This document shows positions 1-64,000 of a DNA stretch of 64,000 nucleotides, in pieces. Every line of letters begins with the position of its first letter. Position 1 is the stretch's first letter. The position numbers and the translations under genes were made by a program. The notes beneath the pieces are model-generated. The model was not told the origin of the DNA and searched no databases. It saw only the letters and a list, made by a program, of their open reading frames with translations. Source of the DNA: an uncultured Chroococcidiopsis sp. (GTDB taxonomy: Bacteria > Cyanobacteriota > Cyanobacteriia > Cyanobacteriales > Chroococcidiopsidaceae); assembly GCA_964248365.1 (NCBI GenBank), contig CAXTYC010000023.1:17386-81385 (forward strand), in the 5' to 3' direction.

Positions 1-93
1 GCAGGTCAAAAGCGGGTTAGTGATGCATACAGCTGGGAAGCTAAGGGTCAGTCCCTGACTCGACTTTACGAAGAAATTCTTGCTCTGCAATAG
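1..93 (+). CDS. 3' end of a glycosyltransferase, probably GT4 (partial)
   Basis: Frame 1 reads AGQKRVSDAYSWEAKGQSLTRLYEEILALQ*, typical of a GT4 C-terminus; lies upstream of a GT cluster. Confidence 0.6.
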   Translation, partial: AGQKRVSDAYSWEAKGQSLTRLYEEILALQ

Positions 94-179
94 ATACTTA
101 GACTAAACCTACCCCAGTTCTGTTTCGGTTAATTAAATTCAGTGTTCTCACCTCACCTAAAAGAAGTATCTCTTTCCCT

Positions 180-1118
180 ATGACTTCACCTTTAGTCAGT
201 ATTATCATCACCAACTACAACTACGGATGCTACTTAGGCAAGGCTATAGATAGCGCGTTAAACCAAACTTATCCTCATACAGAGGTCATAGTAGTAGATG
301 ATGGCTCCACCGATAACTCTAAGGAAATCATCGCTAGCTACGGAAAGCAGGTTATCTCAGTGTTCAAGCAGAATGGTGGGCAAGCTTCAGCCTTCAATCA
401 GGGTTTTGCAGTAAGCAAAGGAGATATTATTTGCTTTCTTGACTCTGATGATATATTCACACCCATAAAAATGGAAGAAGTTGTGAAAACGTTTAAAGAA
501 TGCCAAGATATTGGTTGGTGTTTTCATCATCTTTGTTTAGTAAATATAAGTGAGGCTTTTGCTAAATATAACGATGGATTAAAAAATGAAAAAGTAAATA
601 TATTATCTAGAGAAAACATTGATTTTAGAGTGAAAATTAAAAAAGCAAAGTTACCTAACTTTGTTCCTGCAACTTCTGGGCTTTGCTTCTCACGATCGCT
701 CTTAAATCAGATTCTTCCAATGCCTGAAGCTGAAGGTGTATCAATTAGCGACCTTTACATGAAATATATAGCATTAGCTTTAAGTAAAGGCTGTGTTATA
801 AATGGTAATTTAGCAATTCAAGGTATACACAGTAATAATGCATATACTTGTAAATCCACAATAGAAAAACAAAAAATATATGCAAAAATAGACATCCTAA
901 CAGCCTACTGGATACGAGTTAAATTCCCAGAACTTGCTAAGACTACTAATAAGTTATTAGCAAGAGGAATTGGAAGTTATTTTCAAAGTGGAAGTATTGA
1001 ATTACAATATAAAAAAACTATCAATAATTATTTATTTACTGTCTCTTTAGCTGAGAGGACAAATATAATTATAAAAGCTTTTTACTACTATTTAAAGTTT
1101 TGGGTACGCTTAGCCTAG
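180..1118 (+). CDS. Glycosyltransferase family 2
   Basis: VSIIITNYNY, VVDDGSTD, NGGQASAFN, FLDSDD motifs. Confidence 0.92.
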   Translation: MTSPLVSIIITNYNYGCYLGKAIDSALNQTYPHTEVIVVDDGSTDNSKEIIASYGKQVISVFKQNGGQASAFNQGFAVSKGDIICFLDSDDIFTPIKMEEVVKTFKECQDIGWCFHHLCLVNISEAFAKYNDGLKNEKVNILSRENIDFRVKIKKAKLPNFVPATSGLCFSRSLLNQILPMPEAEGVSISDLYMKYIALALSKGCVINGNLAIQGIHSNNAYTCKSTIEKQKIYAKIDILTAYWIRVKFPELAKTTNKLLARGIGSYFQSGSIELQYKKTINNYLFTVSLAERTNIIIKAFYYYLKFWVRLA

Positions 1119-1202
1119 CGGTTAAAGTTGAACACAGCTAGTTCAAGATTTAGCAAAAGTACTTTCCCACTATTGCTTTTAATTTAGGTTAATTTTTAAC
1201 CC

Positions 1203-2357
1203 ATGCCAAATTGTTTTACATTTAAGCCTAATGTAGTCTTCTTTAGTGGTCTCCTCCTGCCTCCATCTGAGACATTCATCCGCGCTCAAGGGGAAGGGTT
1301 GCAGCAATTCACTCCCTATTATGTAGGTTCGCGTATAGTAAAGGGTTTATCCTTGCCTTCTGAGCGTACCTTGGTCGTCAATCGAGGTGGATTTTTAGGT
1401 GCTGCACAGGAAGGTTTATTCAAGCTATTAGGATCTGCCCCAAGGTTGTACAAGCAAGTACAGCAGTTAAACCCTGTTTTAATACACGCGCACTTTGGGC
1501 TAAATGGATCTCTAGCCCTCCCTTTGGCACGAATCCTGAAGCTCCCTATGGTGGTGACGTTTCACGGCTCTGATGCTACAAAAAAGGATGAGTATGTACC
1601 CTGGTCTTCCATCAGTCATCAGATATACTTTCGCCGCCGAGAAGCTCTCAAGCGCGAGGCTAGGCTGTTTATTGCCGTATCGGAGTTTATCAAGACAAAG
1701 TTGGTTGAGCAGGGCTTCCCACCAGACAAAATTGTAGTACATCACATCGGCGTAGACACAGAAGTTTTCCAACCCGATCGGGCTGTGCAGCGTGAGCCAG
1801 TTGTGCTGTTTGTTGGGCGGCTAGCTGAGAAGAAAGGCTGCCAATACTTGATTCAGGCTATGGCTCAGGTACAGGCAGAAATACCTGATGTGGAGCTAGT
1901 GATCATTGGCGATGGACCACTCAGGCTGCAATTAGAAGATTTAGCAGCCTCATCACTAAAACGCTACCAATTTTTGGGACTACAACCACCGCAGGTAGTC
2001 AAGAGTTGGATGAATCGATCGCTAATGCTTGCTGCTCCAAGTGTCACGGCTTCAACGGGAGATTCTGAGGGTTTGCCTACTGTTGTAGTTGAAGCGCAAG
2101 CGATGGGTTTACCTGTTGTAGGTTCTGTTCATGCTGGTATCCCCCAAGCGGTAGTGCATGGAGAAACAGGTTTCTTGGCGGCTGAGCGGGATTGGACAAG
2201 TTTAGCAGAACATATTTTGCGACTACTTAAAGACCCGATACTTTGGCAAAGTTTTAGCTGCAATGGGCAGCAGCGAGTAAGGAATTTATTCGACTTGCAT
2301 AAGCAAAATCAAGCTTTAGAAGGTATTTATGAAGCTGTTTTGCGCCAAGAAGTTTGA
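1203..2357 (+). CDS. Glycosyltransferase family 4
   Basis: ETFI, HAHFG, FVGRLAEKKG, EGLPTVVVEAQA. Confidence 0.92.
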   Translation: MPNCFTFKPNVVFFSGLLLPPSETFIRAQGEGLQQFTPYYVGSRIVKGLSLPSERTLVVNRGGFLGAAQEGLFKLLGSAPRLYKQVQQLNPVLIHAHFGLNGSLALPLARILKLPMVVTFHGSDATKKDEYVPWSSISHQIYFRRREALKREARLFIAVSEFIKTKLVEQGFPPDKIVVHHIGVDTEVFQPDRAVQREPVVLFVGRLAEKKGCQYLIQAMAQVQAEIPDVELVIIGDGPLRLQLEDLAASSLKRYQFLGLQPPQVVKSWMNRSLMLAAPSVTASTGDSEGLPTVVVEAQAMGLPVVGSVHAGIPQAVVHGETGFLAAERDWTSLAEHILRLLKDPILWQSFSCNGQQRVRNLFDLHKQNQALEGIYEAVLRQEV

Positions 2358-2419
2358 AGGCAAAAGTAACGTTACGTCTTTTTTTTGATTTTTAGATGAA
2401 TATTTCTAGGAGGTAAGAG

Positions 2420-5400
2420 GTGCAGAAATCTCAAGAGCAACAGCAAGCGATCGCAACCACTTTCATACAGGAACCACTTGCAGCATCTAGCGTTACAGAT
2501 CAGCAGATGGTGCAAGCGGCTATACTTGCCGATCCTTCAATTGATGAGTGTGTTGTACTAAATCGAGCAAAGGAACCCACTAGAGAGCTTGTTGCTTACG
2601 TAGTCTCTAGGGGAAAGTTCTCTCCAGAGCAGATCCAATCTCACTTGCAAGCTAGTCTGCCTTCAGATCTTTTAGCGATCGCCTATGTACCTGTGTCTAA
2701 ACTGCCCCTTACTCCTACAGGACAAGTGGATGAGCAAGCTTTGATTGCTCTAGAGGTGGTCGATTCTGACTTGGTGCAAAGATGGGAAACTCAACTGCAA
2801 TCCCTGCCAGAAATTGAGCAAGCAGCCCTCGTAGTTCAAGAGTATATAGAAACTTCTCCCCCGCTACATCTGTCAGATTTGCTGCCCGATTGGAAGTCCA
2901 CCCCAAGCACTAGTACTGCAACCACAATTACAACTGCAAGCTCTTTTGATGCTATTGAAGAAGCAACCGAATCCAAGGCACTAGCCATCAGCTACGGCGG
3001 ATCTCTGCCTGAAGAACCTAATGCTCCCACCACTCTACCAGAAGTTCTGCAAAGAGCAGCTCGTCAAATTCAGGGAGATAGCATTGTCTACCTCCAGCCA
3101 GACGGCACAGAAATCTTTCAATCTTATGGGGATTTAGTGGAGGAGGCAGAGCGAATTCTAGCTGGACTGAGAAAGCTAGGGTTGAAACCTCAAGACAAAG
3201 TAATTTTACAACTGGAACTCAACCAAGACATTATCCCAGCGTTCTGGGGTTGTATTTTAGGAGGCTTTATTCCCGTAATTATGGGAGTAGCACCGACTTA
3301 CAGTTCATCCAATAATGCAGTAGACAAGCTGTGTAATGTTTGGCAGTTATTAGATCAGCCTTTAATATTAACCACCCAAGCACTCCAAAAATCAGTACAA
3401 TCTCTAACTCAATGGCTACCCGCTGAAGATTTTCAAGTAAGCTCAATTGAAGCATTAAGAAAAAACACTGCTGATAAATCATATCACCCTTGTAAACCAA
3501 ATGATCCGGCATTTTTCAACCTGACTTCTGGCAGTACCGGAATGCCAAAATGTATCAGTCTGACTCACTGGAATCTAATATCTCGCGCTATAGGAACTAA
3601 TATCCTCTCTCACCACGACTGTGAAGATGTAATTCTAAATTGGCTGCCTTTCGATCATATTGGTAGTATTTCAGACTGGCATATTCGCTGTGTTTACTTA
3701 GGCTGTAAACTTATTTATACAAATAAAGAATATATTCTTGGTCACCCATTAAACTGGTTAGATTTAATTGATAAATACCGCATTACTCATAGCTGGGCAT
3801 CTAACTTTGCCTATGCCTTGATTTATGATGCCCTCAAACAAGAACCTGAACACAAATGGGATCTATCCTGCGTCAAATCCTTACTCACCGCTGGAGAAGC
3901 TGTTTCTTCCACTGCTGTGAAGGATTTTATTGAAAGTCTTGCTGTTCATGGTTTCAAAAAAACAGCCATTCGTCCAGCTTTTGGCATGGCAGAGATGGGA
4001 TCTGGTATTACTTACTATCAGCCAACAGAAGAAAATCCTCTACTTTTTCATACTGTTGACAAATCTTCTTTAAAAGGCTCCATTAAAAGAGTAAGTGCAG
4101 AGCATCCAAATTGCACAACTTTTACAGATTTAGGTCCAGTGATTCCTGGGGTATCGATTCGGATTGTAGACAAGGAAAACTCACTGTTATCTGAGGATAC
4201 AATTGGTTGTCTACAAGTAAAGGGCGATGCTGTATTTGCTGGCTACTACAAAAACCCAGAAGTCAATAAAGAAGTATTTGTAGAGGATGGCTGGTTTAAT
4301 ACCGGAGATTTAGGATTTATTTCCGATGGTCATCTGGTTGTTACAGGTAGGGCTAAAGAAACCATTATTATTAATGGAGCCAATTATTACAACCATGAAA
4401 TTGAAGCGGTAGTAGAAGAAATTGAAAGAGTTGATGTTTCTTATACTGCTGCCTGTGCTGTGCGGGATGCTAAGGGTACTACCGATAAATTAGCAATCTT
4501 TTTCAGTGCTTGCGGTGTTGATGAAGAGCATCTAATTGAATTGCTAAAGCAAATCCGGCAAACAGTTGTTGGCAAAGTGGGGGTAAATCCTGATTACTTA
4601 ATTCCTGTTGAAAAGGAGGTTATTCCCAAAACAGCAATTGGTAAAATTCAGCGATCGCAACTAAGCAAACTTTTTGAAGCGGGTGAATTTGACCATATTC
4701 TCAAACGCTTAGATATTCTGCTCAAAAACGCTAATACACTGCCAGACTGGTTCTATCGCAAAAGCTGGCGACCGAAAGAAGTTGTATCTTTAAATATTCA
4801 ACCTCTGACGGGTCAAACTCTGGTGTTCCTTGACTCATTAGGAATGGGTGAGTTGATCGGTGCAGAACTAAGCCGTCAGTACCAGCCATGTGTCAGCGTC
4901 GAGGTGGGGTCAGATTTTGTTCAGTTGAGTAGCGATCGCTATCAAATCAATCCTCAAAACCCTGACCACTATCGGCAACTACTTGAGTCTGTTTCAGAAT
5001 GCACTTTACAAATTGGTCAAATTCTGCATTTATGGAATTATGACAATTATGCTGGCGAAATTTCAAGTCCAGAGGAACTAGAGCAGGCGCAGGAAAGAGG
5101 AATCTACAGTTTGCTGTTCTTGGTGCAGGCGCTGGCTAAAGTTCAGAGTTCTGAGCATCCAGTTCGCTTGTTAGTTGCAGCTAGTCACACCCAGCCTACC
5201 TCGGCATCTGACAAAGTTGCGGCTCAAAAAGCGCCGATGTTGGGTTTGATTAAAGCAGTGTCTCAGGAATTATCTTGGCTGGACTGTCGCCATGTGGATT
5301 TATCTCTAGACACGGTAGAAATCAATGCTGAGCAAATACTGCGAGAGTTACGAGTTTTGCAGCGATCGCCAGAAGTAGCTTACCGCCAAAATCAGCGTTT

Positions 5401-7666
5401 GGTTCCCTGCTTGGAGAAAGTTGACTGGAGTCAGGAGCCAGAGCAACAACTGCCTTTTAAGCAAGGTGGAATGTATCTGCTGAGCGGTGGTTTAGGTGGT
5501 ATTGGTGTTGAGATTGCTAAGTATCTGTTGCAAAATTACAATGCTCGGTTACTGTTGGTAGGTAGAACTGCGTTACCAGAAAGAAACACATGGGATGCGG
5601 CTTTAAAGGAAAAAAATGCTGTGCGAGAGCGGATCGAGGCTTACCTATCTCTAGAACAACTGGGAGGAGAGATTGCATATCAGGCTGTTGATATTTGCGA
5701 TCGCATTCAATTGCAACAGGTAGTTGATCGAGCTAAGTCGCTTTGGCAATGTGAACTAGATGGAGTAATTCATCTAGCAGGAACCGCACCAGAACGCTTG
5801 TTAGTTGACGAAACTCGTGACAGTTTGGCAACAACCCTGCGTCCCAAGGTTTTGGGTACTTGGGCGTTGCATCAATTGATTAAAGACCAGCCAAACAGCG
5901 TTTTTATCAGCTTCTGTTCGTTGGCGAGTTTCTTTGGCGGCGCGATGATTGGTGCTTATGCTGCTGCTAATAGTTTTCTAGACTGCTTTACCCACTATCA
6001 GCGATATCATCGTTCATTGCAGAGCTATTGCTTTGCTTGGGGGATGTGGGAAGCGATCGGTATGAGCCGGAATTCTCAAGCAAAGGATTTACTTCGTGCC
6101 AAAGGTTATCAAGCTGTGACGCTAAAGCAGGGGATGCATTCACTGCTGATAGGTTTGCACCACGATCAAGGGCAACTACTGGTAGGTTTGGATGGCAGTA
6201 ACCGCAATATCCGACGGTATATAGAACCGCAGTTGTGTCGCCGTGTTCAGACACTATCTGCTTATTTCACTGCTAACACCGATTTATTGCTCTCAGGTAG
6301 GTTAGAAGCATTGTTAGTGAGCGATCGCTTCGGCACACCAAGTAAATGCACCTTTCGGCAGATCCAGCAAATGCCGCTAACAGATACAGGTGAAATCGAC
6401 CGCACACAGCTAGCCGCAATTGGTCGTGCGGGAGCTGCCGATCAGGTGAAGCCGACAACAGAACTAGAATGCCAACTAGCTAGCATCTGGCAGCAGGTAT
6501 TGGGGGTTTCCCAAGTAGGCATCCATGACAACTTCTTTGAGTTAGGTGGGAGTTCACTACAAGCCGCGCGTTTATTTGCTGAAATTGAAAAAACCTTTGG
6601 CAAAAATCTGCCCTTGGCTACCCTCTTTGAAGCTCCAACAGTCGCGCAGCTTGTCACTCTTATCAGCACACAAGAAGAGTCAGTATTGTGGTCTTCGCTG
6701 GTTCCGATTCAAACTGGGGGTTCTAAGCCACCTTTGTTTTGTATTCATGGAGCTGGTGGCAACATTCTCATGTACCGCCAACTAATACCTTACTTAGATT
6801 CAGAGCAACCAATTTATGGAATACAGCCAAAGGGACTAGATGGACATGAGACACCCCTTAACCGGATTTCAGAAATGGCGAGTGTTTATGTCAATGAAAT
6901 GCGTGACTTGCAACCTGAAGGACCCTACTACTTGGCTGGTTTATCTGCTGGTGGCTTAATTGCCTTTGAGATGGCACAAGTCCTTCAAGCTCAGGGTCAA
7001 CAAGTGGCAATGCTTGCCTTAATCGATCCTCACGCTCCTGGTTATCCCAGATTATTGCCTGTAGTACCTCGATTATTATCATTGCTACCTTATGCAGCTT
7101 ACCATTTAGCCAAAAGAAGCCCATCTCGTATAGCTAAGCTGTTCCAATCTAGACTATCGCAAGCTCGTTCACAATCACAGCAAGCAGTCAGTCAAAGCTA
7201 TGCAACAAGTGAAAATCTTCAACAGAACGAGGGATTAGAGGTATCGATCAATAGCAATAGAAACTTACCTCGAAAAATTAATTCTTTGCGCGATCGATTG
7301 GAATATTTCAGCCTCTGGCTTTTGAAATTTACTCCCTGGGCATTTCTTGTGCCGAGGTTTTACTTAGAGGAGGCGAATTCTTTACCTAACTCTCTTCAGA
7401 AGATTCAAAAAGCCAATGTTGAGGCAATGCTTTCTTACAATGCCCAAGCCTATCAAGGTCGGGCAATCCTGTTTCGCGCTAGCGAACAACCACCCGGATG
7501 TTACCCCGATCCCCAGTTGGGCTGGAGTAATTTAGTGGCTGGAGGACTTGAGGTTTACCAAATCCCTGGCTATCACAGTGAATCTTTGCTGTATGAAGAA
7601 CGAAGTGTTCGAGTTCTTGGCAAGCAGTTGAAGACTTGCTTAGATCGAGCGATCACAAATAAGTAG
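2420..7666 (+). CDS. Stand-alone NRPS-like module A-KR-T-TE (keto-acid-activating type)
   Basis: A: LTSGSTGMPK, WLPFDHIG, FGMAE, FNTGDLG, GRAKE, PKTAIGK. KR: SGGLGGIG, YAAAN. T: NFFELGGSSL. TE: GLSAGG. GTG start after AGGAGG. Confidence 0.88.
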   Translation: MQKSQEQQQAIATTFIQEPLAASSVTDQQMVQAAILADPSIDECVVLNRAKEPTRELVAYVVSRGKFSPEQIQSHLQASLPSDLLAIAYVPVSKLPLTPTGQVDEQALIALEVVDSDLVQRWETQLQSLPEIEQAALVVQEYIETSPPLHLSDLLPDWKSTPSTSTATTITTASSFDAIEEATESKALAISYGGSLPEEPNAPTTLPEVLQRAARQIQGDSIVYLQPDGTEIFQSYGDLVEEAERILAGLRKLGLKPQDKVILQLELNQDIIPAFWGCILGGFIPVIMGVAPTYSSSNNAVDKLCNVWQLLDQPLILTTQALQKSVQSLTQWLPAEDFQVSSIEALRKNTADKSYHPCKPNDPAFFNLTSGSTGMPKCISLTHWNLISRAIGTNILSHHDCEDVILNWLPFDHIGSISDWHIRCVYLGCKLIYTNKEYILGHPLNWLDLIDKYRITHSWASNFAYALIYDALKQEPEHKWDLSCVKSLLTAGEAVSSTAVKDFIESLAVHGFKKTAIRPAFGMAEMGSGITYYQPTEENPLLFHTVDKSSLKGSIKRVSAEHPNCTTFTDLGPVIPGVSIRIVDKENSLLSEDTIGCLQVKGDAVFAGYYKNPEVNKEVFVEDGWFNTGDLGFISDGHLVVTGRAKETIIINGANYYNHEIEAVVEEIERVDVSYTAACAVRDAKGTTDKLAIFFSACGVDEEHLIELLKQIRQTVVGKVGVNPDYLIPVEKEVIPKTAIGKIQRSQLSKLFEAGEFDHILKRLDILLKNANTLPDWFYRKSWRPKEVVSLNIQPLTGQTLVFLDSLGMGELIGAELSRQYQPCVSVEVGSDFVQLSSDRYQINPQNPDHYRQLLESVSECTLQIGQILHLWNYDNYAGEISSPEELEQAQERGIYSLLFLVQALAKVQSSEHPVRLLVAASHTQPTSASDKVAAQKAPMLGLIKAVSQELSWLDCRHVDLSLDTVEINAEQILRELRVLQRSPEVAYRQNQRLVPCLEKVDWSQEPEQQLPFKQGGMYLLSGGLGGIGVEIAKYLLQNYNARLLLVGRTALPERNTWDAALKEKNAVRERIEAYLSLEQLGGEIAYQAVDICDRIQLQQVVDRAKSLWQCELDGVIHLAGTAPERLLVDETRDSLATTLRPKVLGTWALHQLIKDQPNSVFISFCSLASFFGGAMIGAYAAANSFLDCFTHYQRYHRSLQSYCFAWGMWEAIGMSRNSQAKDLLRAKGYQAVTLKQGMHSLLIGLHHDQGQLLVGLDGSNRNIRRYIEPQLCRRVQTLSAYFTANTDLLLSGRLEALLVSDRFGTPSKCTFRQIQQMPLTDTGEIDRTQLAAIGRAGAADQVKPTTELECQLASIWQQVLGVSQVGIHDNFFELGGSSLQAARLFAEIEKTFGKNLPLATLFEAPTVAQLVTLISTQEESVLWSSLVPIQTGGSKPPLFCIHGAGGNILMYRQLIPYLDSEQPIYGIQPKGLDGHETPLNRISEMASVYVNEMRDLQPEGPYYLAGLSAGGLIAFEMAQVLQAQGQQVAMLALIDPHAPGYPRLLPVVPRLLSLLPYAAYHLAKRSPSRIAKLFQSRLSQARSQSQQAVSQSYATSENLQQNEGLEVSINSNRNLPRKINSLRDRLEYFSLWLLKFTPWAFLVPRFYLEEANSLPNSLQKIQKANVEAMLSYNAQAYQGRAILFRASEQPPGCYPDPQLGWSNLVAGGLEVYQIPGYHSESLLYEERSVRVLGKQLKTCLDRAITNK

Positions 7667-7772
7667 CACAGGTATTTAAGGGAAGCAAAGGGGAGTTAGT
7701 AAATTCTAATTCCCCTCGCTCCTCGCTCATGCCTATTTTCAAGTGAAGTCTATTTTCGGACTTAATCTAACA

Positions 7773-8882
7773 ATGCAACAAGCAAAGCTTCAACAAATTG
7801 ACCAAGACTTGATTAGGCTGCTAAGGGAAAGAATAGCAGTCTTGGCAGAATCAGGAATTCCTCCTTTAGAGCAGCAACTGTCAGACTGCTCATCCTACCT
7901 TGCTCAGACAGGCGTGCCAGAATCTCTATGGCAAAATATTGTCACAGGTTGTGTTGCTGCACTCAAGAGCGCATCCTTGTCTCACAATCAGATTGAGCCG
8001 CGCAACATTACTGCGATCGGCGGAGGCGGTATGATGGGGCGCTTCTTTACACAGCGGCTGCAAGCAGCTGGACATAATGTTAATGTTCTCGAATACAATG
8101 ACTGGGATAATGCAGAGAAATTACTATCCCAGGCAGATTTAGTATTAGTCTGCGTTCCCCTCAAAAGTACATTGGCTGTAATTCAAAAGGCAGCTAAATA
8201 CCTTCGTCCAACCACTGCACTAGTTGATATTGCCAGTATCAAAACTCCCTTCGTGCAAGCTATGCTAGAGCAGCATAAAGGACCTGTATTGGGTTTACAT
8301 CCCATGTTCGGTCCAGGGGTCAAATCCTTCTTGTCACAAAAAGTTGTAGTTTGCCCAGGTCGTGAAAATGAGGCGTTCCAATGGTTTCTAGACTTTATTA
8401 AAAATGATGGCGGCAAGCTGATTACCTGTACGCCCCAAGAACACGATCGCATGATGATAGCTATCCAAGCAATCCGGCATTTCTGTACGTTTAGTCTTGG
8501 TGTTTTCTTGGCAGAAGAAGAAATTGATATAGCCCGTAGCCTAGAGTTTGCTAGCCCGATTTATCGCCTTGAAAGTAACATAGTTAGTCGCCTGTTTGCC
8601 CAGGATGGGTCTTTATACATAGATATCATACTAGCTTCCGAGGAACGCACTGGGGCAATCGGTAGGCTGGCGCAGACTTATAACCGTTTGGCGAAATTGG
8701 TGGCACAAAAAGATCGCTCCGCCCTGATGCGCGAGTTTGTAAATGTCGGCAATGCTTTTAAACAAGAGTCGGATCGCGCTCTTGAAGAAAGTAATTATGT
8801 GATCAACGCCATCAGTACACTTTTAGCGGCAAGCGAGGTCAAAGCGAATTCAACGCCAGCAACACTTGTCAGCAACACTTAA
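7773..8882 (+). CDS. tyrA: Chorismate mutase/prephenate dehydrogenase
   Basis: CM-like N-terminus (QIDQDLIRLLRER), GGGGMMG, DIASIK, GLHPMFGP, EHDRMM. ATG at 7773 preferred over GTG at 7743. Confidence 0.88.
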   Translation: MQQAKLQQIDQDLIRLLRERIAVLAESGIPPLEQQLSDCSSYLAQTGVPESLWQNIVTGCVAALKSASLSHNQIEPRNITAIGGGGMMGRFFTQRLQAAGHNVNVLEYNDWDNAEKLLSQADLVLVCVPLKSTLAVIQKAAKYLRPTTALVDIASIKTPFVQAMLEQHKGPVLGLHPMFGPGVKSFLSQKVVVCPGRENEAFQWFLDFIKNDGGKLITCTPQEHDRMMIAIQAIRHFCTFSLGVFLAEEEIDIARSLEFASPIYRLESNIVSRLFAQDGSLYIDIILASEERTGAIGRLAQTYNRLAKLVAQKDRSALMREFVNVGNAFKQESDRALEESNYVINAISTLLAASEVKANSTPATLVSNT

Positions 8883-8904
8883 ACTTACTTGAGCTTATCT
8901 GGAA

Positions 8905-10368
8905 ATGAACCTACGACAAAAGGCTGCTAAAGGTGTAGCTTGGTCTGCGATCGAAAATTGGGGTAATCAGGCAATCTATTTTGTCCTATTTCTTGTGCTT
9001 GCCCGCCTGTTACCACCAGAAGCCTTCGGGCTGGTTTCCTTGGCTGGTATTTTGATCAGTTTTATGATGGTCTTTGCTGATCAAGGAATTAGTGATGCGC
9101 TCATACAACGCCAAGAACTGGAACCAGAACACTTAGATACTGCTTTCTGGACTAACGTTGGCGTTAGTGCTTTGCTAACTATATTTAGCATTGCTGCTGC
9201 CCAACCCGTGTCTAACTTATTCCATCAGCCGCAGTTGATGCCAATTATATGCTGGTTATCCCTAAGCTTTTTGAGTAGCGGCTTGAGTAGTGTGCAGCAG
9301 TCACTTTTGCGTCGCCAATTTGCCTTCAGAGCTTTAGCAGTGCGATCGCTCTTAGCGTTATCTGTCGGAGGTATCGTCGGTGTAAGTATGGCTTGTATGG
9401 GCTGGGGTGTCTGGAGTCTAGTTGGTCAGCAGTTGGTCGGTCGGTTAGTTACAGTTCTAGCTCTATGGTGGGTTAGTGACTGGCGACCTGGTTTTAGGAT
9501 TTCTGCCAAACATTTTAAGGAGTTGTTCTCCTTCGGGATAAAAATGCTCGCAGGTAGTATACTCGCTTTTTTTAGTATCCGCTCTGATGATTTTTTAATC
9601 GGATACTTCCTCGGTCCTGTGGCACTTGGCTACTACACAGTTGCCTACAGGCTGCTGGTAGCTATGACACAGATGATAAGTGCTACTACACGCCAAGTCG
9701 CACTACCGATATTTTCCAGGCTACAGCAACAGACCGAGCAGCTAAGGCAAGCATTTCTCAGTGCCACACAGTTCTTGAGTTTGTTTGTTTTTCCAGCCGC
9801 TTTAGGTCTAGTGGTACTAGCTCCCGAAGTGGTGCGGACTTTGTTCGGTGAGCAATGGACACCAAGCGTTCCGGTGATGCAGATTCTTGCTCTGAGTGTC
9901 ATGACACAGATAGTCGGTTCTCTGGGTGGAATTATCTTGGTAGCAGTCGGCAAGCCTGATTGGGGTTTAAAAATGATTTTGCTCAACACTGTGGTTAACG
10001 TCATCGGTTTTGCGATCGCAGTTCGATGGGGCATTGTGGCTGTGGCAGCATCATTTGTAATTCGTGATTATCTACTTCAACCTGTTTTGTTTTGCCTCGT
10101 CTATAAGCTTACAGGCATCAAGGTTTTCACTTATCTTCGCCAATTTGCCGTCCCACTTGTTGGTTCGCTAATCATGATATTTTTTATCTTGGGAGCAAAA
10201 TTCTTCCTGGGTAACTTGCTAAACTCGCAGGCATTATTAGCAACTTGTGTGACGCTTGGAGCGTCGATATACACAGCAACAATACTGTTAATTGCACCAA
10301 AAATATTCTGGCAAGTAGTTAATTTTGCTGGCTTATCATTAGGAATTTCTAAGTTGAAAAAAACTTAA
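8905..10368 (+). CDS. Wzx/MOP polysaccharide flippase
   Basis: LARLL.PEAFG, ALIQR..L...HLDTAFW, LGYY..AY; many TM helices. Confidence 0.9.
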   Translation: MNLRQKAAKGVAWSAIENWGNQAIYFVLFLVLARLLPPEAFGLVSLAGILISFMMVFADQGISDALIQRQELEPEHLDTAFWTNVGVSALLTIFSIAAAQPVSNLFHQPQLMPIICWLSLSFLSSGLSSVQQSLLRRQFAFRALAVRSLLALSVGGIVGVSMACMGWGVWSLVGQQLVGRLVTVLALWWVSDWRPGFRISAKHFKELFSFGIKMLAGSILAFFSIRSDDFLIGYFLGPVALGYYTVAYRLLVAMTQMISATTRQVALPIFSRLQQQTEQLRQAFLSATQFLSLFVFPAALGLVVLAPEVVRTLFGEQWTPSVPVMQILALSVMTQIVGSLGGIILVAVGKPDWGLKMILLNTVVNVIGFAIAVRWGIVAVAASFVIRDYLLQPVLFCLVYKLTGIKVFTYLRQFAVPLVGSLIMIFFILGAKFFLGNLLNSQALLATCVTLGASIYTATILLIAPKIFWQVVNFAGLSLGISKLKKT

Positions 10369-10515
10369 AACTTTTAGCCATAAGCGCTACAAATTTGGTT
10401 ATTCACGGTTATCTAATTACTTATATGGCTCAAATAAATATTCAACCACACAGGTCTTAATTACATAAGTTTTAGTAGCGAATATGGTGAATTGATACTT
10501 TAAGGAAATTACAGT

Positions 10516-11679
10516 ATGCGTGTTTTAAGTATTCATAACCGCTATCAAATTCGAGGTGGAGAAGACGAGTCTAGGGAAGCAGAGGAAAAACTTTTACGGG
10601 AAATGGGTAACATCGTTGATGTATATGAAGAAAACAACGATCGCTTAGCAACTATCAACTCTGTAGAAATGGCTCTGAGGACAGTCTGGTCTAAAGAGGC
10701 TTATCAAACAGTAAAACAGCGTCTAAAAAAGCAGCCCCACGATATAGTTCACGTTCAAAATTTTTTTCCTCTAATTTCTCCCTCAGTTTACTACGCAGCA
10801 AAGTCCCAAGGGGTTCCTGTAGTTCAGACTTTGCGTAACTATCGTCTTTTGTGTCCTAATGGTTTGTTTTTTCGCAACGGAAGTGTCTGCGAAGATTGTC
10901 TGGGCAAGGCAGTTCCTTTGCCTGGGGTATGGCATGGCTGCTACCGAGAAAGCCGCATGGCAAGTGGAGCTGTTGCAACAATGCTGACTGTGCATCGCAC
11001 CATGCGAACTTGGATAGAGATGGTAGATGTATATATTGCCCTTACCGAGTTCGCGCGTCAGAAGTTTATTCAAAGTGGTTTTCCAGCAGAAAAAATTGTA
11101 GTTAAGCCTAACTTCGTTCACCCCGATCCAAAACCAGGAGAAGGGCGCGGAGGGTATGCCCTCTATGTGGGAAGGCTTTCAGTAGAAAAAGGATTAGATA
11201 CGCTGCTATCCGCTTGGGAGCGATTGGGAAAACAGCTACCTCTCAAAATTGTTGGGGATGGACCACTAACAGATCAGGTAGTTGAGGCTAGTAAGAAACT
11301 TGGCTGTGTAGAGTGGTTGGGACGCAAACCGATGCAGGAAGTTTATGACTTGATGGGTGAAGCTACCTTTGTGGTTTTTCCATCAAAGTGGTACGAAACC
11401 TTTGGTCGAGTGGCAGTAGAAGCTTTTGCTAAAGGTACTCCAGTGATTGCTGCTAATATTGGAGCGATCGCTGAATTAATTGAGCATCGTCGCACTGGGC
11501 TACACTTTCGTCCAGGCGATTCGGAAGATTTAGCAACGCAGGTAGAGTGGGCTTTGACGCATCCAAGAGAACTTGCCCAGATGCGCTACCAGGCTAGAAC
11601 TGAGTTTGAGGCTAAATACACCGCCCAGCAAAACTACCGCAGATTGATAGATATTTACCAATTGACCTGTGACAATTAG
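10516..11679 (+). CDS. Glycosyltransferase family 4
   Basis: HNRYQIRGGED, VGRLSVEKG, ETFGRVAVEA. Confidence 0.92.
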   Translation: MRVLSIHNRYQIRGGEDESREAEEKLLREMGNIVDVYEENNDRLATINSVEMALRTVWSKEAYQTVKQRLKKQPHDIVHVQNFFPLISPSVYYAAKSQGVPVVQTLRNYRLLCPNGLFFRNGSVCEDCLGKAVPLPGVWHGCYRESRMASGAVATMLTVHRTMRTWIEMVDVYIALTEFARQKFIQSGFPAEKIVVKPNFVHPDPKPGEGRGGYALYVGRLSVEKGLDTLLSAWERLGKQLPLKIVGDGPLTDQVVEASKKLGCVEWLGRKPMQEVYDLMGEATFVVFPSKWYETFGRVAVEAFAKGTPVIAANIGAIAELIEHRRTGLHFRPGDSEDLATQVEWALTHPRELAQMRYQARTEFEAKYTAQQNYRRLIDIYQLTCDN

Positions 11680-11703
11680 TTCTGAATTGGATGGCAACAA
11701 AAG

Positions 11704-13626
11704 ATGAAAAAAATTCCTGTACTTACAATCAGTGCTGGCGCGATTTTATCTTCTTGTTTAATCGTAGCCAATATGATGCAGCAGCGAATATCGTTTCAGT
11801 CCTTGGCAAGTAATTCTGCTGTACTAGCAAATAACACAACAACCGTTCCAGCTGCGGAAGTTACAACTGACAATATTATCTTTCCAAAGGATGGGGGTGT
11901 AATTAATGTTAAAAATGCTCCATACAACGCTAAAGGAGATGGTGTTACTGACGACACGGCGGCAATTGGGCGGGCGCTGGGCGCTTACCCTAATGCAAAT
12001 AAGATTATTTATTTACCAAAAGGTACTTATCTAGTCTCGAACCAATTACAATGGCCCAATGGTAGGGGTGGACAAGAACATAAAAGAACAATCCTACAAG
12101 GTCAGAACACAGGAAAGACAATTATCAAGTTAAAAAATAGCGCCCCTGGCTTTACCAACCCATTTTTGCCTAAAGCAGTGATTTGGACTGGCAATGCTCC
12201 TGCTCAGCGGTTTCGGAATGCTATTCGTAATTTGACAGTAGATACAGGTACTGGTAATTCAGGTGCGATCGCCATCCAGTTCATTGCAAATAACCAAGGC
12301 ACAATACGTAATGTAACCATACGCTCAGGTGATGGTCAAGGTATTGTAGGACTTGATATGTCCTACACCAATGAAATCGGTCCTTTATTAGTTAAAAATC
12401 TCAAAGTCTATGGCTTTAATGTCGGCATCAAGACAGCTAACAAAGTTAATAGCCAAACCTTTGAACATATCACCTTGCAAAACCAAAAAGAATACGGTTT
12501 TGCTAACTATGGTCAAGTAATTAGCATCCGAGACTTGCAGAGTAACAATGTTGTGCCTGCAATTTATAATAAAGACGGAATTCTAACTTTAATTGATTCA
12601 AAATTAACTGCAACCAACAAAGTATCAGGGCAGCCTGCCATTAAAAACGACTCAACGCTTTTCGCCCGTAACATCAAGATATCAGGCTATCAAATCGCCA
12701 TTGGGAATAAAAGTGGTCGGCAGAATGTTGCCAGTTCGTCAGTGACGGAATTTGTATCTCATCCAATCTCTAGCGTTTTTCCCACACCATCCAAATCGTT
12801 GAATCTGCCGATAGAGGAAACACCAGATGTATCATGGGATGCCTTAAGTAATTGGGAAAGCCCAACTCATTTTGGTGCAGTTCCTAATGACAATAGAGAT
12901 GACAGTGCGGCAATTCAGGCTGCGATCGACTCTGGCAAAACAACCGTGTACTTTCCTAATGGTTCGTATATAGTTAATCATACTATTTATATCAGAAATA
13001 AAGTCAAAAGAATTATTGGACTAGAGGCTGGTATTGTTGGTAAGGGCGTTTTTCGTTTTGTAGAAGGTAGTGCGCCTGTTGTAGTTATAGAACGTCTTGA
13101 CGGAATTGGAAGTGGAATTATCCATGCCACTTCTAGAACACTAGTTCTCAGCAGTATGAGCCTGGCTCCCAGCGGTGGTAAAGCCAGCTATTCCAATATT
13201 GGAAATGGCAAACTTTTTATTGAAGATGTGGTAGGAGGACCTTGGAAATTTGAGCGGCAAAAAATTTGGGCGCGGCAGTTCAACGCTGAAAATCAAGGTA
13301 TACACATATCTAACAACGCGGGAAACTTATGGATACTAGGTCTCAAAACTGAAAGAGATGGTATTTTGGTAGATACTAAAGCAGGTGCAAAAACTGAAAT
13401 AATAGGAGGATTGATTTATTCTAATTCTGACCGGAAAACAACACCAATGTTTACAAATGAAAACTCTGCTGTTTCCCTGACTATTGGAGAATGTAATTTT
13501 AATCGAAATTTCTACTTTAATTTAGTTACTGAAACACGAAATGGTGTGATGAAACAATTAAATAGAGGTGATACACCACAGCGTTGTAATGGTAGTGCCA
13601 TTCCTTTATACGTTGGGCATAAATAA
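11704..13626 (+). CDS. Exported beta-helix polysaccharide hydrolase/lyase-like protein (pectate-lyase-3/GH55-like)
   Basis: Signal-like N-terminus; two copies of the GDG.TDDTAAI/PND..DDSAAIQ motif, each followed by (I/V)Y(L/F)P.G.Y. Confidence 0.75.
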   Translation: MKKIPVLTISAGAILSSCLIVANMMQQRISFQSLASNSAVLANNTTTVPAAEVTTDNIIFPKDGGVINVKNAPYNAKGDGVTDDTAAIGRALGAYPNANKIIYLPKGTYLVSNQLQWPNGRGGQEHKRTILQGQNTGKTIIKLKNSAPGFTNPFLPKAVIWTGNAPAQRFRNAIRNLTVDTGTGNSGAIAIQFIANNQGTIRNVTIRSGDGQGIVGLDMSYTNEIGPLLVKNLKVYGFNVGIKTANKVNSQTFEHITLQNQKEYGFANYGQVISIRDLQSNNVVPAIYNKDGILTLIDSKLTATNKVSGQPAIKNDSTLFARNIKISGYQIAIGNKSGRQNVASSSVTEFVSHPISSVFPTPSKSLNLPIEETPDVSWDALSNWESPTHFGAVPNDNRDDSAAIQAAIDSGKTTVYFPNGSYIVNHTIYIRNKVKRIIGLEAGIVGKGVFRFVEGSAPVVVIERLDGIGSGIIHATSRTLVLSSMSLAPSGGKASYSNIGNGKLFIEDVVGGPWKFERQKIWARQFNAENQGIHISNNAGNLWILGLKTERDGILVDTKAGAKTEIIGGLIYSNSDRKTTPMFTNENSAVSLTIGECNFNRNFYFNLVTETRNGVMKQLNRGDTPQRCNGSAIPLYVGHK

Positions 13627-13667
13627 TGACAGCAATAATTTGGATACTTGCCCCTAGAGGTAAATAA

Positions 13668-14993
13668 ATGAATTTACAAGCTATATCTCAAAAAAAAAGA
13701 AAGGGATATGTCCAGCTTTCCCATTTGTTAATGTTGGCGTTTTGCTTGGCTTTTTATCCCCGCGTTCTCACTTTATTAAAAATTCCATCATTTGTTAATC
13801 TTTTACACCTGATAATTATTCCAGGTATTTGTTTATTTACAATACTTAAAACCCGAACTAGAAGTAAGAGCCAAATTGCCATTTCAAAGGCGTTAATTTT
13901 TGGCATAACTATCTTGTTTACAGTAATGGTTGCTAGCGCCCTTTTAAATAGGGCTGGATTTATCAATGTAATCGTAGATTTTTTGCTTCTGTGCGAACCG
14001 TTCATGATGTTGCTGGCATTCGTAAGCATTCCCATGTCTCCAACCAAAATTGAACAAATTCGCACTTTGCTAATTTATTCTGGCTTTATTAACACCTTGT
14101 TTGCCTTTGTTCAGCACTATATTCTCAAGCTGCACCTCCGCCCTGGGCAAGAAGATAACATCAAAGGAGTATTTATCGCACAAGGAGCAGGTCACGTTAT
14201 AGGCGCTTCGGTTGCATTGACCTTTGGTCTGTATTATTTTTTCAATGCTAAGACTGTTCCCCTGTGGCTCCGCGCATGTGTATTACTTGCTACTTTTTGG
14301 CATATAATACTTGCTGATGCCAAGCAGGTGTTGCTAGCTTTTTTGGTAGGTGGGTTACTTCTATTATTAACTAAGTTCAAGGATATTGGACAGGCAATAA
14401 AGTACCTTTCAGCTGGAAGTGTAATTGTTTTACTGTTAGTTTGGTGTCTAGAAAATGTGCCTGCTTTCTCTGCATACAAGACTTGGCTCAGACCAGAAAT
14501 CTATGGTCCTGATGGTGAAGCTACCAAACTCAAGTTGGCGACATTTTCAATCGTTCCTTCATACTATCATTCACCCCTAAATCCTTGGCTGGGTCTTGGA
14601 CCTGGTCATACCGTTGGGCGCTTAGGAGGATGGATGCTTAGAGAATATGAAGCTTTATTGACACCTTTAGGCTCTACTACCCATCCTGCTAGCAATGCTG
14701 TGTGGGCAGCAACAGCAGCAAGTTGGCTCGGAAACCAATCGAGTATGTTCTCGCCACTGTTTGGCTGGGCTGGTATCTGGGGCGATTTAGGTTTTTTAGG
14801 GCTAGGAGCATACCTGTATCTCGCGTTTTTAGTTTGGCATAAGCTTTGCTTGAATGACTTTTCCAAATTTTTACTATTGTGTGTATCTGTTTTTGGTCTG
14901 ATTTTTTCTCAAATGGAAGAACCTGGTTATATGCTATTTGTGGCAACCATAATCGGTCTTCAATGGCAAGAAAAACGATACAGAAGAACTTAA
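13668..14993 (+). CDS. Polytopic membrane protein, probable Wzy-like polymerase
   Basis: About 10 TM segments, late periplasmic loop with GLGPG, position in Wzx cluster. Confidence 0.6.
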   Translation: MNLQAISQKKRKGYVQLSHLLMLAFCLAFYPRVLTLLKIPSFVNLLHLIIIPGICLFTILKTRTRSKSQIAISKALIFGITILFTVMVASALLNRAGFINVIVDFLLLCEPFMMLLAFVSIPMSPTKIEQIRTLLIYSGFINTLFAFVQHYILKLHLRPGQEDNIKGVFIAQGAGHVIGASVALTFGLYYFFNAKTVPLWLRACVLLATFWHIILADAKQVLLAFLVGGLLLLLTKFKDIGQAIKYLSAGSVIVLLLVWCLENVPAFSAYKTWLRPEIYGPDGEATKLKLATFSIVPSYYHSPLNPWLGLGPGHTVGRLGGWMLREYEALLTPLGSTTHPASNAVWAATAASWLGNQSSMFSPLFGWAGIWGDLGFLGLGAYLYLAFLVWHKLCLNDFSKFLLLCVSVFGLIFSQMEEPGYMLFVATIIGLQWQEKRYRRT

Positions 14994-15065
14994 AATTAAA
15001 TAGATACCGCAAATATACAAAAAGCAAAAACACTGCTAAAAGATTGGACATCTGAATATTTGTAT

Positions 15066-15213
15066 TGGACGTTTCCAAAAATTAAAGCCAGCCCTAATAA
15101 CAAATCGCGTATACGTTAAGCCCCACAAATCACCCAAGAGGCGCGACGTTTCGGGAAAGAAGCTTCTTTCCCGAAAGCTCGCAAGTCGTGGCTTTAATTT
15201 ATGGAGAATTCTA
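15066..15213. mobile_element. MITE-like element (about 148 bp)
   Basis: Imperfect 25-bp terminal inverted repeats (20/25 match); internal hairpin TTTCGGGAAAGAAG/CTTCTTTCCCGAAA. Confidence 0.45.
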
Positions 15214-15574
15214 TTAAAGCTGGGGCAGTTGTCGGGGTTTTTGATTGAAAACACCGCAGCAGCAGAATTTGTCCCCCCTACACTTGTGAAGGTTTCATAA
15301 ACTTTTCAGTAAGTTTATGTAAAATTACGCAAAGTAGCTAAATAGACATGGTATAAAAAATACATATCCTTGAACCTGTGTGAATTTTAGGAATTATGTT
15401 AGTCGAAAACGAGTGGCAATCTGGGCTATAGCCCAGAATTGGTAAAACTTTTTTGCTGACTCGTTAAGGGTTGTTTGCTTTAAACAATTGTTATTCGTAC
15501 TAGACTAGCAATCTGGAAAATTCAGAAATTTCGCCAGTCTGACAGGTTATTACTTATAGCTTTTGTATTTATAG

Positions 15575-16918
15575 ATGAGTGTTCTTATGAATCTCAAATC
15601 CATCTATGCTCGTATTGGCATATCTGCTCGTACGCGCATTGTATTTATTAGTGTTTTATTCTTTCTTACTGGGCTAATTATTTTTACTGGGCTATCTATT
15701 TTTACTCAACCAGCTAGTGCAATTAGTTTTACAACCAACAGTGTTCGACCAGCAGATGTACTCGATTACGAGGCACTAGGTTACACATATGACACACTTT
15801 CTATCCAAGGCAGCAATAGAAATCTAAAGGTCAGAAAAAATGCTGCAAGTTTGAACTCGGGCGAAATCAGCAGGTTCGTCAATGCCGTTTTAAGCTTGAA
15901 ACGGACAATGACTTCAGGCAGTGATGGCACGCGAATTAGTATATACGATCAGTTTGTAGCAACGCATTTAGGAACCACAGACGTAGCGGGGCGTATAGGT
16001 CCAGATGGCAGACGTTTTTCAAGTCCTGCTCATGGCAATGCTGCCTTTCTACCATGGCATCGTGAATTTCTATATGAATTTGAACACCTTTTGCAGGTAG
16101 TAGATCCGTCCGTAACAATCCCCTACTGGGATTTTACAGATCGTAATACAAGAAACATTATCTTCCAGAACAATTTCATCGGACCTAATGGCGGTGCTTC
16201 TGGAGTAGGCGGTGGTGCGGTACAGTCTGGTTTTTTCTCAGCAGCTAATGGATGGCGGCAAAGAAGAGACTTGAGTAGCAACACATGGGCAGGGAGATCT
16301 ACCGATACCCAACCACTTACACGCTATATGCGTTCTCCTGATAGATTACCTACTACAACTCAGGTCAATCAAATCCTTGCCCAAACTTCCTATGATGCGT
16401 TTCGCGGTTCCCTGGAAACTACAGCACATGCTGGAGCCCACCTGTGGATGGGAGGCTCGACGGCAAATGTCTCAACTTCTCCCAACGATCCAACGTTTTG
16501 GCTGTTGCATGCGAATGTAGACCGCATCTGGGCTGAATGGCAAGTGGATGGACATTGGGGTAGCGATTGGTATACTAGGACTGGTAAACCTTTCGGACAC
16601 AACCTGAATGACATGATGTGGCCCTGGGATCAAGGTCGCATGAGTGCTGCGGCTGATTTGCAAGCCTTAATACCCAGTCTATCCTCAGTTGAAGCTAGAA
16701 CTCGCCGTTCACTACGTTCAGTTGAATTTAGGGTTGCCAGTAGTCCAGAAGAGTTAATGTCAGATCACAACCGTCATTTGTACAATCCATTTGACTCTCA
16801 GGGTGAACACGAGATGCATCACCATATGCTTTGTGAGGCAAATACATCGAGCGATATGCAATGTGACAACAACACAGACAACATTGCTGCTGCCTCATCC
16901 ATCCTTCCTCCAGCCTAA
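15575..16918 (+). CDS. Tyrosinase (type-3 copper), probably exported
   Basis: VRKN, AHGNAAFLPWHR, IPYWD, HAGAHLW, SPNDPTFWLLHANVD; hydrophobic N-terminus ending in PASA. Confidence 0.92.
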   Translation: MSVLMNLKSIYARIGISARTRIVFISVLFFLTGLIIFTGLSIFTQPASAISFTTNSVRPADVLDYEALGYTYDTLSIQGSNRNLKVRKNAASLNSGEISRFVNAVLSLKRTMTSGSDGTRISIYDQFVATHLGTTDVAGRIGPDGRRFSSPAHGNAAFLPWHREFLYEFEHLLQVVDPSVTIPYWDFTDRNTRNIIFQNNFIGPNGGASGVGGGAVQSGFFSAANGWRQRRDLSSNTWAGRSTDTQPLTRYMRSPDRLPTTTQVNQILAQTSYDAFRGSLETTAHAGAHLWMGGSTANVSTSPNDPTFWLLHANVDRIWAEWQVDGHWGSDWYTRTGKPFGHNLNDMMWPWDQGRMSAAADLQALIPSLSSVEARTRRSLRSVEFRVASSPEELMSDHNRHLYNPFDSQGEHEMHHHMLCEANTSSDMQCDNNTDNIAAASSILPPA

Positions 16919-17089
16919 ACGTCTTTGCTATTTTAATTAACTAGGTGAAGCGCTTTCCGTTCCTCTCAGGAATATAGAACTTATCTGTGAAAGCTACATT
17001 TCTGAGGGGAGATGGTAAGTGGCATCGTTTACTTAGCACCCTCGTCAGTCTTGAGAAATTCTCAACTGAATACAACTTAAGGATTCAGA

Positions 17090-17557
17090 ATGTTGAAATT
17101 AATAGGCTTGAGTGCAACTTTATTTACTAACACTTTTGTGTTTTTGTCTGGCGCTCAATTGGAGGCGATCGCACGAGAGCCTGATTACCCTTGCTACATG
17201 ATTGCTCCCTCCGGCCAAACTGTAGATTTATCTAACTCCCTGTGTAGTTTCGGACATAATATTGTTGATACTAGTGCTAATATTGACGACTTATTCTTTG
17301 CTGATTATAAGCAAGCTCTAATCAAAAAGTATCCAAACTTAAATAATGTTTTGCTGGAGCAACAACCTGAAGCGTTTGGGTATGCTCATGCTGTTTGTAA
17401 TGGTCTGAAGTCTGGGCTTTCTCCTAATGTAATTCAAAGTTTACAAAACGAGCAAATTGTTAATACCATTTCTGGAAGAAACACGATTGTTGACTTAGAA
17501 TTGATTAATTTTTTAGCTCCTAAATACTATTGCCCACAATTCAAGCAAGGTAGGTAA
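17090..17557 (+). CDS. Exported hypothetical protein (DUF732-like C-terminus)
   Basis: Signal peptide; PCYM...G..VDLS..C and YAHAVC...YYCP Cys pairs. Confidence 0.55.
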   Translation: MLKLIGLSATLFTNTFVFLSGAQLEAIAREPDYPCYMIAPSGQTVDLSNSLCSFGHNIVDTSANIDDLFFADYKQALIKKYPNLNNVLLEQQPEAFGYAHAVCNGLKSGLSPNVIQSLQNEQIVNTISGRNTIVDLELINFLAPKYYCPQFKQGR

Positions 17558-18064
17558 ATCACAATTTTGTCAAAATCATTACAAAAGCACTGTTATTAAG
17601 CAATATTTGGCATAACTAATTTTTGTCTAGCTGATTACAAGTTTATAGCTGAGCGCTATCACCCTTATGCTTATTTTTTATTTTTTCAAGTCATCAACTA
17701 TAAATTTACATAAAAATCAAAATTACACTAACAAATAATCTTTTAAATATCTTAAAAATACGGTATTTTTTATTACCTTTAACTATATATTTTTTTAATA
17801 AAGCGCTGCTATTAGTCCGTTCAAACAGGTTTTTTGGATGTATTCTATATTAATACTCCTCAAAAAATTGAATTTTACTTACAGTTACTAAGATTAGCAT
17901 AACTTTTTTGTTAGTAAATCATAAGTAATTATTAATAATTAGAACTGCTACTTTAAATAAGTTAGCACTAGTTATTTGTAAGGTTACACAATTATTAACT
18001 TTATAATCAACTTTTTTGAGAAAGTGATTATTTGTTTATTCTGGAAAATTAAGGATTAATTTAT

Positions 18065-18934
18065 ATGCTAATGAAAGCTGATACAAAGCAAATAAAGAAT
18101 CAAGCCAAATTAGTACTTACAAATCAATTTCAAGCTTTAGATCTAACAAAGCTAAAAGCTACAAATTCTCAAATAACTACGCATGACATTGATGTGATAG
18201 GCTCACCTGTGACAGCTGCACCTTTCGATGTCCAAATAGAAATGATGTTGGAATGGGCTAGTAGCCGTGCAAGTAAAGTGGTTTGTGTAGCAAATGTCCA
18301 TATGCTGACGGAAGCTTATTGGCATCCAGAGTTTAGCTCAGTCTTAAAAAATGCAGATATGGTGACACCTGATGGTATGCCCTTAGTTTGGATGCTGAAG
18401 CTAATGGGAGCGCGTGATCAAAATCGTGTGGCTGGAATGGATATTTTATTGTCTTTGTGTAAGCTCACTCCCCAGCGAAACATTAGTATTTTCTTCTTGG
18501 GTTCCCAGCCAGAAATTCTGGAGAAAATGAGCAAGAAATTAAAGTGTGAGTTTCCTAATTTGCAAATAGCAGGGATGGAGCCATTACCCTTCCGTCCACT
18601 TACACGAGCAGAGGATGAGGCTCTGATCCAAAAGATTCATAACAGTGGATGTGGCATAGTTTTAGTGTCTCTTGGATGTCCAAAACAAGAGTACTGGATG
18701 AATCAACACAAAGACAAAATTCAGGCTGTGATGATTGGGGTGGGGGGAGTTTTCCCAGTGTATGCAGGAATTGTGAAACGCGCTCCCTTATGGATGAGGA
18801 ATTTAGGATTAGAGTGGTTTTATAGGTTCGTTCAAGAGCCGCGTAGACTGTGGAAACGATACGGAACTACTATCCCTCCTTTTATTTGGTTAGCTTTAAA
18901 GCAGTTACTCAGCTTAAAGCTAAAATTGGGGTAA
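18065..18934 (+). CDS. WecB/TagA/CpsF glycosyltransferase (GT26)
   Basis: PDGMPLVW, RVAGMD, LGCPKQE, RAP.WM...GLEW.YR..QEPRRLWKRY. Confidence 0.93.
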   Translation: MLMKADTKQIKNQAKLVLTNQFQALDLTKLKATNSQITTHDIDVIGSPVTAAPFDVQIEMMLEWASSRASKVVCVANVHMLTEAYWHPEFSSVLKNADMVTPDGMPLVWMLKLMGARDQNRVAGMDILLSLCKLTPQRNISIFFLGSQPEILEKMSKKLKCEFPNLQIAGMEPLPFRPLTRAEDEALIQKIHNSGCGIVLVSLGCPKQEYWMNQHKDKIQAVMIGVGGVFPVYAGIVKRAPLWMRNLGLEWFYRFVQEPRRLWKRYGTTIPPFIWLALKQLLSLKLKLG

Positions 18935-19101
18935 GTAGGTGCTTTAATGGCGGCGAGGCTTGCTTAAAGGGCGCAGCTGTACACCGAAAGACTGCCACAA
19001 TTATATAATGTGTTGACATAGCAAACTTGACTTAACTGTGGCAATCTGAGAAACAGATAGCAAATCTGATATTCTCGCTACAAAAATAAAGCTAATAGGT
19101 T

Positions 19102-20328
19102 ATGCAGACGCTGCCCAATCCAGCTACCTCTCAAGCCGCCAACCGTCAACTCTCGACTGACACCACCATTCACCGCCGCCAGACGAGGGCGGTGAAAGTT
19201 GGTAATGTCGCCATTGGCGGTGGCTACCCTGTCGTAGTGCAATCGATGATTAATGAAGACACTCTGGACATAAATGGCTCAGTTGCAGCCATTCGTCGCC
19301 TACACGAAGTTGGCTGTGAAATCGTCCGAGTGACAGTACCAAGTATGGCTCACGCCAAAGCCTTGGCAGAAATTAAGCAGAAATTGTCTGCAACTTACCA
19401 GTCAGTACCACTAGTTGCAGATGTACATCACAACGGCATGAAAATTGCCCTGGAAGTAGCAAAACACGTTGATAAAGTGCGGATAAATCCAGGGTTGTAC
19501 GTATTTGAGAAGCCTAAAGCCGATAGAACCGAATATACTCAAGCGGAATTTGATGAGATTGGTGAAAAGATCCGTGAAACCTTAGAACCGCTTGTGATTT
19601 CCCTGCGGGATCAGGGTAAAGCCATGCGGATTGGCGTTAATCACGGTTCCTTGGCTGAGCGTATGCTGTTCTCCTATGGCGACACTCCAGAAGGCATGGT
19701 AGAATCAGCGCTGGAATTTATTCGCATTTGTGAATCTTTAGACTTCCGCAATCTAGTTATCTCCTTAAAAGCGTCGCGGGTTCCTGTGATGCTAGCTGCT
19801 TATCGCTTGATAGTACAGCGGATGGATGAACTGGGGATGGACTATCCTCTGCATCTGGGTGTAACAGAAGCTGGGGATGGTGAATATGGTCGTATCAAGT
19901 CAACCGCTGGAATTGGTACACTTTTAGCTGAAGGAATTGGCGACACCATCCGAGTATCACTTACAGAAGCACCAGAAAAAGAAATTCCTGTTTGCTACAG
20001 CATTCTGCAAGCACTCGGCTTGCGCAAGACAATGGTGGAATATGTTGCTTGTCCTTCTTGTGGACGCACTTTGTTTAATTTGGAAGAAGTGCTGCACAAA
20101 GTACGGGAAGCAACAAAACACCTAACTGGTCTTGATATCGCTGTTATGGGTTGTATCGTCAACGGTCCTGGCGAAATGGCAGATGCTGACTACGGTTATG
20201 TTGGTAAGCAGCCAGGTTACATCTCTCTGTATCGTGGCAGAGAAGAAATTAAAAGAGTACCTGAATCTCAAGGGGTAGAGGAATTGATTAACTTAATTAA
20301 AGCAGACGATCGCTGGGTTGATCCTTGA
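19102..20328 (+). CDS. ispG: HMBPP synthase
   Basis: [41 protein letters not shown]. Confidence 0.97.
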
Positions 20329-20511
20329 GGGGCTAGGGGCTAGGGGCTAGGGGCTAGAGAAGAAAAATGGACTAGGAACTAGGGAAATAGTAATTAGTGT
20401 AAGTTACAAAGATTTCTCAGTCCTACCAGTCAAAGTATACTAACCCCGCGCTTCCTCTAACCTCTAACCCCTCTTCTTCCCCTAGTCCCTAGTCCCTAGC
20501 CCCTAGTCCCT
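20328..20511. repeat. Inverted pair of STRR heptamer arrays (GGGGCTA)n / (CCCTAGT)n
   Basis: Visible directly; same family at about 21862-21998, 29636-29645 and 50621-50651. Confidence 0.85.
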
Positions 20512-20570
20512 ATTTGCTGTGCTAAATTGGGCATACTCGGTTCGCATTTTCCTCCGGCTCAGCAGTTATT

Positions 20571-21863
20571 ATGGTCATGAAAAAGCGTGGAATCTTGTTA
20601 GGTGCAACAGCGGTGATGCTATCAACAGCTGCCGTTACCAATCTTAGTGTTCACTCACAAAGTCAAGCTTTCTTTCGTGAAAGCCCGAAAGAATTAGTAG
20701 ATGAAGTCTGGCAGATTATTGACCGCCAGTATGTGGATGGCACTTTTAACAAGGTAAATTGGCAGAGTGTACGTAAGGATTATCTGAGCCGTTCTTACAC
20801 TAACAACGAGGATGCTTACAAAGCTATCCGGCAAATGTTGGAGAAACTGAAAGATCCTTACACTCGCTTTATGAACCCAGAAGAGTTCAAGAGTATGCAA
20901 GTGGACACTTCTGGAGAACTCATTGGCATTGGCATCCAGATTGGTGCGGATGATAAAACTAAGCAGCTGACTGTAATTTCGCCAATTGAAGATACACCCG
21001 CCTTTGCTGCTGGTCTTCTCGCCAAAGACGTTATTACCAAGATTGATGGTAAAAGCACTAAGGGGATGGATGTCAACCAAGCAGTATCTCTGATTCGGGG
21101 ACAGCCAGGAACGAGTGTAAGGCTGACAGTACTGCGGAACGGTCAGCCGAAGGAATTTCAGATTAAACGAGCAAGGATCGAAATTCATCCAGTAAAATAC
21201 AGCTATCAAAATAGTCCCATAGGCGGCGTGGGTTACATTCGCTTGAATCAATTTAGTGCGAATGCTGCTGCGGAAATGCGTAATGCAATTAGAGATTTAG
21301 AAAAAAAACAAGTGGCTGGGTATATTTTGGATTTACGTAATAATCCAGGCGGCTTGCTTTTATCAGGTGTGGAAATTGCCCAGATGTGGCTCAATGACGG
21401 TACGATTGTTTCAACAGTTAATCGTCAGGGGAAACAAGACATTGAAAAGTCCGATCACCGCGCTTTAACGAATAAGCCCTTGGTAGTGCTGGTAAATGAT
21501 GGCTCAGCTAGTGCAAGTGAAATTCTCTCTGGTGCATTACAGGATAACAAACGTGCTGTTTTAGTAGGGGAAAAGACGTTTGGTAAGGGCTTGGTGCAAT
21601 CGGTACGAAGTTTGGGAGATGGTTCGGGGTTAGCAGTGACGATCGCTAAGTACTATACTCCTAGTGGTCGTGATATTAACCATGCAGGGATTGCTCCCAA
21701 TGTAGAGCTAAAACTGACAACACAGCAGAAACAAGCGTTGTTCCTACGCAATCGTGATAAAGTTGGTACACCAGCAGATCCCCAGTACGCTAAAGCACTA
21801 GAAACCTTACAAAAGCAAATCGCCTCCAAAAGTAGCCCTCAAGCCCAGTCGCTACCAAGGTAG
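20571..21863 (+). CDS. S41 carboxyl-terminal processing protease
   Basis: DPYTRF, PDZ domain, DLRNNPGG, SASASEI, TFGKG; Ctp paralogue not assigned. Confidence 0.93.
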   Translation: MVMKKRGILLGATAVMLSTAAVTNLSVHSQSQAFFRESPKELVDEVWQIIDRQYVDGTFNKVNWQSVRKDYLSRSYTNNEDAYKAIRQMLEKLKDPYTRFMNPEEFKSMQVDTSGELIGIGIQIGADDKTKQLTVISPIEDTPAFAAGLLAKDVITKIDGKSTKGMDVNQAVSLIRGQPGTSVRLTVLRNGQPKEFQIKRARIEIHPVKYSYQNSPIGGVGYIRLNQFSANAAAEMRNAIRDLEKKQVAGYILDLRNNPGGLLLSGVEIAQMWLNDGTIVSTVNRQGKQDIEKSDHRALTNKPLVVLVNDGSASASEILSGALQDNKRAVLVGEKTFGKGLVQSVRSLGDGSGLAVTIAKYYTPSGRDINHAGIAPNVELKLTTQQKQALFLRNRDKVGTPADPQYAKALETLQKQIASKSSPQAQSLPR

Positions 21864-21998
21864 GGACTAGGGACTAGGGGCTAGGGGCTAGGAAAACAGA
21901 GATGGGGGAGATGGGGGAGCTGGGGGAGAATTCCTAATCCAAAATCCACGCATCCAAAATCCAAAATTCCCCAGCCTCTAGCCCCTAGCCCCTAGCTA

Positions 21999-22184
21999 CT
22001 AAATGGGTTGGCATTTACCTGCTCGGATTAAGCCAATGCGCCGAGCAAAAGCTTCATCTTGAGAAGTAAATGGTCCCCAGCGTTCTTGAATGGTTGAATT
22101 CTCCAGGGTTATTTGATTGCTGGAGATAATATCACAATGCCCATCTGTACGCTTGACAACGTACCAAGTTTGTGTATTTGTCAT
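21999..22184 (-). CDS. Small conserved cyanobacterial protein
   Basis: WYVVK..G.C.I ... WGPF.S..EA.ARRIGLIRAGKC.P. Confidence 0.75.
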   Translation of the reverse strand: MTNTQTWYVVKRTDGHCDIISSNQITLENSTIQERWGPFTSQDEAFARRIGLIRAGKCQPI

Positions 22185-22214
22185 TGGATAGATGATAGTT
22201 AGCCGATTTAAATT

Positions 22215-22275
22215 GGGGCGAGTTTTACAGATATAACTGTGAGATCACCCATATGGTGGTTTTCCTCGCCCCTAC
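22215..22275. repeat. REP/SDR-like element GGGGCG...CGCCCCTAC
   Basis: Inverted ends about 60 bp apart; sister copies at 30110-30173 and 37384-37444. Confidence 0.7.
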
Positions 22276-22329
22276 TGTGTTGCCTTACCAATAACTAGGG
22301 AAATTTTGCTCCTAATACATGATGAATCT

Positions 22330-24399
22330 TTAATGATGACCGTTGCCGTTGCCATTACTGCCCATTGTCTTCACTCGCTCTGCCAGTTTGTCAGGCACTT
22401 CTTGCAGATGGTGATATTGCCATTGGAAAGAACCAACTCCCAGGGTAAGCGAGCGCAGCTCTACAATAAAGCTTTGCATCTCGGCTTGGGGTAAATAAGC
22501 TGTGAGTTTGTCCCAACCAGACCAGTCATCTCTACCCTCATAGCCCAAGATTTGCCCCCGTCGTCCACTCACCAGTTGCATCACCTTAGAAGTAAATTCG
22601 CTGGGTGTTGCAACTTCAATAGCGGCGATTGGTTCTAACAATGTGGGTTCACATTGATTCATCCCCGTTTGCATAGCAATTCGAGCCGCCTGCTTAAATG
22701 CTTGCTCGGAACTATCTACCGTGTGGTATGAACCATTTGTCAAAGTTACCGCCACATCCACAACTGGAAAACCCAAAGGACCATGTGCTAGAGACTCCCT
22801 GACACCCATTTCCACACCAGGGATATACTGTCTGGGCACTGCACCACCTACAATCGTTTCTCCGAAGTTAAAGCCTGATCCACGAGGAAGCGGCTTAATT
22901 TCCAGGTAAACATCCCCAAACTGTCCGTGTCCTCCAGATTGATGCTTGTAACGCCCGTGAACCGATGCGGCAGGTTTGCGAATAGTTTCTTTGTAAGGTA
23001 CTTGTGGCAGGTGAGTCGTCATCGGCAAGTTATATTTCCGCCGTAGTCGGTCTAAGGCGACTTGCAGATGTATCTCCCCTTGACCCCAAAGGATAACTTC
23101 GTGGGTGTCGCCGTGTTGCTCCCAATGTAGGGATGGATCTTCTTCTAAGAGCTTGGTTAGCGCTCCACTTAGCTTAACTTCGTCGTTACGCTTTTGGGGA
23201 GCGATCGCCAAGGCATAAACTGGCATCAATTGCTCAGCCTTGGGTAATTCTGTCTTTAATTGCCCATTTGACGAGAGCGTATCACCTGTTTTGATGCCCT
23301 CTAAGCGGCTCAAAGCAATAATTTCACCAGTTTGGGCTTCATTTATTGGTAACTGCTGCTGCCCCATTAAGCGATAAATACCGCCAGTGCGTACGCCGTT
23401 GAGGATAGCTCCGTCGGTTAACTTACCTTGCCAAACTCGTACCAGGGAGATTTTCCCACCTTGAGGAGTGTAATAAGTTTTCAGCACTTGCCCTAAAGGT
23501 GCATCAGGATGGAGAACAATTCCCCGCCGCTGTGCCGTAGTTTCTGGTTCAGGAGCTTCTCGCAGTAGCGCTTCTAAAAGTGGTCGCACTCCAAAATCTT
23601 GTTCTGCTACACCACAGAAGACAGGAACAACCAAATCTGCTCCCAATTCGAGTTTCAAATCTTGCAGGATTTCTTCTTGGGGTGGATTAATTTCTTCTAA
23701 AAGTTCTTCCAATAAGTGATCGTCAAAGTTGGCTAATTCTTCCAGCATTTCTGCTCGTGCGGCTTGCTCTTGTTCCTTTAGGGTGTCTGGGAACCCAATC
23801 GGATCGGCTGGAGCGCCTGGGTGATATTGATAAGCTTGTTCACTCACTAGGTCAATATAACCAGTCAGCTGTTCATCCTGAATAATTGGATATTGGTGCG
23901 GTACTAGAGGACGACTAGAAACAGACTTGAGGGCGTGCAACATTTCGATAAAGTTGTTGCTTACCCGATCCATTTTGTTGATAAATACTAGGTGGGGAAT
24001 TTCCCAGTCATCGAGGAATTTAAATAGGGGTGCGAGGGTGAGAACTCGTTGGCGAAGTACGCCATCCGAGGCATCGTTAACTGGTTCGCAGACGACAACC
24101 GCTGCATCTACACCCATTAAAGCGTTATAAGTTTCTTGGGCGAATTCGACTGAGCCTGGGCAGTCGATAAATGTGAAGCGCACACTATCATACTGGGTGC
24201 TAGCTGCGCTCACTTCTACACTCATATGGCGATCGCGCGCTTCTGTTGCACTGTCTCCTACGGTATTGCCGTCTTTGACACTACCTTTGCGAGAAATCGC
24301 CCCTGTGACGTACAACAAACTTTCGAGTAACGTTGTTTTGCCACTTAAATAGGGACCTACAATGGCAACATTGCGCGCGCTTCTCACTTTTTCGTTCAT
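22330..24399 (-). CDS. Elongation factor G-like GTPase (EF-G paralogue)
   Basis: GPYLSGKTT, DCPG, NKMD, GQGEIHL, YKHQSGGHGQFG, DSSEQAF. Confidence 0.92.
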   Translation of the reverse strand: MNEKVRSARNVAIVGPYLSGKTTLLESLLYVTGAISRKGSVKDGNTVGDSATEARDRHMSVEVSAASTQYDSVRFTFIDCPGSVEFAQETYNALMGVDAAVVVCEPVNDASDGVLRQRVLTLAPLFKFLDDWEIPHLVFINKMDRVSNNFIEMLHALKSVSSRPLVPHQYPIIQDEQLTGYIDLVSEQAYQYHPGAPADPIGFPDTLKEQEQAARAEMLEELANFDDHLLEELLEEINPPQEEILQDLKLELGADLVVPVFCGVAEQDFGVRPLLEALLREAPEPETTAQRRGIVLHPDAPLGQVLKTYYTPQGGKISLVRVWQGKLTDGAILNGVRTGGIYRLMGQQQLPINEAQTGEIIALSRLEGIKTGDTLSSNGQLKTELPKAEQLMPVYALAIAPQKRNDEVKLSGALTKLLEEDPSLHWEQHGDTHEVILWGQGEIHLQVALDRLRRKYNLPMTTHLPQVPYKETIRKPAASVHGRYKHQSGGHGQFGDVYLEIKPLPRGSGFNFGETIVGGAVPRQYIPGVEMGVRESLAHGPLGFPVVDVAVTLTNGSYHTVDSSEQAFKQAARIAMQTGMNQCEPTLLEPIAAIEVATPSEFTSKVMQLVSGRRGQILGYEGRDDWSGWDKLTAYLPQAEMQSFIVELRSLTLGVGSFQWQYHHLQEVPDKLAERVKTMGSNGNGNGHH

Positions 24400-24993
24400 A
24401 TAACCTCCTAGGCGGTTTTCCTTTGCCGGACCCGCATCTTTGTGAGTTGACGATGGATAATGTTGTAGAGAATTATCTCGTCTTTAATCTGACCTTATCT
24501 TGTATTTAATCCTATTAATAAAAATCGTAGTGTCTTGTAAGATTTAAATTAATTAGTATTAATTCAAATAAATTTTTGTACAAATATTTTTAGTTTTATA
24601 AAGAGAAGGAACGTTAATCCCTTATCGTCCACCAATTGCATACTGTGGTTGGCGATGGAAGCTAATTGCCAGGTGAAGCACGATCAATGCTTTCACTTTC
24701 TTAAGAAATTATATAGTTTTTTTTGTTTCTCGCAATAGACTTGGACACTGCACAGGAAGGGTTTCCCGACAGGAGGCAAAGTGTCCGCGTATACTGCACT
24801 CGCTCCAAGCCGCAGGCTAGACGCGATCGTTCGGACGCAAAAAGTCTCGCGCAGATCTCCTTATGCAATACGTCTAGTGTCTAGGTTAAAGCAACAATTT
24901 TGAGCTTTAATGGTAGCTGATGAGCTTTGAGATTCAAGTATTCTTTTAATTAAAAGCTAATAGCTAGTAGCTTTAAAGAAAAAGGTTTTATTT

Positions 24994-25033
24994 TAAAAGG
25001 GGAAGCAGGTAAGTTCCCTTGCTTCCCCTTTTA
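24994..25033 (-). terminator. Intrinsic terminator hairpin after the 25053-26045 gene
   Basis: TAAAAGGGGAAGCA ... TGCTTCCCCTTTTA stem. Confidence 0.65.
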
Positions 25034-25052
25034 GAACTGTTCAATTCGTCGA

Positions 25053-26045
25053 TTAGTCTTTTTTGGCGGGGGGTTCTTTTTCCCGCAACAGTTCGGCTGC
25101 GGTTCGCAGTAAATCGCTTAAGATATTGCGAAGTTGTCGCTCTTTCTTGCCTAGAGCTTCCCCAGCTTCTCGTAGCCTTTCTTCTAATTGTAGTTGCGAT
25201 CGCTTTTGTTCAGCTTGATCAACTTCTGTTTCAGCTTTGGTACGAGTTCGGTTATACCAGTTTTTTGCTTCCTCTAGATTTTCCTTAATTTCCTCATATC
25301 GTCCTCCATATCTTGCAGCCAAGTTAGCTCTTAGAATTGCTGCTTGTGCTTGCAGTTGGGCATAGCGTTTTTTGAGTAAAGCAAACTCTTCGCTGTTTTT
25401 GAAGTTATTGATCGCAGATGCAATTGATTCTTTGATATTTGGGGAAGATTCTTTACCCGCCTCTTCCACATCAATTAGCAATCTGTCAATTTCTTTTTGC
25501 AGTTCCTCTTCTTCATTGTCTATTTGTGCCTGTAGCTGCTTAACTTCTGCCTGATTTTTGGCAATAGCTTGCCGTCTTATGCTACTAAAGCCTTCGATCA
25601 CACCCTCAATCGCAGCTGTAATTTCTTCTTTGATTTCGCTACCTTTTTCTTGCAAACTTTCACTTACCGCACCTACAGTATCTTTAACAATTGTGCGAAT
25701 GTCGTTGGAGCCTGCTTTTAATTCTGTAGCTACTTGGGATTTTGTTTGAGATATGGCACTTTGCACAATCTCTCTGATGCGTTCAGATCTTAGCTGCCCT
25801 GCTGTTTTAGCTTGCTGTAGCTCTGATTTGATTTGTTCCCTAATTTGCTCTACAAAGAGTTGATCCTTTGAGCTTGCGGACACAACAGGTCGCCCAGCAA
25901 AGTCCTCAAAATTTTCGTAGTCTTTTGGATCGATGCTGGAGTCATCCTGGTAGGGGCTGGAGGTTTGATCATGATTGATTAATCCTGGCTTACCCTCAGC
26001 CAATTTCTCCATGATTTTTTGTTTTTCTTCGTTACTCAGAGTCAT
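25053..26045 (-). CDS. Coiled-coil hypothetical protein
   Basis: Long helical E/K/Q/A-rich ORF; AGGAGA upstream. Confidence 0.75.
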   Translation of the reverse strand: MTLSNEEKQKIMEKLAEGKPGLINHDQTSSPYQDDSSIDPKDYENFEDFAGRPVVSASSKDQLFVEQIREQIKSELQQAKTAGQLRSERIREIVQSAISQTKSQVATELKAGSNDIRTIVKDTVGAVSESLQEKGSEIKEEITAAIEGVIEGFSSIRRQAIAKNQAEVKQLQAQIDNEEEELQKEIDRLLIDVEEAGKESSPNIKESIASAINNFKNSEEFALLKKRYAQLQAQAAILRANLAARYGGRYEEIKENLEEAKNWYNRTRTKAETEVDQAEQKRSQLQLEERLREAGEALGKKERQLRNILSDLLRTAAELLREKEPPAKKD

Positions 26046-26638
26046 GTTACCTTTCTCCTGATTCTAAGTAAAATTGTTAAACGCTAGAAGGAATTGATAT
26101 TTGAGCCTGTAGATTATTGTGAATTAATTACCCGTTTGACTAATAACTATTTTTTGAATATTTTTACTAATTTTTAGGGTAAGTTTACATCTCTATATAA
26201 AAAGTTTACATACTAAATTAATTCAACCACCTCTGTCTGACGACTGAGGTTTAGTTGAGAGAAGATAGCGGTAACTGGGTCAAGTGAATTGGGTGATTTC
26301 TTACGGTAGCTTGAGACAAAATTCAAAAAGGGGTGGGGTTTGTGCTACCTGCTAGAGGGAATTAGAGTCAGGTATGGCATAAAAAGTAGTATTGCCTTCT
26401 TCGATAGTGAAGTGTTAGCTATATAAACTTAGAAACTGAATTGGACGACTTGGAGGCGGATAAAAATCACCTAGCTAACCTTTGTATGACCAGACAGCGC
26501 AACACCAGAGGAGAGATACCGATTGAATAAAGGGGAAGGGGCGCTTAAACTGACGGATTAGAACCGTTGACCATCATAATATCAACAGGGATAATTTCAG
26601 CTTGCCAAGAATTGTAAAAGAGGAGGCATTAAGCGTCA

Positions 26639-26881
26639 ATGCGTTGTACTATTTCAAGTCGTGCTGGTCAAGTCTTAGCTAATGGCTATTTGTTCATCCA
26701 AAAAGATGAGAATGGTGAACTACGCTTAAACTTGCGTACAGATAGAGGTAAGTTAATTCAAGGTGGAATTATTGACACTGATGGAGATTTAACCGCAGCC
26801 AGTCAAGTATTATTCCGTGCCTTGTATGAAACTTGGGGAATGAGCGATATTACCCTCAGTGCGATCGCCTCTTATAAGTGA
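26639..26881 (+). CDS. Hypothetical protein (80 aa)
   Basis: ATG with GAGGAGG upstream; protein-like composition. Confidence 0.65.
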   Translation: MRCTISSRAGQVLANGYLFIQKDENGELRLNLRTDRGKLIQGGIIDTDGDLTAASQVLFRALYETWGMSDITLSAIASYK

Positions 26882-27077
26882 GTATAGCTTGGGGTTTTAA
26901 CCCCAGTGGTAGGCTGTTCTGCGGCTTAGTATATTCTTTGCCTCAGATCTTAATAAGATACCTCAAGCACCTAACGCCACGTACTCGTAGTAAGTGGCTA
27001 GTAAGGTAATAATTGGCGCATTTTTGCAATCCCCTAGATCCTCTCGCTTCCTCTAGCTATAGCGCCTCTAGCTCTCG

Positions 27078-27788
27078 CTAATCGTGAATCGTGCCATCGG
27101 GCATAATTGCCCCAGTCAATTTTGCTCCGGTGAGTTTAACCATGATCCGGTTTTGCGATCCTACCTTGGCTCCCCTTAAATCAGCTCCGCTTAAATCGGC
27201 TCCACTTAAATCAGCACCAATTAAGTTTGTTTCCTGCAAATTAGCCCCACTGAGATTTGATTGCAGCAGGTTAGCTCTAAATAGATTTGCTCGATACAGA
27301 TTCGCGCCTTGTAGATTGACCTTATGTAGAAATGCATCACTCAGGTCAGCGTTACTCAAGTTAGCACTGCTGAGGTTTCTGCCTGACAAGTCTTTTTCTT
27401 TTAGGTGCGCTCCTCTGAGATCGGCTCCACTCAAATCCGAATAGGGTTTTTTAGCTTGATGGTGAGATTGTTGAGAGCCAGAGCCAGAGGCAGAGTAATA
27501 GTTTGGTCGGGGTGGCTTTTCTTGATGGTGTGGGGGTGTTGATTTTGACTGGGCTGGCGTTGTGGTATGTTGCTTATGAACACGCGATTTTATTGACCGC
27601 AAGTGGTCACGAGCGTGATTTATTTCCTTGAGTTTTTCCTGAGCCTTCTGCTGGAGTCGTTGATTATCGGAAGGAATGCGATCGGGATGCCAAATAAAAG
27701 CCAAGTCCTTGTAAGCCTGGTTTATTTCCTCAAGGGAAGCTCCTGGCTCTAACCCAAGCGCTCTGTAGTAATGGTCAAGATTATGCAT
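27078..27788 (-). CDS. DnaJ-domain plus pentapeptide-repeat protein
   Basis: YY..LGL, WHPD J-domain; A(D/N)L repeats; ATG at 27788 preferred. Confidence 0.9.
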   Translation of the reverse strand: MHNLDHYYRALGLEPGASLEEINQAYKDLAFIWHPDRIPSDNQRLQQKAQEKLKEINHARDHLRSIKSRVHKQHTTTPAQSKSTPPHHQEKPPRPNYYSASGSGSQQSHHQAKKPYSDLSGADLRGAHLKEKDLSGRNLSSANLSNADLSDAFLHKVNLQGANLYRANLFRANLLQSNLSGANLQETNLIGADLSGADLSGADLRGAKVGSQNRIMVKLTGAKLTGAIMPDGTIHD

Positions 27789-28004
27789 CACTACTGATGT
27801 ACCGTTTTTAGCTTCATCATAGCGAAGTTTGTTACCCAATTATGTTAGTGGCTGCTTTTGGGCGTGGCGGATGCGCCTGGGAAGTAATGGGGGCGTTAAC
27901 AACAGTACTTAGGAGCGTTGGAAATTATATTCTTTTTGTGGTTCGCCATGTTGTTTTTGCAGTTAATTAAAAGCTAAAAGCTAAAAGCTAATAGCTAATA
28001 GCTT

Positions 28005-28652
28005 TTATGCCATTTGGTTTTCAATTGCCCAACGTGCTAGTTCTGTACGGTTATTAAGTCCAGTTTTACCTAACATATTAGAAACATGACTTTCTACCGT
28101 GCGCTGACTCACATTCAGTTCTTGAGCAATATCGCGGTTAGCCAAACCTCTTGCCACAAATTGCACTACTTTCAGTTCCGTTTGCGTCAGATGCACATCG
28201 AAAGGAACCTGAATTTTCGTCTCGTTTTCGCCGCCACCTCCTGTCTGTTGTCTTTGACGGTATGCCTGCTTTAGCGAAGCTTCCACTTGAGCCACTAATT
28301 CTTCTGGCTCAAATGGTTTAACCATATAAACATCTGCACCAATGTTAAGACCCTTAATTTTGTCCCCGCTTTGACCCTTGGCGGAAAGGAATAAAATTGG
28401 AATCCAACTAGTGCGTTCGTCTTGCCGAACTTGATTGACAAACGAATAGCCGTCCATTTCCGGCATCATCACGTCGCAGATGATCATGTCTGGAATTTCC
28501 TGCTCTAAGACTTCTAGAGCTTCCCGTCCATTTTCAGCCGTGATGACTTCATAGCCTCGGAATTCTAAGTAATCCTTGACGAGCAAAATGAGGTTAGGGT
28601 CATCATCAATCAACAGCAGTCGTTTATGCTCTTTTACGCTGGTTTCTTTCAT
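28005..28652 (-). CDS. rre1: NarL/LuxR response regulator, Rre1/OrrA/Ycf29 type
   Basis: LLLIDDDPNLILLVKDYLEFRGY receiver; LT.TE..V ... VSQRTVESHVSNML HTH. Confidence 0.8.
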   Translation of the reverse strand: MKETSVKEHKRLLLIDDDPNLILLVKDYLEFRGYEVITAENGREALEVLEQEIPDMIICDVMMPEMDGYSFVNQVRQDERTSWIPILFLSAKGQSGDKIKGLNIGADVYMVKPFEPEELVAQVEASLKQAYRQRQQTGGGGENETKIQVPFDVHLTQTELKVVQFVARGLANRDIAQELNVSQRTVESHVSNMLGKTGLNNRTELARWAIENQMA

Positions 28653-29072
28653 GCTGTGCTATTCGTCACGCTTGAAACAGTCAATTCCAATAGTTTTTTC
28701 GGGGTTTTTTTTGTTTAATGGCATTCTACTGAATTTGTTGTTACTTCTTTCTAGTAGAGAAGCCATTCTTAATCTTCTGTAGAAGATGTTGAGTTGTTCC
28801 CTCCATACGGCAACCGCGTTTATTATCAGTCAAAGTACGGAGACCTTTAGTAAACCTTAGACAGTATAACTGAGGCGCTATCATTATATATTCATTTTTA
28901 AAGTATTGGGTTTAAAAACTGATACAATCACCTTAAAAATACCTAACTTTATACCCAAGAGGATGTAAAAGCTAACGCCAGCAATACCTATAGCTTTGGG
29001 TTGACAAACTTACCTGTGGGGTTGATACCTGCCATAGGTAATTAGACTGAAAAAATAGTATCGGATGAAGCC

Positions 29073-29546
29073 TTATTGTGCATTGCCAGAAGGAGCGATC
29101 GCACCAGGTGCAGGTTGGGGCAAAGGATGAATCAAGAATGCGTATGACTGCACGACTTGATTGCCGATTAGATGTTCTTGAATAATTCGCTCAATTACTT
29201 CAGGCGTTGCCATCCGATACCAAACGCCATCAGGATAAACAACTAAGATTGGTCCAGAGGAACAAACTCGCAAACAATTAGCTTTAGTGCGAAAAATGCA
29301 ACTGGGGCGATCGCTCGTTGGTTTGTCGAGTTTTAACTGTTTCAGGCGCTTTTTCAGATATTCCCAAGATTCTAGACTGGCTGCCGAGGAGCAGCATTGA
29401 GGTAGGGTTGGATCGGCACAAATAAATATATGTCGCTCAATTTGGGGTAATCCCAAAGCATGGACACAAGCGGACATTGCATCTGTATCTTTTGCCTGAC
29501 AAGTTTCAACTTCTTCCTTATTCGATTGGATTGTATCTTCCGTCAT
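29073..29546 (-). CDS. Thioredoxin-like [2Fe-2S] ferredoxin
   Basis: RHIFIC...CC ... [18 protein letters not shown]. Confidence 0.9.
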
Positions 29547-29650
29547 TGTTACTCTCTAATTTAACTGCCTAAAACTATTGTCACCCCTAGCTGTACCCTT
29601 GCACCCTCTGCATTTCCTAGCCCCTAGCCCCCAGCCCCAGTCCCTCATGA

Positions 29651-29666
29651 GTTCGGAAACCCGTAC
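29651..29666 (+). promoter_or_regulatory. K-box upstream of groESL
   Basis: GTTCGG-AAAC-CCGTAC fits GTTCGG-NNAN-CCNNAC. Confidence 0.8.
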
Positions 29667-29705
29667 AACCCCTTTTGTTGCGATCGCATCTGGCTAGAGG
29701 CTAAA

Positions 29706-29732
29706 TTAGCACTCAGGAGTCGAGAGTGCTAA
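29706..29732 (+). promoter_or_regulatory. CIRCE (HrcA operator)
   Basis: Exact TTAGCACTC-N9-GAGTGCTAA. Confidence 0.97.
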
Positions 29733-29750
29733 CAAGCGAGAAATTTTTGT

Positions 29751-30062
29751 ATGGCAGCAGTATCTCTAAGCGTATCTACAGTTAAACCTTTAGCCGATCG
29801 CGTTTTTGTAAAAGTCAGCGCCTCGGAAGAGAAAACCGCTGGTGGTCTTTATTTGCCAGACACCGCGAAAGAAAAGCCTCAAGTCGGTGAAGTAGTAGCT
29901 TTAGGACCTGGCAGACGCAACGATGATGGTTCTCGTCAGGAAATGGAAATCAAAGTCGGAGACAAAGTTCTCTATTCCAAATATGCTGGAACCGACATCA
30001 AACTAGGCACAGAAGAATACGTTCTGTTGTCGGAAAAAGACATTCTGGCAGTAGTTAGCTAA
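29751..30062 (+). CDS. groES: Co-chaperonin GroES
   Basis: [29 protein letters not shown]. Confidence 0.98.
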
Positions 30063-30109
30063 TGGGTAATGGGGAACGCGCAGTTACCAACTACCAACTA
30101 CCAACTACC

Positions 30110-30173
30110 GTACGGGCGGGTTTATCAGACATACTTGTGAACCTTCAAATAACTGGTTTAAAGTCGCCCCTAC
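30110..30173. repeat. REP-like element within a (CTACCAA)n STRR array
   Basis: GTACGGGCGGG...CGCCCCTAC flanked by CTACCAA heptamers. Confidence 0.7.
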
Positions 30174-30205
30174 CAAGTACCAACTACCAATTACCAAAAT
30201 CTTAG

Positions 30206-31852
<1,647 letters not shown>

Positions 31853-31889
31853 TTATGTGTATGGTGGGCAATGCCCACCCTACAATTAT

Positions 31890-31924
31890 CAGCTGCTTCC
31901 TTTGTGGGAGCGGCTGTTTTTTTT
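31890..31924 (+). terminator. groESL intrinsic terminator
   Basis: CAGCTGCTTCC-loop-GGGAGCGGCTG followed by T8. Confidence 0.8.
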
Positions 31925-32011
31925 ACGAACCGCCAACACGTGCGTGTAGCGCCAGCGTTTAGACGCAAAGAGCGCGAAGGAGGAAATTGCTAAGTGAAGA
32001 GGCAGGGTTTA

Positions 32012-32362
32012 TTAAGAATTAGTGAGAATTTTATTTGCTCTGTACCCACATACTGGGCAAGGACTCACCCAGCGATAACCTTTTGGCGTTGCGGGGTGAA
32101 TTCTGTTATCTGTAGGACAATATTTATGGTAAAGCCAGCACTCAAGTCCATAAGCTTCATGAACTGTATCGCAGTGAATAAAAATATAATAAGGGTATTC
32201 TCTATTCTTTATTCTTTTTCTTAAACTCCTATCAGATCTACCCACATAGAGAACAGGATTGTTCAGCGCTTTCAAAAAAAGATATACACCAGGTTTATCT
32301 GTAACATCAGTATGTTGCTCAAGTTGATTTAATTGCCTTACTTCAGAATATTTATATACCAC
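32012..32362 (-). CDS. Small GIY-YIG nuclease-like protein
   Basis: PGVYL...YVGRS...L.KRI, conserved Glu/Asn, C-terminal CPVCG. Confidence 0.65.
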   Translation of the reverse strand: MVYKYSEVRQLNQLEQHTDVTDKPGVYLFLKALNNPVLYVGRSDRSLRKRIKNREYPYYIFIHCDTVHEAYGLECWLYHKYCPTDNRIHPATPKGYRWVSPCPVCGYRANKILTNS

Positions 32363-32526
32363 TAAAATTTATCCATCTGCCTTATTCAATTAGTTAGTGT
32401 ATCTAAGCAATTAGATAATTTTTACTGTAATTCCACCTATTTATTCTTTCAGTTTCAACTTAATTGCGTTGTTGTACTGATACATACAAAAATAGATTTC
32501 ATTTTGACAAATGCGATCGCACCCAA

Positions 32527-32650
32527 TCAATAAGAACGGTTAATAAAGTCTTCTGGATCAATGCCAGCTTGCGTTAATATCGCACCTAATGTTCCTGGCA
32601 TATCACTAGTATGAAATCTCTCGATAACTAAATCCTGCTAACCTACCCAT
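32527..32650 (-). pseudogene. hicA: HicA toxin pseudogene (internal deletion)
   Basis: MGRLAGFSYREI joined out of frame to DMPGTLGAILTQAGIDPEDF; the central GSH segment is absent. Confidence 0.7.
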
Positions 32651-32657
32651 TAGTTAA

Positions 32658-32889
32658 CTACTGACCTACAACTAAGGGGTATTCAAATTGCTCAGCTATT
32701 GGTTGCAAGTAATCGGTTTCGTTACGCTGGCGAACGTGCTTCTAATAGTTTAGGTGCTACATCACGAGCAATTTCCAAAGTTTCAGCAATCGTCCGTCCT
32801 TGTGCGACTAACCCTGGAAGTTCCTCAGAAGTTGCTAAATAAACTCCTTCTGGTAGTTTCTCAATGTGTATGTTGACAATTTTTTCCAC
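32658..32889 (-). pseudogene. hicB: HicB-like antitoxin, frameshifted
   Basis: MEKIVNIHIEKLPEGVYLATSEELPGLVAQGRTIAETLEIARDVA stops at 32722; a tail QRNETDYLQPIAEQFEYPLVVGQ* continues in another frame. Confidence 0.7.
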
Positions 32890-33127
32890 TATTATTCTTC
32901 CTAGTTGCGACTATATTACCTCATTAAACAAACTAGCTCTCTAGCTTTGAATATTTTTATTATGATGATGTTATTATCAAGTTCAACATGATACCTTTGA
33001 TATCATGAGGTAATTTTTATGATTTTTGTGATATAATATGGCTAATAAATGTAATTATTACAGTTTTCATAAAAGAGAGCATTGAATTTTAATTCAATGC
33101 TTTGGTCAAAAATCAATAGGGCTTGAT

Positions 33128-33376
33128 TTAGTAGTAGTCTGTTTCTGGTTGTGTTTGCGCTATAGCAAAGTTAAATGGATCGTACAGGAAGCGAGTTGCT
33201 TCTTCCTCTAAACGGTGGATTAGATACGGTTCGATCGCGTTTCCCTGGCGCAGAGCAGCCAAGTAACCGTCTAAATACAGTCGCAGATCGTCAGTGCGAT
33301 GTCCTCGATTCCACATATCGACTAGGGAGTCGGTTAGTTTTTGGTAGTAGCGTATGGTCTGAGTGTCCTGTAGCAT
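33128..33376 (-). CDS. Conserved cyanobacterial protein (DUF6761-like)
   Basis: MLQDTQTIRYYQKLTD..V..W.RG ... IHRLEEE..RFLYDP. Confidence 0.8.
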   Translation of the reverse strand: MLQDTQTIRYYQKLTDSLVDMWNRGHRTDDLRLYLDGYLAALRQGNAIEPYLIHRLEEEATRFLYDPFNFAIAQTQPETDYY

Positions 33377-34032
33377 AACACAAACGTGAAGTATAAAATG
33401 TGAGTTTTTTAAGTTGTGAGTTTTCTATTATGAAGTATCTAGCGTGAGTTTAGGCTTGAGATTTCAATTAGAAATCTTTAATATAGGACGGGTGGCAGTT
33501 AGGTTAGGCAAATACTTAGCTACTGTGCGATCGCCTGTTATTTTCTTTCATCTTACCTTCAACTAAATACCCACCTGCATGGATCTAATGGGCGATTTTT
33601 GCTGATACCTGGGTGGAGCTTGACTGGATCTGTATTTAAAGGAAAATACTGTGATTTTTTCCGCAATATAGTGTTTCTTGTTTCACTTAATAGCTATTTA
33701 GTCAACTATTCCTTTTTGTCCCTGCTACCTTAATTAATCAGCCTATCAGTTTAAAATTCCAGCCAGCGATCAGTCTTGAGAGTGAAAATCATCAACTTAT
33801 TCCTAGAACAACTCAGTTAATTCTCCCTTGAAGATAAATTAATTATCAATATTTATTAAGTATAGTTGAAAAAAATAACGTATGCTTGAATTTGCTTTTG
33901 ATGTTTAAAGGTTGTAGGCACAAAAGACCATTTGGTTTGATGGCAGATAGAAATAGAATTGCCCAAACTTCCTACTGGTAAGCTTTTCCCAATCTTTAAA
34001 TCTAAAATATATGGTTTCCAAAATGGTATGAG

Positions 34033-34074
34033 GTAGCAGCTGCTACAAAAGCCAACTGCAAGCTTTGTTACTTT
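34033..34074 (+). promoter_or_regulatory. Class II NtcA-activated promoter
   Basis: GTAGCAGCTGCTAC (GTA-N8-TAC), then exactly 22 nt, then TACTTT (TAN3T). Confidence 0.85.
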
Positions 34075-34105
34075 GAGATGCAAGTAAGCAAAGGATCTTG
34101 CCAGG

Positions 34106-34882
34106 GTGAGTTCAGTCTGTATTGAAATTGTAGAGGGGAATCCACATTTGCGATCGCTGCTGTGTTGGCACTTGCAACAGGTAGGCTATCGAGTGCATCA
34201 AGCCGCCAGTCTTTACCAAGCGCGAGATGTGTTTTTAACACGCCAGCCAACATTGATCGTACTTGATACTGAACTTGCCGATGGTGATGGACTCGAATTT
34301 TGCCGTTGGTTACAGCGACAGCAACAGCCGTTAATTTTAATGCTGTCTATCCGTAACACTGAAACTGATATTGTCACTGGGCTGAAGGCAGGAGCAGATG
34401 ATTATCTCACAAAACCATTTGGGATGCAAGAGTTTTTAGCGCGGGTAGAAGCACTATTGCGGCGAAATCGTACACCAGTTGCACCTGCATATTTGGATTA
34501 TGGAATTTTACAAATCGATTTGGTGCAGCGTCGTGTGTGTTTTCAAGGCGAATACATTGATTTGACACCCCAGGAATTCAGCTTGCTCTATGTTTTAGCT
34601 CAAGCGGGTGGTTTACCTTTGAGTAGATCGGAATTGCTACGTCGCGCTTGGCCTGATGCAATCGATAATCCTCGTACTATAGATACTCATGTGCTGTCTC
34701 TACGCAAAAAAGTCGAAACTGATCCGCGACAGCCTAGTTTAATTCAAACTGTGCGTAATGTGGGATATCGGTTTAATGTAGAAATGCTCAAAGCAACGAG
34801 TGTACAGCCATCAGAGGCATTCAAGCGTCAAAAGTCCAGTACCGATCATCCTCAGCGCTCAGCCTTGAGTAGTCAGTTTTGA
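34106..34882 (+). CDS. nrrA: OmpR-family nitrogen-regulated response regulator NrrA
   Basis: VCIEIVEGNPHLRSLL.WHLQQ N-terminus, winged helix RTIDTHV.SLRKK, NtcA promoter upstream. Confidence 0.82.
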   Translation: MSSVCIEIVEGNPHLRSLLCWHLQQVGYRVHQAASLYQARDVFLTRQPTLIVLDTELADGDGLEFCRWLQRQQQPLILMLSIRNTETDIVTGLKAGADDYLTKPFGMQEFLARVEALLRRNRTPVAPAYLDYGILQIDLVQRRVCFQGEYIDLTPQEFSLLYVLAQAGGLPLSRSELLRRAWPDAIDNPRTIDTHVLSLRKKVETDPRQPSLIQTVRNVGYRFNVEMLKATSVQPSEAFKRQKSSTDHPQRSALSSQF

Positions 34883-35312
34883 ATTAATTAACAGTATTGC
34901 ACGAATACGCAAGCATGGACTGTGTTTACATTCGTGCGGCTGTTTGTTCATTCCGCCTCTTTTACTTAAAATGATTATAAAAACAGTAGTTTACATTATA
35001 TACTAAATTTATAGTATTTATTTACAAAATTTACAGAAAGTCATGGTATTCTCATAAAATACCTCTTTTGGTACTTCCAGATCTGCCTGCGAAGTAACTA
35101 CTCTACTAATCGTTAAGACAGTGAGAAAGGATACAAAATAAGGTGATTTTCGGGATAATCCCTTCATTTCTGGACGAAAAGTTCAGAAGGCTTTTAGTAT
35201 TCATTAGATTGCGGTTTCAGGCAACGCGATGGCTGACCAATTTAGGATAGAAACGAAGTTGTGAGATGCGTAGCGTTGATTCCTGCTAACTGTTGAGTAA
35301 AGGCACAAGAAT

Positions 35313-36554
35313 ATGAGTAATGTCCAGGCAAAATTTTCAGCAACCGAAAATACATTTCATGTAGAAGGCTACGAGAAAATTGAGTTCAGTTTCGTCTTTG
35401 TCAACGGCGCTTTCGATGTAAAGAACACAGAACTAGCAGACAGCTACAAAAAATTTGGTCGTTGTCTAGCTGTAGTTGACCATAACGTGAATCGGCTCTA
35501 CGGAGAGCAAATTGAAGCATATTTCAAGCACTACAACATTGACCTTACCGTCTTTCCTGTTGCAATTAGCGAACCTACTAAGACCATAGAAACATTTGAA
35601 TCAATCATAGATGCTTTCGCAGATTTCGGTCTGGTACGTAAAGAGCCAGTGCTAATTGTAGGCGGCGGATTGGTGACAGATGTTGCAGGCTTCGCTTGTG
35701 CGGCTTACCGTCGCAGCACCAACTACATCCGCATTCCCACTACACTAATCGGTTTAGTCGATGCAGGAGTAGCAATCAAAGTTGCTGTCAATCACGGGAA
35801 GCTCAAAAACCGCTTGGGTGCATACCACGCACCACAAAAAGTGTTGATGGACTTCTCCTTCTTGCGGACACTCCCCACGCCAGAAGTCCGTAATGGTATG
35901 GCGGAATTGGTGAAAATTGCTGTTGTCTCAAACGCCCAAGTGTTCGAGCTGCTGTGCGAGTATGGGGAAGATTTACTTAATACTCACTTTGGCTACCTTG
36001 GCGGTACGGGCGAACTGAAGGAAGCCGCTCATCGGGTGAAATATGAGTCGATCAAAACGATGCTAGAATTGGAGACTCCCAATCTCCACGAGCTAGATCT
36101 AGACCGCGTAATCGCCTACGGTCATACTTGGAGTCCTACATTAGAATTGGCTCCGGCTGTACCACTGCTGCACGGTCATGCAGTAAATATTGATATGGCA
36201 TTGTCAGCAACGATCGCAGCGAAGCGGGGTTACATTACAATCGAAGAGCGGGATCGCATTTTGGGACTAATGAGCCGCATCGGTTTAGCCTTGGATCATC
36301 CTCTACTCGATAGCGACCTATTGTGGTATAGTACACAGTCGATCACCCAAACGCGAGACGGATTACAACGAGCTGCAATGCCAAGACCAATTGGACATTG
36401 CTTCTTCGTCAACGATATGACGCGGGAAGAACTCGATGCAGTTCTTGCCGATCACAAACGCATCTGTGCCTCGTACCCCCGTGCTGGTGCAGGTGTCGAT
36501 GGCTATGTAGGTAGCTACCAACAAAATTTAGTGGAGAGTACAGCCAATGTCTAG
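35313..36554 (+). CDS. mysA: Demethyl-4-deoxygadusol synthase (sedoheptulose-7-P cyclase)
   Basis: [36 protein letters not shown]. Confidence 0.93.
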
Positions 36555-37380
36555 TGCTGCTGACGTGGAAAGTCCTCGTCCCGTCACACCATTGGGTATT
36601 TTGGTAGAGCATCTCGAAACTGCGGTAAGCATGGTCGAGGCAGAACCAAATGTGCCTACTGCTGTAAAAGCGCACTTACAAAAAGCCTTGCGTCTGGGCG
36701 CAGGTTTAGACCCTTACATCGAAGAGTATACGACAAAAGAATCTCCAGCCCTGAGCGCGATCGCCCAAAAAACTCATACTGAGGATTGGAGTAAGCGGTT
36801 TTCAGATGGTGCTACCGTGCGTCAATTAGAGCAAGAGATGCTGTCGGGACACCTGGAAGGGCAGGTACTCAAGATGTTCGTCTACATGACCCGTGCCAAA
36901 AGCATATTGGACATTGGGATGTTTACAGGGTACTCAGCTCTTGCGATGGCAGAAGCTTTACCTGCTGACGGGTGTTTAGTAGCCTGTGAGGTGGATCAAT
37001 ATGTCGCCTCTTTTGCCCAAGGTCTATTCCAAGGTTCCCCGCACGGGGCAAAAATTCAGGTCGAATTAGGTTCAGCACTTGCTACCCTCGAAAAGCTTGC
37101 ACAAAAGGAAGAATCCTTCGATTTGGTATTTATTGATGCCGACAAAAAGGAGTATGTGCAGTATTTCCAAACTTTGTTGGACACTAACTTGCTAGCACCT
37201 CAAGGGTTTATCTGTGTAGACAATACCTTGTTGCAGGGACAAGTTTACCTTCCCGAACAAGAAAGAACCCCCAATGGAGAAGCGATCGCCACTTTCAACC
37301 AGGTCGTTGCTAACGATTCCCGTGTTGAGCAAGTGATACTGCCTTTGCGAGACGGCTTGACGATCATCAGGCGAGTGTAG
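36547..37380 (+). CDS. mysB: MAA O-methyltransferase
   Basis: [34 protein letters not shown]; overlaps mysA. Confidence 0.93.
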
Positions 37381-37383
37381 TCA

Positions 37384-37444
37384 TAGGGGCGGGTTTAACA
37401 AACAATCAATTGGGCAATAGATAACCCAAATAAACCCGCCCGTA
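37384..37444. repeat. REP-like element between mysB and mysC
   Basis: TAGGGGCGGGTTTA...TAAACCCGCCCGTA. Confidence 0.7.
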
Positions 37445-37489
37445 TCCACGTTCTAGGGGTGAGGTTGATCCACACTTTTAAGGCTATAT

Positions 37490-38854
37490 ATGGTGCAACA
37501 ACAATCTACACAAGGGCGTGTTTTCGCCGCCTTCCAAAATTTGGGGACGCTGGCGTTACTGGCGATCGCTTTTCCCTTTAACTGCATCGTCGTCTTAACA
37601 TCGCTGCTATGGAACTTTTTGAGCCGACCGTTCCAGCAGCAAGTTGTTTTCAACCCCAATTCCAAAAATATCTTGATCGCTGGCAGTAGGATGACTAAAG
37701 CCCTTCAGCTAGCGCGATCGTTTCATGCCGCTGGGCATCGAGCCATTTTAGTTGATACCGATAAATACTGGTTAGCTGGTAATCAATTTTCCAACGCTGT
37801 CGCTGCCTCTTACACAGTACCCGATCCAAGCAAAGATTTAGAAGGCTATACTAAAGCCCTATATGCGATCGCCATCAAAGAAAAGATCGACTTTTTTATT
37901 CCGGTAGCCATTTTCGCTGTCATCTACTATGACTCGCAAGGTAAACCACCGTTACCAGACGATGTAGAGTTTTTCCACTTCGATGCTGATGTCACAAAAA
38001 TGCTAGATGACAAGTTCGCCTTTGCCGAAAGGGCGCGAAGTTTCTCGTTATCAGTCCCCAAATCGTTCCTAATTACCAACCCCGAACAAGTCCTCAACTT
38101 CGACTTTTCCAACGAGAAAAATAAGTACATCCTCAAAAGCATTCCCTACGACCAAATACGTCGCTTGGATCTCACCAAGTTACCTTGTGATACCCCAGCG
38201 CAAACAGCAGAATTTGTCAATAGTCTGCCTATCAGCCCAGAGAAGCCCTGGATTATGCAGGAATTTATTTCCGGCAAGGAATACTGCACTCACAGTACCG
38301 TAAGAGACGGAGAGACAACAATGTACTGCTGCTGTGAGTCATCCGCCTTTCAAGTCAACTACGAAAACGTTGATAAGCCTAAAATTATGGAATGGGCGAC
38401 TCATTTTGCCAAAGAACTGGGACGTACTGGGCAGCTCTCCTTTGACTTTATTGAGGCTCCTGACGGAACTCCTTACGCGATCGAGTGCAACCCCCGCACT
38501 CACTCTGCCATTACTATGTTTTACAACCACCCAGGAGTAGCGGATGCCTATCTCGATAAAGACGTTGCAAGCAAAACCTCTACAATTTATCCTTTGCAAC
38601 CGCTTCCTGATAGTAAGCCTACCTATTGGCTGTACCACGAACTCTGGAGACTTAATGAGGTTAGATCGTTAAAGCAATTACAAACTTGGGTAAGAAATAT
38701 TTTGCGGGGGAAAGACGCAATTTTTGAGGTGAGCGATCCCCTACCCTTCCTGATGGTACACCACTGGCAAATTCCCTTACTCCTGCTCGACAATCTATTA
38801 AGACTCAAAGGCTGGATCAGAATAGATTTTAACATTGGTGAACTTATAGAGTAA
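37490..38854 (+). CDS. mysC: ATP-grasp mycosporine ligase
   Basis: MTKALQLARSF, LDDKF, YILKSIPYD, IECNPRTHSA, IDFNIG. Confidence 0.9.
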   Translation: MVQQQSTQGRVFAAFQNLGTLALLAIAFPFNCIVVLTSLLWNFLSRPFQQQVVFNPNSKNILIAGSRMTKALQLARSFHAAGHRAILVDTDKYWLAGNQFSNAVAASYTVPDPSKDLEGYTKALYAIAIKEKIDFFIPVAIFAVIYYDSQGKPPLPDDVEFFHFDADVTKMLDDKFAFAERARSFSLSVPKSFLITNPEQVLNFDFSNEKNKYILKSIPYDQIRRLDLTKLPCDTPAQTAEFVNSLPISPEKPWIMQEFISGKEYCTHSTVRDGETTMYCCCESSAFQVNYENVDKPKIMEWATHFAKELGRTGQLSFDFIEAPDGTPYAIECNPRTHSAITMFYNHPGVADAYLDKDVASKTSTIYPLQPLPDSKPTYWLYHELWRLNEVRSLKQLQTWVRNILRGKDAIFEVSDPLPFLMVHHWQIPLLLLDNLLRLKGWIRIDFNIGELIE

Positions 38855-38859
38855 AAATT

Positions 38860-40037
38860 ATGCCTTGGTAGCCTCTCAACAAGTATTGCTGAGATTTCTG
38901 GTTCGCTTGGCAAGGGGAAACTTTATATGTTTTCTATCTCCAAGCTAATAAACTCACTTGTAGCTACAATCCAGAACGAAGACATAATTTAGCATCTATT
39001 GGTCACGCCGTCTTGACTAATTTTGGTTGGCAAGAAATCAATCCCGATCAGCCAGTCATTTCAAACAGAGATGGAAACTTTTGGAATAATCTTTCAATTT
39101 GGACAGGAAGTATTATCGAAAAAGAAGGCTTATATTATCTGTTCTACACAGCAAGATGCAAAGACGAAGCGTGGGTGGAAACACCTTACGAGCGACGTAT
39201 ACCTCAAAACATTGGTGTAGCTGTGTCGGAGGATTTAAAGACTTGGACTAGAACCCTCACCTCGTTAGAAAAACCTGTTATTCCCAATCCTGGTATAGAT
39301 AGTCAATTTGACGGCATAAACTGGCGCGATCCTTATGTGATTAAAGACGATATAGATGGGCAGTTTTATGCTTTTATCTGTGCTCATCCAAAAGATACTT
39401 CTGCCGATGCTGGTGGTGTTATCGCTTATGCCACTTCTAAGGATTTATCTAATTGGCAAGACGAACCTTATCGAATTTTGTACAGCAGCAATAAATTTTT
39501 ATTTACTGAAGTTCCTCAAGTTTTTTGGCGAAAGACTAACGACTTGAAATCCTGGCGCTTGTACTTTTTGTTTAGTCCTCGCTGGAGTTCCTTTTTTAAT
39601 AGAGAAATACCAACTGGTATTACATATTATGTCCATTATGTACCCATAGAAAATAGAAAAAAGGTCAGTTATGACAATATTCCTTGGGAGACAGAGCCAG
39701 CTAAGATACTTGTTAAAGGTCTACATGGTGGGAAGCTGATCGAGCCAGAAAAAGAAGAAAATCCGGTTCATCATTATAATGGTATGTTTCTGACACAGTT
39801 GAAGGTCCTTATCATCCAAGAAATGAAGATGACTTTATTGTCAAAGGTAGCGAGACAACTGGAATGTATGGAACCAACTTTCTGCAAGTATCGACAGATC
39901 CAGAAGAATGGATTGCTTATGGTTGGTATCACAGATTGCACGCTTTAGCAGTTTCCCAAGCGTTTCGAGTTGACTGGAAGAATACATGGAATCTGGATAC
40001 TTTGAAAATTTCTCTTACCAGTACAGGGCTTAAGTGA
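38860..40037 (+). pseudogene. Five-bladed beta-propeller glycoside hydrolase (GH32/GH68-like) pseudogene
   Basis: ATG 38860 MPW*PLNKYC*DFWFAW...FYLQA...RHNLASIGHAV is in frame with ORF 39013 (WTGS, WRDP, EVP); frameshift near 39775 to WYVSDTVEGPY.P...GWY...*. Confidence 0.72.
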
Positions 40038-40039
40038 GT

Positions 40040-40099
40040 TTCGCGCAAAGACGCAAAGGCGCTAAGAAGCTCTTTGTGTCTTTGCGCCTTTGCGTGAGA
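40040..40099. repeat. GCGCAAAG-type palindromic repeat
   Basis: CGCGCAAAGACGCAAAGGCGC...GTGTCTTTGCGCCTTTGCGTG; related pieces near 31960, 52190 and 62045. Confidence 0.65.
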
Positions 40100-40158
40100 T
40101 AATACCACCGAGGAATCCTTTTAGGGCAAAATAGTAAGTTGCAGCATTCGGTCAGTTT

Positions 40159-41310
40159 ATGCCCTCTCGTTCACTTGATGCTTATGAGAGTACAGCTACC
40201 CAAAAGCAAGTAATTGGTGTAGCAGTAGTGGGGACTGGATTTGGTCAAAAAGTCCACATCCCTGGATTTGATGCTAATCCCCAAACTCAGGTAGTTGCTG
40301 TTTATCATCAGGATTTGGAAAAAGCAAAAGCGATCGCCTCCTCTCACAACATCCCCCACGCTTGTCATACAATTGACGATATCCTTGCCCTGCCCGAAGT
40401 GCAAGCAGTCAGCATCTCGACACCGCCATTTCTACATTACGAGATGGCGAAACAAGTCATACAAGCGGGAAAGCATCTGTTACTAGAAAAACCTACAACT
40501 CTGAGTGCAGAGGAAGCACGAGAGTTATATCATCTGGCTAAACAAAAAAGAGTAATTGCTACCCTGGATTTTGAATATCGCTTTGTTCCAGCATGGCAGT
40601 GTTTAGCAGAACTGCTATCTGAAGATTATGTAGGTAAGAAGCGTTTAATTAAAATTGATTGGCTAGTTTCCAGTCGTGCTGATGCATCCCGTCCTTGGAA
40701 TTGGTATTCTCGTAAAGATCAAGGTGGTGGAGCGTTGGGAGCATTAGGTTCTCATGCTTTCGATTATATTAACTGGTTATTTGGTTCGGTAAGCAAATTG
40801 TGCGCCCATCTAAGTACTAGCATACCAATGCGACCCGATCCAGTTAGCGGGGAATTGAAGCGGGTGGATGCGGATGACACCTGTACGATCATGCTGGAAT
40901 TAGCAGATGGTACGCCTTGTCAGGTTTGTATTAGTGCGGCTGTCTATGCGCCTCGTACTCATGGTGTAGAAGTTTATGGCGATCGCGGTACTCTAGTTTT
41001 AGGCAGTAATAATCAAAAAGATTATATTCACGGGTTTCATCTGTCAGGTAGTCAAGCCGGACAACCTTTAGTCCAGTTAGAAATTCCCATGCGTCTTAAT
41101 TTTGGCAAAACTTACACTGATGGGCGCATTGCAGCATTTATTCGAGTAGTAGATTACTGGGTACAAGCAATTGACAAAGGGGAAGCAACAGCACCCTCAC
41201 TGCGCGAAGGCGTTTACTCTCAGTTGTTGATGGATCTTAGTCACACCTCCCATCAACAGCGCAGTTGGGTAGATGTACCTCAGTTAGAAACGTTTTTGGC
41301 TGGTGGTTAA
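40159..41310 (+). CDS. Gfo/Idh/MocA oxidoreductase
   Basis: GTGFG, STPPFLH, LLEKP, GGG.LG..GSH..D. Confidence 0.92.
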   Translation: MPSRSLDAYESTATQKQVIGVAVVGTGFGQKVHIPGFDANPQTQVVAVYHQDLEKAKAIASSHNIPHACHTIDDILALPEVQAVSISTPPFLHYEMAKQVIQAGKHLLLEKPTTLSAEEARELYHLAKQKRVIATLDFEYRFVPAWQCLAELLSEDYVGKKRLIKIDWLVSSRADASRPWNWYSRKDQGGGALGALGSHAFDYINWLFGSVSKLCAHLSTSIPMRPDPVSGELKRVDADDTCTIMLELADGTPCQVCISAAVYAPRTHGVEVYGDRGTLVLGSNNQKDYIHGFHLSGSQAGQPLVQLEIPMRLNFGKTYTDGRIAAFIRVVDYWVQAIDKGEATAPSLREGVYSQLLMDLSHTSHQQRSWVDVPQLETFLAGG

Positions 41311-41362
41311 GGTATTTAAAGAGATTAACCAACAATCTAAAGATAAAACTGATTAGCTATTC

Positions 41363-42058
41363 ATGAGTTATCTTCCATTTATTTCTGATCAAAAGCTGAA
41401 AAATGCAGTCCAAAATGTAGTTGATTGTATTTTAGAGACAGAACAAAAACAAGAAGAAGAAATGTATAAAAATGTTATAGACCCTTTTTCAGCAATTTTT
41501 GACGGTGCAGTACAAGGCTTTAGTTTAGAAGCATGGCTTAAAAAAGAAAAATCTAGACAAGTTCAGAAAACAGTACAAAACCGAATAGGATATTTTCACC
41601 AAGAGATTTTAGGTAGCATTCCTGGCTGGACAACTCTAGATGAAGGTGTAGATGTTTGTAATCAAGAGAGGAAAATAATAGCGGAATTAAAGAATAAGTA
41701 CAACACAGTTAAAGGAAGCGATAAGTTTGGTATTTATGATTATTTGTTATCGTGTTTAAGCAAACCAGAGTATCAAGACTTTACAGCCTACTATGTTGAA
41801 ATTATTCCTAAAAACAGAACAGCCTACGATAAACCTTTTACTCCTTCAAGTAGAGAATCTGGGACGCGAAGACCTATGAATCAAAAAATCAGAGTAATAA
41901 GTGGGCAAGAATTTTACAAATTAGCTACTGGCGAACCTAAAGCTTTAAGTATGCTATTTAATATATTACCAGACGTGATATGTGATGTTTCAGGATTAGA
42001 AAAACTTAGTGAACAACAGAAGGCGACATTTAGAAGCTTGTTCGATAGAGCTTACTAA
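41363..42058 (+). CDS. Type II restriction endonuclease, Eco47II-like
   Basis: NVIDPF, RQ.QK..QN.IGYFHQ, D...AELKNKYNT, ISG.EFY; adjacent to a C5 MTase. Confidence 0.8.
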   Translation: MSYLPFISDQKLKNAVQNVVDCILETEQKQEEEMYKNVIDPFSAIFDGAVQGFSLEAWLKKEKSRQVQKTVQNRIGYFHQEILGSIPGWTTLDEGVDVCNQERKIIAELKNKYNTVKGSDKFGIYDYLLSCLSKPEYQDFTAYYVEIIPKNRTAYDKPFTPSSRESGTRRPMNQKIRVISGQEFYKLATGEPKALSMLFNILPDVICDVSGLEKLSEQQKATFRSLFDRAY

Positions 42059-42066
42059 CTTAATAA

Positions 42067-43116
42067 TTAATCTTCAGCATTTGATAAAGCACTGACTATT
42101 GCTCGTCCTAAGTGATAAGCAAAGTTTACAGGCACTGCATTGCCAATCTGCTGATATTTTGAACCAATACCTCCAATGAATTCCCAGTCATCTGGAAAGG
42201 TTTGAATTCTGGCATATTCCCTTACTGTAAATGGTCTGGTTTCATCTGGGTGACAGCGTTCAGTTTGTTTTTGTGATGGTGAAGTGGTCAGCGTTAAACT
42301 CGGCTCGTCCCAAGAGATTCGACGTGCCATACCTGTTCTTCCACCTGAGAGATAATAGCTTTTCATCATATAGCTTTTCTGAATATCTTCTGGTAAGTCT
42401 CGCCAACAGCCACCAGGCGGCACTAAAGCTAAAATAGCAGCTTTTTTAGGGCTGTATTTCATTCCTTCAGAAGGTGGAACATTTTTTAGAGCATCTCTTA
42501 CCGTAAGAATTCTTGCAGAAGGAGCAGGGTACACAAAGCGAATGCCTGAACGAATACCGATGATAATAACTCTTTCTCGCTTCTGCGGCACATCATAGTT
42601 AACCGCATTCAACAAACGATAGTGAACGTCATAACCTAAAGATTCTAGGACTGATAAAACTGTTTTGAGAGTTTTACCTTTTTGATGACTAATTAAACCT
42701 CTTACATTTTCAGCTAGAAATAATTTAGGCTGTACCTCTTTTACACAACGTGCAAATTCATAAAACAAAGTACCACGAATATCTTCAAAACCTAAACCTT
42801 TACCTGCATAGCTGAAAGCTTGGCAAGGAAACCCCCCAGTAACAACATCTGCACTCATGCCATCAAAAGAAACCTTAGAGACATCAGCATGAATCACATT
42901 CCAATCTGGGCGATTATGTCGAAGCGTTGCTACAGCATCTTTGTCAATTTCAATCAGCGCTTTGGCTTTTAATCCAGCCTGTTCTAATCCAAGCGCTAGA
43001 CCGCCAGCCCCCGCGAAAAGCTCAATAACAGTGGCTGTAGTTGTGGTTGAAACTTGAACAGGGGGAGCAGTGTACGGGATATCTGGAAGTTTAAACAGAT
43101 CTAGCTGCGTATACAT
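42067..43116 (-). CDS. DNA (cytosine-5) methyltransferase
   Basis: ELFAGAGG, GGFPCQ, ENVRG, PQKRER, YARIQTFP, QIGNAVP. Confidence 0.95.
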   Translation of the reverse strand: MYTQLDLFKLPDIPYTAPPVQVSTTTTATVIELFAGAGGLALGLEQAGLKAKALIEIDKDAVATLRHNRPDWNVIHADVSKVSFDGMSADVVTGGFPCQAFSYAGKGLGFEDIRGTLFYEFARCVKEVQPKLFLAENVRGLISHQKGKTLKTVLSVLESLGYDVHYRLLNAVNYDVPQKRERVIIIGIRSGIRFVYPAPSARILTVRDALKNVPPSEGMKYSPKKAAILALVPPGGCWRDLPEDIQKSYMMKSYYLSGGRTGMARRISWDEPSLTLTTSPSQKQTERCHPDETRPFTVREYARIQTFPDDWEFIGGIGSKYQQIGNAVPVNFAYHLGRAIVSALSNAED

Positions 43117-43202
43117 AATTAACGAGTATAAGTAATCTTTCTAATAAACTTGAGGCACTCCCGTAGTAACTGCGGTGTGTGAACTGCTTTCTCTTATTTG
43201 AG

Positions 43203-43273
43203 CAGCTAATTAGCTAATTGTCAATATAACTAAACAAAAATATATCTATTAATCAACACAGCTAATTAGCTAA
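43203..43273. promoter_or_regulatory. Two copies of CAGCTAATTAGCTAA (palindromic core), candidate operators
   Basis: At 43203-43217 and 43259-43273, between the divergent MTase and RHH-like genes. Confidence 0.55.
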
Positions 43274-43314
43274 GCTATACTAAGAATTAACTCTATTCAG
43301 CAAAAATAGGCAAA

Positions 43315-43518
43315 ATGGCACAGACACAAAGAAAGCCTGTATATGTACAGCCAGAACATCACGACATATTAAGGCGAATTGCTTATGAGGAACGCTGCAA
43401 TCTATCAGATGTACTGGATGTGGTATTGGAACAAGCAGATTGGACAAAAGTTGCAAAAGAGGCAAGTAACAAACCTACTTACAGAGCAATGGAGAGAGGA
43501 GGTCAATATAAGGTTTGA
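43315..43518 (+). CDS. Small ribbon-helix-helix-like DNA-binding protein
   Basis: RKPVYV strand, then helix (EHHDILRRIA), then helix (LSDVLDVVL). Confidence 0.6.
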   Translation: MAQTQRKPVYVQPEHHDILRRIAYEERCNLSDVLDVVLEQADWTKVAKEASNKPTYRAMERGGQYKV

Positions 43519-43530
43519 TATATGATGTTT

Positions 43531-43655
43531 TCAACACCACTGGTAACGCATTTCTGCCAAATGAGACTCTAACCCCAATAGTTCCAACTGCAACGAAGCA
43601 CTAGAAACTCTCCAACTGAATATCCTATATTTTGCACAATCAAGTCAAAGGATAG
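43531..43655 (-). pseudogene. Relic duplicate of the dprA 3' end
   Basis: LSFDLIVQNIGYSVG/VSSASLQLELLGLESHLAEMRYQWC* aligns with the C-terminus of dprA (49457-49582). Confidence 0.85.
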
Positions 43656-43795
43656 TTGGGTAAATGTACTCTAGTTAGAAACTTTTCTCACTGGTGAGTA
43701 ATAACTAGCATCAGTAGATTTCACCAGGACATTAATCAATCATTAAATTAAATTTAAAAAAATCTATCAATGACTCCTGTAGGGAGTGAATACTA

Positions 43796-45007
43796 GTGTT
43801 ATCAGTAGCAATTTTTGTATGCCTTGGCTGGATTATATCAGTTTGTCTGCATGAATTTGGTCATGCGATCGTTGCCTATTGGGGTGGTGATACTTCAGTT
43901 AAAGATAAGGGATATCTAACATTAAATCCGCTCAAATATACTGACATTAACCTAAGCCTAACTTTGCCGCTCATTTTTGTGCTAATGGGTGGAATTCCTC
44001 TACCTGGCGCAGCAGTTTATATTAATCATAATCGCCTACGCAATCGCTGGTGGCAAAGTGCAGTATCAGCAGCAGGTCCCGTTACTAGTGCTATTGTGGC
44101 TTTATTATTAGCACTACCCTTCAAATTAGGTTTAGCGTTGCCCAATAGTGAATCGTTGTGGATCTGGTCGGCTCTAGCATTTCTAATTTATTTAGAAATT
44201 TATGTCACTATCATAAATTCTCTGCCAATTCCATCGCTTGATGGTTATGGCGTAATTGAGCCTTGGTTGCCTCAGAAAGTACAAACACAGCTAGGGAAAT
44301 TTAGCAAATATGGAATACTTTTCCTATTTGGAATGCTTTGGTTTGTGCAGCCGATAAGTAGATTTTTGGGTGATTTATCTACTACCATTGCCTCTTTTCT
44401 TGGCGTTCCCCTGGAGATGATTGGGGCGGGTTCTAGCTTATTTCATAGAGCAGCAGGTATTCTACTGTTAACAGCCATTGGTATTATTTTTCTCATCCGC
44501 AGGATGGCGCGAAAACCGCATGAGGGTTGGTTAGAGCGAGGTCAAGGGTTTGCTAAATCAGGGCAATATGAAAAGGCAATCGCAGCCTACGACCAAGTAA
44601 TTAAACACAAGCCTGACTACTATGAAGCTTGGATTAATCGCGGGATTGCATTAGATAAATTACAGCGCTATACAGAAGCATTAGAATCCTATGAGAGAGC
44701 AATAAAAATTCAGCCTGAAAATATTGATTATTGGTATTATAAAGGCTATACTTTATGTAAGATGCAATGCTATGAAGATGCGATCGCCTCTTTTGATAAA
44801 GCAATTCAATTCAATCCTAAAAATACCTTGGCTTGGTACAACAAAGCTTGCTGCTACGCAGAACAAAATAAAGTAGATTTAGCAATTGAAAGCCTGAAAG
44901 AAGCAATCAATCTTGACTTGCATAAAGTTAAGAAATTGGCAAAAACTGACCCTAGTTTTGATTTAATTCGGGATAATCCGTTGTTTAAGCAGTTGATTGA
45001 TGAATAG
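43796..45007 (+). CDS. Site-2 (M50) protease fused to TPR repeats
   Basis: HEFGH, AAGP, NSLPIPSLDG; C-terminal TPRs. Confidence 0.9.
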   Translation: MLSVAIFVCLGWIISVCLHEFGHAIVAYWGGDTSVKDKGYLTLNPLKYTDINLSLTLPLIFVLMGGIPLPGAAVYINHNRLRNRWWQSAVSAAGPVTSAIVALLLALPFKLGLALPNSESLWIWSALAFLIYLEIYVTIINSLPIPSLDGYGVIEPWLPQKVQTQLGKFSKYGILFLFGMLWFVQPISRFLGDLSTTIASFLGVPLEMIGAGSSLFHRAAGILLLTAIGIIFLIRRMARKPHEGWLERGQGFAKSGQYEKAIAAYDQVIKHKPDYYEAWINRGIALDKLQRYTEALESYERAIKIQPENIDYWYYKGYTLCKMQCYEDAIASFDKAIQFNPKNTLAWYNKACCYAEQNKVDLAIESLKEAINLDLHKVKKLAKTDPSFDLIRDNPLFKQLIDE

Positions 45008-45103
45008 GTAATACAATACTTTCGTAATAATCTTTTACAAACATTATCATAGATTGACAGTTAGGACATTGCATCATTCTTCTATTGTGCAACGCCCCTG
45101 ATT

Positions 45104-45655
45104 TTATAATTGTTGCACTCGCAACCGTCGAAATCCTTCTTTGATCGCTGCCACAATTAAAACCCCGATTGCGATCGTCAGTACATCGTGGATTGTTGGC
45201 TTAAAACCTCCTAATGAAACTAAAAGCGTAGTGGCTGCTGCTGGTGGATGAGAGGCATTGAGCAATATTCCAAACAACATATTTAGCGTTACTGCCAAAA
45301 CCGCCGCAGCCACGCGAACTCCAGTTATTTCCCCCGTTGCAAGTACGCCAGGAGCGCTGTTTGCCCCAAATACAAAGACTGCCAGAAATCCCGTGCATAC
45401 TCCGATGAAATGTCCTATAACCGTGTTGTAGAACCTCGAAAATGGTACATCGGGTTGTTCTGCTTGCAAAAACGCAGTTGGTCCCAAACTTGGAAAAATC
45501 CAAGGCTGGTGGGCAACAAGTCCTAGAGATCCAACTAGCAGCATGAGTCGGCCTGAAACAAGGGGAACCCAAATCCAGTCGGGAATTGGGCGCTTAGGGT
45601 TGACATGGCGTGAGGCAGGTTGGGAAGATCTGCGGATCATCGATTTAGGCGGCAA
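45104..45655 (-). CDS. HPP family membrane protein
   Basis: PSLGPTA, N.VIGH, HPPAAAT. Confidence 0.88.
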   Translation of the reverse strand: MPPKSMIRRSSQPASRHVNPKRPIPDWIWVPLVSGRLMLLVGSLGLVAHQPWIFPSLGPTAFLQAEQPDVPFSRFYNTVIGHFIGVCTGFLAVFVFGANSAPGVLATGEITGVRVAAAVLAVTLNMLFGILLNASHPPAAATTLLVSLGGFKPTIHDVLTIAIGVLIVAAIKEGFRRLRVQQL

Positions 45656-46103
45656 CGACTAAGGTTTGCGGAGCGGCTTGCCGAATTCGGTGGAGTAACC
45701 AAGTGAGTTGGCGTTTGGTATGTTCGCTGCATTGGCTACAGACATATTCTAGGTCACGATCGCGCAAGGCTTTTGATGCTTGATCTAAAACGATCCAACA
45801 GAGCTGGACTTCGTTAGCAACTAGCCACAGATCTTGGAGATCTCGCATCAAGGCTAAACTTCCCGATCGCGGTTCGTCGAATCGAATTTGGATCAGGCGT
45901 TCGGGTTCTTCGCTTTTGTTTTTAGAGTAGCGATCGACAAGGGGTTTGAGTTTCTCCACATCAAGACGCGACCATGACGCTAGCAGTTGACAAGTTTCCT
46001 CAACATCAGGTTCATCCCCGTGATGATTTGCCACCTTAATCAACGCATCTGCAAGCTGCTGTTGGGTGGTCTGAGCTAGTTGTAGATAGTTGCCGACGTG
46101 CAT
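45645..46103 (-). CDS. Helical-bundle hypothetical protein coupled to the Mo enzyme
   Basis: ATG at 46103, right after the upstream stop; H.DEPDV, EPERL, RDLQDL; overlaps HPP start. Confidence 0.75.
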   Translation of the reverse strand: MHVGNYLQLAQTTQQQLADALIKVANHHGDEPDVEETCQLLASWSRLDVEKLKPLVDRYSKNKSEEPERLIQIRFDEPRSGSLALMRDLQDLWLVANEVQLCWIVLDQASKALRDRDLEYVCSQCSEHTKRQLTWLLHRIRQAAPQTLVVAA

Positions 46104-46105
46104 AA

Positions 46106-48409
46106 TTATTTCTCCACTTTGCGTATGCGAACCGCAGCATATTTGAAGTGCGGTTGTTTGCTCACAGGGTCCCATTGAGTAACTGTTAGCTCATTCGCAG
46201 CACGAGTGCGACCTGGATCGTCCCAGTAGCCGTAGTGAAAGGGGATAAAGAGTGTACCTTGAATGATATCTCCCACACGGGCGGGTTCGATTACTTTACC
46301 GCGTCGCGATTCTACTTCGACTAGATCGCCGTCGGCAATGCCATATTTAGCCGCATCTTCCTTAGAAATTTGCACAAAGGCATCTGGTGCCGCTTCATAA
46401 AGCGCTTGCGATCGCCCTGTTTTGGTGCGCGTGTGAAAGTGATATACTAGTCGTCCAGTGGTGAGCCAGAACGGATAGTCGTCATCCGGTTGTTCGTGGG
46501 GAGGAATATAGTCAGCCGCTTTAATAATCGCTCGACCGTTTGGATCGTTGGCACGATATTCTTCAGCAGAAATGCTTGCACCCGTGTCGAGATCTTGTCC
46601 GTAAGTTTCGCAATAATCGGCAGCAGTGGCAAAGATGCCATCGGTGTAGAGATTGTTCGTTCCGTTGGGAAATTTCTCGTTACAGGGCCACTGAATGCCA
46701 GATCCTTCAGACAGCTTAGCATAACTCAACCCAGTGTAGTCGCAGGGACGACCGCGCGTACATTCTTTCCAGCCTTCAAAGGCTTCTTCTGGCGTATTCC
46801 ATTTTATTAACGGTGCCCCATCTTTATCGCGGAAATCCATGCGGCGGGAATAGTCGAGAAAAATTTCAAAGTCCGATCGCGCTTCCCCAGGCGGATCGAC
46901 GGCTTTATGGGAAATATGGACGGTGCGCCCTGCATTAGTGAAGCAGCCTGTTTTCTCACCCCAAATTGCCGCAGGTAGTACCACATCGGCTAACGCCGTA
47001 GTTTCCGTTGGAAAGGCATCTTGAACGATGACAAACAGATCCTCTTTGGCTAAAATCTTGCGAATGTGATTCAGATCGGGCATAGAAACGGCTGGATTGG
47101 TAGCGCTAATCCATAGCAGCTTAATCGAACCTTGCTCGCAGTAGCGAAAAATTTGCATGGCGTGAGTGGGCGCACTCCAATGGGGAATGATATCCACATA
47201 GACATTCCAAAGCCGCGCTAGTTCTGCCACATGATTCGGGTTTGCCCAGTTGCGAAACCCTGATAAATCGCCGTCCGCCCCAGTTTCTCTCGTATTCTGT
47301 GCCGTAGGCTGTCCGTTCATTTGCAGAATGCCACAACCATCACGACCAATCATACCGCGAATTAGATGCAAATTATTGACTTGAACTGCTGCTGCCGTTG
47401 CTTGCATCGATTGATAAACGCCTTGCAAAACGGTAGAAACGAGCGTTTTCGCTCCTCCTAAAATTTCAGCTGCGGCACGAAGGCGATCGGCTGGAACTTT
47501 GGCAACTTGTTCGACTCGTTCGGGTGTCCACTGGGAAACAACTTCTTTGAGTTTCTCAAACCCCACCGTATGCGCTTTGATGAAGCCGAGATCGATCTGT
47601 CCCGCTTGAATAATTAGATTCAGTAATCCATTCATGACGGGAACATTCGTGCCAACCTGTGGCGCAAGATGGACATCAGCTTCTTGGGCGGTGAAGGTAC
47701 GGCGCGGGTCAATTACAACTAGTTTGGGCGGATTCGGACTGCGACGGCGATCTAAAATTCGCATCCATAACACAGTTTGCTGTGAGGCGATGTTGTGTCC
47801 AATGTGCAGAATGGCATCTGTAGTATCGAGATCGTGATAGCCGCCTACTTGTCCATCTGCACCGAACGATTCTTTCATAGCTGCGCCTGCGGTTGCGGTA
47901 CACAGCCGAGTGTTACCGTCCATGTGCGGCGTACCCAATCCCGCTTTACCGATAATGGCTAATGTGTAGTACTCTTCGATGAATAATTGCCCACTGGTGT
48001 AGAATCCGATCGCCCCGCTGGTATGTTCTTCGATGATAGAGCGCGATCGCTGCACAATTAGATCCATCGCTTCATCCCAGCTTGCAGGCTCAAGCTTGCC
48101 GTTACGCCGAATTAGGGGACGAGTCAGGCGATCGGGACTATTATTCGCTTCCCATCCATGCAAGCCTTTGGGACCTAGCCGCCCCCGATTGGCAATATCC
48201 ACCTCTCGCCCCCGCACGCCCACGATCCGCCCGTTCTTAACGCCGATATCCATGCCACAGCCGTTAGAACACAGAACACAAGCTGACTGCACCCAGCGAT
48301 CTGGTTCTTCCGACACGCGCTCATCGACTCGAACTGACCATTCATCATCTACGAAGGGATGCCTTTCTCCCCAAATATCTGCAATGCTATTGCGAGTTTG
48401 GCTTACCAT
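46106..48409 (-). CDS. Molybdopterin oxidoreductase, Nas/NapA-like nitrate reductase family
   Basis: CVLCSNGC [4Fe-4S], LGPKG, DGNTRLC, GQP.AQ..RE, LTTGR..HFHT, PHFK. Confidence 0.88.
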   Translation of the reverse strand: MVSQTRNSIADIWGERHPFVDDEWSVRVDERVSEEPDRWVQSACVLCSNGCGMDIGVKNGRIVGVRGREVDIANRGRLGPKGLHGWEANNSPDRLTRPLIRRNGKLEPASWDEAMDLIVQRSRSIIEEHTSGAIGFYTSGQLFIEEYYTLAIIGKAGLGTPHMDGNTRLCTATAGAAMKESFGADGQVGGYHDLDTTDAILHIGHNIASQQTVLWMRILDRRRSPNPPKLVVIDPRRTFTAQEADVHLAPQVGTNVPVMNGLLNLIIQAGQIDLGFIKAHTVGFEKLKEVVSQWTPERVEQVAKVPADRLRAAAEILGGAKTLVSTVLQGVYQSMQATAAAVQVNNLHLIRGMIGRDGCGILQMNGQPTAQNTRETGADGDLSGFRNWANPNHVAELARLWNVYVDIIPHWSAPTHAMQIFRYCEQGSIKLLWISATNPAVSMPDLNHIRKILAKEDLFVIVQDAFPTETTALADVVLPAAIWGEKTGCFTNAGRTVHISHKAVDPPGEARSDFEIFLDYSRRMDFRDKDGAPLIKWNTPEEAFEGWKECTRGRPCDYTGLSYAKLSEGSGIQWPCNEKFPNGTNNLYTDGIFATAADYCETYGQDLDTGASISAEEYRANDPNGRAIIKAADYIPPHEQPDDDYPFWLTTGRLVYHFHTRTKTGRSQALYEAAPDAFVQISKEDAAKYGIADGDLVEVESRRGKVIEPARVGDIIQGTLFIPFHYGYWDDPGRTRAANELTVTQWDPVSKQPHFKYAAVRIRKVEK

Positions 48410-48591
48410 GCTGAGTCCCCGCTATTAATTTTGAACTTGAAACGATTTTTGTGAAAAGCATCGTCCTTCACTACGACTTTGAGCGTCAGGCTCTTTATCA
48501 TTTACAGCTATGCAACCAATTGGGCGGGAGCTAGAGCATCCCTCAACAGAGATATTCCATGTAAATTTTTTATGTATTAGAAATCGCCTAA

Positions 48592-48647
48592 AATTAAGTC
48601 CAGTCAAAAAGGAGACTTTAATTAAGTCCAGCCAAAAAGGAGATTTT
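48592..48647. repeat. 28-bp tandem duplication
   Basis: AATTAAGTCCAGTCAAAAAGGAGACTTT / AATTAAGTCCAGCCAAAAAGGAGATTTT. Confidence 0.85.
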
Positions 48648-48877
48648 GCTAGCAGTGGTTGAATCAGTTAATGACCATTGGAAAACTCTCTGTCAAATTG
48701 AACACAAGATACACCGCAGTGTCTTCAATTTTTTGTCAATTTGATCGCGCCTAAGCGGATTATACCTACCTGCCTCAAAAACTATCTCTTGATATTTACC
48801 CCAAAGACTTACCCGCTCTACCTCCTGCTATTTGTTAGTAGGGTCGAACGAGCGTTAAAATAATGAAAGCGATTAGC

Positions 48878-49123
48878 TTAAGCTCTTTCCATTAGAAAGC
48901 TTTCAAACTCTTTAAAGTCTTCATGGCTATGAAATGGAATCTGAAGATCCAACAGATGGCGAGGGTCTTTCTTTTTAATCCCTAATATTTCAACGCCTAC
49001 TACGTCGCCAAGCTCATTGAAATCGAATATAACACCAGGCGTAACTTCTTCAGACTCAATAATTTTTGACTCATTTATTAGCAGATAAGCTGCATCAACT
49101 TCTGGATCAAAATCTATCTTCAT
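48878..49123 (-). CDS. DUF2283-like protein (putative antitoxin)
   Basis: MKI.FDPEVDAAY...ESEEV.PGVI.DF...G.VVGVEI. Confidence 0.85.
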   Translation of the reverse strand: MKIDFDPEVDAAYLLINESKIIESEEVTPGVIFDFNELGDVVGVEILGIKKKDPRHLLDLQIPFHSHEDFKEFESFLMERA

Positions 49124-49383
49124 ATTCTGCCGCGAAAAGCGCGCTCAAAGTAAACAGTAACAATTCGCCAGGGTTCTGTTGTTTCATTATAGACAACGCA
49201 CAATACTCGACCACCCACCTCACCAATATAGCCCCAAGCTTTGTATAACTGTGGATCTTCTGCATCAGGCTCTTCGTGTTCTGGATTCTCTAAAACACGT
49301 ATTATCCAGTTTAAAGAAATCCCACGTTGAATAATTCTTTTTCGCACGTGTTCAGTCAGTACATAGGGAAAATCACTTTGCAT
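49120..49383 (-). CDS. DUF4258-like protein (putative RelE-fold toxin)
   Basis: LTEH...R...RGI ... LCVVY ... IVTVYF; 4-bp overlap with partner. Confidence 0.8.
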   Translation of the reverse strand: MQSDFPYVLTEHVRKRIIQRGISLNWIIRVLENPEHEEPDAEDPQLYKAWGYIGEVGGRVLCVVYNETTEPWRIVTVYFERAFRGRI

Positions 49384-49456
49384 TTAAGACAGCTTAGCAG
49401 AAGCGATGATATTGTTGTGACAATACACAAAGCTCTAAAATCTTGAAACAAATGTC

Positions 49457-50581
49457 TCAGCAACGCTGATAACGCATTCCTGGTAATTGAGATACTAACC
49501 CCATTAATTCCAACTGTAATAAGGCACTAGAAACCGTTCCAGTTGAATAACCAGAGGATTGCACAATTAGATCAAACGGCATAGATTCACTTGCGATCGC
49601 ATTCAACACCTGCTGAAGTTCTGGCGACAAATTCGGTAAAGGTAGTTGCTCAAATGATTGAGACTCCACAGAATCTAATTGTGGCATTGCTCCCAACATT
49701 TCCAGCAAATGCCCTTCACTTAGAATAATCGATGCTCCTTTACTCAGTAATCCTAAACAACCGAGCGAAAGCGAGTTATCCAACGAACCTGGTAACACAT
49801 ATACATCTCGATTAAACTCATTAGCAAACCGTGCTGTAATTAAAGCACCTGATTTTGTGGGAGCTTCCATCACCAAGACAGCACGACTAATTCCGGCAAT
49901 AATTCGGTTGCGGCGGGGAAAATGAGAACGATCTGGGGGGGTTTTTGCCGGAAACTCACTCAAAACTAAGCCCCCAGTCAAAATTTGCTTGTAAAGATCT
50001 CGGTTACGTGGGGGATAAACTACATCTACACCAGTACCTAAAACAGCGATCGTCCTACCACCTGCTTCTAAACAAGCTTGATGAGCTTCGGTATCAATTC
50101 CTTCTGCTAAACCAGAAACAATCGTAAAACCATTTCGAGCCAATGCCGCGCTAATTTTACGAGTCCACCGCCTGCCATAATCTGAAGGGCGGCGAGTACC
50201 AACAATACCAACTAGTGGTTTAATCCCTTGATTTTCTTCGAGTTGCACTTCACCGCGATAGTACAAAACTGGGGGTGGACTAGCAGTTTCTAGCAGCAAA
50301 CGCGGGTATTCAATACTATCTGCTGGTGTCCAGAAACAGGGGTTTTCTTGTACGTGAGCGATTAGGAGTTGTTCGGGATGAAGACGCGATCGCTCTTTTA
50401 CTATCAATCCAATTGTTTGAAAACCAAACCCCTCCACCTCTAACAAAGCTTCCGAACTTGCTTGCCAAGCTGCTGCGAGTGTACCAAAATGTTCTTGCAG
50501 CCGCCTGAGCAAAACTGGACCAATACCATTAATTTGCGACCAAGCCAGCCAAAAAGCCCTTTCTTCTACCAATTCCTGCAT
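49457..50581 (-). CDS. dprA: DNA-processing protein DprA
   Basis: IVGTR, VSGLAEGID, FPRRNRIIAG, SGALITA, C-terminal winged helix. Confidence 0.96.
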   Translation of the reverse strand: MQELVEERAFWLAWSQINGIGPVLLRRLQEHFGTLAAAWQASSEALLEVEGFGFQTIGLIVKERSRLHPEQLLIAHVQENPCFWTPADSIEYPRLLLETASPPPVLYYRGEVQLEENQGIKPLVGIVGTRRPSDYGRRWTRKISAALARNGFTIVSGLAEGIDTEAHQACLEAGGRTIAVLGTGVDVVYPPRNRDLYKQILTGGLVLSEFPAKTPPDRSHFPRRNRIIAGISRAVLVMEAPTKSGALITARFANEFNRDVYVLPGSLDNSLSLGCLGLLSKGASIILSEGHLLEMLGAMPQLDSVESQSFEQLPLPNLSPELQQVLNAIASESMPFDLIVQSSGYSTGTVSSALLQLELMGLVSQLPGMRYQRC

Positions 50582-50653
50582 TTATAATTCGTAATTCTTA
50601 ATTTTCCCCTTGTCTTTTCCCTAGCCCCTAGCCCCTAGCCCCTAGCCCCTAAT

Positions 50654-51340
50654 TCACGCTTTCCAACTTACAAAACGGGCATACAAATAAGCGATGAATT
50701 CATCAAGAACTGAACGCACACCTGCGCTAGACTTCCACCAGGATTTTGGATCGTAATCTAGTGTTTTCGATGCGATCCCACCTACTTTAACGTGGGGCGC
50801 AAGTGCTTTTTTGAAAAGTAACCAGCTTCTACGGGTATGGACATCATAGCTATATAAATTAATTGATTCTAGCTTTATATTTGTCTTCGATAACCATTCC
50901 CGAACAGCAACAGCACCTGCATATGTCCGATCCTTAACTTTTGCAGGTGCAGCAACAGCTATTACCTTTTCTGGTGACAAACCAAGTTTCTTCAATCTAG
51001 CTGCCGCCAGGAGGGCAAAGTTCTTATATTCAACTAAATAAGACCCTGTTTCTAAGGGGATTCCTGTTGTAATTATTAGACGATAAGCACCACTTTCAAA
51101 TTCATTGACTGCCTCTTTGAGCGCATAGTCTGGTATCCATCCTTCTACTACCAATATATCGGCATTAATTGGAGATGTTACAGCAAGAAATGGCTGTACA
51201 TTAGTTATCCCAAAAATCAACAAAATGGCACTAACTAGAATAGTAACTATCCAGCCTTGAATCGTCAGCATCCAAATTTCTTGACGCTGAATTAAATGGA
51301 ATTTTGGTTTTTTTCGTTTTTGACGTTTTTTAGCAATCAT
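50654..51340 (-). CDS. YdcF/ElyC/SanA (DUF218) family protein
   Basis: LVVEGW, TTG, DRTY..A, H.RRS, E.IAY. Confidence 0.8.
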   Translation of the reverse strand: MIAKKRQKRKKPKFHLIQRQEIWMLTIQGWIVTILVSAILLIFGITNVQPFLAVTSPINADILVVEGWIPDYALKEAVNEFESGAYRLIITTGIPLETGSYLVEYKNFALLAAARLKKLGLSPEKVIAVAAPAKVKDRTYAGAVAVREWLSKTNIKLESINLYSYDVHTRRSWLLFKKALAPHVKVGGIASKTLDYDPKSWWKSSAGVRSVLDEFIAYLYARFVSWKA

Positions 51341-51348
51341 GTATCCTA

Positions 51349-52005
51349 TTAAGCTTTTGCTGTTCTTTGCTCTTTAAGATAAGCAAAAACAGACTTATCG
51401 CCAATATCGGGGGGAATTGGTTGTACTGCCTTACGTATGGCAAACACAACAAATAAAATAGCCCAAATACCCAGCAATACCTGTTCTCCCTGAACAGGTA
51501 AGTCACCTATTAAATGTCCTAGTAGTAGAATTGGTACTAGAGGCGTGAGAATTTTCGTTTCTAACCGATTAAAGCAAAATGCCTCTTTGAAATAAATTCC
51601 TGTCAATGCTGCAAAGATGAAGCCAACGCCAAATAAGGCTGTAGGGTGATTGTATACAGCAATAGCCAAAGGTTCACTACTAGAAAGGGCGATCATTGCT
51701 GCACAAGCCGTACCAATTGCCCAAAAAATCTGCAATGCCCGATGCAAGACGGCTAAGTAAATATGAATCGTAAACAAGCTAACACCCAACCCCAAACAGA
51801 AACAAGCAAATAACTCAGTCAGTACTGGCAAAATATTGGGGTTACTGTTCGTTAGCACTAGAGTGCTACCAATGGCAAAACTAAGCGCAGCTACCATCAA
51901 GCCAGCACGGTAGACTATTACACCTTTGCGATCGCTCTGGGTAATCGTAAATTCCCCAAATTGACCTTGATAAACGGTTGGTTCAGATACTATTTGCTGA
52001 GTCAT
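51349..52005 (-). CDS. DUF2301-like membrane protein
   Basis: YQGQFGEFTI, IHIY, KEAFCF, DIGDKSVF. Confidence 0.82.
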   Translation of the reverse strand: MTQQIVSEPTVYQGQFGEFTITQSDRKGVIVYRAGLMVAALSFAIGSTLVLTNSNPNILPVLTELFACFCLGLGVSLFTIHIYLAVLHRALQIFWAIGTACAAMIALSSSEPLAIAVYNHPTALFGVGFIFAALTGIYFKEAFCFNRLETKILTPLVPILLLGHLIGDLPVQGEQVLLGIWAILFVVFAIRKAVQPIPPDIGDKSVFAYLKEQRTAKA

Positions 52006-52230
52006 ATAAAAAAAGAGGCAAGTGGCGAGAAAAGGATGAAGGATGAAGTGTAAAGTATGAATTTCAGCCTTTACCCTACTCCCTTATATTTCTAACTTTA
52101 GCCTGATAGCAACGTGGAAAAGTGGGGGATGAATTGCAATTATATACCTTTACACTGCCATGTACTTGTAATAACTTCTTCTTATCACCTTTGCGCCTTT
52201 GCGTCGAGGCGTGACACTTCAAAACTATCC

Positions 52231-53343
52231 CTACCGGAATGCAACTAAACCAATAATTCCCCCACCCAGCACCAGCCACACTGAATTTACACCAAAGCGG
52301 ATTAGCAAAATGGTACTGACGATAACTAAGGTAACTGTTATCGGGTCAACTATTGCAGCAATCCCAAGTTGCCAAGTAACAACAGCCATCAGCGCCAAAG
52401 AAGCCACATTAAGACCATCGAGAAAAGCACCAGCTATAGTCGATCTACGCAGAAACGGCACTAGGGGACTACTCAGCGCCACAAATAGGAAAGCAGGTAG
52501 GAAGATACCCAAAGTAGAAATAACTGCGCCTAAAGGTCCAGCTAGTATGTACCCGATGAAGGTAGCGGTTGTGAAGACAGGACCTGGTGTAACTTGACCA
52601 ATAGCGATCGCATCCAAAAGTTGAGCATCACTCAACCAATGCCAGCGTTCCACTAAATCCGCGCGTAAGAATGCCAAAAGTACATAACCGCTACCGAAAA
52701 GAACTGAACCCACCTTGAGGAAAAACAGAAACAACTGGGACAAACTAAAGCTGACTGGTGCTGTTTTGACGAGTGTCATTAGTATCGGTGTTGCTGCTAA
52801 CAATGCTGTCGGTGGTTGTCGATGCGTCAGCCGTTGACTCATAGCGACGATAACACCACCACCAAACAAAACGACTAACTCATTCACACCAAGAAAACTC
52901 AAAACTATTGCAATTAAGCCGATTAGTGCCAAAAACTTCGTTTTGACAGCACTACGAGCAAGCCGGATCAATGCTTGCAAAACTACGGCAATGACAACAG
53001 GTTTAACTCCATATAGTAATTGGGTAGCTACGGGTAAAGTACCAAAGCTGACATAAGCCCAAGCGATCGCCCCTACAATCAAAGCTGCTGGCAAAATGAA
53101 GCAGCTACCTGCAACAAGTAACCCCAAAAAACCAGCTTGGACATAGCCGATATGAATCGCCATTTCGGTCGAGTTGGGACCTGGTAGAAAGTTAGTCATT
53201 CCCAGCAAATCCATAAACCTCTCGCGTTCCAGCCAGCTTTTGCGTCTGACTACTTCATCCTCCATCATGGCAATATGAGCAGCAGGACCCCCAAAGGCAA
53301 TCGTGCCAAGCTTTAAAAACAGTAGTGCTAGCTCCTTTATCAA
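52231..53343 (-). CDS. chrA: Chromate transporter (CHR family)
   Basis: FGGPAAH, LPGPNS, FGSGY, GQVTPGP. Confidence 0.92.
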   Translation of the reverse strand: MIKELALLFLKLGTIAFGGPAAHIAMMEDEVVRRKSWLERERFMDLLGMTNFLPGPNSTEMAIHIGYVQAGFLGLLVAGSCFILPAALIVGAIAWAYVSFGTLPVATQLLYGVKPVVIAVVLQALIRLARSAVKTKFLALIGLIAIVLSFLGVNELVVLFGGGVIVAMSQRLTHRQPPTALLAATPILMTLVKTAPVSFSLSQLFLFFLKVGSVLFGSGYVLLAFLRADLVERWHWLSDAQLLDAIAIGQVTPGPVFTTATFIGYILAGPLGAVISTLGIFLPAFLFVALSSPLVPFLRRSTIAGAFLDGLNVASLALMAVVTWQLGIAAIVDPITVTLVIVSTILLIRFGVNSVWLVLGGGIIGLVAFR

Positions 53344-53350
53344 TTATCAA

Positions 53351-54139
53351 TTACCAACTACCAATTACCACTCTTGCTCCCCAGTCCTGCTTTAACTGTA
53401 TCTGTGCATTGCCACAATTAACGGCGATTTCTACCCAACCATGACTGCCAATCAGAGCGATCGCACTGCCAACAGCACTGTTACTGTACGTTTCAACGAG
53501 TGGTATAGTCAATCCATCTATGATCGCTAACCAAGTTTTTCCTTGTACCAATGTACCTGGGATATTAGTAATTAAATTGCCAAAGCGATCAATATATTGA
53601 ATGCAGCCGACTATCTCGTTATCTGTAAAAGTTAACTGGGGGAAATCTAGCTGAACCAAGCTTGAGGAGTCGATTTCTCTTCCCAGTGCTAGAAGAGGAA
53701 CACCACTAGCAAGATGCGCTCCTACCGAGGCAAAGATATCTCTACCGTGAAATGTGCTTGCAGGATTGCTTGTGCGCCAATAATCAGAATTTGTCAGTTC
53801 AACAGCTGCAATAGCTACACTTTGACTCAGTACACCACTGAATAACCCGTTGTCTGGTCCCACCAGAAAACCTGAATCAAATTCTACAGCGATCGCTCGT
53901 CTGCTGCTGCCTACCCCTGGATCGACTACCGCTACATGAACCGTTCCTGTGGGAAAATAGGGATAGGCATTCATCAAACAAAACCTAGCGGCGGCAATGT
54001 TTTGCGGCTCAATCTGGTGGGTTAGATCTACCACACTCACCTCCCAGTTGATGCAGGCGATCGCGCCTTTCATTACACCCACATACACATCACTTAACCC
54101 AAAGTCAGTCATTAGGGTGAGGATTCGCTTTTGACTCAT
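53351..54139 (-). CDS. SAM hydrolase/SAM-dependent halogenase family (DUF62)
   Basis: TDFG, DLTH, VVDPGVG, PDNG, TFHGRDIF, DRFGN, EIAVN. Confidence 0.9.
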   Translation of the reverse strand: MSQKRILTLMTDFGLSDVYVGVMKGAIACINWEVSVVDLTHQIEPQNIAAARFCLMNAYPYFPTGTVHVAVVDPGVGSSRRAIAVEFDSGFLVGPDNGLFSGVLSQSVAIAAVELTNSDYWRTSNPASTFHGRDIFASVGAHLASGVPLLALGREIDSSSLVQLDFPQLTFTDNEIVGCIQYIDRFGNLITNIPGTLVQGKTWLAIIDGLTIPLVETYSNSAVGSAIALIGSHGWVEIAVNCGNAQIQLKQDWGARVVIGSW

Positions 54140-54193
54140 TTTCTCTACTACCACTAAAGAGCGATCTTGTTAATAACAGTTACAAATTATTCT

Positions 54194-54207
54194 GTAGCCC
54201 TTGTTAC
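54194..54207. promoter_or_regulatory. NtcA site upstream of pirA
   Basis: GTAGCCCTTGTTAC = GTA-N8-TAC. Confidence 0.65.
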
Positions 54208-54268
54208 TAAATTATTGCTATGTTATGATAAAAGAACATAAAGCAGAAAACACACAAAAAAGCTCACT

Positions 54269-54424
54269 ATGAACAGAAATAGACAACAAGATGTAAGACA
54301 AGCTGCCCAAGCGCATCGCCAAAGTATTCAGAGAAACATACAGCACCGCTTGGAAGTTGCCAAAGCCAAAGGTGATGAAAACCTAGTCCGTCAACTCGAA
54401 GCAGAAATGAACCATTTCAATTAA
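54269..54424 (+). CDS. pirA: PII-interacting regulator of arginine synthesis (51 aa; not in ORF track)
   Basis: MNRNRQQDVRQAAQAHRQSIQRNIQHRLEVAKAKGDENLVRQLEAEMNHFN. Confidence 0.85.
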   Translation: MNRNRQQDVRQAAQAHRQSIQRNIQHRLEVAKAKGDENLVRQLEAEMNHFN

Positions 54425-54476
54425 TTTGCGGTTGCTTCAAATTTGTAAGCAAATAAAAATTAATAAATAGAATGTG

Positions 54477-54650
54477 GTAGAGACGCGATGTTCATCGCGT
54501 CTCTATTTTTTTCCTCTCTCGTTCCCACAGCGATGCTTGGGAACGAGAGTAGCTGCCGCCTGGGAGCAAGAGTGGCTCAGCCTGGGAACGATAGTGGCGG
54601 CAGCTTGGAAACGAGAGTAACTGTAGGGGCGAACAGCAGTACGCCCCTAC
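54477..54650. repeat. Composite REP cluster with four degenerate 22-23 bp tandem units
   Basis: GTAGAGACGCGAT..ATCGCGTCTCTA, CTCTCGTTCCCA..TGGGAACGAGAG, repeated TGG(G/A)A(A/G)C..(G/T)AGT units, GTAGGGGCG..CGCCCCTAC. Confidence 0.75.
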
Positions 54651-54735
54651 TTCTGTACGGTCGTCGTAGCTATACTGGTTGTTTAACAGCCTACACCAAT
54701 ATCCACAATCGACCATTGCAGCAAAGGAATTTTTC

Positions 54736-55548
54736 ATGAAAGCCGAAGTGATTACTGTGACAGCTAGTATTTGGGAGGTGTTACAAACCAATATTCGCTG
54801 GATGGGTTGGAATCTATTTTTGGCTTTTGTGCCTCTGGATTTGAGTATTTCGCTGTTTTGTAGAGGACGAGTACACCTAGACAAAGTAGCACAAACTACA
54901 ATCAACCGCTGGATTTGGTGGCTGCGATTGTATATTTTCTTGGTTTTATTACCAAATGCACTTTATGTTTTGACTAGCGCGCACCTGCTGGCAGTTTTGC
55001 CGCTAGGTTTGAGTGCTTGGCTATTTTTACGGGGGAGATTGCACTCTCTAGTTTGGTGGTTAGGATTCTTAGTTTTCGTGGCTTTCTTACCCAACGCACC
55101 CTATGTTTTGACCGATGTAATTCACCTTATAGGTGATATTCGTGTCATTCGCTCGGTGTGGTTGATTACTTTAGTTGTGTTGCCGATGTACCTGCTATTT
55201 ATTATGTCTGGGTTTGAGGCTTACGTTTTATCATTAATTAACTTGGGCTACTACCTAAAGCGCATCGGTAAGCCAGGATGGATTTTAGGTGCAGAATTAC
55301 TCATCCATGCTCTAAGTGCAGTTGGTATATATCTAGGAAGATTCTTGCGGTTCAATAGCTGGGATTTTATTACTCAACCGGATGCATTAGCAACTAGCTT
55401 AGTAGAAGATGTTTTAGGTAAACGTCCGTTAGTAATTATCGTCATTACCTTTGTCTGTCTTGCAGGCTTGTACTGGATAATGAAACGATTGACTCTAGGG
55501 ATATTTTGGCAAAGACGCGAGGCAATGTTTAAAGTCAGTAGTAAGTAG
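54736..55548 (+). CDS. DUF1361-like membrane protein
   Basis: WNLFLA.VP, FLPNAPY.LTD.IH, GIYLGRFLRFNSWD. Confidence 0.85.
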   Translation: MKAEVITVTASIWEVLQTNIRWMGWNLFLAFVPLDLSISLFCRGRVHLDKVAQTTINRWIWWLRLYIFLVLLPNALYVLTSAHLLAVLPLGLSAWLFLRGRLHSLVWWLGFLVFVAFLPNAPYVLTDVIHLIGDIRVIRSVWLITLVVLPMYLLFIMSGFEAYVLSLINLGYYLKRIGKPGWILGAELLIHALSAVGIYLGRFLRFNSWDFITQPDALATSLVEDVLGKRPLVIIVITFVCLAGLYWIMKRLTLGIFWQRREAMFKVSSK

Positions 55549-55744
55549 TGAATACAACCTGCCAATTACCAATTACCAACTACCACGTTTATTAACCCTC
55601 CAGTCTATATTCACCGGGTATCCACCTAAAGGAGGGTATAGGGTGCAGGCAATTTTTAATCAAAAGAAAGATGAAAGCATACCAGTATACGCATGAAATG
55701 AATCTAGGTCTGTTGTTTCATGACGTGGATAGGAATTGCGTTAT

Positions 55745-56914
55745 ATGCCACTATTGTCTATTGATGAATTAAAAACTTTAGTAGAAAATCCCAAATCTCC
55801 TTGTGTCTCAATTTATCTGCCTACACAAAAGGCAGGACCAGAAGTTAGACAAAACCCCATTCGCTTCAAAAATCTCATCCGTGAAGCCCAGGAACGACTA
55901 GATGCAATAGGTATACGCCACACCGATGCGGTGGAATTTCTAAAATCTGCTCATGAACTCGATACAGGTGAGTTCTGGGAACACCAAGATCACGGATTAG
56001 CAATTTTTATTTCTCCAGATGTATTTCGCTACTATCAACTGCCGATGGAGTTTCAAGAATTGGTGGTAGTCAGCGATCAATTCCACCTCAAGCCACTGCT
56101 GCATTTGATCAATAACGATGGGCGTTTTTACATCCTGGCTTTGAGTCAAAAGGATGTTCGCTTCTTTGAAGGAACACGCTACAGCGTCAACCAGGTAGAA
56201 GTAGAAAATATGCCCAAGAGTCTAGATGAAGCTCTCCAATATGACGATACTGCTAAAGAAGGGCAGTTTCGGATCGCTACATCAAAAGGGGGAACCTCCA
56301 ATTCTGCTACGCAACCAGGTGCGTTTCATGGACAAGGAAGCCCCGATAGGGATAAGCATCAGGAAAGCATTTTGCAATTCTGCCATGCTGTTGATAGCGC
56401 ATTGCACGAGAAACTAAAGAATCAAAAAGCGCCTTTAGTGGTGGCGGGTGTTGAGTATCTCCATCCGATTTATCGAGAGGGGAATACTTATCCTCATCTG
56501 GTGGAGCAAGGCATTACTGGAAATCCAGAAATCCTCAAACCCGAAGAATTGCACGACGGGGCTTGGCAAATTGTCGAGCCTTTGTTTCATCAGAAAGAGC
56601 AGGAGGCGATCGCGCGTTACCAGGAACTAGCAGGAGCTGATACAGGTAAAGCCTCTAATGATATTAAAGAAATCATCCCAGCTGCTTATTTCCAACGAAT
56701 TGATTCTTTGATCGTACCTGTAGGGCGGCAGATGTGGGGCGACTTCGATCCAGATACGATGAATGTAGATTTACACTCAGAACCCCTACCAGACGACGAG
56801 GATATGTTGGATTTTGCCGCAATTCACACTCTGTTGAACGGCGGCACAGTTTACGCGGTTGAACCTGAGCAAGTGCCAGAACAAGCCCCAGCAGCAGCAA
56901 TTTTCCGCTATTAG
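55745..56914 (+). CDS. Bacterial archaeo-eukaryotic release-factor-like protein (baeRF)
   Basis: CVSIYLP, IRFKNL, FHLKPL, FHGQG, PLVVAG, AAIFRY. Confidence 0.8.
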   Translation: MPLLSIDELKTLVENPKSPCVSIYLPTQKAGPEVRQNPIRFKNLIREAQERLDAIGIRHTDAVEFLKSAHELDTGEFWEHQDHGLAIFISPDVFRYYQLPMEFQELVVVSDQFHLKPLLHLINNDGRFYILALSQKDVRFFEGTRYSVNQVEVENMPKSLDEALQYDDTAKEGQFRIATSKGGTSNSATQPGAFHGQGSPDRDKHQESILQFCHAVDSALHEKLKNQKAPLVVAGVEYLHPIYREGNTYPHLVEQGITGNPEILKPEELHDGAWQIVEPLFHQKEQEAIARYQELAGADTGKASNDIKEIIPAAYFQRIDSLIVPVGRQMWGDFDPDTMNVDLHSEPLPDDEDMLDFAAIHTLLNGGTVYAVEPEQVPEQAPAAAIFRY

Positions 56915-57095
56915 CTATTAGCTATTAGCAGTTGATTGACTAATGAGTATTAAAGATCTGCACTCGCGCTTAAATGGAGCTACGCGCCAGCGGTTAGCTG
57001 CTAACAACTAACAGCTAACCGCGTTCTCGCAACCGCTAACCGCTATTAGCTAATAGCTTTCAAAGGTCAACCCTAGCTTCTAGAACAGTCAGGAG

Positions 57096-58061
57096 TTAGT
57101 CAAAAACAGCTAACCATAAAGGTAGCACTAGAAGATACAAGACTGTAGACAAGAAAATACTGCTAGCGATTAGTTTTCGGTCGAGGTTATATTCTTCAGC
57201 AAAAATTAGCCCAGCAAAAGCAGTAGGAACCCCTGACATCAAAACCATTGCCAAGCGGCGATCGCCAGATAATCCAAATAATAGCGTTGTTGTCACACCA
57301 ACTAATCCTGGGATAACCAAAACTCTTAAAATAGCTGGAATAAGAGCTTGTTTCAAACTCTTCCAACCTTGGATTTGGCACAGTCGCATTCCAATCAGTA
57401 AAAAAGCACAGGCGATAACAATATTGATAGAAGCTTCTAGTCCTGATTCAACGATTGGCGGTAGATGAACTGGTTGAGTTAGATAACCGATGACAAAAGC
57501 CCAAAGCACAGGGACAGTCAAAACGTCTCTTAGATGAATCCACCAGTGATGTGGTTGATTTGAACGACCATAAAAGCTAGCAATTAGCACTCCAAAACCA
57601 TAAGCACCAATGATGTTATGGGTAATGCTGTAAAACACAATCCAATTCAAGTAATCATTGCTAATTAAAGCAGGGGCTATACTTAATCCGACGAAGCCTG
57701 TATTACCTAATACAGCCGCTAAAATAAAACTTCCCTGATAAGAAGCATTCTGCCATTGACTGGACAATTCTGATTTTTTTGATTGTGGCGATACATCTTG
57801 CCATTTCAAACCCAACAAACATAAATAAGCAACACCAAAGCCTAGTCCCAACGCTGCCAAAGTCACGACCGGAGCAAGTCCAGCAGGCTGGGAAAAATTA
57901 GTTTGACGGGCTAAAGCCAAAAGTTCCAGCGGTATACCAACCCAATAAAGACCACGCCCTAAAAACCGAGGCAATGTTTCTGGCAACAAACGAAAAAGCA
58001 ATAGCCCCACACCCGTCCATATAATTAGGGGCGTGTAAGCATGAAATAAAGTTTCTGTCAT
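57096..58061 (-). CDS. AEC family transporter
   Basis: GNTGFVG, P.LWA, VPTAF...AEEYNLD. Confidence 0.9.
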   Translation of the reverse strand: MTETLFHAYTPLIIWTGVGLLLFRLLPETLPRFLGRGLYWVGIPLELLALARQTNFSQPAGLAPVVTLAALGLGFGVAYLCLLGLKWQDVSPQSKKSELSSQWQNASYQGSFILAAVLGNTGFVGLSIAPALISNDYLNWIVFYSITHNIIGAYGFGVLIASFYGRSNQPHHWWIHLRDVLTVPVLWAFVIGYLTQPVHLPPIVESGLEASINIVIACAFLLIGMRLCQIQGWKSLKQALIPAILRVLVIPGLVGVTTTLLFGLSGDRRLAMVLMSGVPTAFAGLIFAEEYNLDRKLIASSIFLSTVLYLLVLPLWLAVFD

Positions 58062-58308
58062 GAATAGCAAGTAGCAGTTAGCTGTTAGCTGTTATACCAT
58101 TTCGTTAAATAATTGCTACATTTGATCTCCCCTTTAAAAGGGGGGCATGGGGGGATTAAATGTGTTGTTTCCAAAAAGTGAATTGGTATTAGCTGTTAGC
58201 TTTGTGAGTATCAGTATTTATCAAGCGTTTTTGTATTTCTATTTCTTTAATACTCCTGCTTGTAAATCAAATGCTAAAAGCTAATCGCTAAAAGCTAAAA
58301 GCTAATCG

Positions 58309-60696
58309 CTACTTCTGAACCTTCATCGTCTGAATGCGCCATTGACCGTCTTTGCGAACCAAATCGTACATAACCCGCAATGTTTCATTGTACGAGGTAG
58401 CCCGATTCAACCGACCTTTATCATAGACTTGTGCCGCTTCATTTACAGTAGCTACTACCTGAGCATGATCTGGCAAGGATGCTTTCGTTTGCACTGAATT
58501 AACTTTAACGCTGTGCTTGTACTGCCTTGTTCGGTTACTTGCCTTGTCATTTTGAACTCTTTGTTGCCACTGGGAAAGGGCTGGCTGCACTAAAATTTGC
58601 TCTAATTTGTCAACAGCGTGATTTTGACCAAAAGCTGCTGATTTTGTAGACAGCCAACTTTGAATTACCTGTAGCGCCGTTGCCTGATTTAGTGCTTGTG
58701 CTACTGGGCTTTGTTTTCTTTCTGGCTGAACCATAGGTATAGCTACGGGTGGTTGATTTAGCTCTACCATTAGCTGCGCTTCTGCCCCTGCTGGCTTAGC
58801 AAAGATGTGTCTGAATAAACCATAGACTCCGCTTGCTAAAAACCACAAAACGACTATCCCTAGTACACTGCTAGCCAGTAGCAAAACCAGTCGATTTTTC
58901 CCCACACCCTGGATGCCCCTAGCCGTGTTATTGCTATTATCCTGGGGATGAAATAACAGCTTACCATGTTCATGCTCATTAGTTTGGGTAACTCGATTTT
59001 TTGTTCGTCTCCTAGAACGTTTTGCCGATTTTACCCCAGGTAGGGTAGAGTTAGCCTCATTGTGGTTTGTGGTTGGTCTAGCAACACGCGAGGTATCAGG
59101 TAGGACAGCAACACCAGAGGTGAGGGGTGCTCTGTGAGAGGCGATCTGTTCCTTTGAAGGCAAGAGGCTAGAGGCTAGAGGCGAGAGGTTAGATTTTTCG
59201 TTTGAAGGCAGATCTATGCTACCAGTAGACGTTTTTTCCTCTTGCCTCTTGCCTCTCGCCTCTTGCCTACGTGCAACACCCTTTTGCTCTTCCAGGCTTC
59301 TGGTATAACTCGATTGAGAAGTTAAAAACTCGTCGCTGCTTTGATCTACATGGTTGTAGGCAGTTGACAAATGCAATGATTTGTGTTCCAACTCAACCTT
59401 CGACTCATCAGTTGCTTCTAATTGGGTTGGCAGTGTTTCTAAATAAGCCTGCACCTGTTGATCGGCAAAATACTCCTTGAGGGAAGCTTGCCGCTCTGCC
59501 AGATCCCGAAAGTTAGGAAACACTTCGTTTTGCAACCAGCTTTCACTATAAAGACACAATCCTGGTAGTAAGTCGGGCGCTCCTTGGGAATGTTCACGAA
59601 TAAAAGCTAGGGTTTCATACTCTTGACTAAGTTCTAAAGCTACGCTGGCTTGGGCTGTCTGACCCAATAACAGCGCACAGATTGCCTGTTCCAGATACAA
59701 GTCTTGGCGCTTGCCCAAACGCACCAGCATTAATTTTGCCTGACGAATCAATACAGGTTGACGTTGAGCAAACCCTAGAGCGATCAGAGCATAGACTGCA
59801 AGATAGCTGGCAACGGCACAAGGACGCTGGCTTTCCGCTTCAAATAATGTTTGCTGCTCTGCTGTACTCAGATAGCTACGCAGTTGTTGAATAAAGCAAA
59901 GAAAGTCCTCAACACTAAGACCAGAACCATCGTCACCAGTGCCATCAATGCCTTTACGTTCTTCTAAGATAGCTTGTAATAATTGCAATCCTTGTTGTCT
60001 TTCGGCAACATTAGCTTCAGGCTGTGCTAGTAATTCCAGAATCCGATAGGGGCGCAGTTTGTCTAGATCAGCTTTTATTTCGCCTGCAACACTAGGAAAT
60101 AGCCCTTCGAGTGTTAGCAAATTTTGACCCCTTTCCAAAGAGGAAGCAGCATTTTCGTATTTACCTTGCTGCCATTGCTCCCGCCCTAGTTCTAAGTAGG
60201 CAAGGGCAAGGGTTAAAACAATGTCTGAGCGAACTGTGAAGTCAAATTCGCTCCTTTGTCCCCTCTGGGGAGTGCCACTATTTGTTGTACTCAGGAAAGA
60301 AAGACCTAGATCCAAGACAAGTTCGTATTCTCCCAGTTCTTGTAAAATCAACAGAGCGCCAACAAACAGATCGTCAGCAATTTCAATACTGGGACTGTTT
60401 GGTTCGAATGTGGCAGTTGAGACATTTGGACGTGGGGCGGCTGTAGCGATCGCGTCGTTGCTAGCCTGATCAATCGAAAAAGCAAAATAGCTAGCATCAT
60501 AGCGTTGGCGTTGCTCCCGATCAGACAGAACAGAGTAAGCCTGGCTTATGAGTTGATTACGAGCCTCGATCGCTGCTGGTGAATACTCACGCTGCGGCAG
60601 CTGCACAGTGCGATCGCGGTAAGCTTGTTGCAGATGCTCAGCACCAGTCTGAATTGGCAATCCCAAAATTTGGTAGTAATCAAGCGGAATTCGCAC
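58309..60696 (-). CDS. ftn2: Cell-division protein Ftn2/ZipN (ARC6)
   Basis: MRIPLDYY.ILG J-like domain, DLLPGLC, TM segment, C-terminal IMS/DUF4101 domain. Confidence 0.92.
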   Translation of the reverse strand: MRIPLDYYQILGLPIQTGAEHLQQAYRDRTVQLPQREYSPAAIEARNQLISQAYSVLSDREQRQRYDASYFAFSIDQASNDAIATAAPRPNVSTATFEPNSPSIEIADDLFVGALLILQELGEYELVLDLGLSFLSTTNSGTPQRGQRSEFDFTVRSDIVLTLALAYLELGREQWQQGKYENAASSLERGQNLLTLEGLFPSVAGEIKADLDKLRPYRILELLAQPEANVAERQQGLQLLQAILEERKGIDGTGDDGSGLSVEDFLCFIQQLRSYLSTAEQQTLFEAESQRPCAVASYLAVYALIALGFAQRQPVLIRQAKLMLVRLGKRQDLYLEQAICALLLGQTAQASVALELSQEYETLAFIREHSQGAPDLLPGLCLYSESWLQNEVFPNFRDLAERQASLKEYFADQQVQAYLETLPTQLEATDESKVELEHKSLHLSTAYNHVDQSSDEFLTSQSSYTRSLEEQKGVARRQEARGKRQEEKTSTGSIDLPSNEKSNLSPLASSLLPSKEQIASHRAPLTSGVAVLPDTSRVARPTTNHNEANSTLPGVKSAKRSRRRTKNRVTQTNEHEHGKLLFHPQDNSNNTARGIQGVGKNRLVLLLASSVLGIVVLWFLASGVYGLFRHIFAKPAGAEAQLMVELNQPPVAIPMVQPERKQSPVAQALNQATALQVIQSWLSTKSAAFGQNHAVDKLEQILVQPALSQWQQRVQNDKASNRTRQYKHSVKVNSVQTKASLPDHAQVVATVNEAAQVYDKGRLNRATSYNETLRVMYDLVRKDGQWRIQTMKVQK

Positions 60697-60977
60697 AGTC
60701 TAGATCCCTTGCACCGTGAGTAATAAAAATATCAAAACAGTAGCGATTCCCCACAATCAGGTAAACCGTGCCATTATAATAACCTGTGGAATTTAACTGT
60801 GTAGCTAGTTCATTTACAAGATTGAGCTAAGAATGTTTGATGGTTTTGAACTGAAACTTTACTTAACCTGGACATAGATGTCGCTGGGGAGTGACATAAA
60901 CTGCATTTATTTATTACAAGACAGGTTATCTTAAGAAAAAATAACTTTAGGTATTGTTACAAAGGTACTGCAAAGTA

Positions 60978-62012
60978 ATGATTCAAGAACGAACATTACC
61001 AGATTTTCACTCTGCTACAGCCCAGATTACTAGAGAAGAAGGATTGCGGCTGTACGAGGACATGGTGTTAGGGCGCTTTTTTGAAGACAAATGCGCTGAA
61101 ATGTACTACAGGGGCAAAATGTTCGGTTTTGTTCACCTGTACAACGGTCAGGAAGCCGTTTCTACAGGTGTGATCCAAGCCATGCGACCTGGTGAGGATT
61201 ACGTTTGCAGTACCTACCGCGATCACGTCCATGCCCTAAGTGCTGGAGTACCAGCCAAAGAAGTAATGGCGGAGTTATTCGGCAAGGCGACTGGTTGTAG
61301 TAAAGGGCGTGGCGGTTCGATGCATATGTTCTCATCCCAGCATCGTCTGCTGGGTGGGTATGCTTTCGTCGCTGAGGGCATTCCAGTAGCAGCGGGAGCC
61401 GCTTTTCAATCCAAGTATCGCCGCGAAGTGTTAGGTGATGAAAGCGCCGATCAGGTGAGTGCTTGCTTTTTTGGAGATGGAGCCTGCAATAACGGTCAGT
61501 TCTATGAAACGTTGAATATGGCGGCTTTATGGAAACTGCCTATTTTGTTCGTCGTAGAAAACAATAAGTGGGCGATCGGAATGGCTCATGAACGGGCAAC
61601 TTCCCAGCCAGAAATCTACAAGAAAGCTAGTGTGTTTGGCATGGCAGGTGTAGAAGTAGATGGCATGGATGTGTTGGCAGTAAGGGCAGTAGCTAAAGAG
61701 GCTGTCGCCCGCGCCCGCGCTGGGGAAGGACCTACTTTGATTGAAGCCCTCACCTATCGTTTTCGGGGACATTCCCTAGCAGATCCAGATGAACTGCGCG
61801 ACAAAGCTGAGAAAGAATTCTGGTTTTCCCGCGACCCCATTAAGAAGCTGGCGGCTTACATGGTAGAGCAAAATCTTGCCGACCAGGAAGACCTCAAAGC
61901 AATTGAGCGCAAGATTGAGCAGGTAATAGACGAAGCAGTGCACTTTGCTGAGAGTAGCCCACAACCCGATCCAAGTGAGTTGTATCGCTTTGTGTTCGCC
62001 CAAGACGAGTAA
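60978..62012 (+). CDS. pdhA: Pyruvate dehydrogenase E1 alpha
   Basis: [31 protein letters not shown]. Confidence 0.97.
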
Positions 62013-62019
62013 AAACTAT

Positions 62020-62120
62020 GGTAATGGGTAATGGGTAATGGGAGGAAGCGCAAGGAAGCGCAAGGAAGACAATTACCAACTACCAACTACCAATTACCAA
62101 TTACCAACTACCAATTACCA
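62020..62120. repeat. STRR arrays (GGTAAT)n and (ACCAATT/ACCAACT)n
   Basis: Visible tandem hexamers and heptamers in inverted arrangement. Confidence 0.8.
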
Positions 62121-62137
62121 AACTCAGGACTAAATTT

Positions 62138-63007
62138 GTGTTTGCGATCGCACTCGAACAGCAGCAATACAAAACCTACATCCTTTCTGATACCTCTAGC
62201 TCCTCCCGACTAGAGGTAGTACCAGAACGCGGCGGTATCATCACCCGCTGGCGCGTCCAGGGTCAAGAAATTCTTTACTTAGACCAGGAACGATTTGAAG
62301 ATCCCCAATTAAGCGTTCGCGGCGGCATTCCAATATTATTTCCCATCTGCGGTAACTTACCGGAAAATACCTACACTTACAAAGGTCAGCAGTATACACT
62401 CAAGCAACACGGCTTCGCCCGTGACTTGCCTTGGAGATCTGTTGGTTCAGTGTATGAACAAGGAGTTTCTCTTCAGGCTGATCTCCACACCAATGAGCAA
62501 ACACAGGCAGTTTACCCGTTTGACTTTGTGCTGGTTTTGACTTATCAAATCAAAGGTAACAGTTTAATAATTTACCAGCATTACACAAATAAATCCTCTG
62601 AACCCATGCCTTTTTCATCTGGGTTTCATCCTTACTTCCTCACCCACGATAAAACACAGCTTGAATTTGAAATTCCCTCCCGTGAGTACCAAAACCAAAA
62701 AACTGGGGAAGTTCAGTCCTTCAACGGTACTTTTGACTTTAACCAAGATGAAATCGATGTGGCGTTTAAGCAATTAAGCGGTAATTCTGCCACAGTCATC
62801 GACCACAGTCGCCGCTTAAAACTAACGCTCGATTACGACGATATCTATTCCACCCTGGTGTTTTGGACACTTAAGAGCAAAGACTTCTACTGTCTGGAAC
62901 CTTGGAGCGCTCCTCGTAATGCTCTCAACACTGGTGAAAACCTGATTATGTTGGAAGCAGGGGCTAGCTGCTCAGTAACTGTACGCTTGACGGCAAATTT
63001 TTTCTAA
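62138..63007 (+). CDS. Aldose 1-epimerase family protein
   Basis: RGGIPILFP, QHGFAR, GFHPYF, CLEPW. Confidence 0.92.
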   Translation: MFAIALEQQQYKTYILSDTSSSSRLEVVPERGGIITRWRVQGQEILYLDQERFEDPQLSVRGGIPILFPICGNLPENTYTYKGQQYTLKQHGFARDLPWRSVGSVYEQGVSLQADLHTNEQTQAVYPFDFVLVLTYQIKGNSLIIYQHYTNKSSEPMPFSSGFHPYFLTHDKTQLEFEIPSREYQNQKTGEVQSFNGTFDFNQDEIDVAFKQLSGNSATVIDHSRRLKLTLDYDDIYSTLVFWTLKSKDFYCLEPWSAPRNALNTGENLIMLEAGASCSVTVRLTANFF

Positions 63008-63065
63008 ACACTCTTGCAATTTTCAAGATGATTATGTTATTATCGGAAAGTTGCAAAAAACGAAC

Positions 63066-63137
63066 GGGTCGCTAACTCAACGGTAGAGTACTCGGCTTTT
63101 AACCGAATAGTTCTGGGTTCGAATCCCAGGCGACCCA
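63066..63137 (+). tRNA. tRNA-Lys (TTT)
   Basis: GGGTCGC acceptor stem, CTTTTAA anticodon loop, GGTTCGAATCC T-arm; 72 nt. Confidence 0.96.
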
Positions 63138-63324
63138 TAAATGAAGAAACGCCGTATCTATTATAAATCAACGAATCCATCAACTATAGAACAGTTGACA
63201 GATTTTTTTTTGTAACTTGATAATCGTTTATTTTTTTATCTTGTATCAACTTTGTATCAAGCTTTGGTAAACTAACCTTTTGTCTTGTATCATCAACTAA
63301 ATAGACTAATCGGAATAATACAAG

Positions 63325-63730
63325 ATGGGACAAGTGGCCTTTACTGTAGAGAGAGAGTAGGTAGAGTCACGATCGAGCGATTTAGGGACTCTATACGGCT
63401 TCGTTGGACGTTGGATGGCATTAAACGTATTCACTCACCATTGGGAAGGATTCTAGAGAGGCTCTGACGGCTGCTAGAGCCAAAGCTGGGAGGATCAATG
63501 ACGATATCACTTTTGATCGCTTTGACCCGACATTAAACTGCTCTGGTAAAGAATCTACTGTTTTAGAGATTGTATCACCGATACAATCCAAGCCATAAAT
63601 CAGCTTGAGGCAATTATGGGATAAATATCTAGCTGATAAGCTTCCCAATATCAAACACAAAACCCAGGATGAGTATCATAATTTCACTAAGCTTTTAGAC
63701 AAGATAGATCCATCGTTTTCTTTTAATGCC
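63325..63730 (+). pseudogene. Tyrosine integrase N-terminal remnant (Arm DNA-binding domain)
   Basis: VTIERFRDSIRLRWTLDG / YSLTIG...A.AKA..I..DI.FDRFDPTL / LRQLWDKY; frameshifted, next to a tRNA. Confidence 0.65.
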
Positions 63731-63935
63731 GATACTTTTTTGCTAACGTTCATTAACAAATACACTCTTTCAAGGGCGGATCAACCACTGCGCGAAGGAA
63801 AATCCCTCGTACCCCGTTAAGATACCGATTCATGGACTGCCCAGTTAGCTTAGATTTAATGACTGTAGCACCACCTAATTTGGCTACAATTTCACCAGGG
63901 AGAGCTAACTGTTTTTGATGTATAAGCTTCATTAC
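63729..63935 (-). mobile_element. IS200/IS605/IS607-family TnpB 3' remnant with putative right end
   Basis: NEAYTSKTVS / GEIVAKLGG..IKS..TG..MNR.LNG.RGIFLRAVVDPP...* (stop at 63753). Confidence 0.65.
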
Positions 63936-64000
63936 TGGAGTTTAGACTAAGGCATGACAAAATGAGCCAGCAGCACTGAGTTGACAAGCTACAATCCTCG

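Follow-up and report, generated by a model that had tools for sequence, protein, structure and literature searches.

Carrier-protein-dependent esterification of surface glycopolymers is known from DltABCD, responsible for the D-alanylation of teichoic acids, and from AlmEFG, which adds glycine to lipid A. In both systems, an adenylating enzyme charges a phosphopantetheinyl carrier with a small acid for esterification to a surface glycoconjugate; the components are separate proteins, including a dedicated membrane transferase, and amino acids are added. The atromentin/terrequinone-type A-T-TE synthetases, in which a single module activates an aryl-pyruvic acid and the thioesterase (TE) decides on the product, are devoid of a ketoreductase (KR); they join two keto-acid molecules in a Claisen-type reaction.

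Modules of the StsA/CesA/Vlm/ClyF type possess an adenylation (A) domain and a KR, both intact inside a split pseudo-A_sub (described in PMC7923214), and feed, mostly with aliphatic keto acids, a condensation (C) domain or an oligomerising line. The loading module of aeruginosin, AerA, exhibits the order A-KR-T with an N-terminal A_sub-like part; it loads phenylpyruvate or hydroxyphenylpyruvate and then reduces it to the lactate (PMC10143770) and, having no TE, passes it on to AerB within a peptide-forming assembly line. Pks13, a carrier-protein enzyme, ends in a type I TE that releases the acyl product onto polyols, preferably trehalose, and not onto water (PMC9210659). The scytonemin cluster contains a dedicated extra tyrA of the E. 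coli type for p-hydroxyphenylpyruvate, at which the pathway is read as ending, and, in tyrP, a membrane-anchored tyrosinase for which periplasmic action is proposed (PMC2726228).

The window (the whole stretch of 64,000 nucleotides from an uncultured Chroococcidiopsis sp. that was analysed) contains a keto-acid synthetase embedded in a polysaccharide locus of roughly 33 kb, with the following features:

180..1118, + strand: GT2 glycosyltransferase (PF00535, 112.7 bits)
1203..2357, + strand: GT4 glycosyltransferase directly 5' of the synthetase (PF00534, 123 bits)
2420..7666, + strand: keto-acid synthetase A-KR-T-TE without C domain, 1748 aa (Pfam domains)
2492..2749, + strand: N-terminal A_sub-like domain, aa 25-110 (weak PF13193 match)
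2984..4723, + strand: A domain, aa 189-768, with I414/G522/M523 (aligned to StsA; McyG A-PCP match)
4874..6199, + strand: structural and catalytic KR, aa 819-1260 (PF21394 and PF08659, 137.8 bits)
6227..6424, + strand: C-terminal part of the split pseudo-A_sub, aa about 1270-1335 (boundaries inferred)
6473..6664, + strand: carrier (T) domain, aa 1352-1415, attachment site Ser1379 (PF00550, 62.1 bits)
6728..7663, + strand: type I TE domain, aa 1437-1748 (PF00975, 103 bits)
7743..8882, + strand: TyrA, E. coli-type prephenate dehydrogenase, 379 aa (NF008400; PDH_N and PDH_C)
8905..10368, + strand: Wzx-type (MOP/PST) flippase, 487 aa (PF13440, Polysacc_synt_3, 309 bits)
10516..11679, + strand: GT4 glycosyltransferase (PF00534, 116 bits)
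11704..13626, + strand: pectate-lyase-fold protein, possibly an epimerase or glycanase (PF12708, 104.6 bits)
13668..14993, + strand: multi-span membrane protein, 441 aa, candidate Wzy polymerase (spans read from the sequence)
15575..16918, + strand: exported tyrosinase with N-terminal signal or anchor (PF00264, 143.6 bits)
17090..17557, + strand: secreted-looking Cys-containing protein, 155 aa (signal-like N-terminus; weak DUF732 match)
18065..18934, + strand: WecG/TagA-family glycosyltransferase, the last polysaccharide gene (PF03808, 219.5 bits)

The five genes from the GT2 glycosyltransferase to wzx are co-oriented, with 62 bases between GT4 and the synthetase, 76 between the synthetase and tyrA, and 22 between tyrA and wzx. 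Open reading frames and Pfam thus bear out the initial annotation in its reading of a C-less A-KR-T-TE enzyme followed on one strand by tyrA and wzx; a Condensation domain was found by Pfam in no open reading frame of the cluster. Its designation as a Wzx/Wzy cluster holds for the polysaccharide locus and the flippase (252 bits against NF007773, slightly below the cut-off of 273), whereas Wzy is present as a candidate only: the 441-aa protein has no Pfam match even at E 5, and its Atlas neighbours are cyanobacterial hypothetical proteins, with Wzy_C in 12% of the members of one cluster. Five further glycosyltransferases and a Wzz/P-loop protein are situated on the same contig upstream of the window, and the WecG/TagA gene is followed by the housekeeping genes GcpE and CtpA. 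The GT4 gene at 1203..2357 has an orthologue (80% identical) in the same position in the related locus L009; a search of the related loci at E 1e-10 gave no counterpart of the 155-aa protein.

Concerning the synthetase itself, the N-terminal A_sub-like domain matches PF13193 at aa 31-101 with 23.2 bits, below the cut-off of 24.5; it is 32-41% identical to A_sub regions of NRPS in this genome, and Gln replaces the catalytic Lys in its A10-like motif. Such a domain is also found in AerA-like proteins, and in C-A-KR-T-TE relatives it is placed after the C domain. Pfam divides the A region into an AMP-binding part (aa 220-610) and a DIP2-like C-subdomain (aa 646-756), and the KR into a structural (aa 819-966) and a catalytic part (aa 1017-1211). 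The C-terminal part of the pseudo-A_sub, with a second A10-like motif, lies between KR and T in the region covered by the StsA alignment. Among 31 aligned members of the synthetase family, on which motif conservation was scored, the A3 loop T369-K377 and the A10 Lys742, K1143/Y1180/N1184 of the KR, and G1376, G1377 and Ser1379 of the carrier are invariant. The triad of the TE, which has a long lid, was identified from alignments as Ser1509/Asp1536/His1719, and these residues are at least 90% conserved among the 31 members.

StsA (PDB 6ULW) matches aa 118-1417 (E 1.9e-258, 864 bits), and the A-PCP of McyG (4R0M) reaches 530 bits. The StsA residues Ile306/Gly414/Met415, described as determining keto-acid selectivity (PMC7923214), align to I414/G522/M523, with G522 and M523 invariant in 31/31 family members; as in StsA-type modules, a hydrophobic residue stands in for the amino-binding Asp, and the Gly-Met motif is present. 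Judged by its sequence, the synthetase is a true alpha-keto-acid loader and not a fatty-acyl ligase.

AerA-type loaders are 53-57% identical to the synthetase over about 1380 residues and possess identical pocket-like motifs; for the A-KR-T protein of the aeruginosin-type cluster L060, identity is 56% over 1380 aa. In L060, L061 and L067, a C-A-T-E NRPS comes after the loader (L061 also has a halogenase), and then a cupin and an SDR, which in L067 are near-identical to PDB 5ZBE and 6JH7 (next-best matches: the bacilysin enzymes BacB and BacG); these loci are called AerA-like from gene order and PDB look-alikes, not from named records. Of the window's clade, 10 of 11 rows contain the motif FDHIGSISDW, as do all five of the AerA-like group and none of 14 rows of the clade of C-A-KR-T-TE and other TE-bearing proteins; for the motif RPAFGMAEMGSGITY, the respective counts are 9/11, 5/5 and 0/14. 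A quick tree puts the synthetase of the window in a clade of 11 rows (support 99) whose sister group contains the AerA-like rows; the ClyF-like C-A-KR-T-TE proteins (L064, L065) belong to a different clade, and their pocket motifs differ. Since the synthetase shares the pocket-like motifs of AerA, its substrate is likely an aryl-pyruvate; the 4-hydroxy form specifically is probable, though at somewhat lower odds. The homology to StsA with its aligned selectivity residues, together with the likeness to AerA-type loaders, agrees with the activation of an alpha-keto acid that had been claimed.

Despite this similarity, there are clear differences: the synthetase ends in a TE, which AerA does not possess, and in its surroundings no C domain or further module is found, the neighbours being tyrA, wzx, glycosyltransferases and the tyrosinase; StsA-type modules, by contrast, feed a C domain or an oligomerising line. 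With the atromentin/terrequinone-type enzymes, it has in common a single module, here probably for an aryl-pyruvate, with a TE, and it differs from them by its KR.

TyrA exceeds the cut-off of the NCBI model for E. coli-type TyrA (NF008400; 312.5 bits, cut-off 273); its short N-terminus is chorismate-mutase-like, with no Pfam match to CM_2 at E 5. The genome contains three PDH genes including this one, which is 56% identical to the copy on contig C5; the latter adjoins DsbA, DHQ synthase, UbiA and NHL genes, a set matching the scytonemin cluster. The model cut-off passed and this paralogy support the earlier assignment of 4-hydroxyphenylpyruvate as the product; TyrA is predicted to supply it to the synthetase, a preference for prephenate over arogenate being putative. 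The exported tyrosinase is a further likeness to the scytonemin cluster, whereas scy genes are absent here, and the partner is a keto-acid synthetase in a polysaccharide locus.

The tyrosinase has no place in the initial annotation. Its N-terminus is hydrophobic and ends in ASA, and it is 43-46% identical to the tyrosinase domains situated directly 5' of the synthetase in five of six assessable loci (L010, L011, L013, L014, L015), to which the genome's other tyrosinase is less close. In the relatives, the domain forms part of a giant DUF4347/SWM/FG-GAP surface protein whose gene immediately precedes that of the synthetase. The export signal and this fusion place the oxidation of a phenol outside the cell. 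An aromatic decoration absorbing UV had been proposed: the aryl substrate is likely, but given the conserved tyrosinase, oxidative cross-linking or pigmentation is a better guess than plain UV absorption. Protein tyrosines or a free phenol could alternatively be the substrate of the tyrosinase.

The order tyrosinase-synthetase-tyrA-wzx recurs in about five cyanobacterial lineages besides the window, L011 and L015 being near-duplicates and therefore counted as one. The tyrA gene lies directly 3' of the synthetase in six of seven assessable loci (L009-L013, L015), the exception being L014 of Acaryochloris, and wzx comes next in all five that could be assessed; in L010, L011 and L015, glycosyltransferases orthologous to those of the window's cluster follow (47-60% identical). 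As it recurs in other genomes, the arrangement is not due to chance. The linkage of synthetase, tyrA and wzx, for which a search across cyanobacteria had been suggested, is thus conserved; in all lineages that could be assessed, the cassette adjoins wzx within a polysaccharide locus. Polysaccharide loci of synthetase-free genomes also contain orthologues of Wzx (45-55% identical), and in roughly 35 kb around wzx in four of these genomes, none of the cassette's three genes was detected by tblastn with the proteins of the window, such that the cassette looks like an add-on to the polysaccharide locus. With 48-51% identity, the Wzx proteins of cassette-bearing loci do not surpass those of genomes without the cassette, which reach 55%, and there is thus no sign of co-adaptation. 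In the Acaryochloris locus, Cys replaces the nucleophilic Ser of the TE.

Taken together, the explanation we favour, with a probability of about 0.4, is a decoration of the polysaccharide with 4-hydroxyphenyllactate that is then oxidised by tyrosinase. The synthetase would load 4-hydroxyphenylpyruvate made by TyrA onto its carrier, and the KR would reduce it there to 4-hydroxyphenyllactate; the TE may then transfer the acid to a hydroxyl group on a sugar of the lipid-linked repeat unit, Wzx would flip the acylated unit, and the exported tyrosinase would oxidise the pendant phenol, which may leave the polymer cross-linked or pigmented. In contrast to DltABCD and AlmEFG, all parts up to the transfer would be fused, with a KR making a hydroxy acid and a TE as the transferase; an MBOAT-like or AlmG-like partner is absent from the cassette, and no dedicated acyltransferase is conserved among the related loci (an Acyl_transf_3 gene is found in L010 only).

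Concerning the TE, the predicted model (pLDDT 71.7, with a confident core) matches in Foldseek the thioesterases of NRPS, PKS, Pks13 and FAS, and thus resembles hydrolysing, cyclising, oligomerising and transferring enzymes alike. The family comprises 3856 proteins at E 1e-30 or better, and full-length matches of 37-46% identity are found in plain C-A-T-TE modules. By fold and relatives, it is an ordinary NRPS terminal thioesterase. The TE of Pks13 is about 20% identical, its fold match (TM 0.70) is no better than that of other thioesterases, and its substrates and pathway differ. No evidence was found for a transfer of the acid by the TE to a sugar or lipid-linked unit, as considered in the initial annotation. 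Of the three possible outcomes, sugar transfer, hydrolysis and oligomerisation, the first is proposed tentatively, with less than even odds.

Hydrolysis by the TE would let free 4-hydroxyphenyllactate exit, from which tyrosinase would make a melanin-like pigment deposited in the matrix unbonded. The ordinary type of the TE and the export of the tyrosinase are in line with this, the relative ClyF (C-A-KR-T-TE) is proposed to release its product hydrolytically (PMC7923214), and the vicinity of EPS genes could be a matter of co-expression alone, a point discussed for scytonemin pigment and EPS (PMC2726228). However, ATP spent on a thioester would be wasteful for a simple reduction of the keto acid, for which a soluble dehydrogenase would do, and this argues for acyl transfer; moreover, the only conserved transporter of the cassette is the Wzx-type flippase, with no small-molecule exporter conserved, and the constant position beside wzx within a polysaccharide locus speaks against this reading. 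Free release thus appears rather unlikely.

Clearly unlikely is an iterative module, in which the hydroxyl produced by the KR at the alpha position acts as a nucleophile on the acyl group carried by the TE, such that linear or cyclic oligo-esters of 4-hydroxyphenyllactate arise for cross-linking by tyrosinase. The closest solved thioesterases by sequence include that of EntF (2ROQ, 3TEJ), that of Vlm2 is among the fold matches, and each unit would obtain a nucleophilic hydroxyl from the KR. The thioesterases of both EntF and Vlm2 are oligomerising and ester-forming. Yet no sequence feature here divides oligomerising from hydrolysing thioesterases, and the position beside wzx would be left unexplained. 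We know of no such oligo-ester from cyanobacteria, and none was found in the literature searched.

It is very unlikely that the synthetase takes a different keto acid, be it phenylpyruvate or an aliphatic one, or that its product has nothing to do with the polysaccharide, with tyrA, tyrosinase and wzx as neighbours by history only. The choice of substrate is read from sequence, AerA proteins take either aryl-pyruvate (PMC10143770), and L014 retains synthetase, tyrosinase and wzx without tyrA; but the gene order is repeated in about five lineages despite protein identities of 52-58%, tyrA is additional to two other copies in the genome, and tyrosinase requires a phenol, which suits the 4-hydroxy substrate. 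That the A domain is a fatty acyl-AMP ligase (FAAL) attaching a hydroxy-fatty acyl anchor to the glycan is hardly credible: the best NCBIfam matches, to FAAL/long-chain ligase models and to the N-terminus of PvdL, all fall below cut-off, and the C-subdomain is DIP2-like, but solved FAALs reach only 146-180 bits, far less than StsA, McyG and the AerA-type loaders, the keto-acid residues are conserved, and a KR without ketosynthase would find no target on a plain fatty acid.

No description of the cassette or of such chemistry was found in the literature searched. The initial annotation's statement that no NRPS-driven tailoring of EPS is characterised stands in this respect, whereas carrier-dependent esterification of glycopolymers as by DltABCD and AlmEFG is a precedent in kind. 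With the preferred reading of an acyl decoration, as with deposition of the free acid, 4-hydroxyphenyllactate, the predicted product, would likely be attached to, or deposited in, the slime layer for oxidative hardening.

The synthetase and its neighbours are enclosed by an approximately 33-kb polysaccharide locus in the source genome (G000; 5.58 Mb in 102 contigs; window at C23:17386-81385), since polysaccharide genes flank the synthetase on both sides. In the part of contig C23 that precedes the window, five further glycosyltransferases are accompanied by a Wzz/P-loop protein and by a second flippase-like gene, which is split; at the other end, the housekeeping genes GcpE and CtpA come after the WecG/TagA glycosyltransferase.

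Features of the polysaccharide locus (window positions; L031 is the part of contig C23 upstream of the window)
180-1118, + strand, GT2 glycosyltransferase (Pfam/NCBIfam)
1203-2357, + strand, GT4 glycosyltransferase (Pfam/NCBIfam)
2420-7666, + strand, 1748-aa synthetase (Pfam/NCBIfam)
7743-8882, + strand, TyrA (Pfam/NCBIfam)
8905-10368, + strand, Wzx-type flippase (PF13440, 309 bits; NF007773, 252 bits vs a cut-off of 273)
10516-11679, + strand, GT4 glycosyltransferase (Pfam/NCBIfam)
11704-13626, + strand, pectate-lyase-fold protein (Pfam/NCBIfam)
13668-14993, + strand, 441-aa multi-span membrane protein without family
15575-16918, + strand, tyrosinase (PF00264, 143.6 bits)
17090-17557, + strand, 155-aa secreted-looking protein
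18065-18934, + strand, WecG/TagA glycosyltransferase (Pfam/NCBIfam)
L031:6549-8852, minus strand, 767-aa chain-length/co-polymerase (Wzc/PCP) protein (Wzz, 26.7 bits, and P-loop, near cut-offs)

Concerning the Wzx/Wzy cluster proposed in the initial annotation, its Wzx part is borne out by the flippase (PF13440), and a co-polymerase is present as well; the candidate for Wzy is the 441-aa protein, which has no Pfam match and for which Atlas gave the sole lead. A promoter and terminator scan gave the same counts as in shuffled sequence. The second flippase gene upstream of the window consists of two neighbouring ORFs of 146 and 251 aa (L031:3452-4668, minus strand), both matching MurJ/Polysacc_synt flippase families, and looks like one gene that a frameshift, or else a fault in the assembly, has broken in two. 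Elsewhere in the window, a mycosporine-type operon (35313-39948) comprises a DHQ-synthase-like gene, an O-methyltransferase and a 454-aa protein without Pfam match, followed within the same span by a short GH32 N-terminal fragment, and a type II restriction-modification pair (41363-43116) combines an endonuclease of the Eco47II family (231 bits) with a C-5 cytosine methylase (286 bits) in convergent orientation.

The synthetase was initially read as an A-KR-T-TE enzyme without condensation domain, and Pfam gives the same picture: an AMP-binding domain whose C-subdomain is complete, both halves (structural, then catalytic) of the ketoreductase (KR), a carrier and a thioesterase (TE) follow in this order, and no condensation domain is found by Pfam anywhere in the 33-kb locus. 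The best PDB match is 6ULW (E 1.9e-258, 864 bits, unbroken alignment of residues 118-1417), i.e., StsA, a depsipeptide-type module using alpha-ketoisocaproate (PMC7923214); the second is the McyG A-PCP didomain (530 bits). According to the same paper, after Alonzo et al. 2020, keto-acid modules possess a hydrophobic residue (Ile306 in StsA) where amino-acid A domains carry Asp, a Gly414-Met415 pair (StsA) contacting the keto group, and a split pseudo-A_sub. HMMER pairs Ile306 with I414 of the synthetase, such that a hydrophobic residue occupies the amino-binding Asp position, and the Gly-Met pair with G522-M523, which does not vary among the aligned relatives (31 of 31) and is present in all 37 rows of the motif comparison. 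At the sequence level, the split pseudo-A_sub of StsA is matched by residues 118-150 together with the segment that links KR to T, and an A10-like motif precedes the T domain. Since the A3 loop, the A10 lysine, K1143/Y1180/N1184 of the KR and Ser1379 of the carrier are likewise invariant (31/31) and the TE triad is kept in at least 90% of these relatives, the synthetase looks catalytically active. By every sequence feature tested it falls into the keto-acid module family and is classed here as a keto-acid loader. A fatty-acyl reading, first drawn from NCBIfam/Pfam names, was dropped after the PDB search and is highly improbable: solved fatty acyl-AMP ligases (FAALs) reach merely 146-180 bits against the 864 bits of StsA, and the FAAL and long-chain ligase models all stay below their cut-offs, so that, together with I414, G522 and M523, the keto-acid rather than fatty-acid A domain supposed at the outset is upheld.

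Ahead of the split pseudo-A_sub, aa 25-110 (window 2492-2749) form a complete A_sub-like domain, in whose A10-like motif Gln replaces the catalytic Lys. AerA-like proteins possess this N-terminal domain too, and in relatives of the C-A-KR-T-TE type it comes behind the C domain; in 6ULW, the chain of StsA begins only beyond it.

A scan of the genome collection yielded 22 loci, eight of which (L009-L016) match from the N-terminus of the synthetase on; their neighbourhoods were read by tblastn, ORF maps and Pfam. Immediately downstream of the synthetase, tyrA is situated in six of the seven assessable loci (L009-L013, L015), and a sulfotransferase takes its position in L014. The gene wzx comes next in all five assessable loci (L009, L010, L011, L014, L015), the remaining contigs ending earlier, and a tyrosinase domain lies immediately upstream of the synthetase in five of six (L010, L011, L013, L014, L015). 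The window's close relative L009 (81% identical) has glycosyltransferases upstream, as in the window, and its contig stops short of the window's tyrosinase position. Because L011 and L015 are near-duplicates, about five lineages other than the window's are represented (synthetase identity 52-58%), among them Leptolyngbyaceae, Lyngbya confervoides, Thermosynechococcaceae and Acaryochloris. L010, L011 and L015 furthermore possess sulfotransferases downstream, as well as glycosyltransferases whose orthologues (47-60% identity) are situated upstream of the synthetase in the window. The linkage of synthetase, tyrA and wzx, for which a synteny search had been proposed, thus recurs in about five lineages within polysaccharide loci, and an AerA-type loader, a dedicated TyrA and an exported tyrosinase are conserved together beside wzx. 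A metagenome scan by generic patterns, in whose 79 loci tblastn gave no tyrA, wzx or tyrosinase match at E 1e-15 or better, adds nothing to this synteny. The Acaryochloris synthetase (L014:3736-8880), to which no tyrA is adjoined, has Cys as TE nucleophile and is devoid of the clade's lid motifs.

The window's TyrA passes NF008400, the E. coli-type bifunctional model (312.5 bits vs a cut-off of 273). Its Pfam domains are PDH_N and PDH_C, i.e., the dehydrogenase part alone; the chorismate mutase domain CM_2 has no Pfam match even at E 5, and the N-terminal part, about 85 residues long, is aligned solely within the NCBIfam model. The genome contains three prephenate-dehydrogenase-family genes, namely a 282-aa frame on contig C8, the window's tyrA, and a copy on contig C5 (L066, G000:C5:19500-39499). 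The neighbours of the latter (DsbA, DHQ synthase, UbiA, TatD-like and NHL-repeat genes) match the scytonemin cluster as described in PMC2726228, in which the cluster's tyrA is read as stopping at p-hydroxyphenylpyruvate. Given these three genes and the 56% identity between the window's TyrA and the C5 copy, sequence comparison identifies the window's tyrA as an additional copy that is dedicated to a pathway and belongs to a type previously connected with p-hydroxyphenylpyruvate supply.

Among the 401 genomes of a phylum sample, 23 contain a match to the synthetase at E 1e-100 or better; the full form with its TE is found in the window's own genome only, and the next-best relatives are A-KR-T proteins of 1427-1437 aa. 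A C-A-T-E NRPS comes after the loader in L060, L061 and L067, and L061 adds a docking-domain halogenase there; aeruginosin clusters in which aerA and aerB have a halogenase between them are on record (PMC2515870). An FMN-dehydrogenase-like gene is next in L061 and L067, the fetched L061 stretch stopping at that gene, and L060 and L067 continue with a small family-less protein, a cupin and an SDR, after which L060 has a C-A gene. The SDR and the cupin of L067 are near-identical to PDB 6JH7 and 5ZBE, which we take to be AerF and AerE; the next-best matches are the bacilysin enzymes BacG and BacB. The gene order of the three loci is that of the aeruginosin cluster. AerA itself is described as an A-KR-T protein whose substrate, either phenylpyruvate or hydroxyphenylpyruvate, is activated and then converted to the corresponding lactate by reduction (PMC10143770).

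Over 1380 residues, the synthetase and the loader of L060 have 56% identity. Three segments were compared as pocket-lining, their choice being inferred from the mapping of usual A-domain pocket positions: FDHIGSISDW is present in 10 and RPAFGMAEMGSGITY in 9 of the 11 rows of the window's clade, and both are present in 5 of 5 AerA-like rows and in none of the 14 rows of the clade that unites C-A-KR-T-TE proteins with a second, Nostocales-type TE-bearing group. In a quick IQ-TREE tree of 37 rows picked from about 130 proteins (SH-aLRT support only, midpoint root), the window's clade (11 rows, support 99) adjoins the group holding the AerA-like rows. Because of this identity, the common pocket-like motifs and the neighbouring tree position, an aryl-pyruvate is the likely substrate, and the synthetase, which has the A-KR-T loader type in common with AerA, is predicted to work like it. 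However, it is not AerA, since it ends with a TE, the AerB partner is absent and the gene context is different: Pfam finds no aer-type NRPS module, cupin or SDR in the locus.

A second A-KR-T-TE clade (P0046, P0047, P0059, P0064 and P0105, from Brasilonema, Scytonema, Microcoleus, Plectonema and a Nostocales strain) differs in its pocket-like motifs and clusters with the ClyF-like proteins of C-A-KR-T-TE order. Other fusions are found in the relatives P0035, P0043 and P0107, which are undescribed single-module variants: one combines an aromatic ammonia-lyase domain with A-KR-T-TE, and sulfotransferase domains are fused in P0043 (with a TE) and P0107 (with a C domain).

The triad of the TE is intact in the alignments (Ser1509, Asp1536, His1719). 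TEs of the tyrA-linked clade possess lid motifs absent from two ClyF-like thioesterases, and one hydrophobic lid stretch. An AlphaFold model shows a confident core and a poor lid (mean pLDDT 71.7), and Foldseek with this model returned NRPS thioesterases, EntF, Pks13, FAS and Vlm2 at similar scores, such that the fold search does not discriminate among outcomes. An exhaustive search found 3856 TE relatives at E 1e-30 or better, with full-length matches (37-46% identity) in ordinary C-A-T-TE and multi-module NRPS ends. The idea of a special lid was dropped, and no functional conclusion is drawn from the lid, because of these matches in ordinary modules and the poor lid model. Since the matches span ordinary NRPS ends and thioesterases of every outcome, sequence and fold do not tell whether the TE hydrolyses, oligomerises or transfers.

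Concerning the tyrosinase, its central copper-binding domain matches PF00264, as well as the MelC2 model (E 4e-42, under its cut-off), and the protein carries an export signal. It is 43% identical (273 bits) to the tyrosinase domain of a giant protein in L010, to which the genome's second tyrosinase is more distant (36%, 186 bits). The upstream tyrosinase frames in L011, L013, L014 and L015 run off the contig starts. The giant protein (L010:1000-9303; 2767 aa, complete) has its tyrosinase near the C-terminus, besides DUF4347, seven SWM-repeat and 19 FG-GAP-like repeat stretches; a phenol oxidase inside a surface-protein scaffold is unusual in itself.

With window queries, neither synthetase nor tyrosinase was found in the two same-family genomes of the sample (G011, G302), nor was a Wzx orthologue (best match 26% identity). 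At E 1e-60 or better, Wzx is matched in 26 of the 401 genomes including the window's own, mostly at 40-55% identity. Around wzx, about 35 kb were fetched in four genomes with Wzx matches of 51-55%; these regions show a WecG gene, Wzc-like genes or an orthologue of a GT4 glycosyltransferase (GT4a), and within them synthetase, tyrA and tyrosinase have no match. The three genes therefore look like an add-on to a widespread type of polysaccharide locus that occurs with and without them. A co-adaptation of Wzx to the cassette was rejected, as Wzx orthologues lie in cassette-free loci of the same type.

From these data we favour the following chain, to which we assign a probability of roughly 40%. 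TyrA would supply 4-hydroxyphenylpyruvate, which the A domain would load and the KR reduce to carrier-bound 4-hydroxyphenyllactate; at the inner membrane face, the TE would pass the acid to the lipid-linked repeat unit, with a hydroxyl or possibly an amine as acceptor. The decorated unit would then be flipped and polymerised, and its pendant phenol oxidised by the tyrosinase. Transfer is favoured because the cassette is always situated within a locus beside a flippase, no small-molecule exporter accompanies it, thioester activation would be pointless for plain reduction, and a TE releasing its product onto a sugar has a precedent in Pks13 (PMC9210659). Release of the free acid, equally compatible with the TE matches, would make the thioester activation wasteful and is a lesser, though real, possibility. 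The same TE matches would also admit oligo-esters made by the synthetase, which we consider unlikely beside the constant polysaccharide setting. Another substrate or an unrelated product appears improbable. Compared with the Dlt and Alm systems, the favoured transfer is alike in concept, whereas the synthetase is fused in one protein and lacks their transferase partners; no dedicated membrane transferase family (DltB/DltD or AlmG) is among the cluster's Pfam matches.

Cyanobacterial sheaths and exopolysaccharides (EPS) bind biocrusts and mats together, and no mechanism for their hardening or colouring is known to us. In the open literature searched, nothing was found that ties such a synthetase, tyrA or tyrosinase to cyanobacterial EPS. 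The cassette offers a concrete predicted route, i.e., a carrier-made phenolic hydroxy acid beside a flippase together with an exported phenol oxidase. Tentatively, the sheath might be tanned as insects tan cuticle, with 4-hydroxyphenyllactate esterified by the TE and converted by the surface tyrosinase to quinones that cross-link and colour the sheath. If the acid is freed or oligo-esterified, a still undescribed single-module keto-acid pathway would be at hand. If it is bonded to the glycan, NRPS chemistry would reach into polysaccharide tailoring, Dlt and Alm would be joined by a third surface acylation that depends on a carrier protein, and parts for phenol-bearing, enzyme-curable polysaccharides would become available. 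Should tanning prove true, it would constitute a carrier-protein-driven aromatic acylation of exopolysaccharide and may open up to genetics both the toughness of the sheath and those of its pigments whose biosynthesis is unknown.
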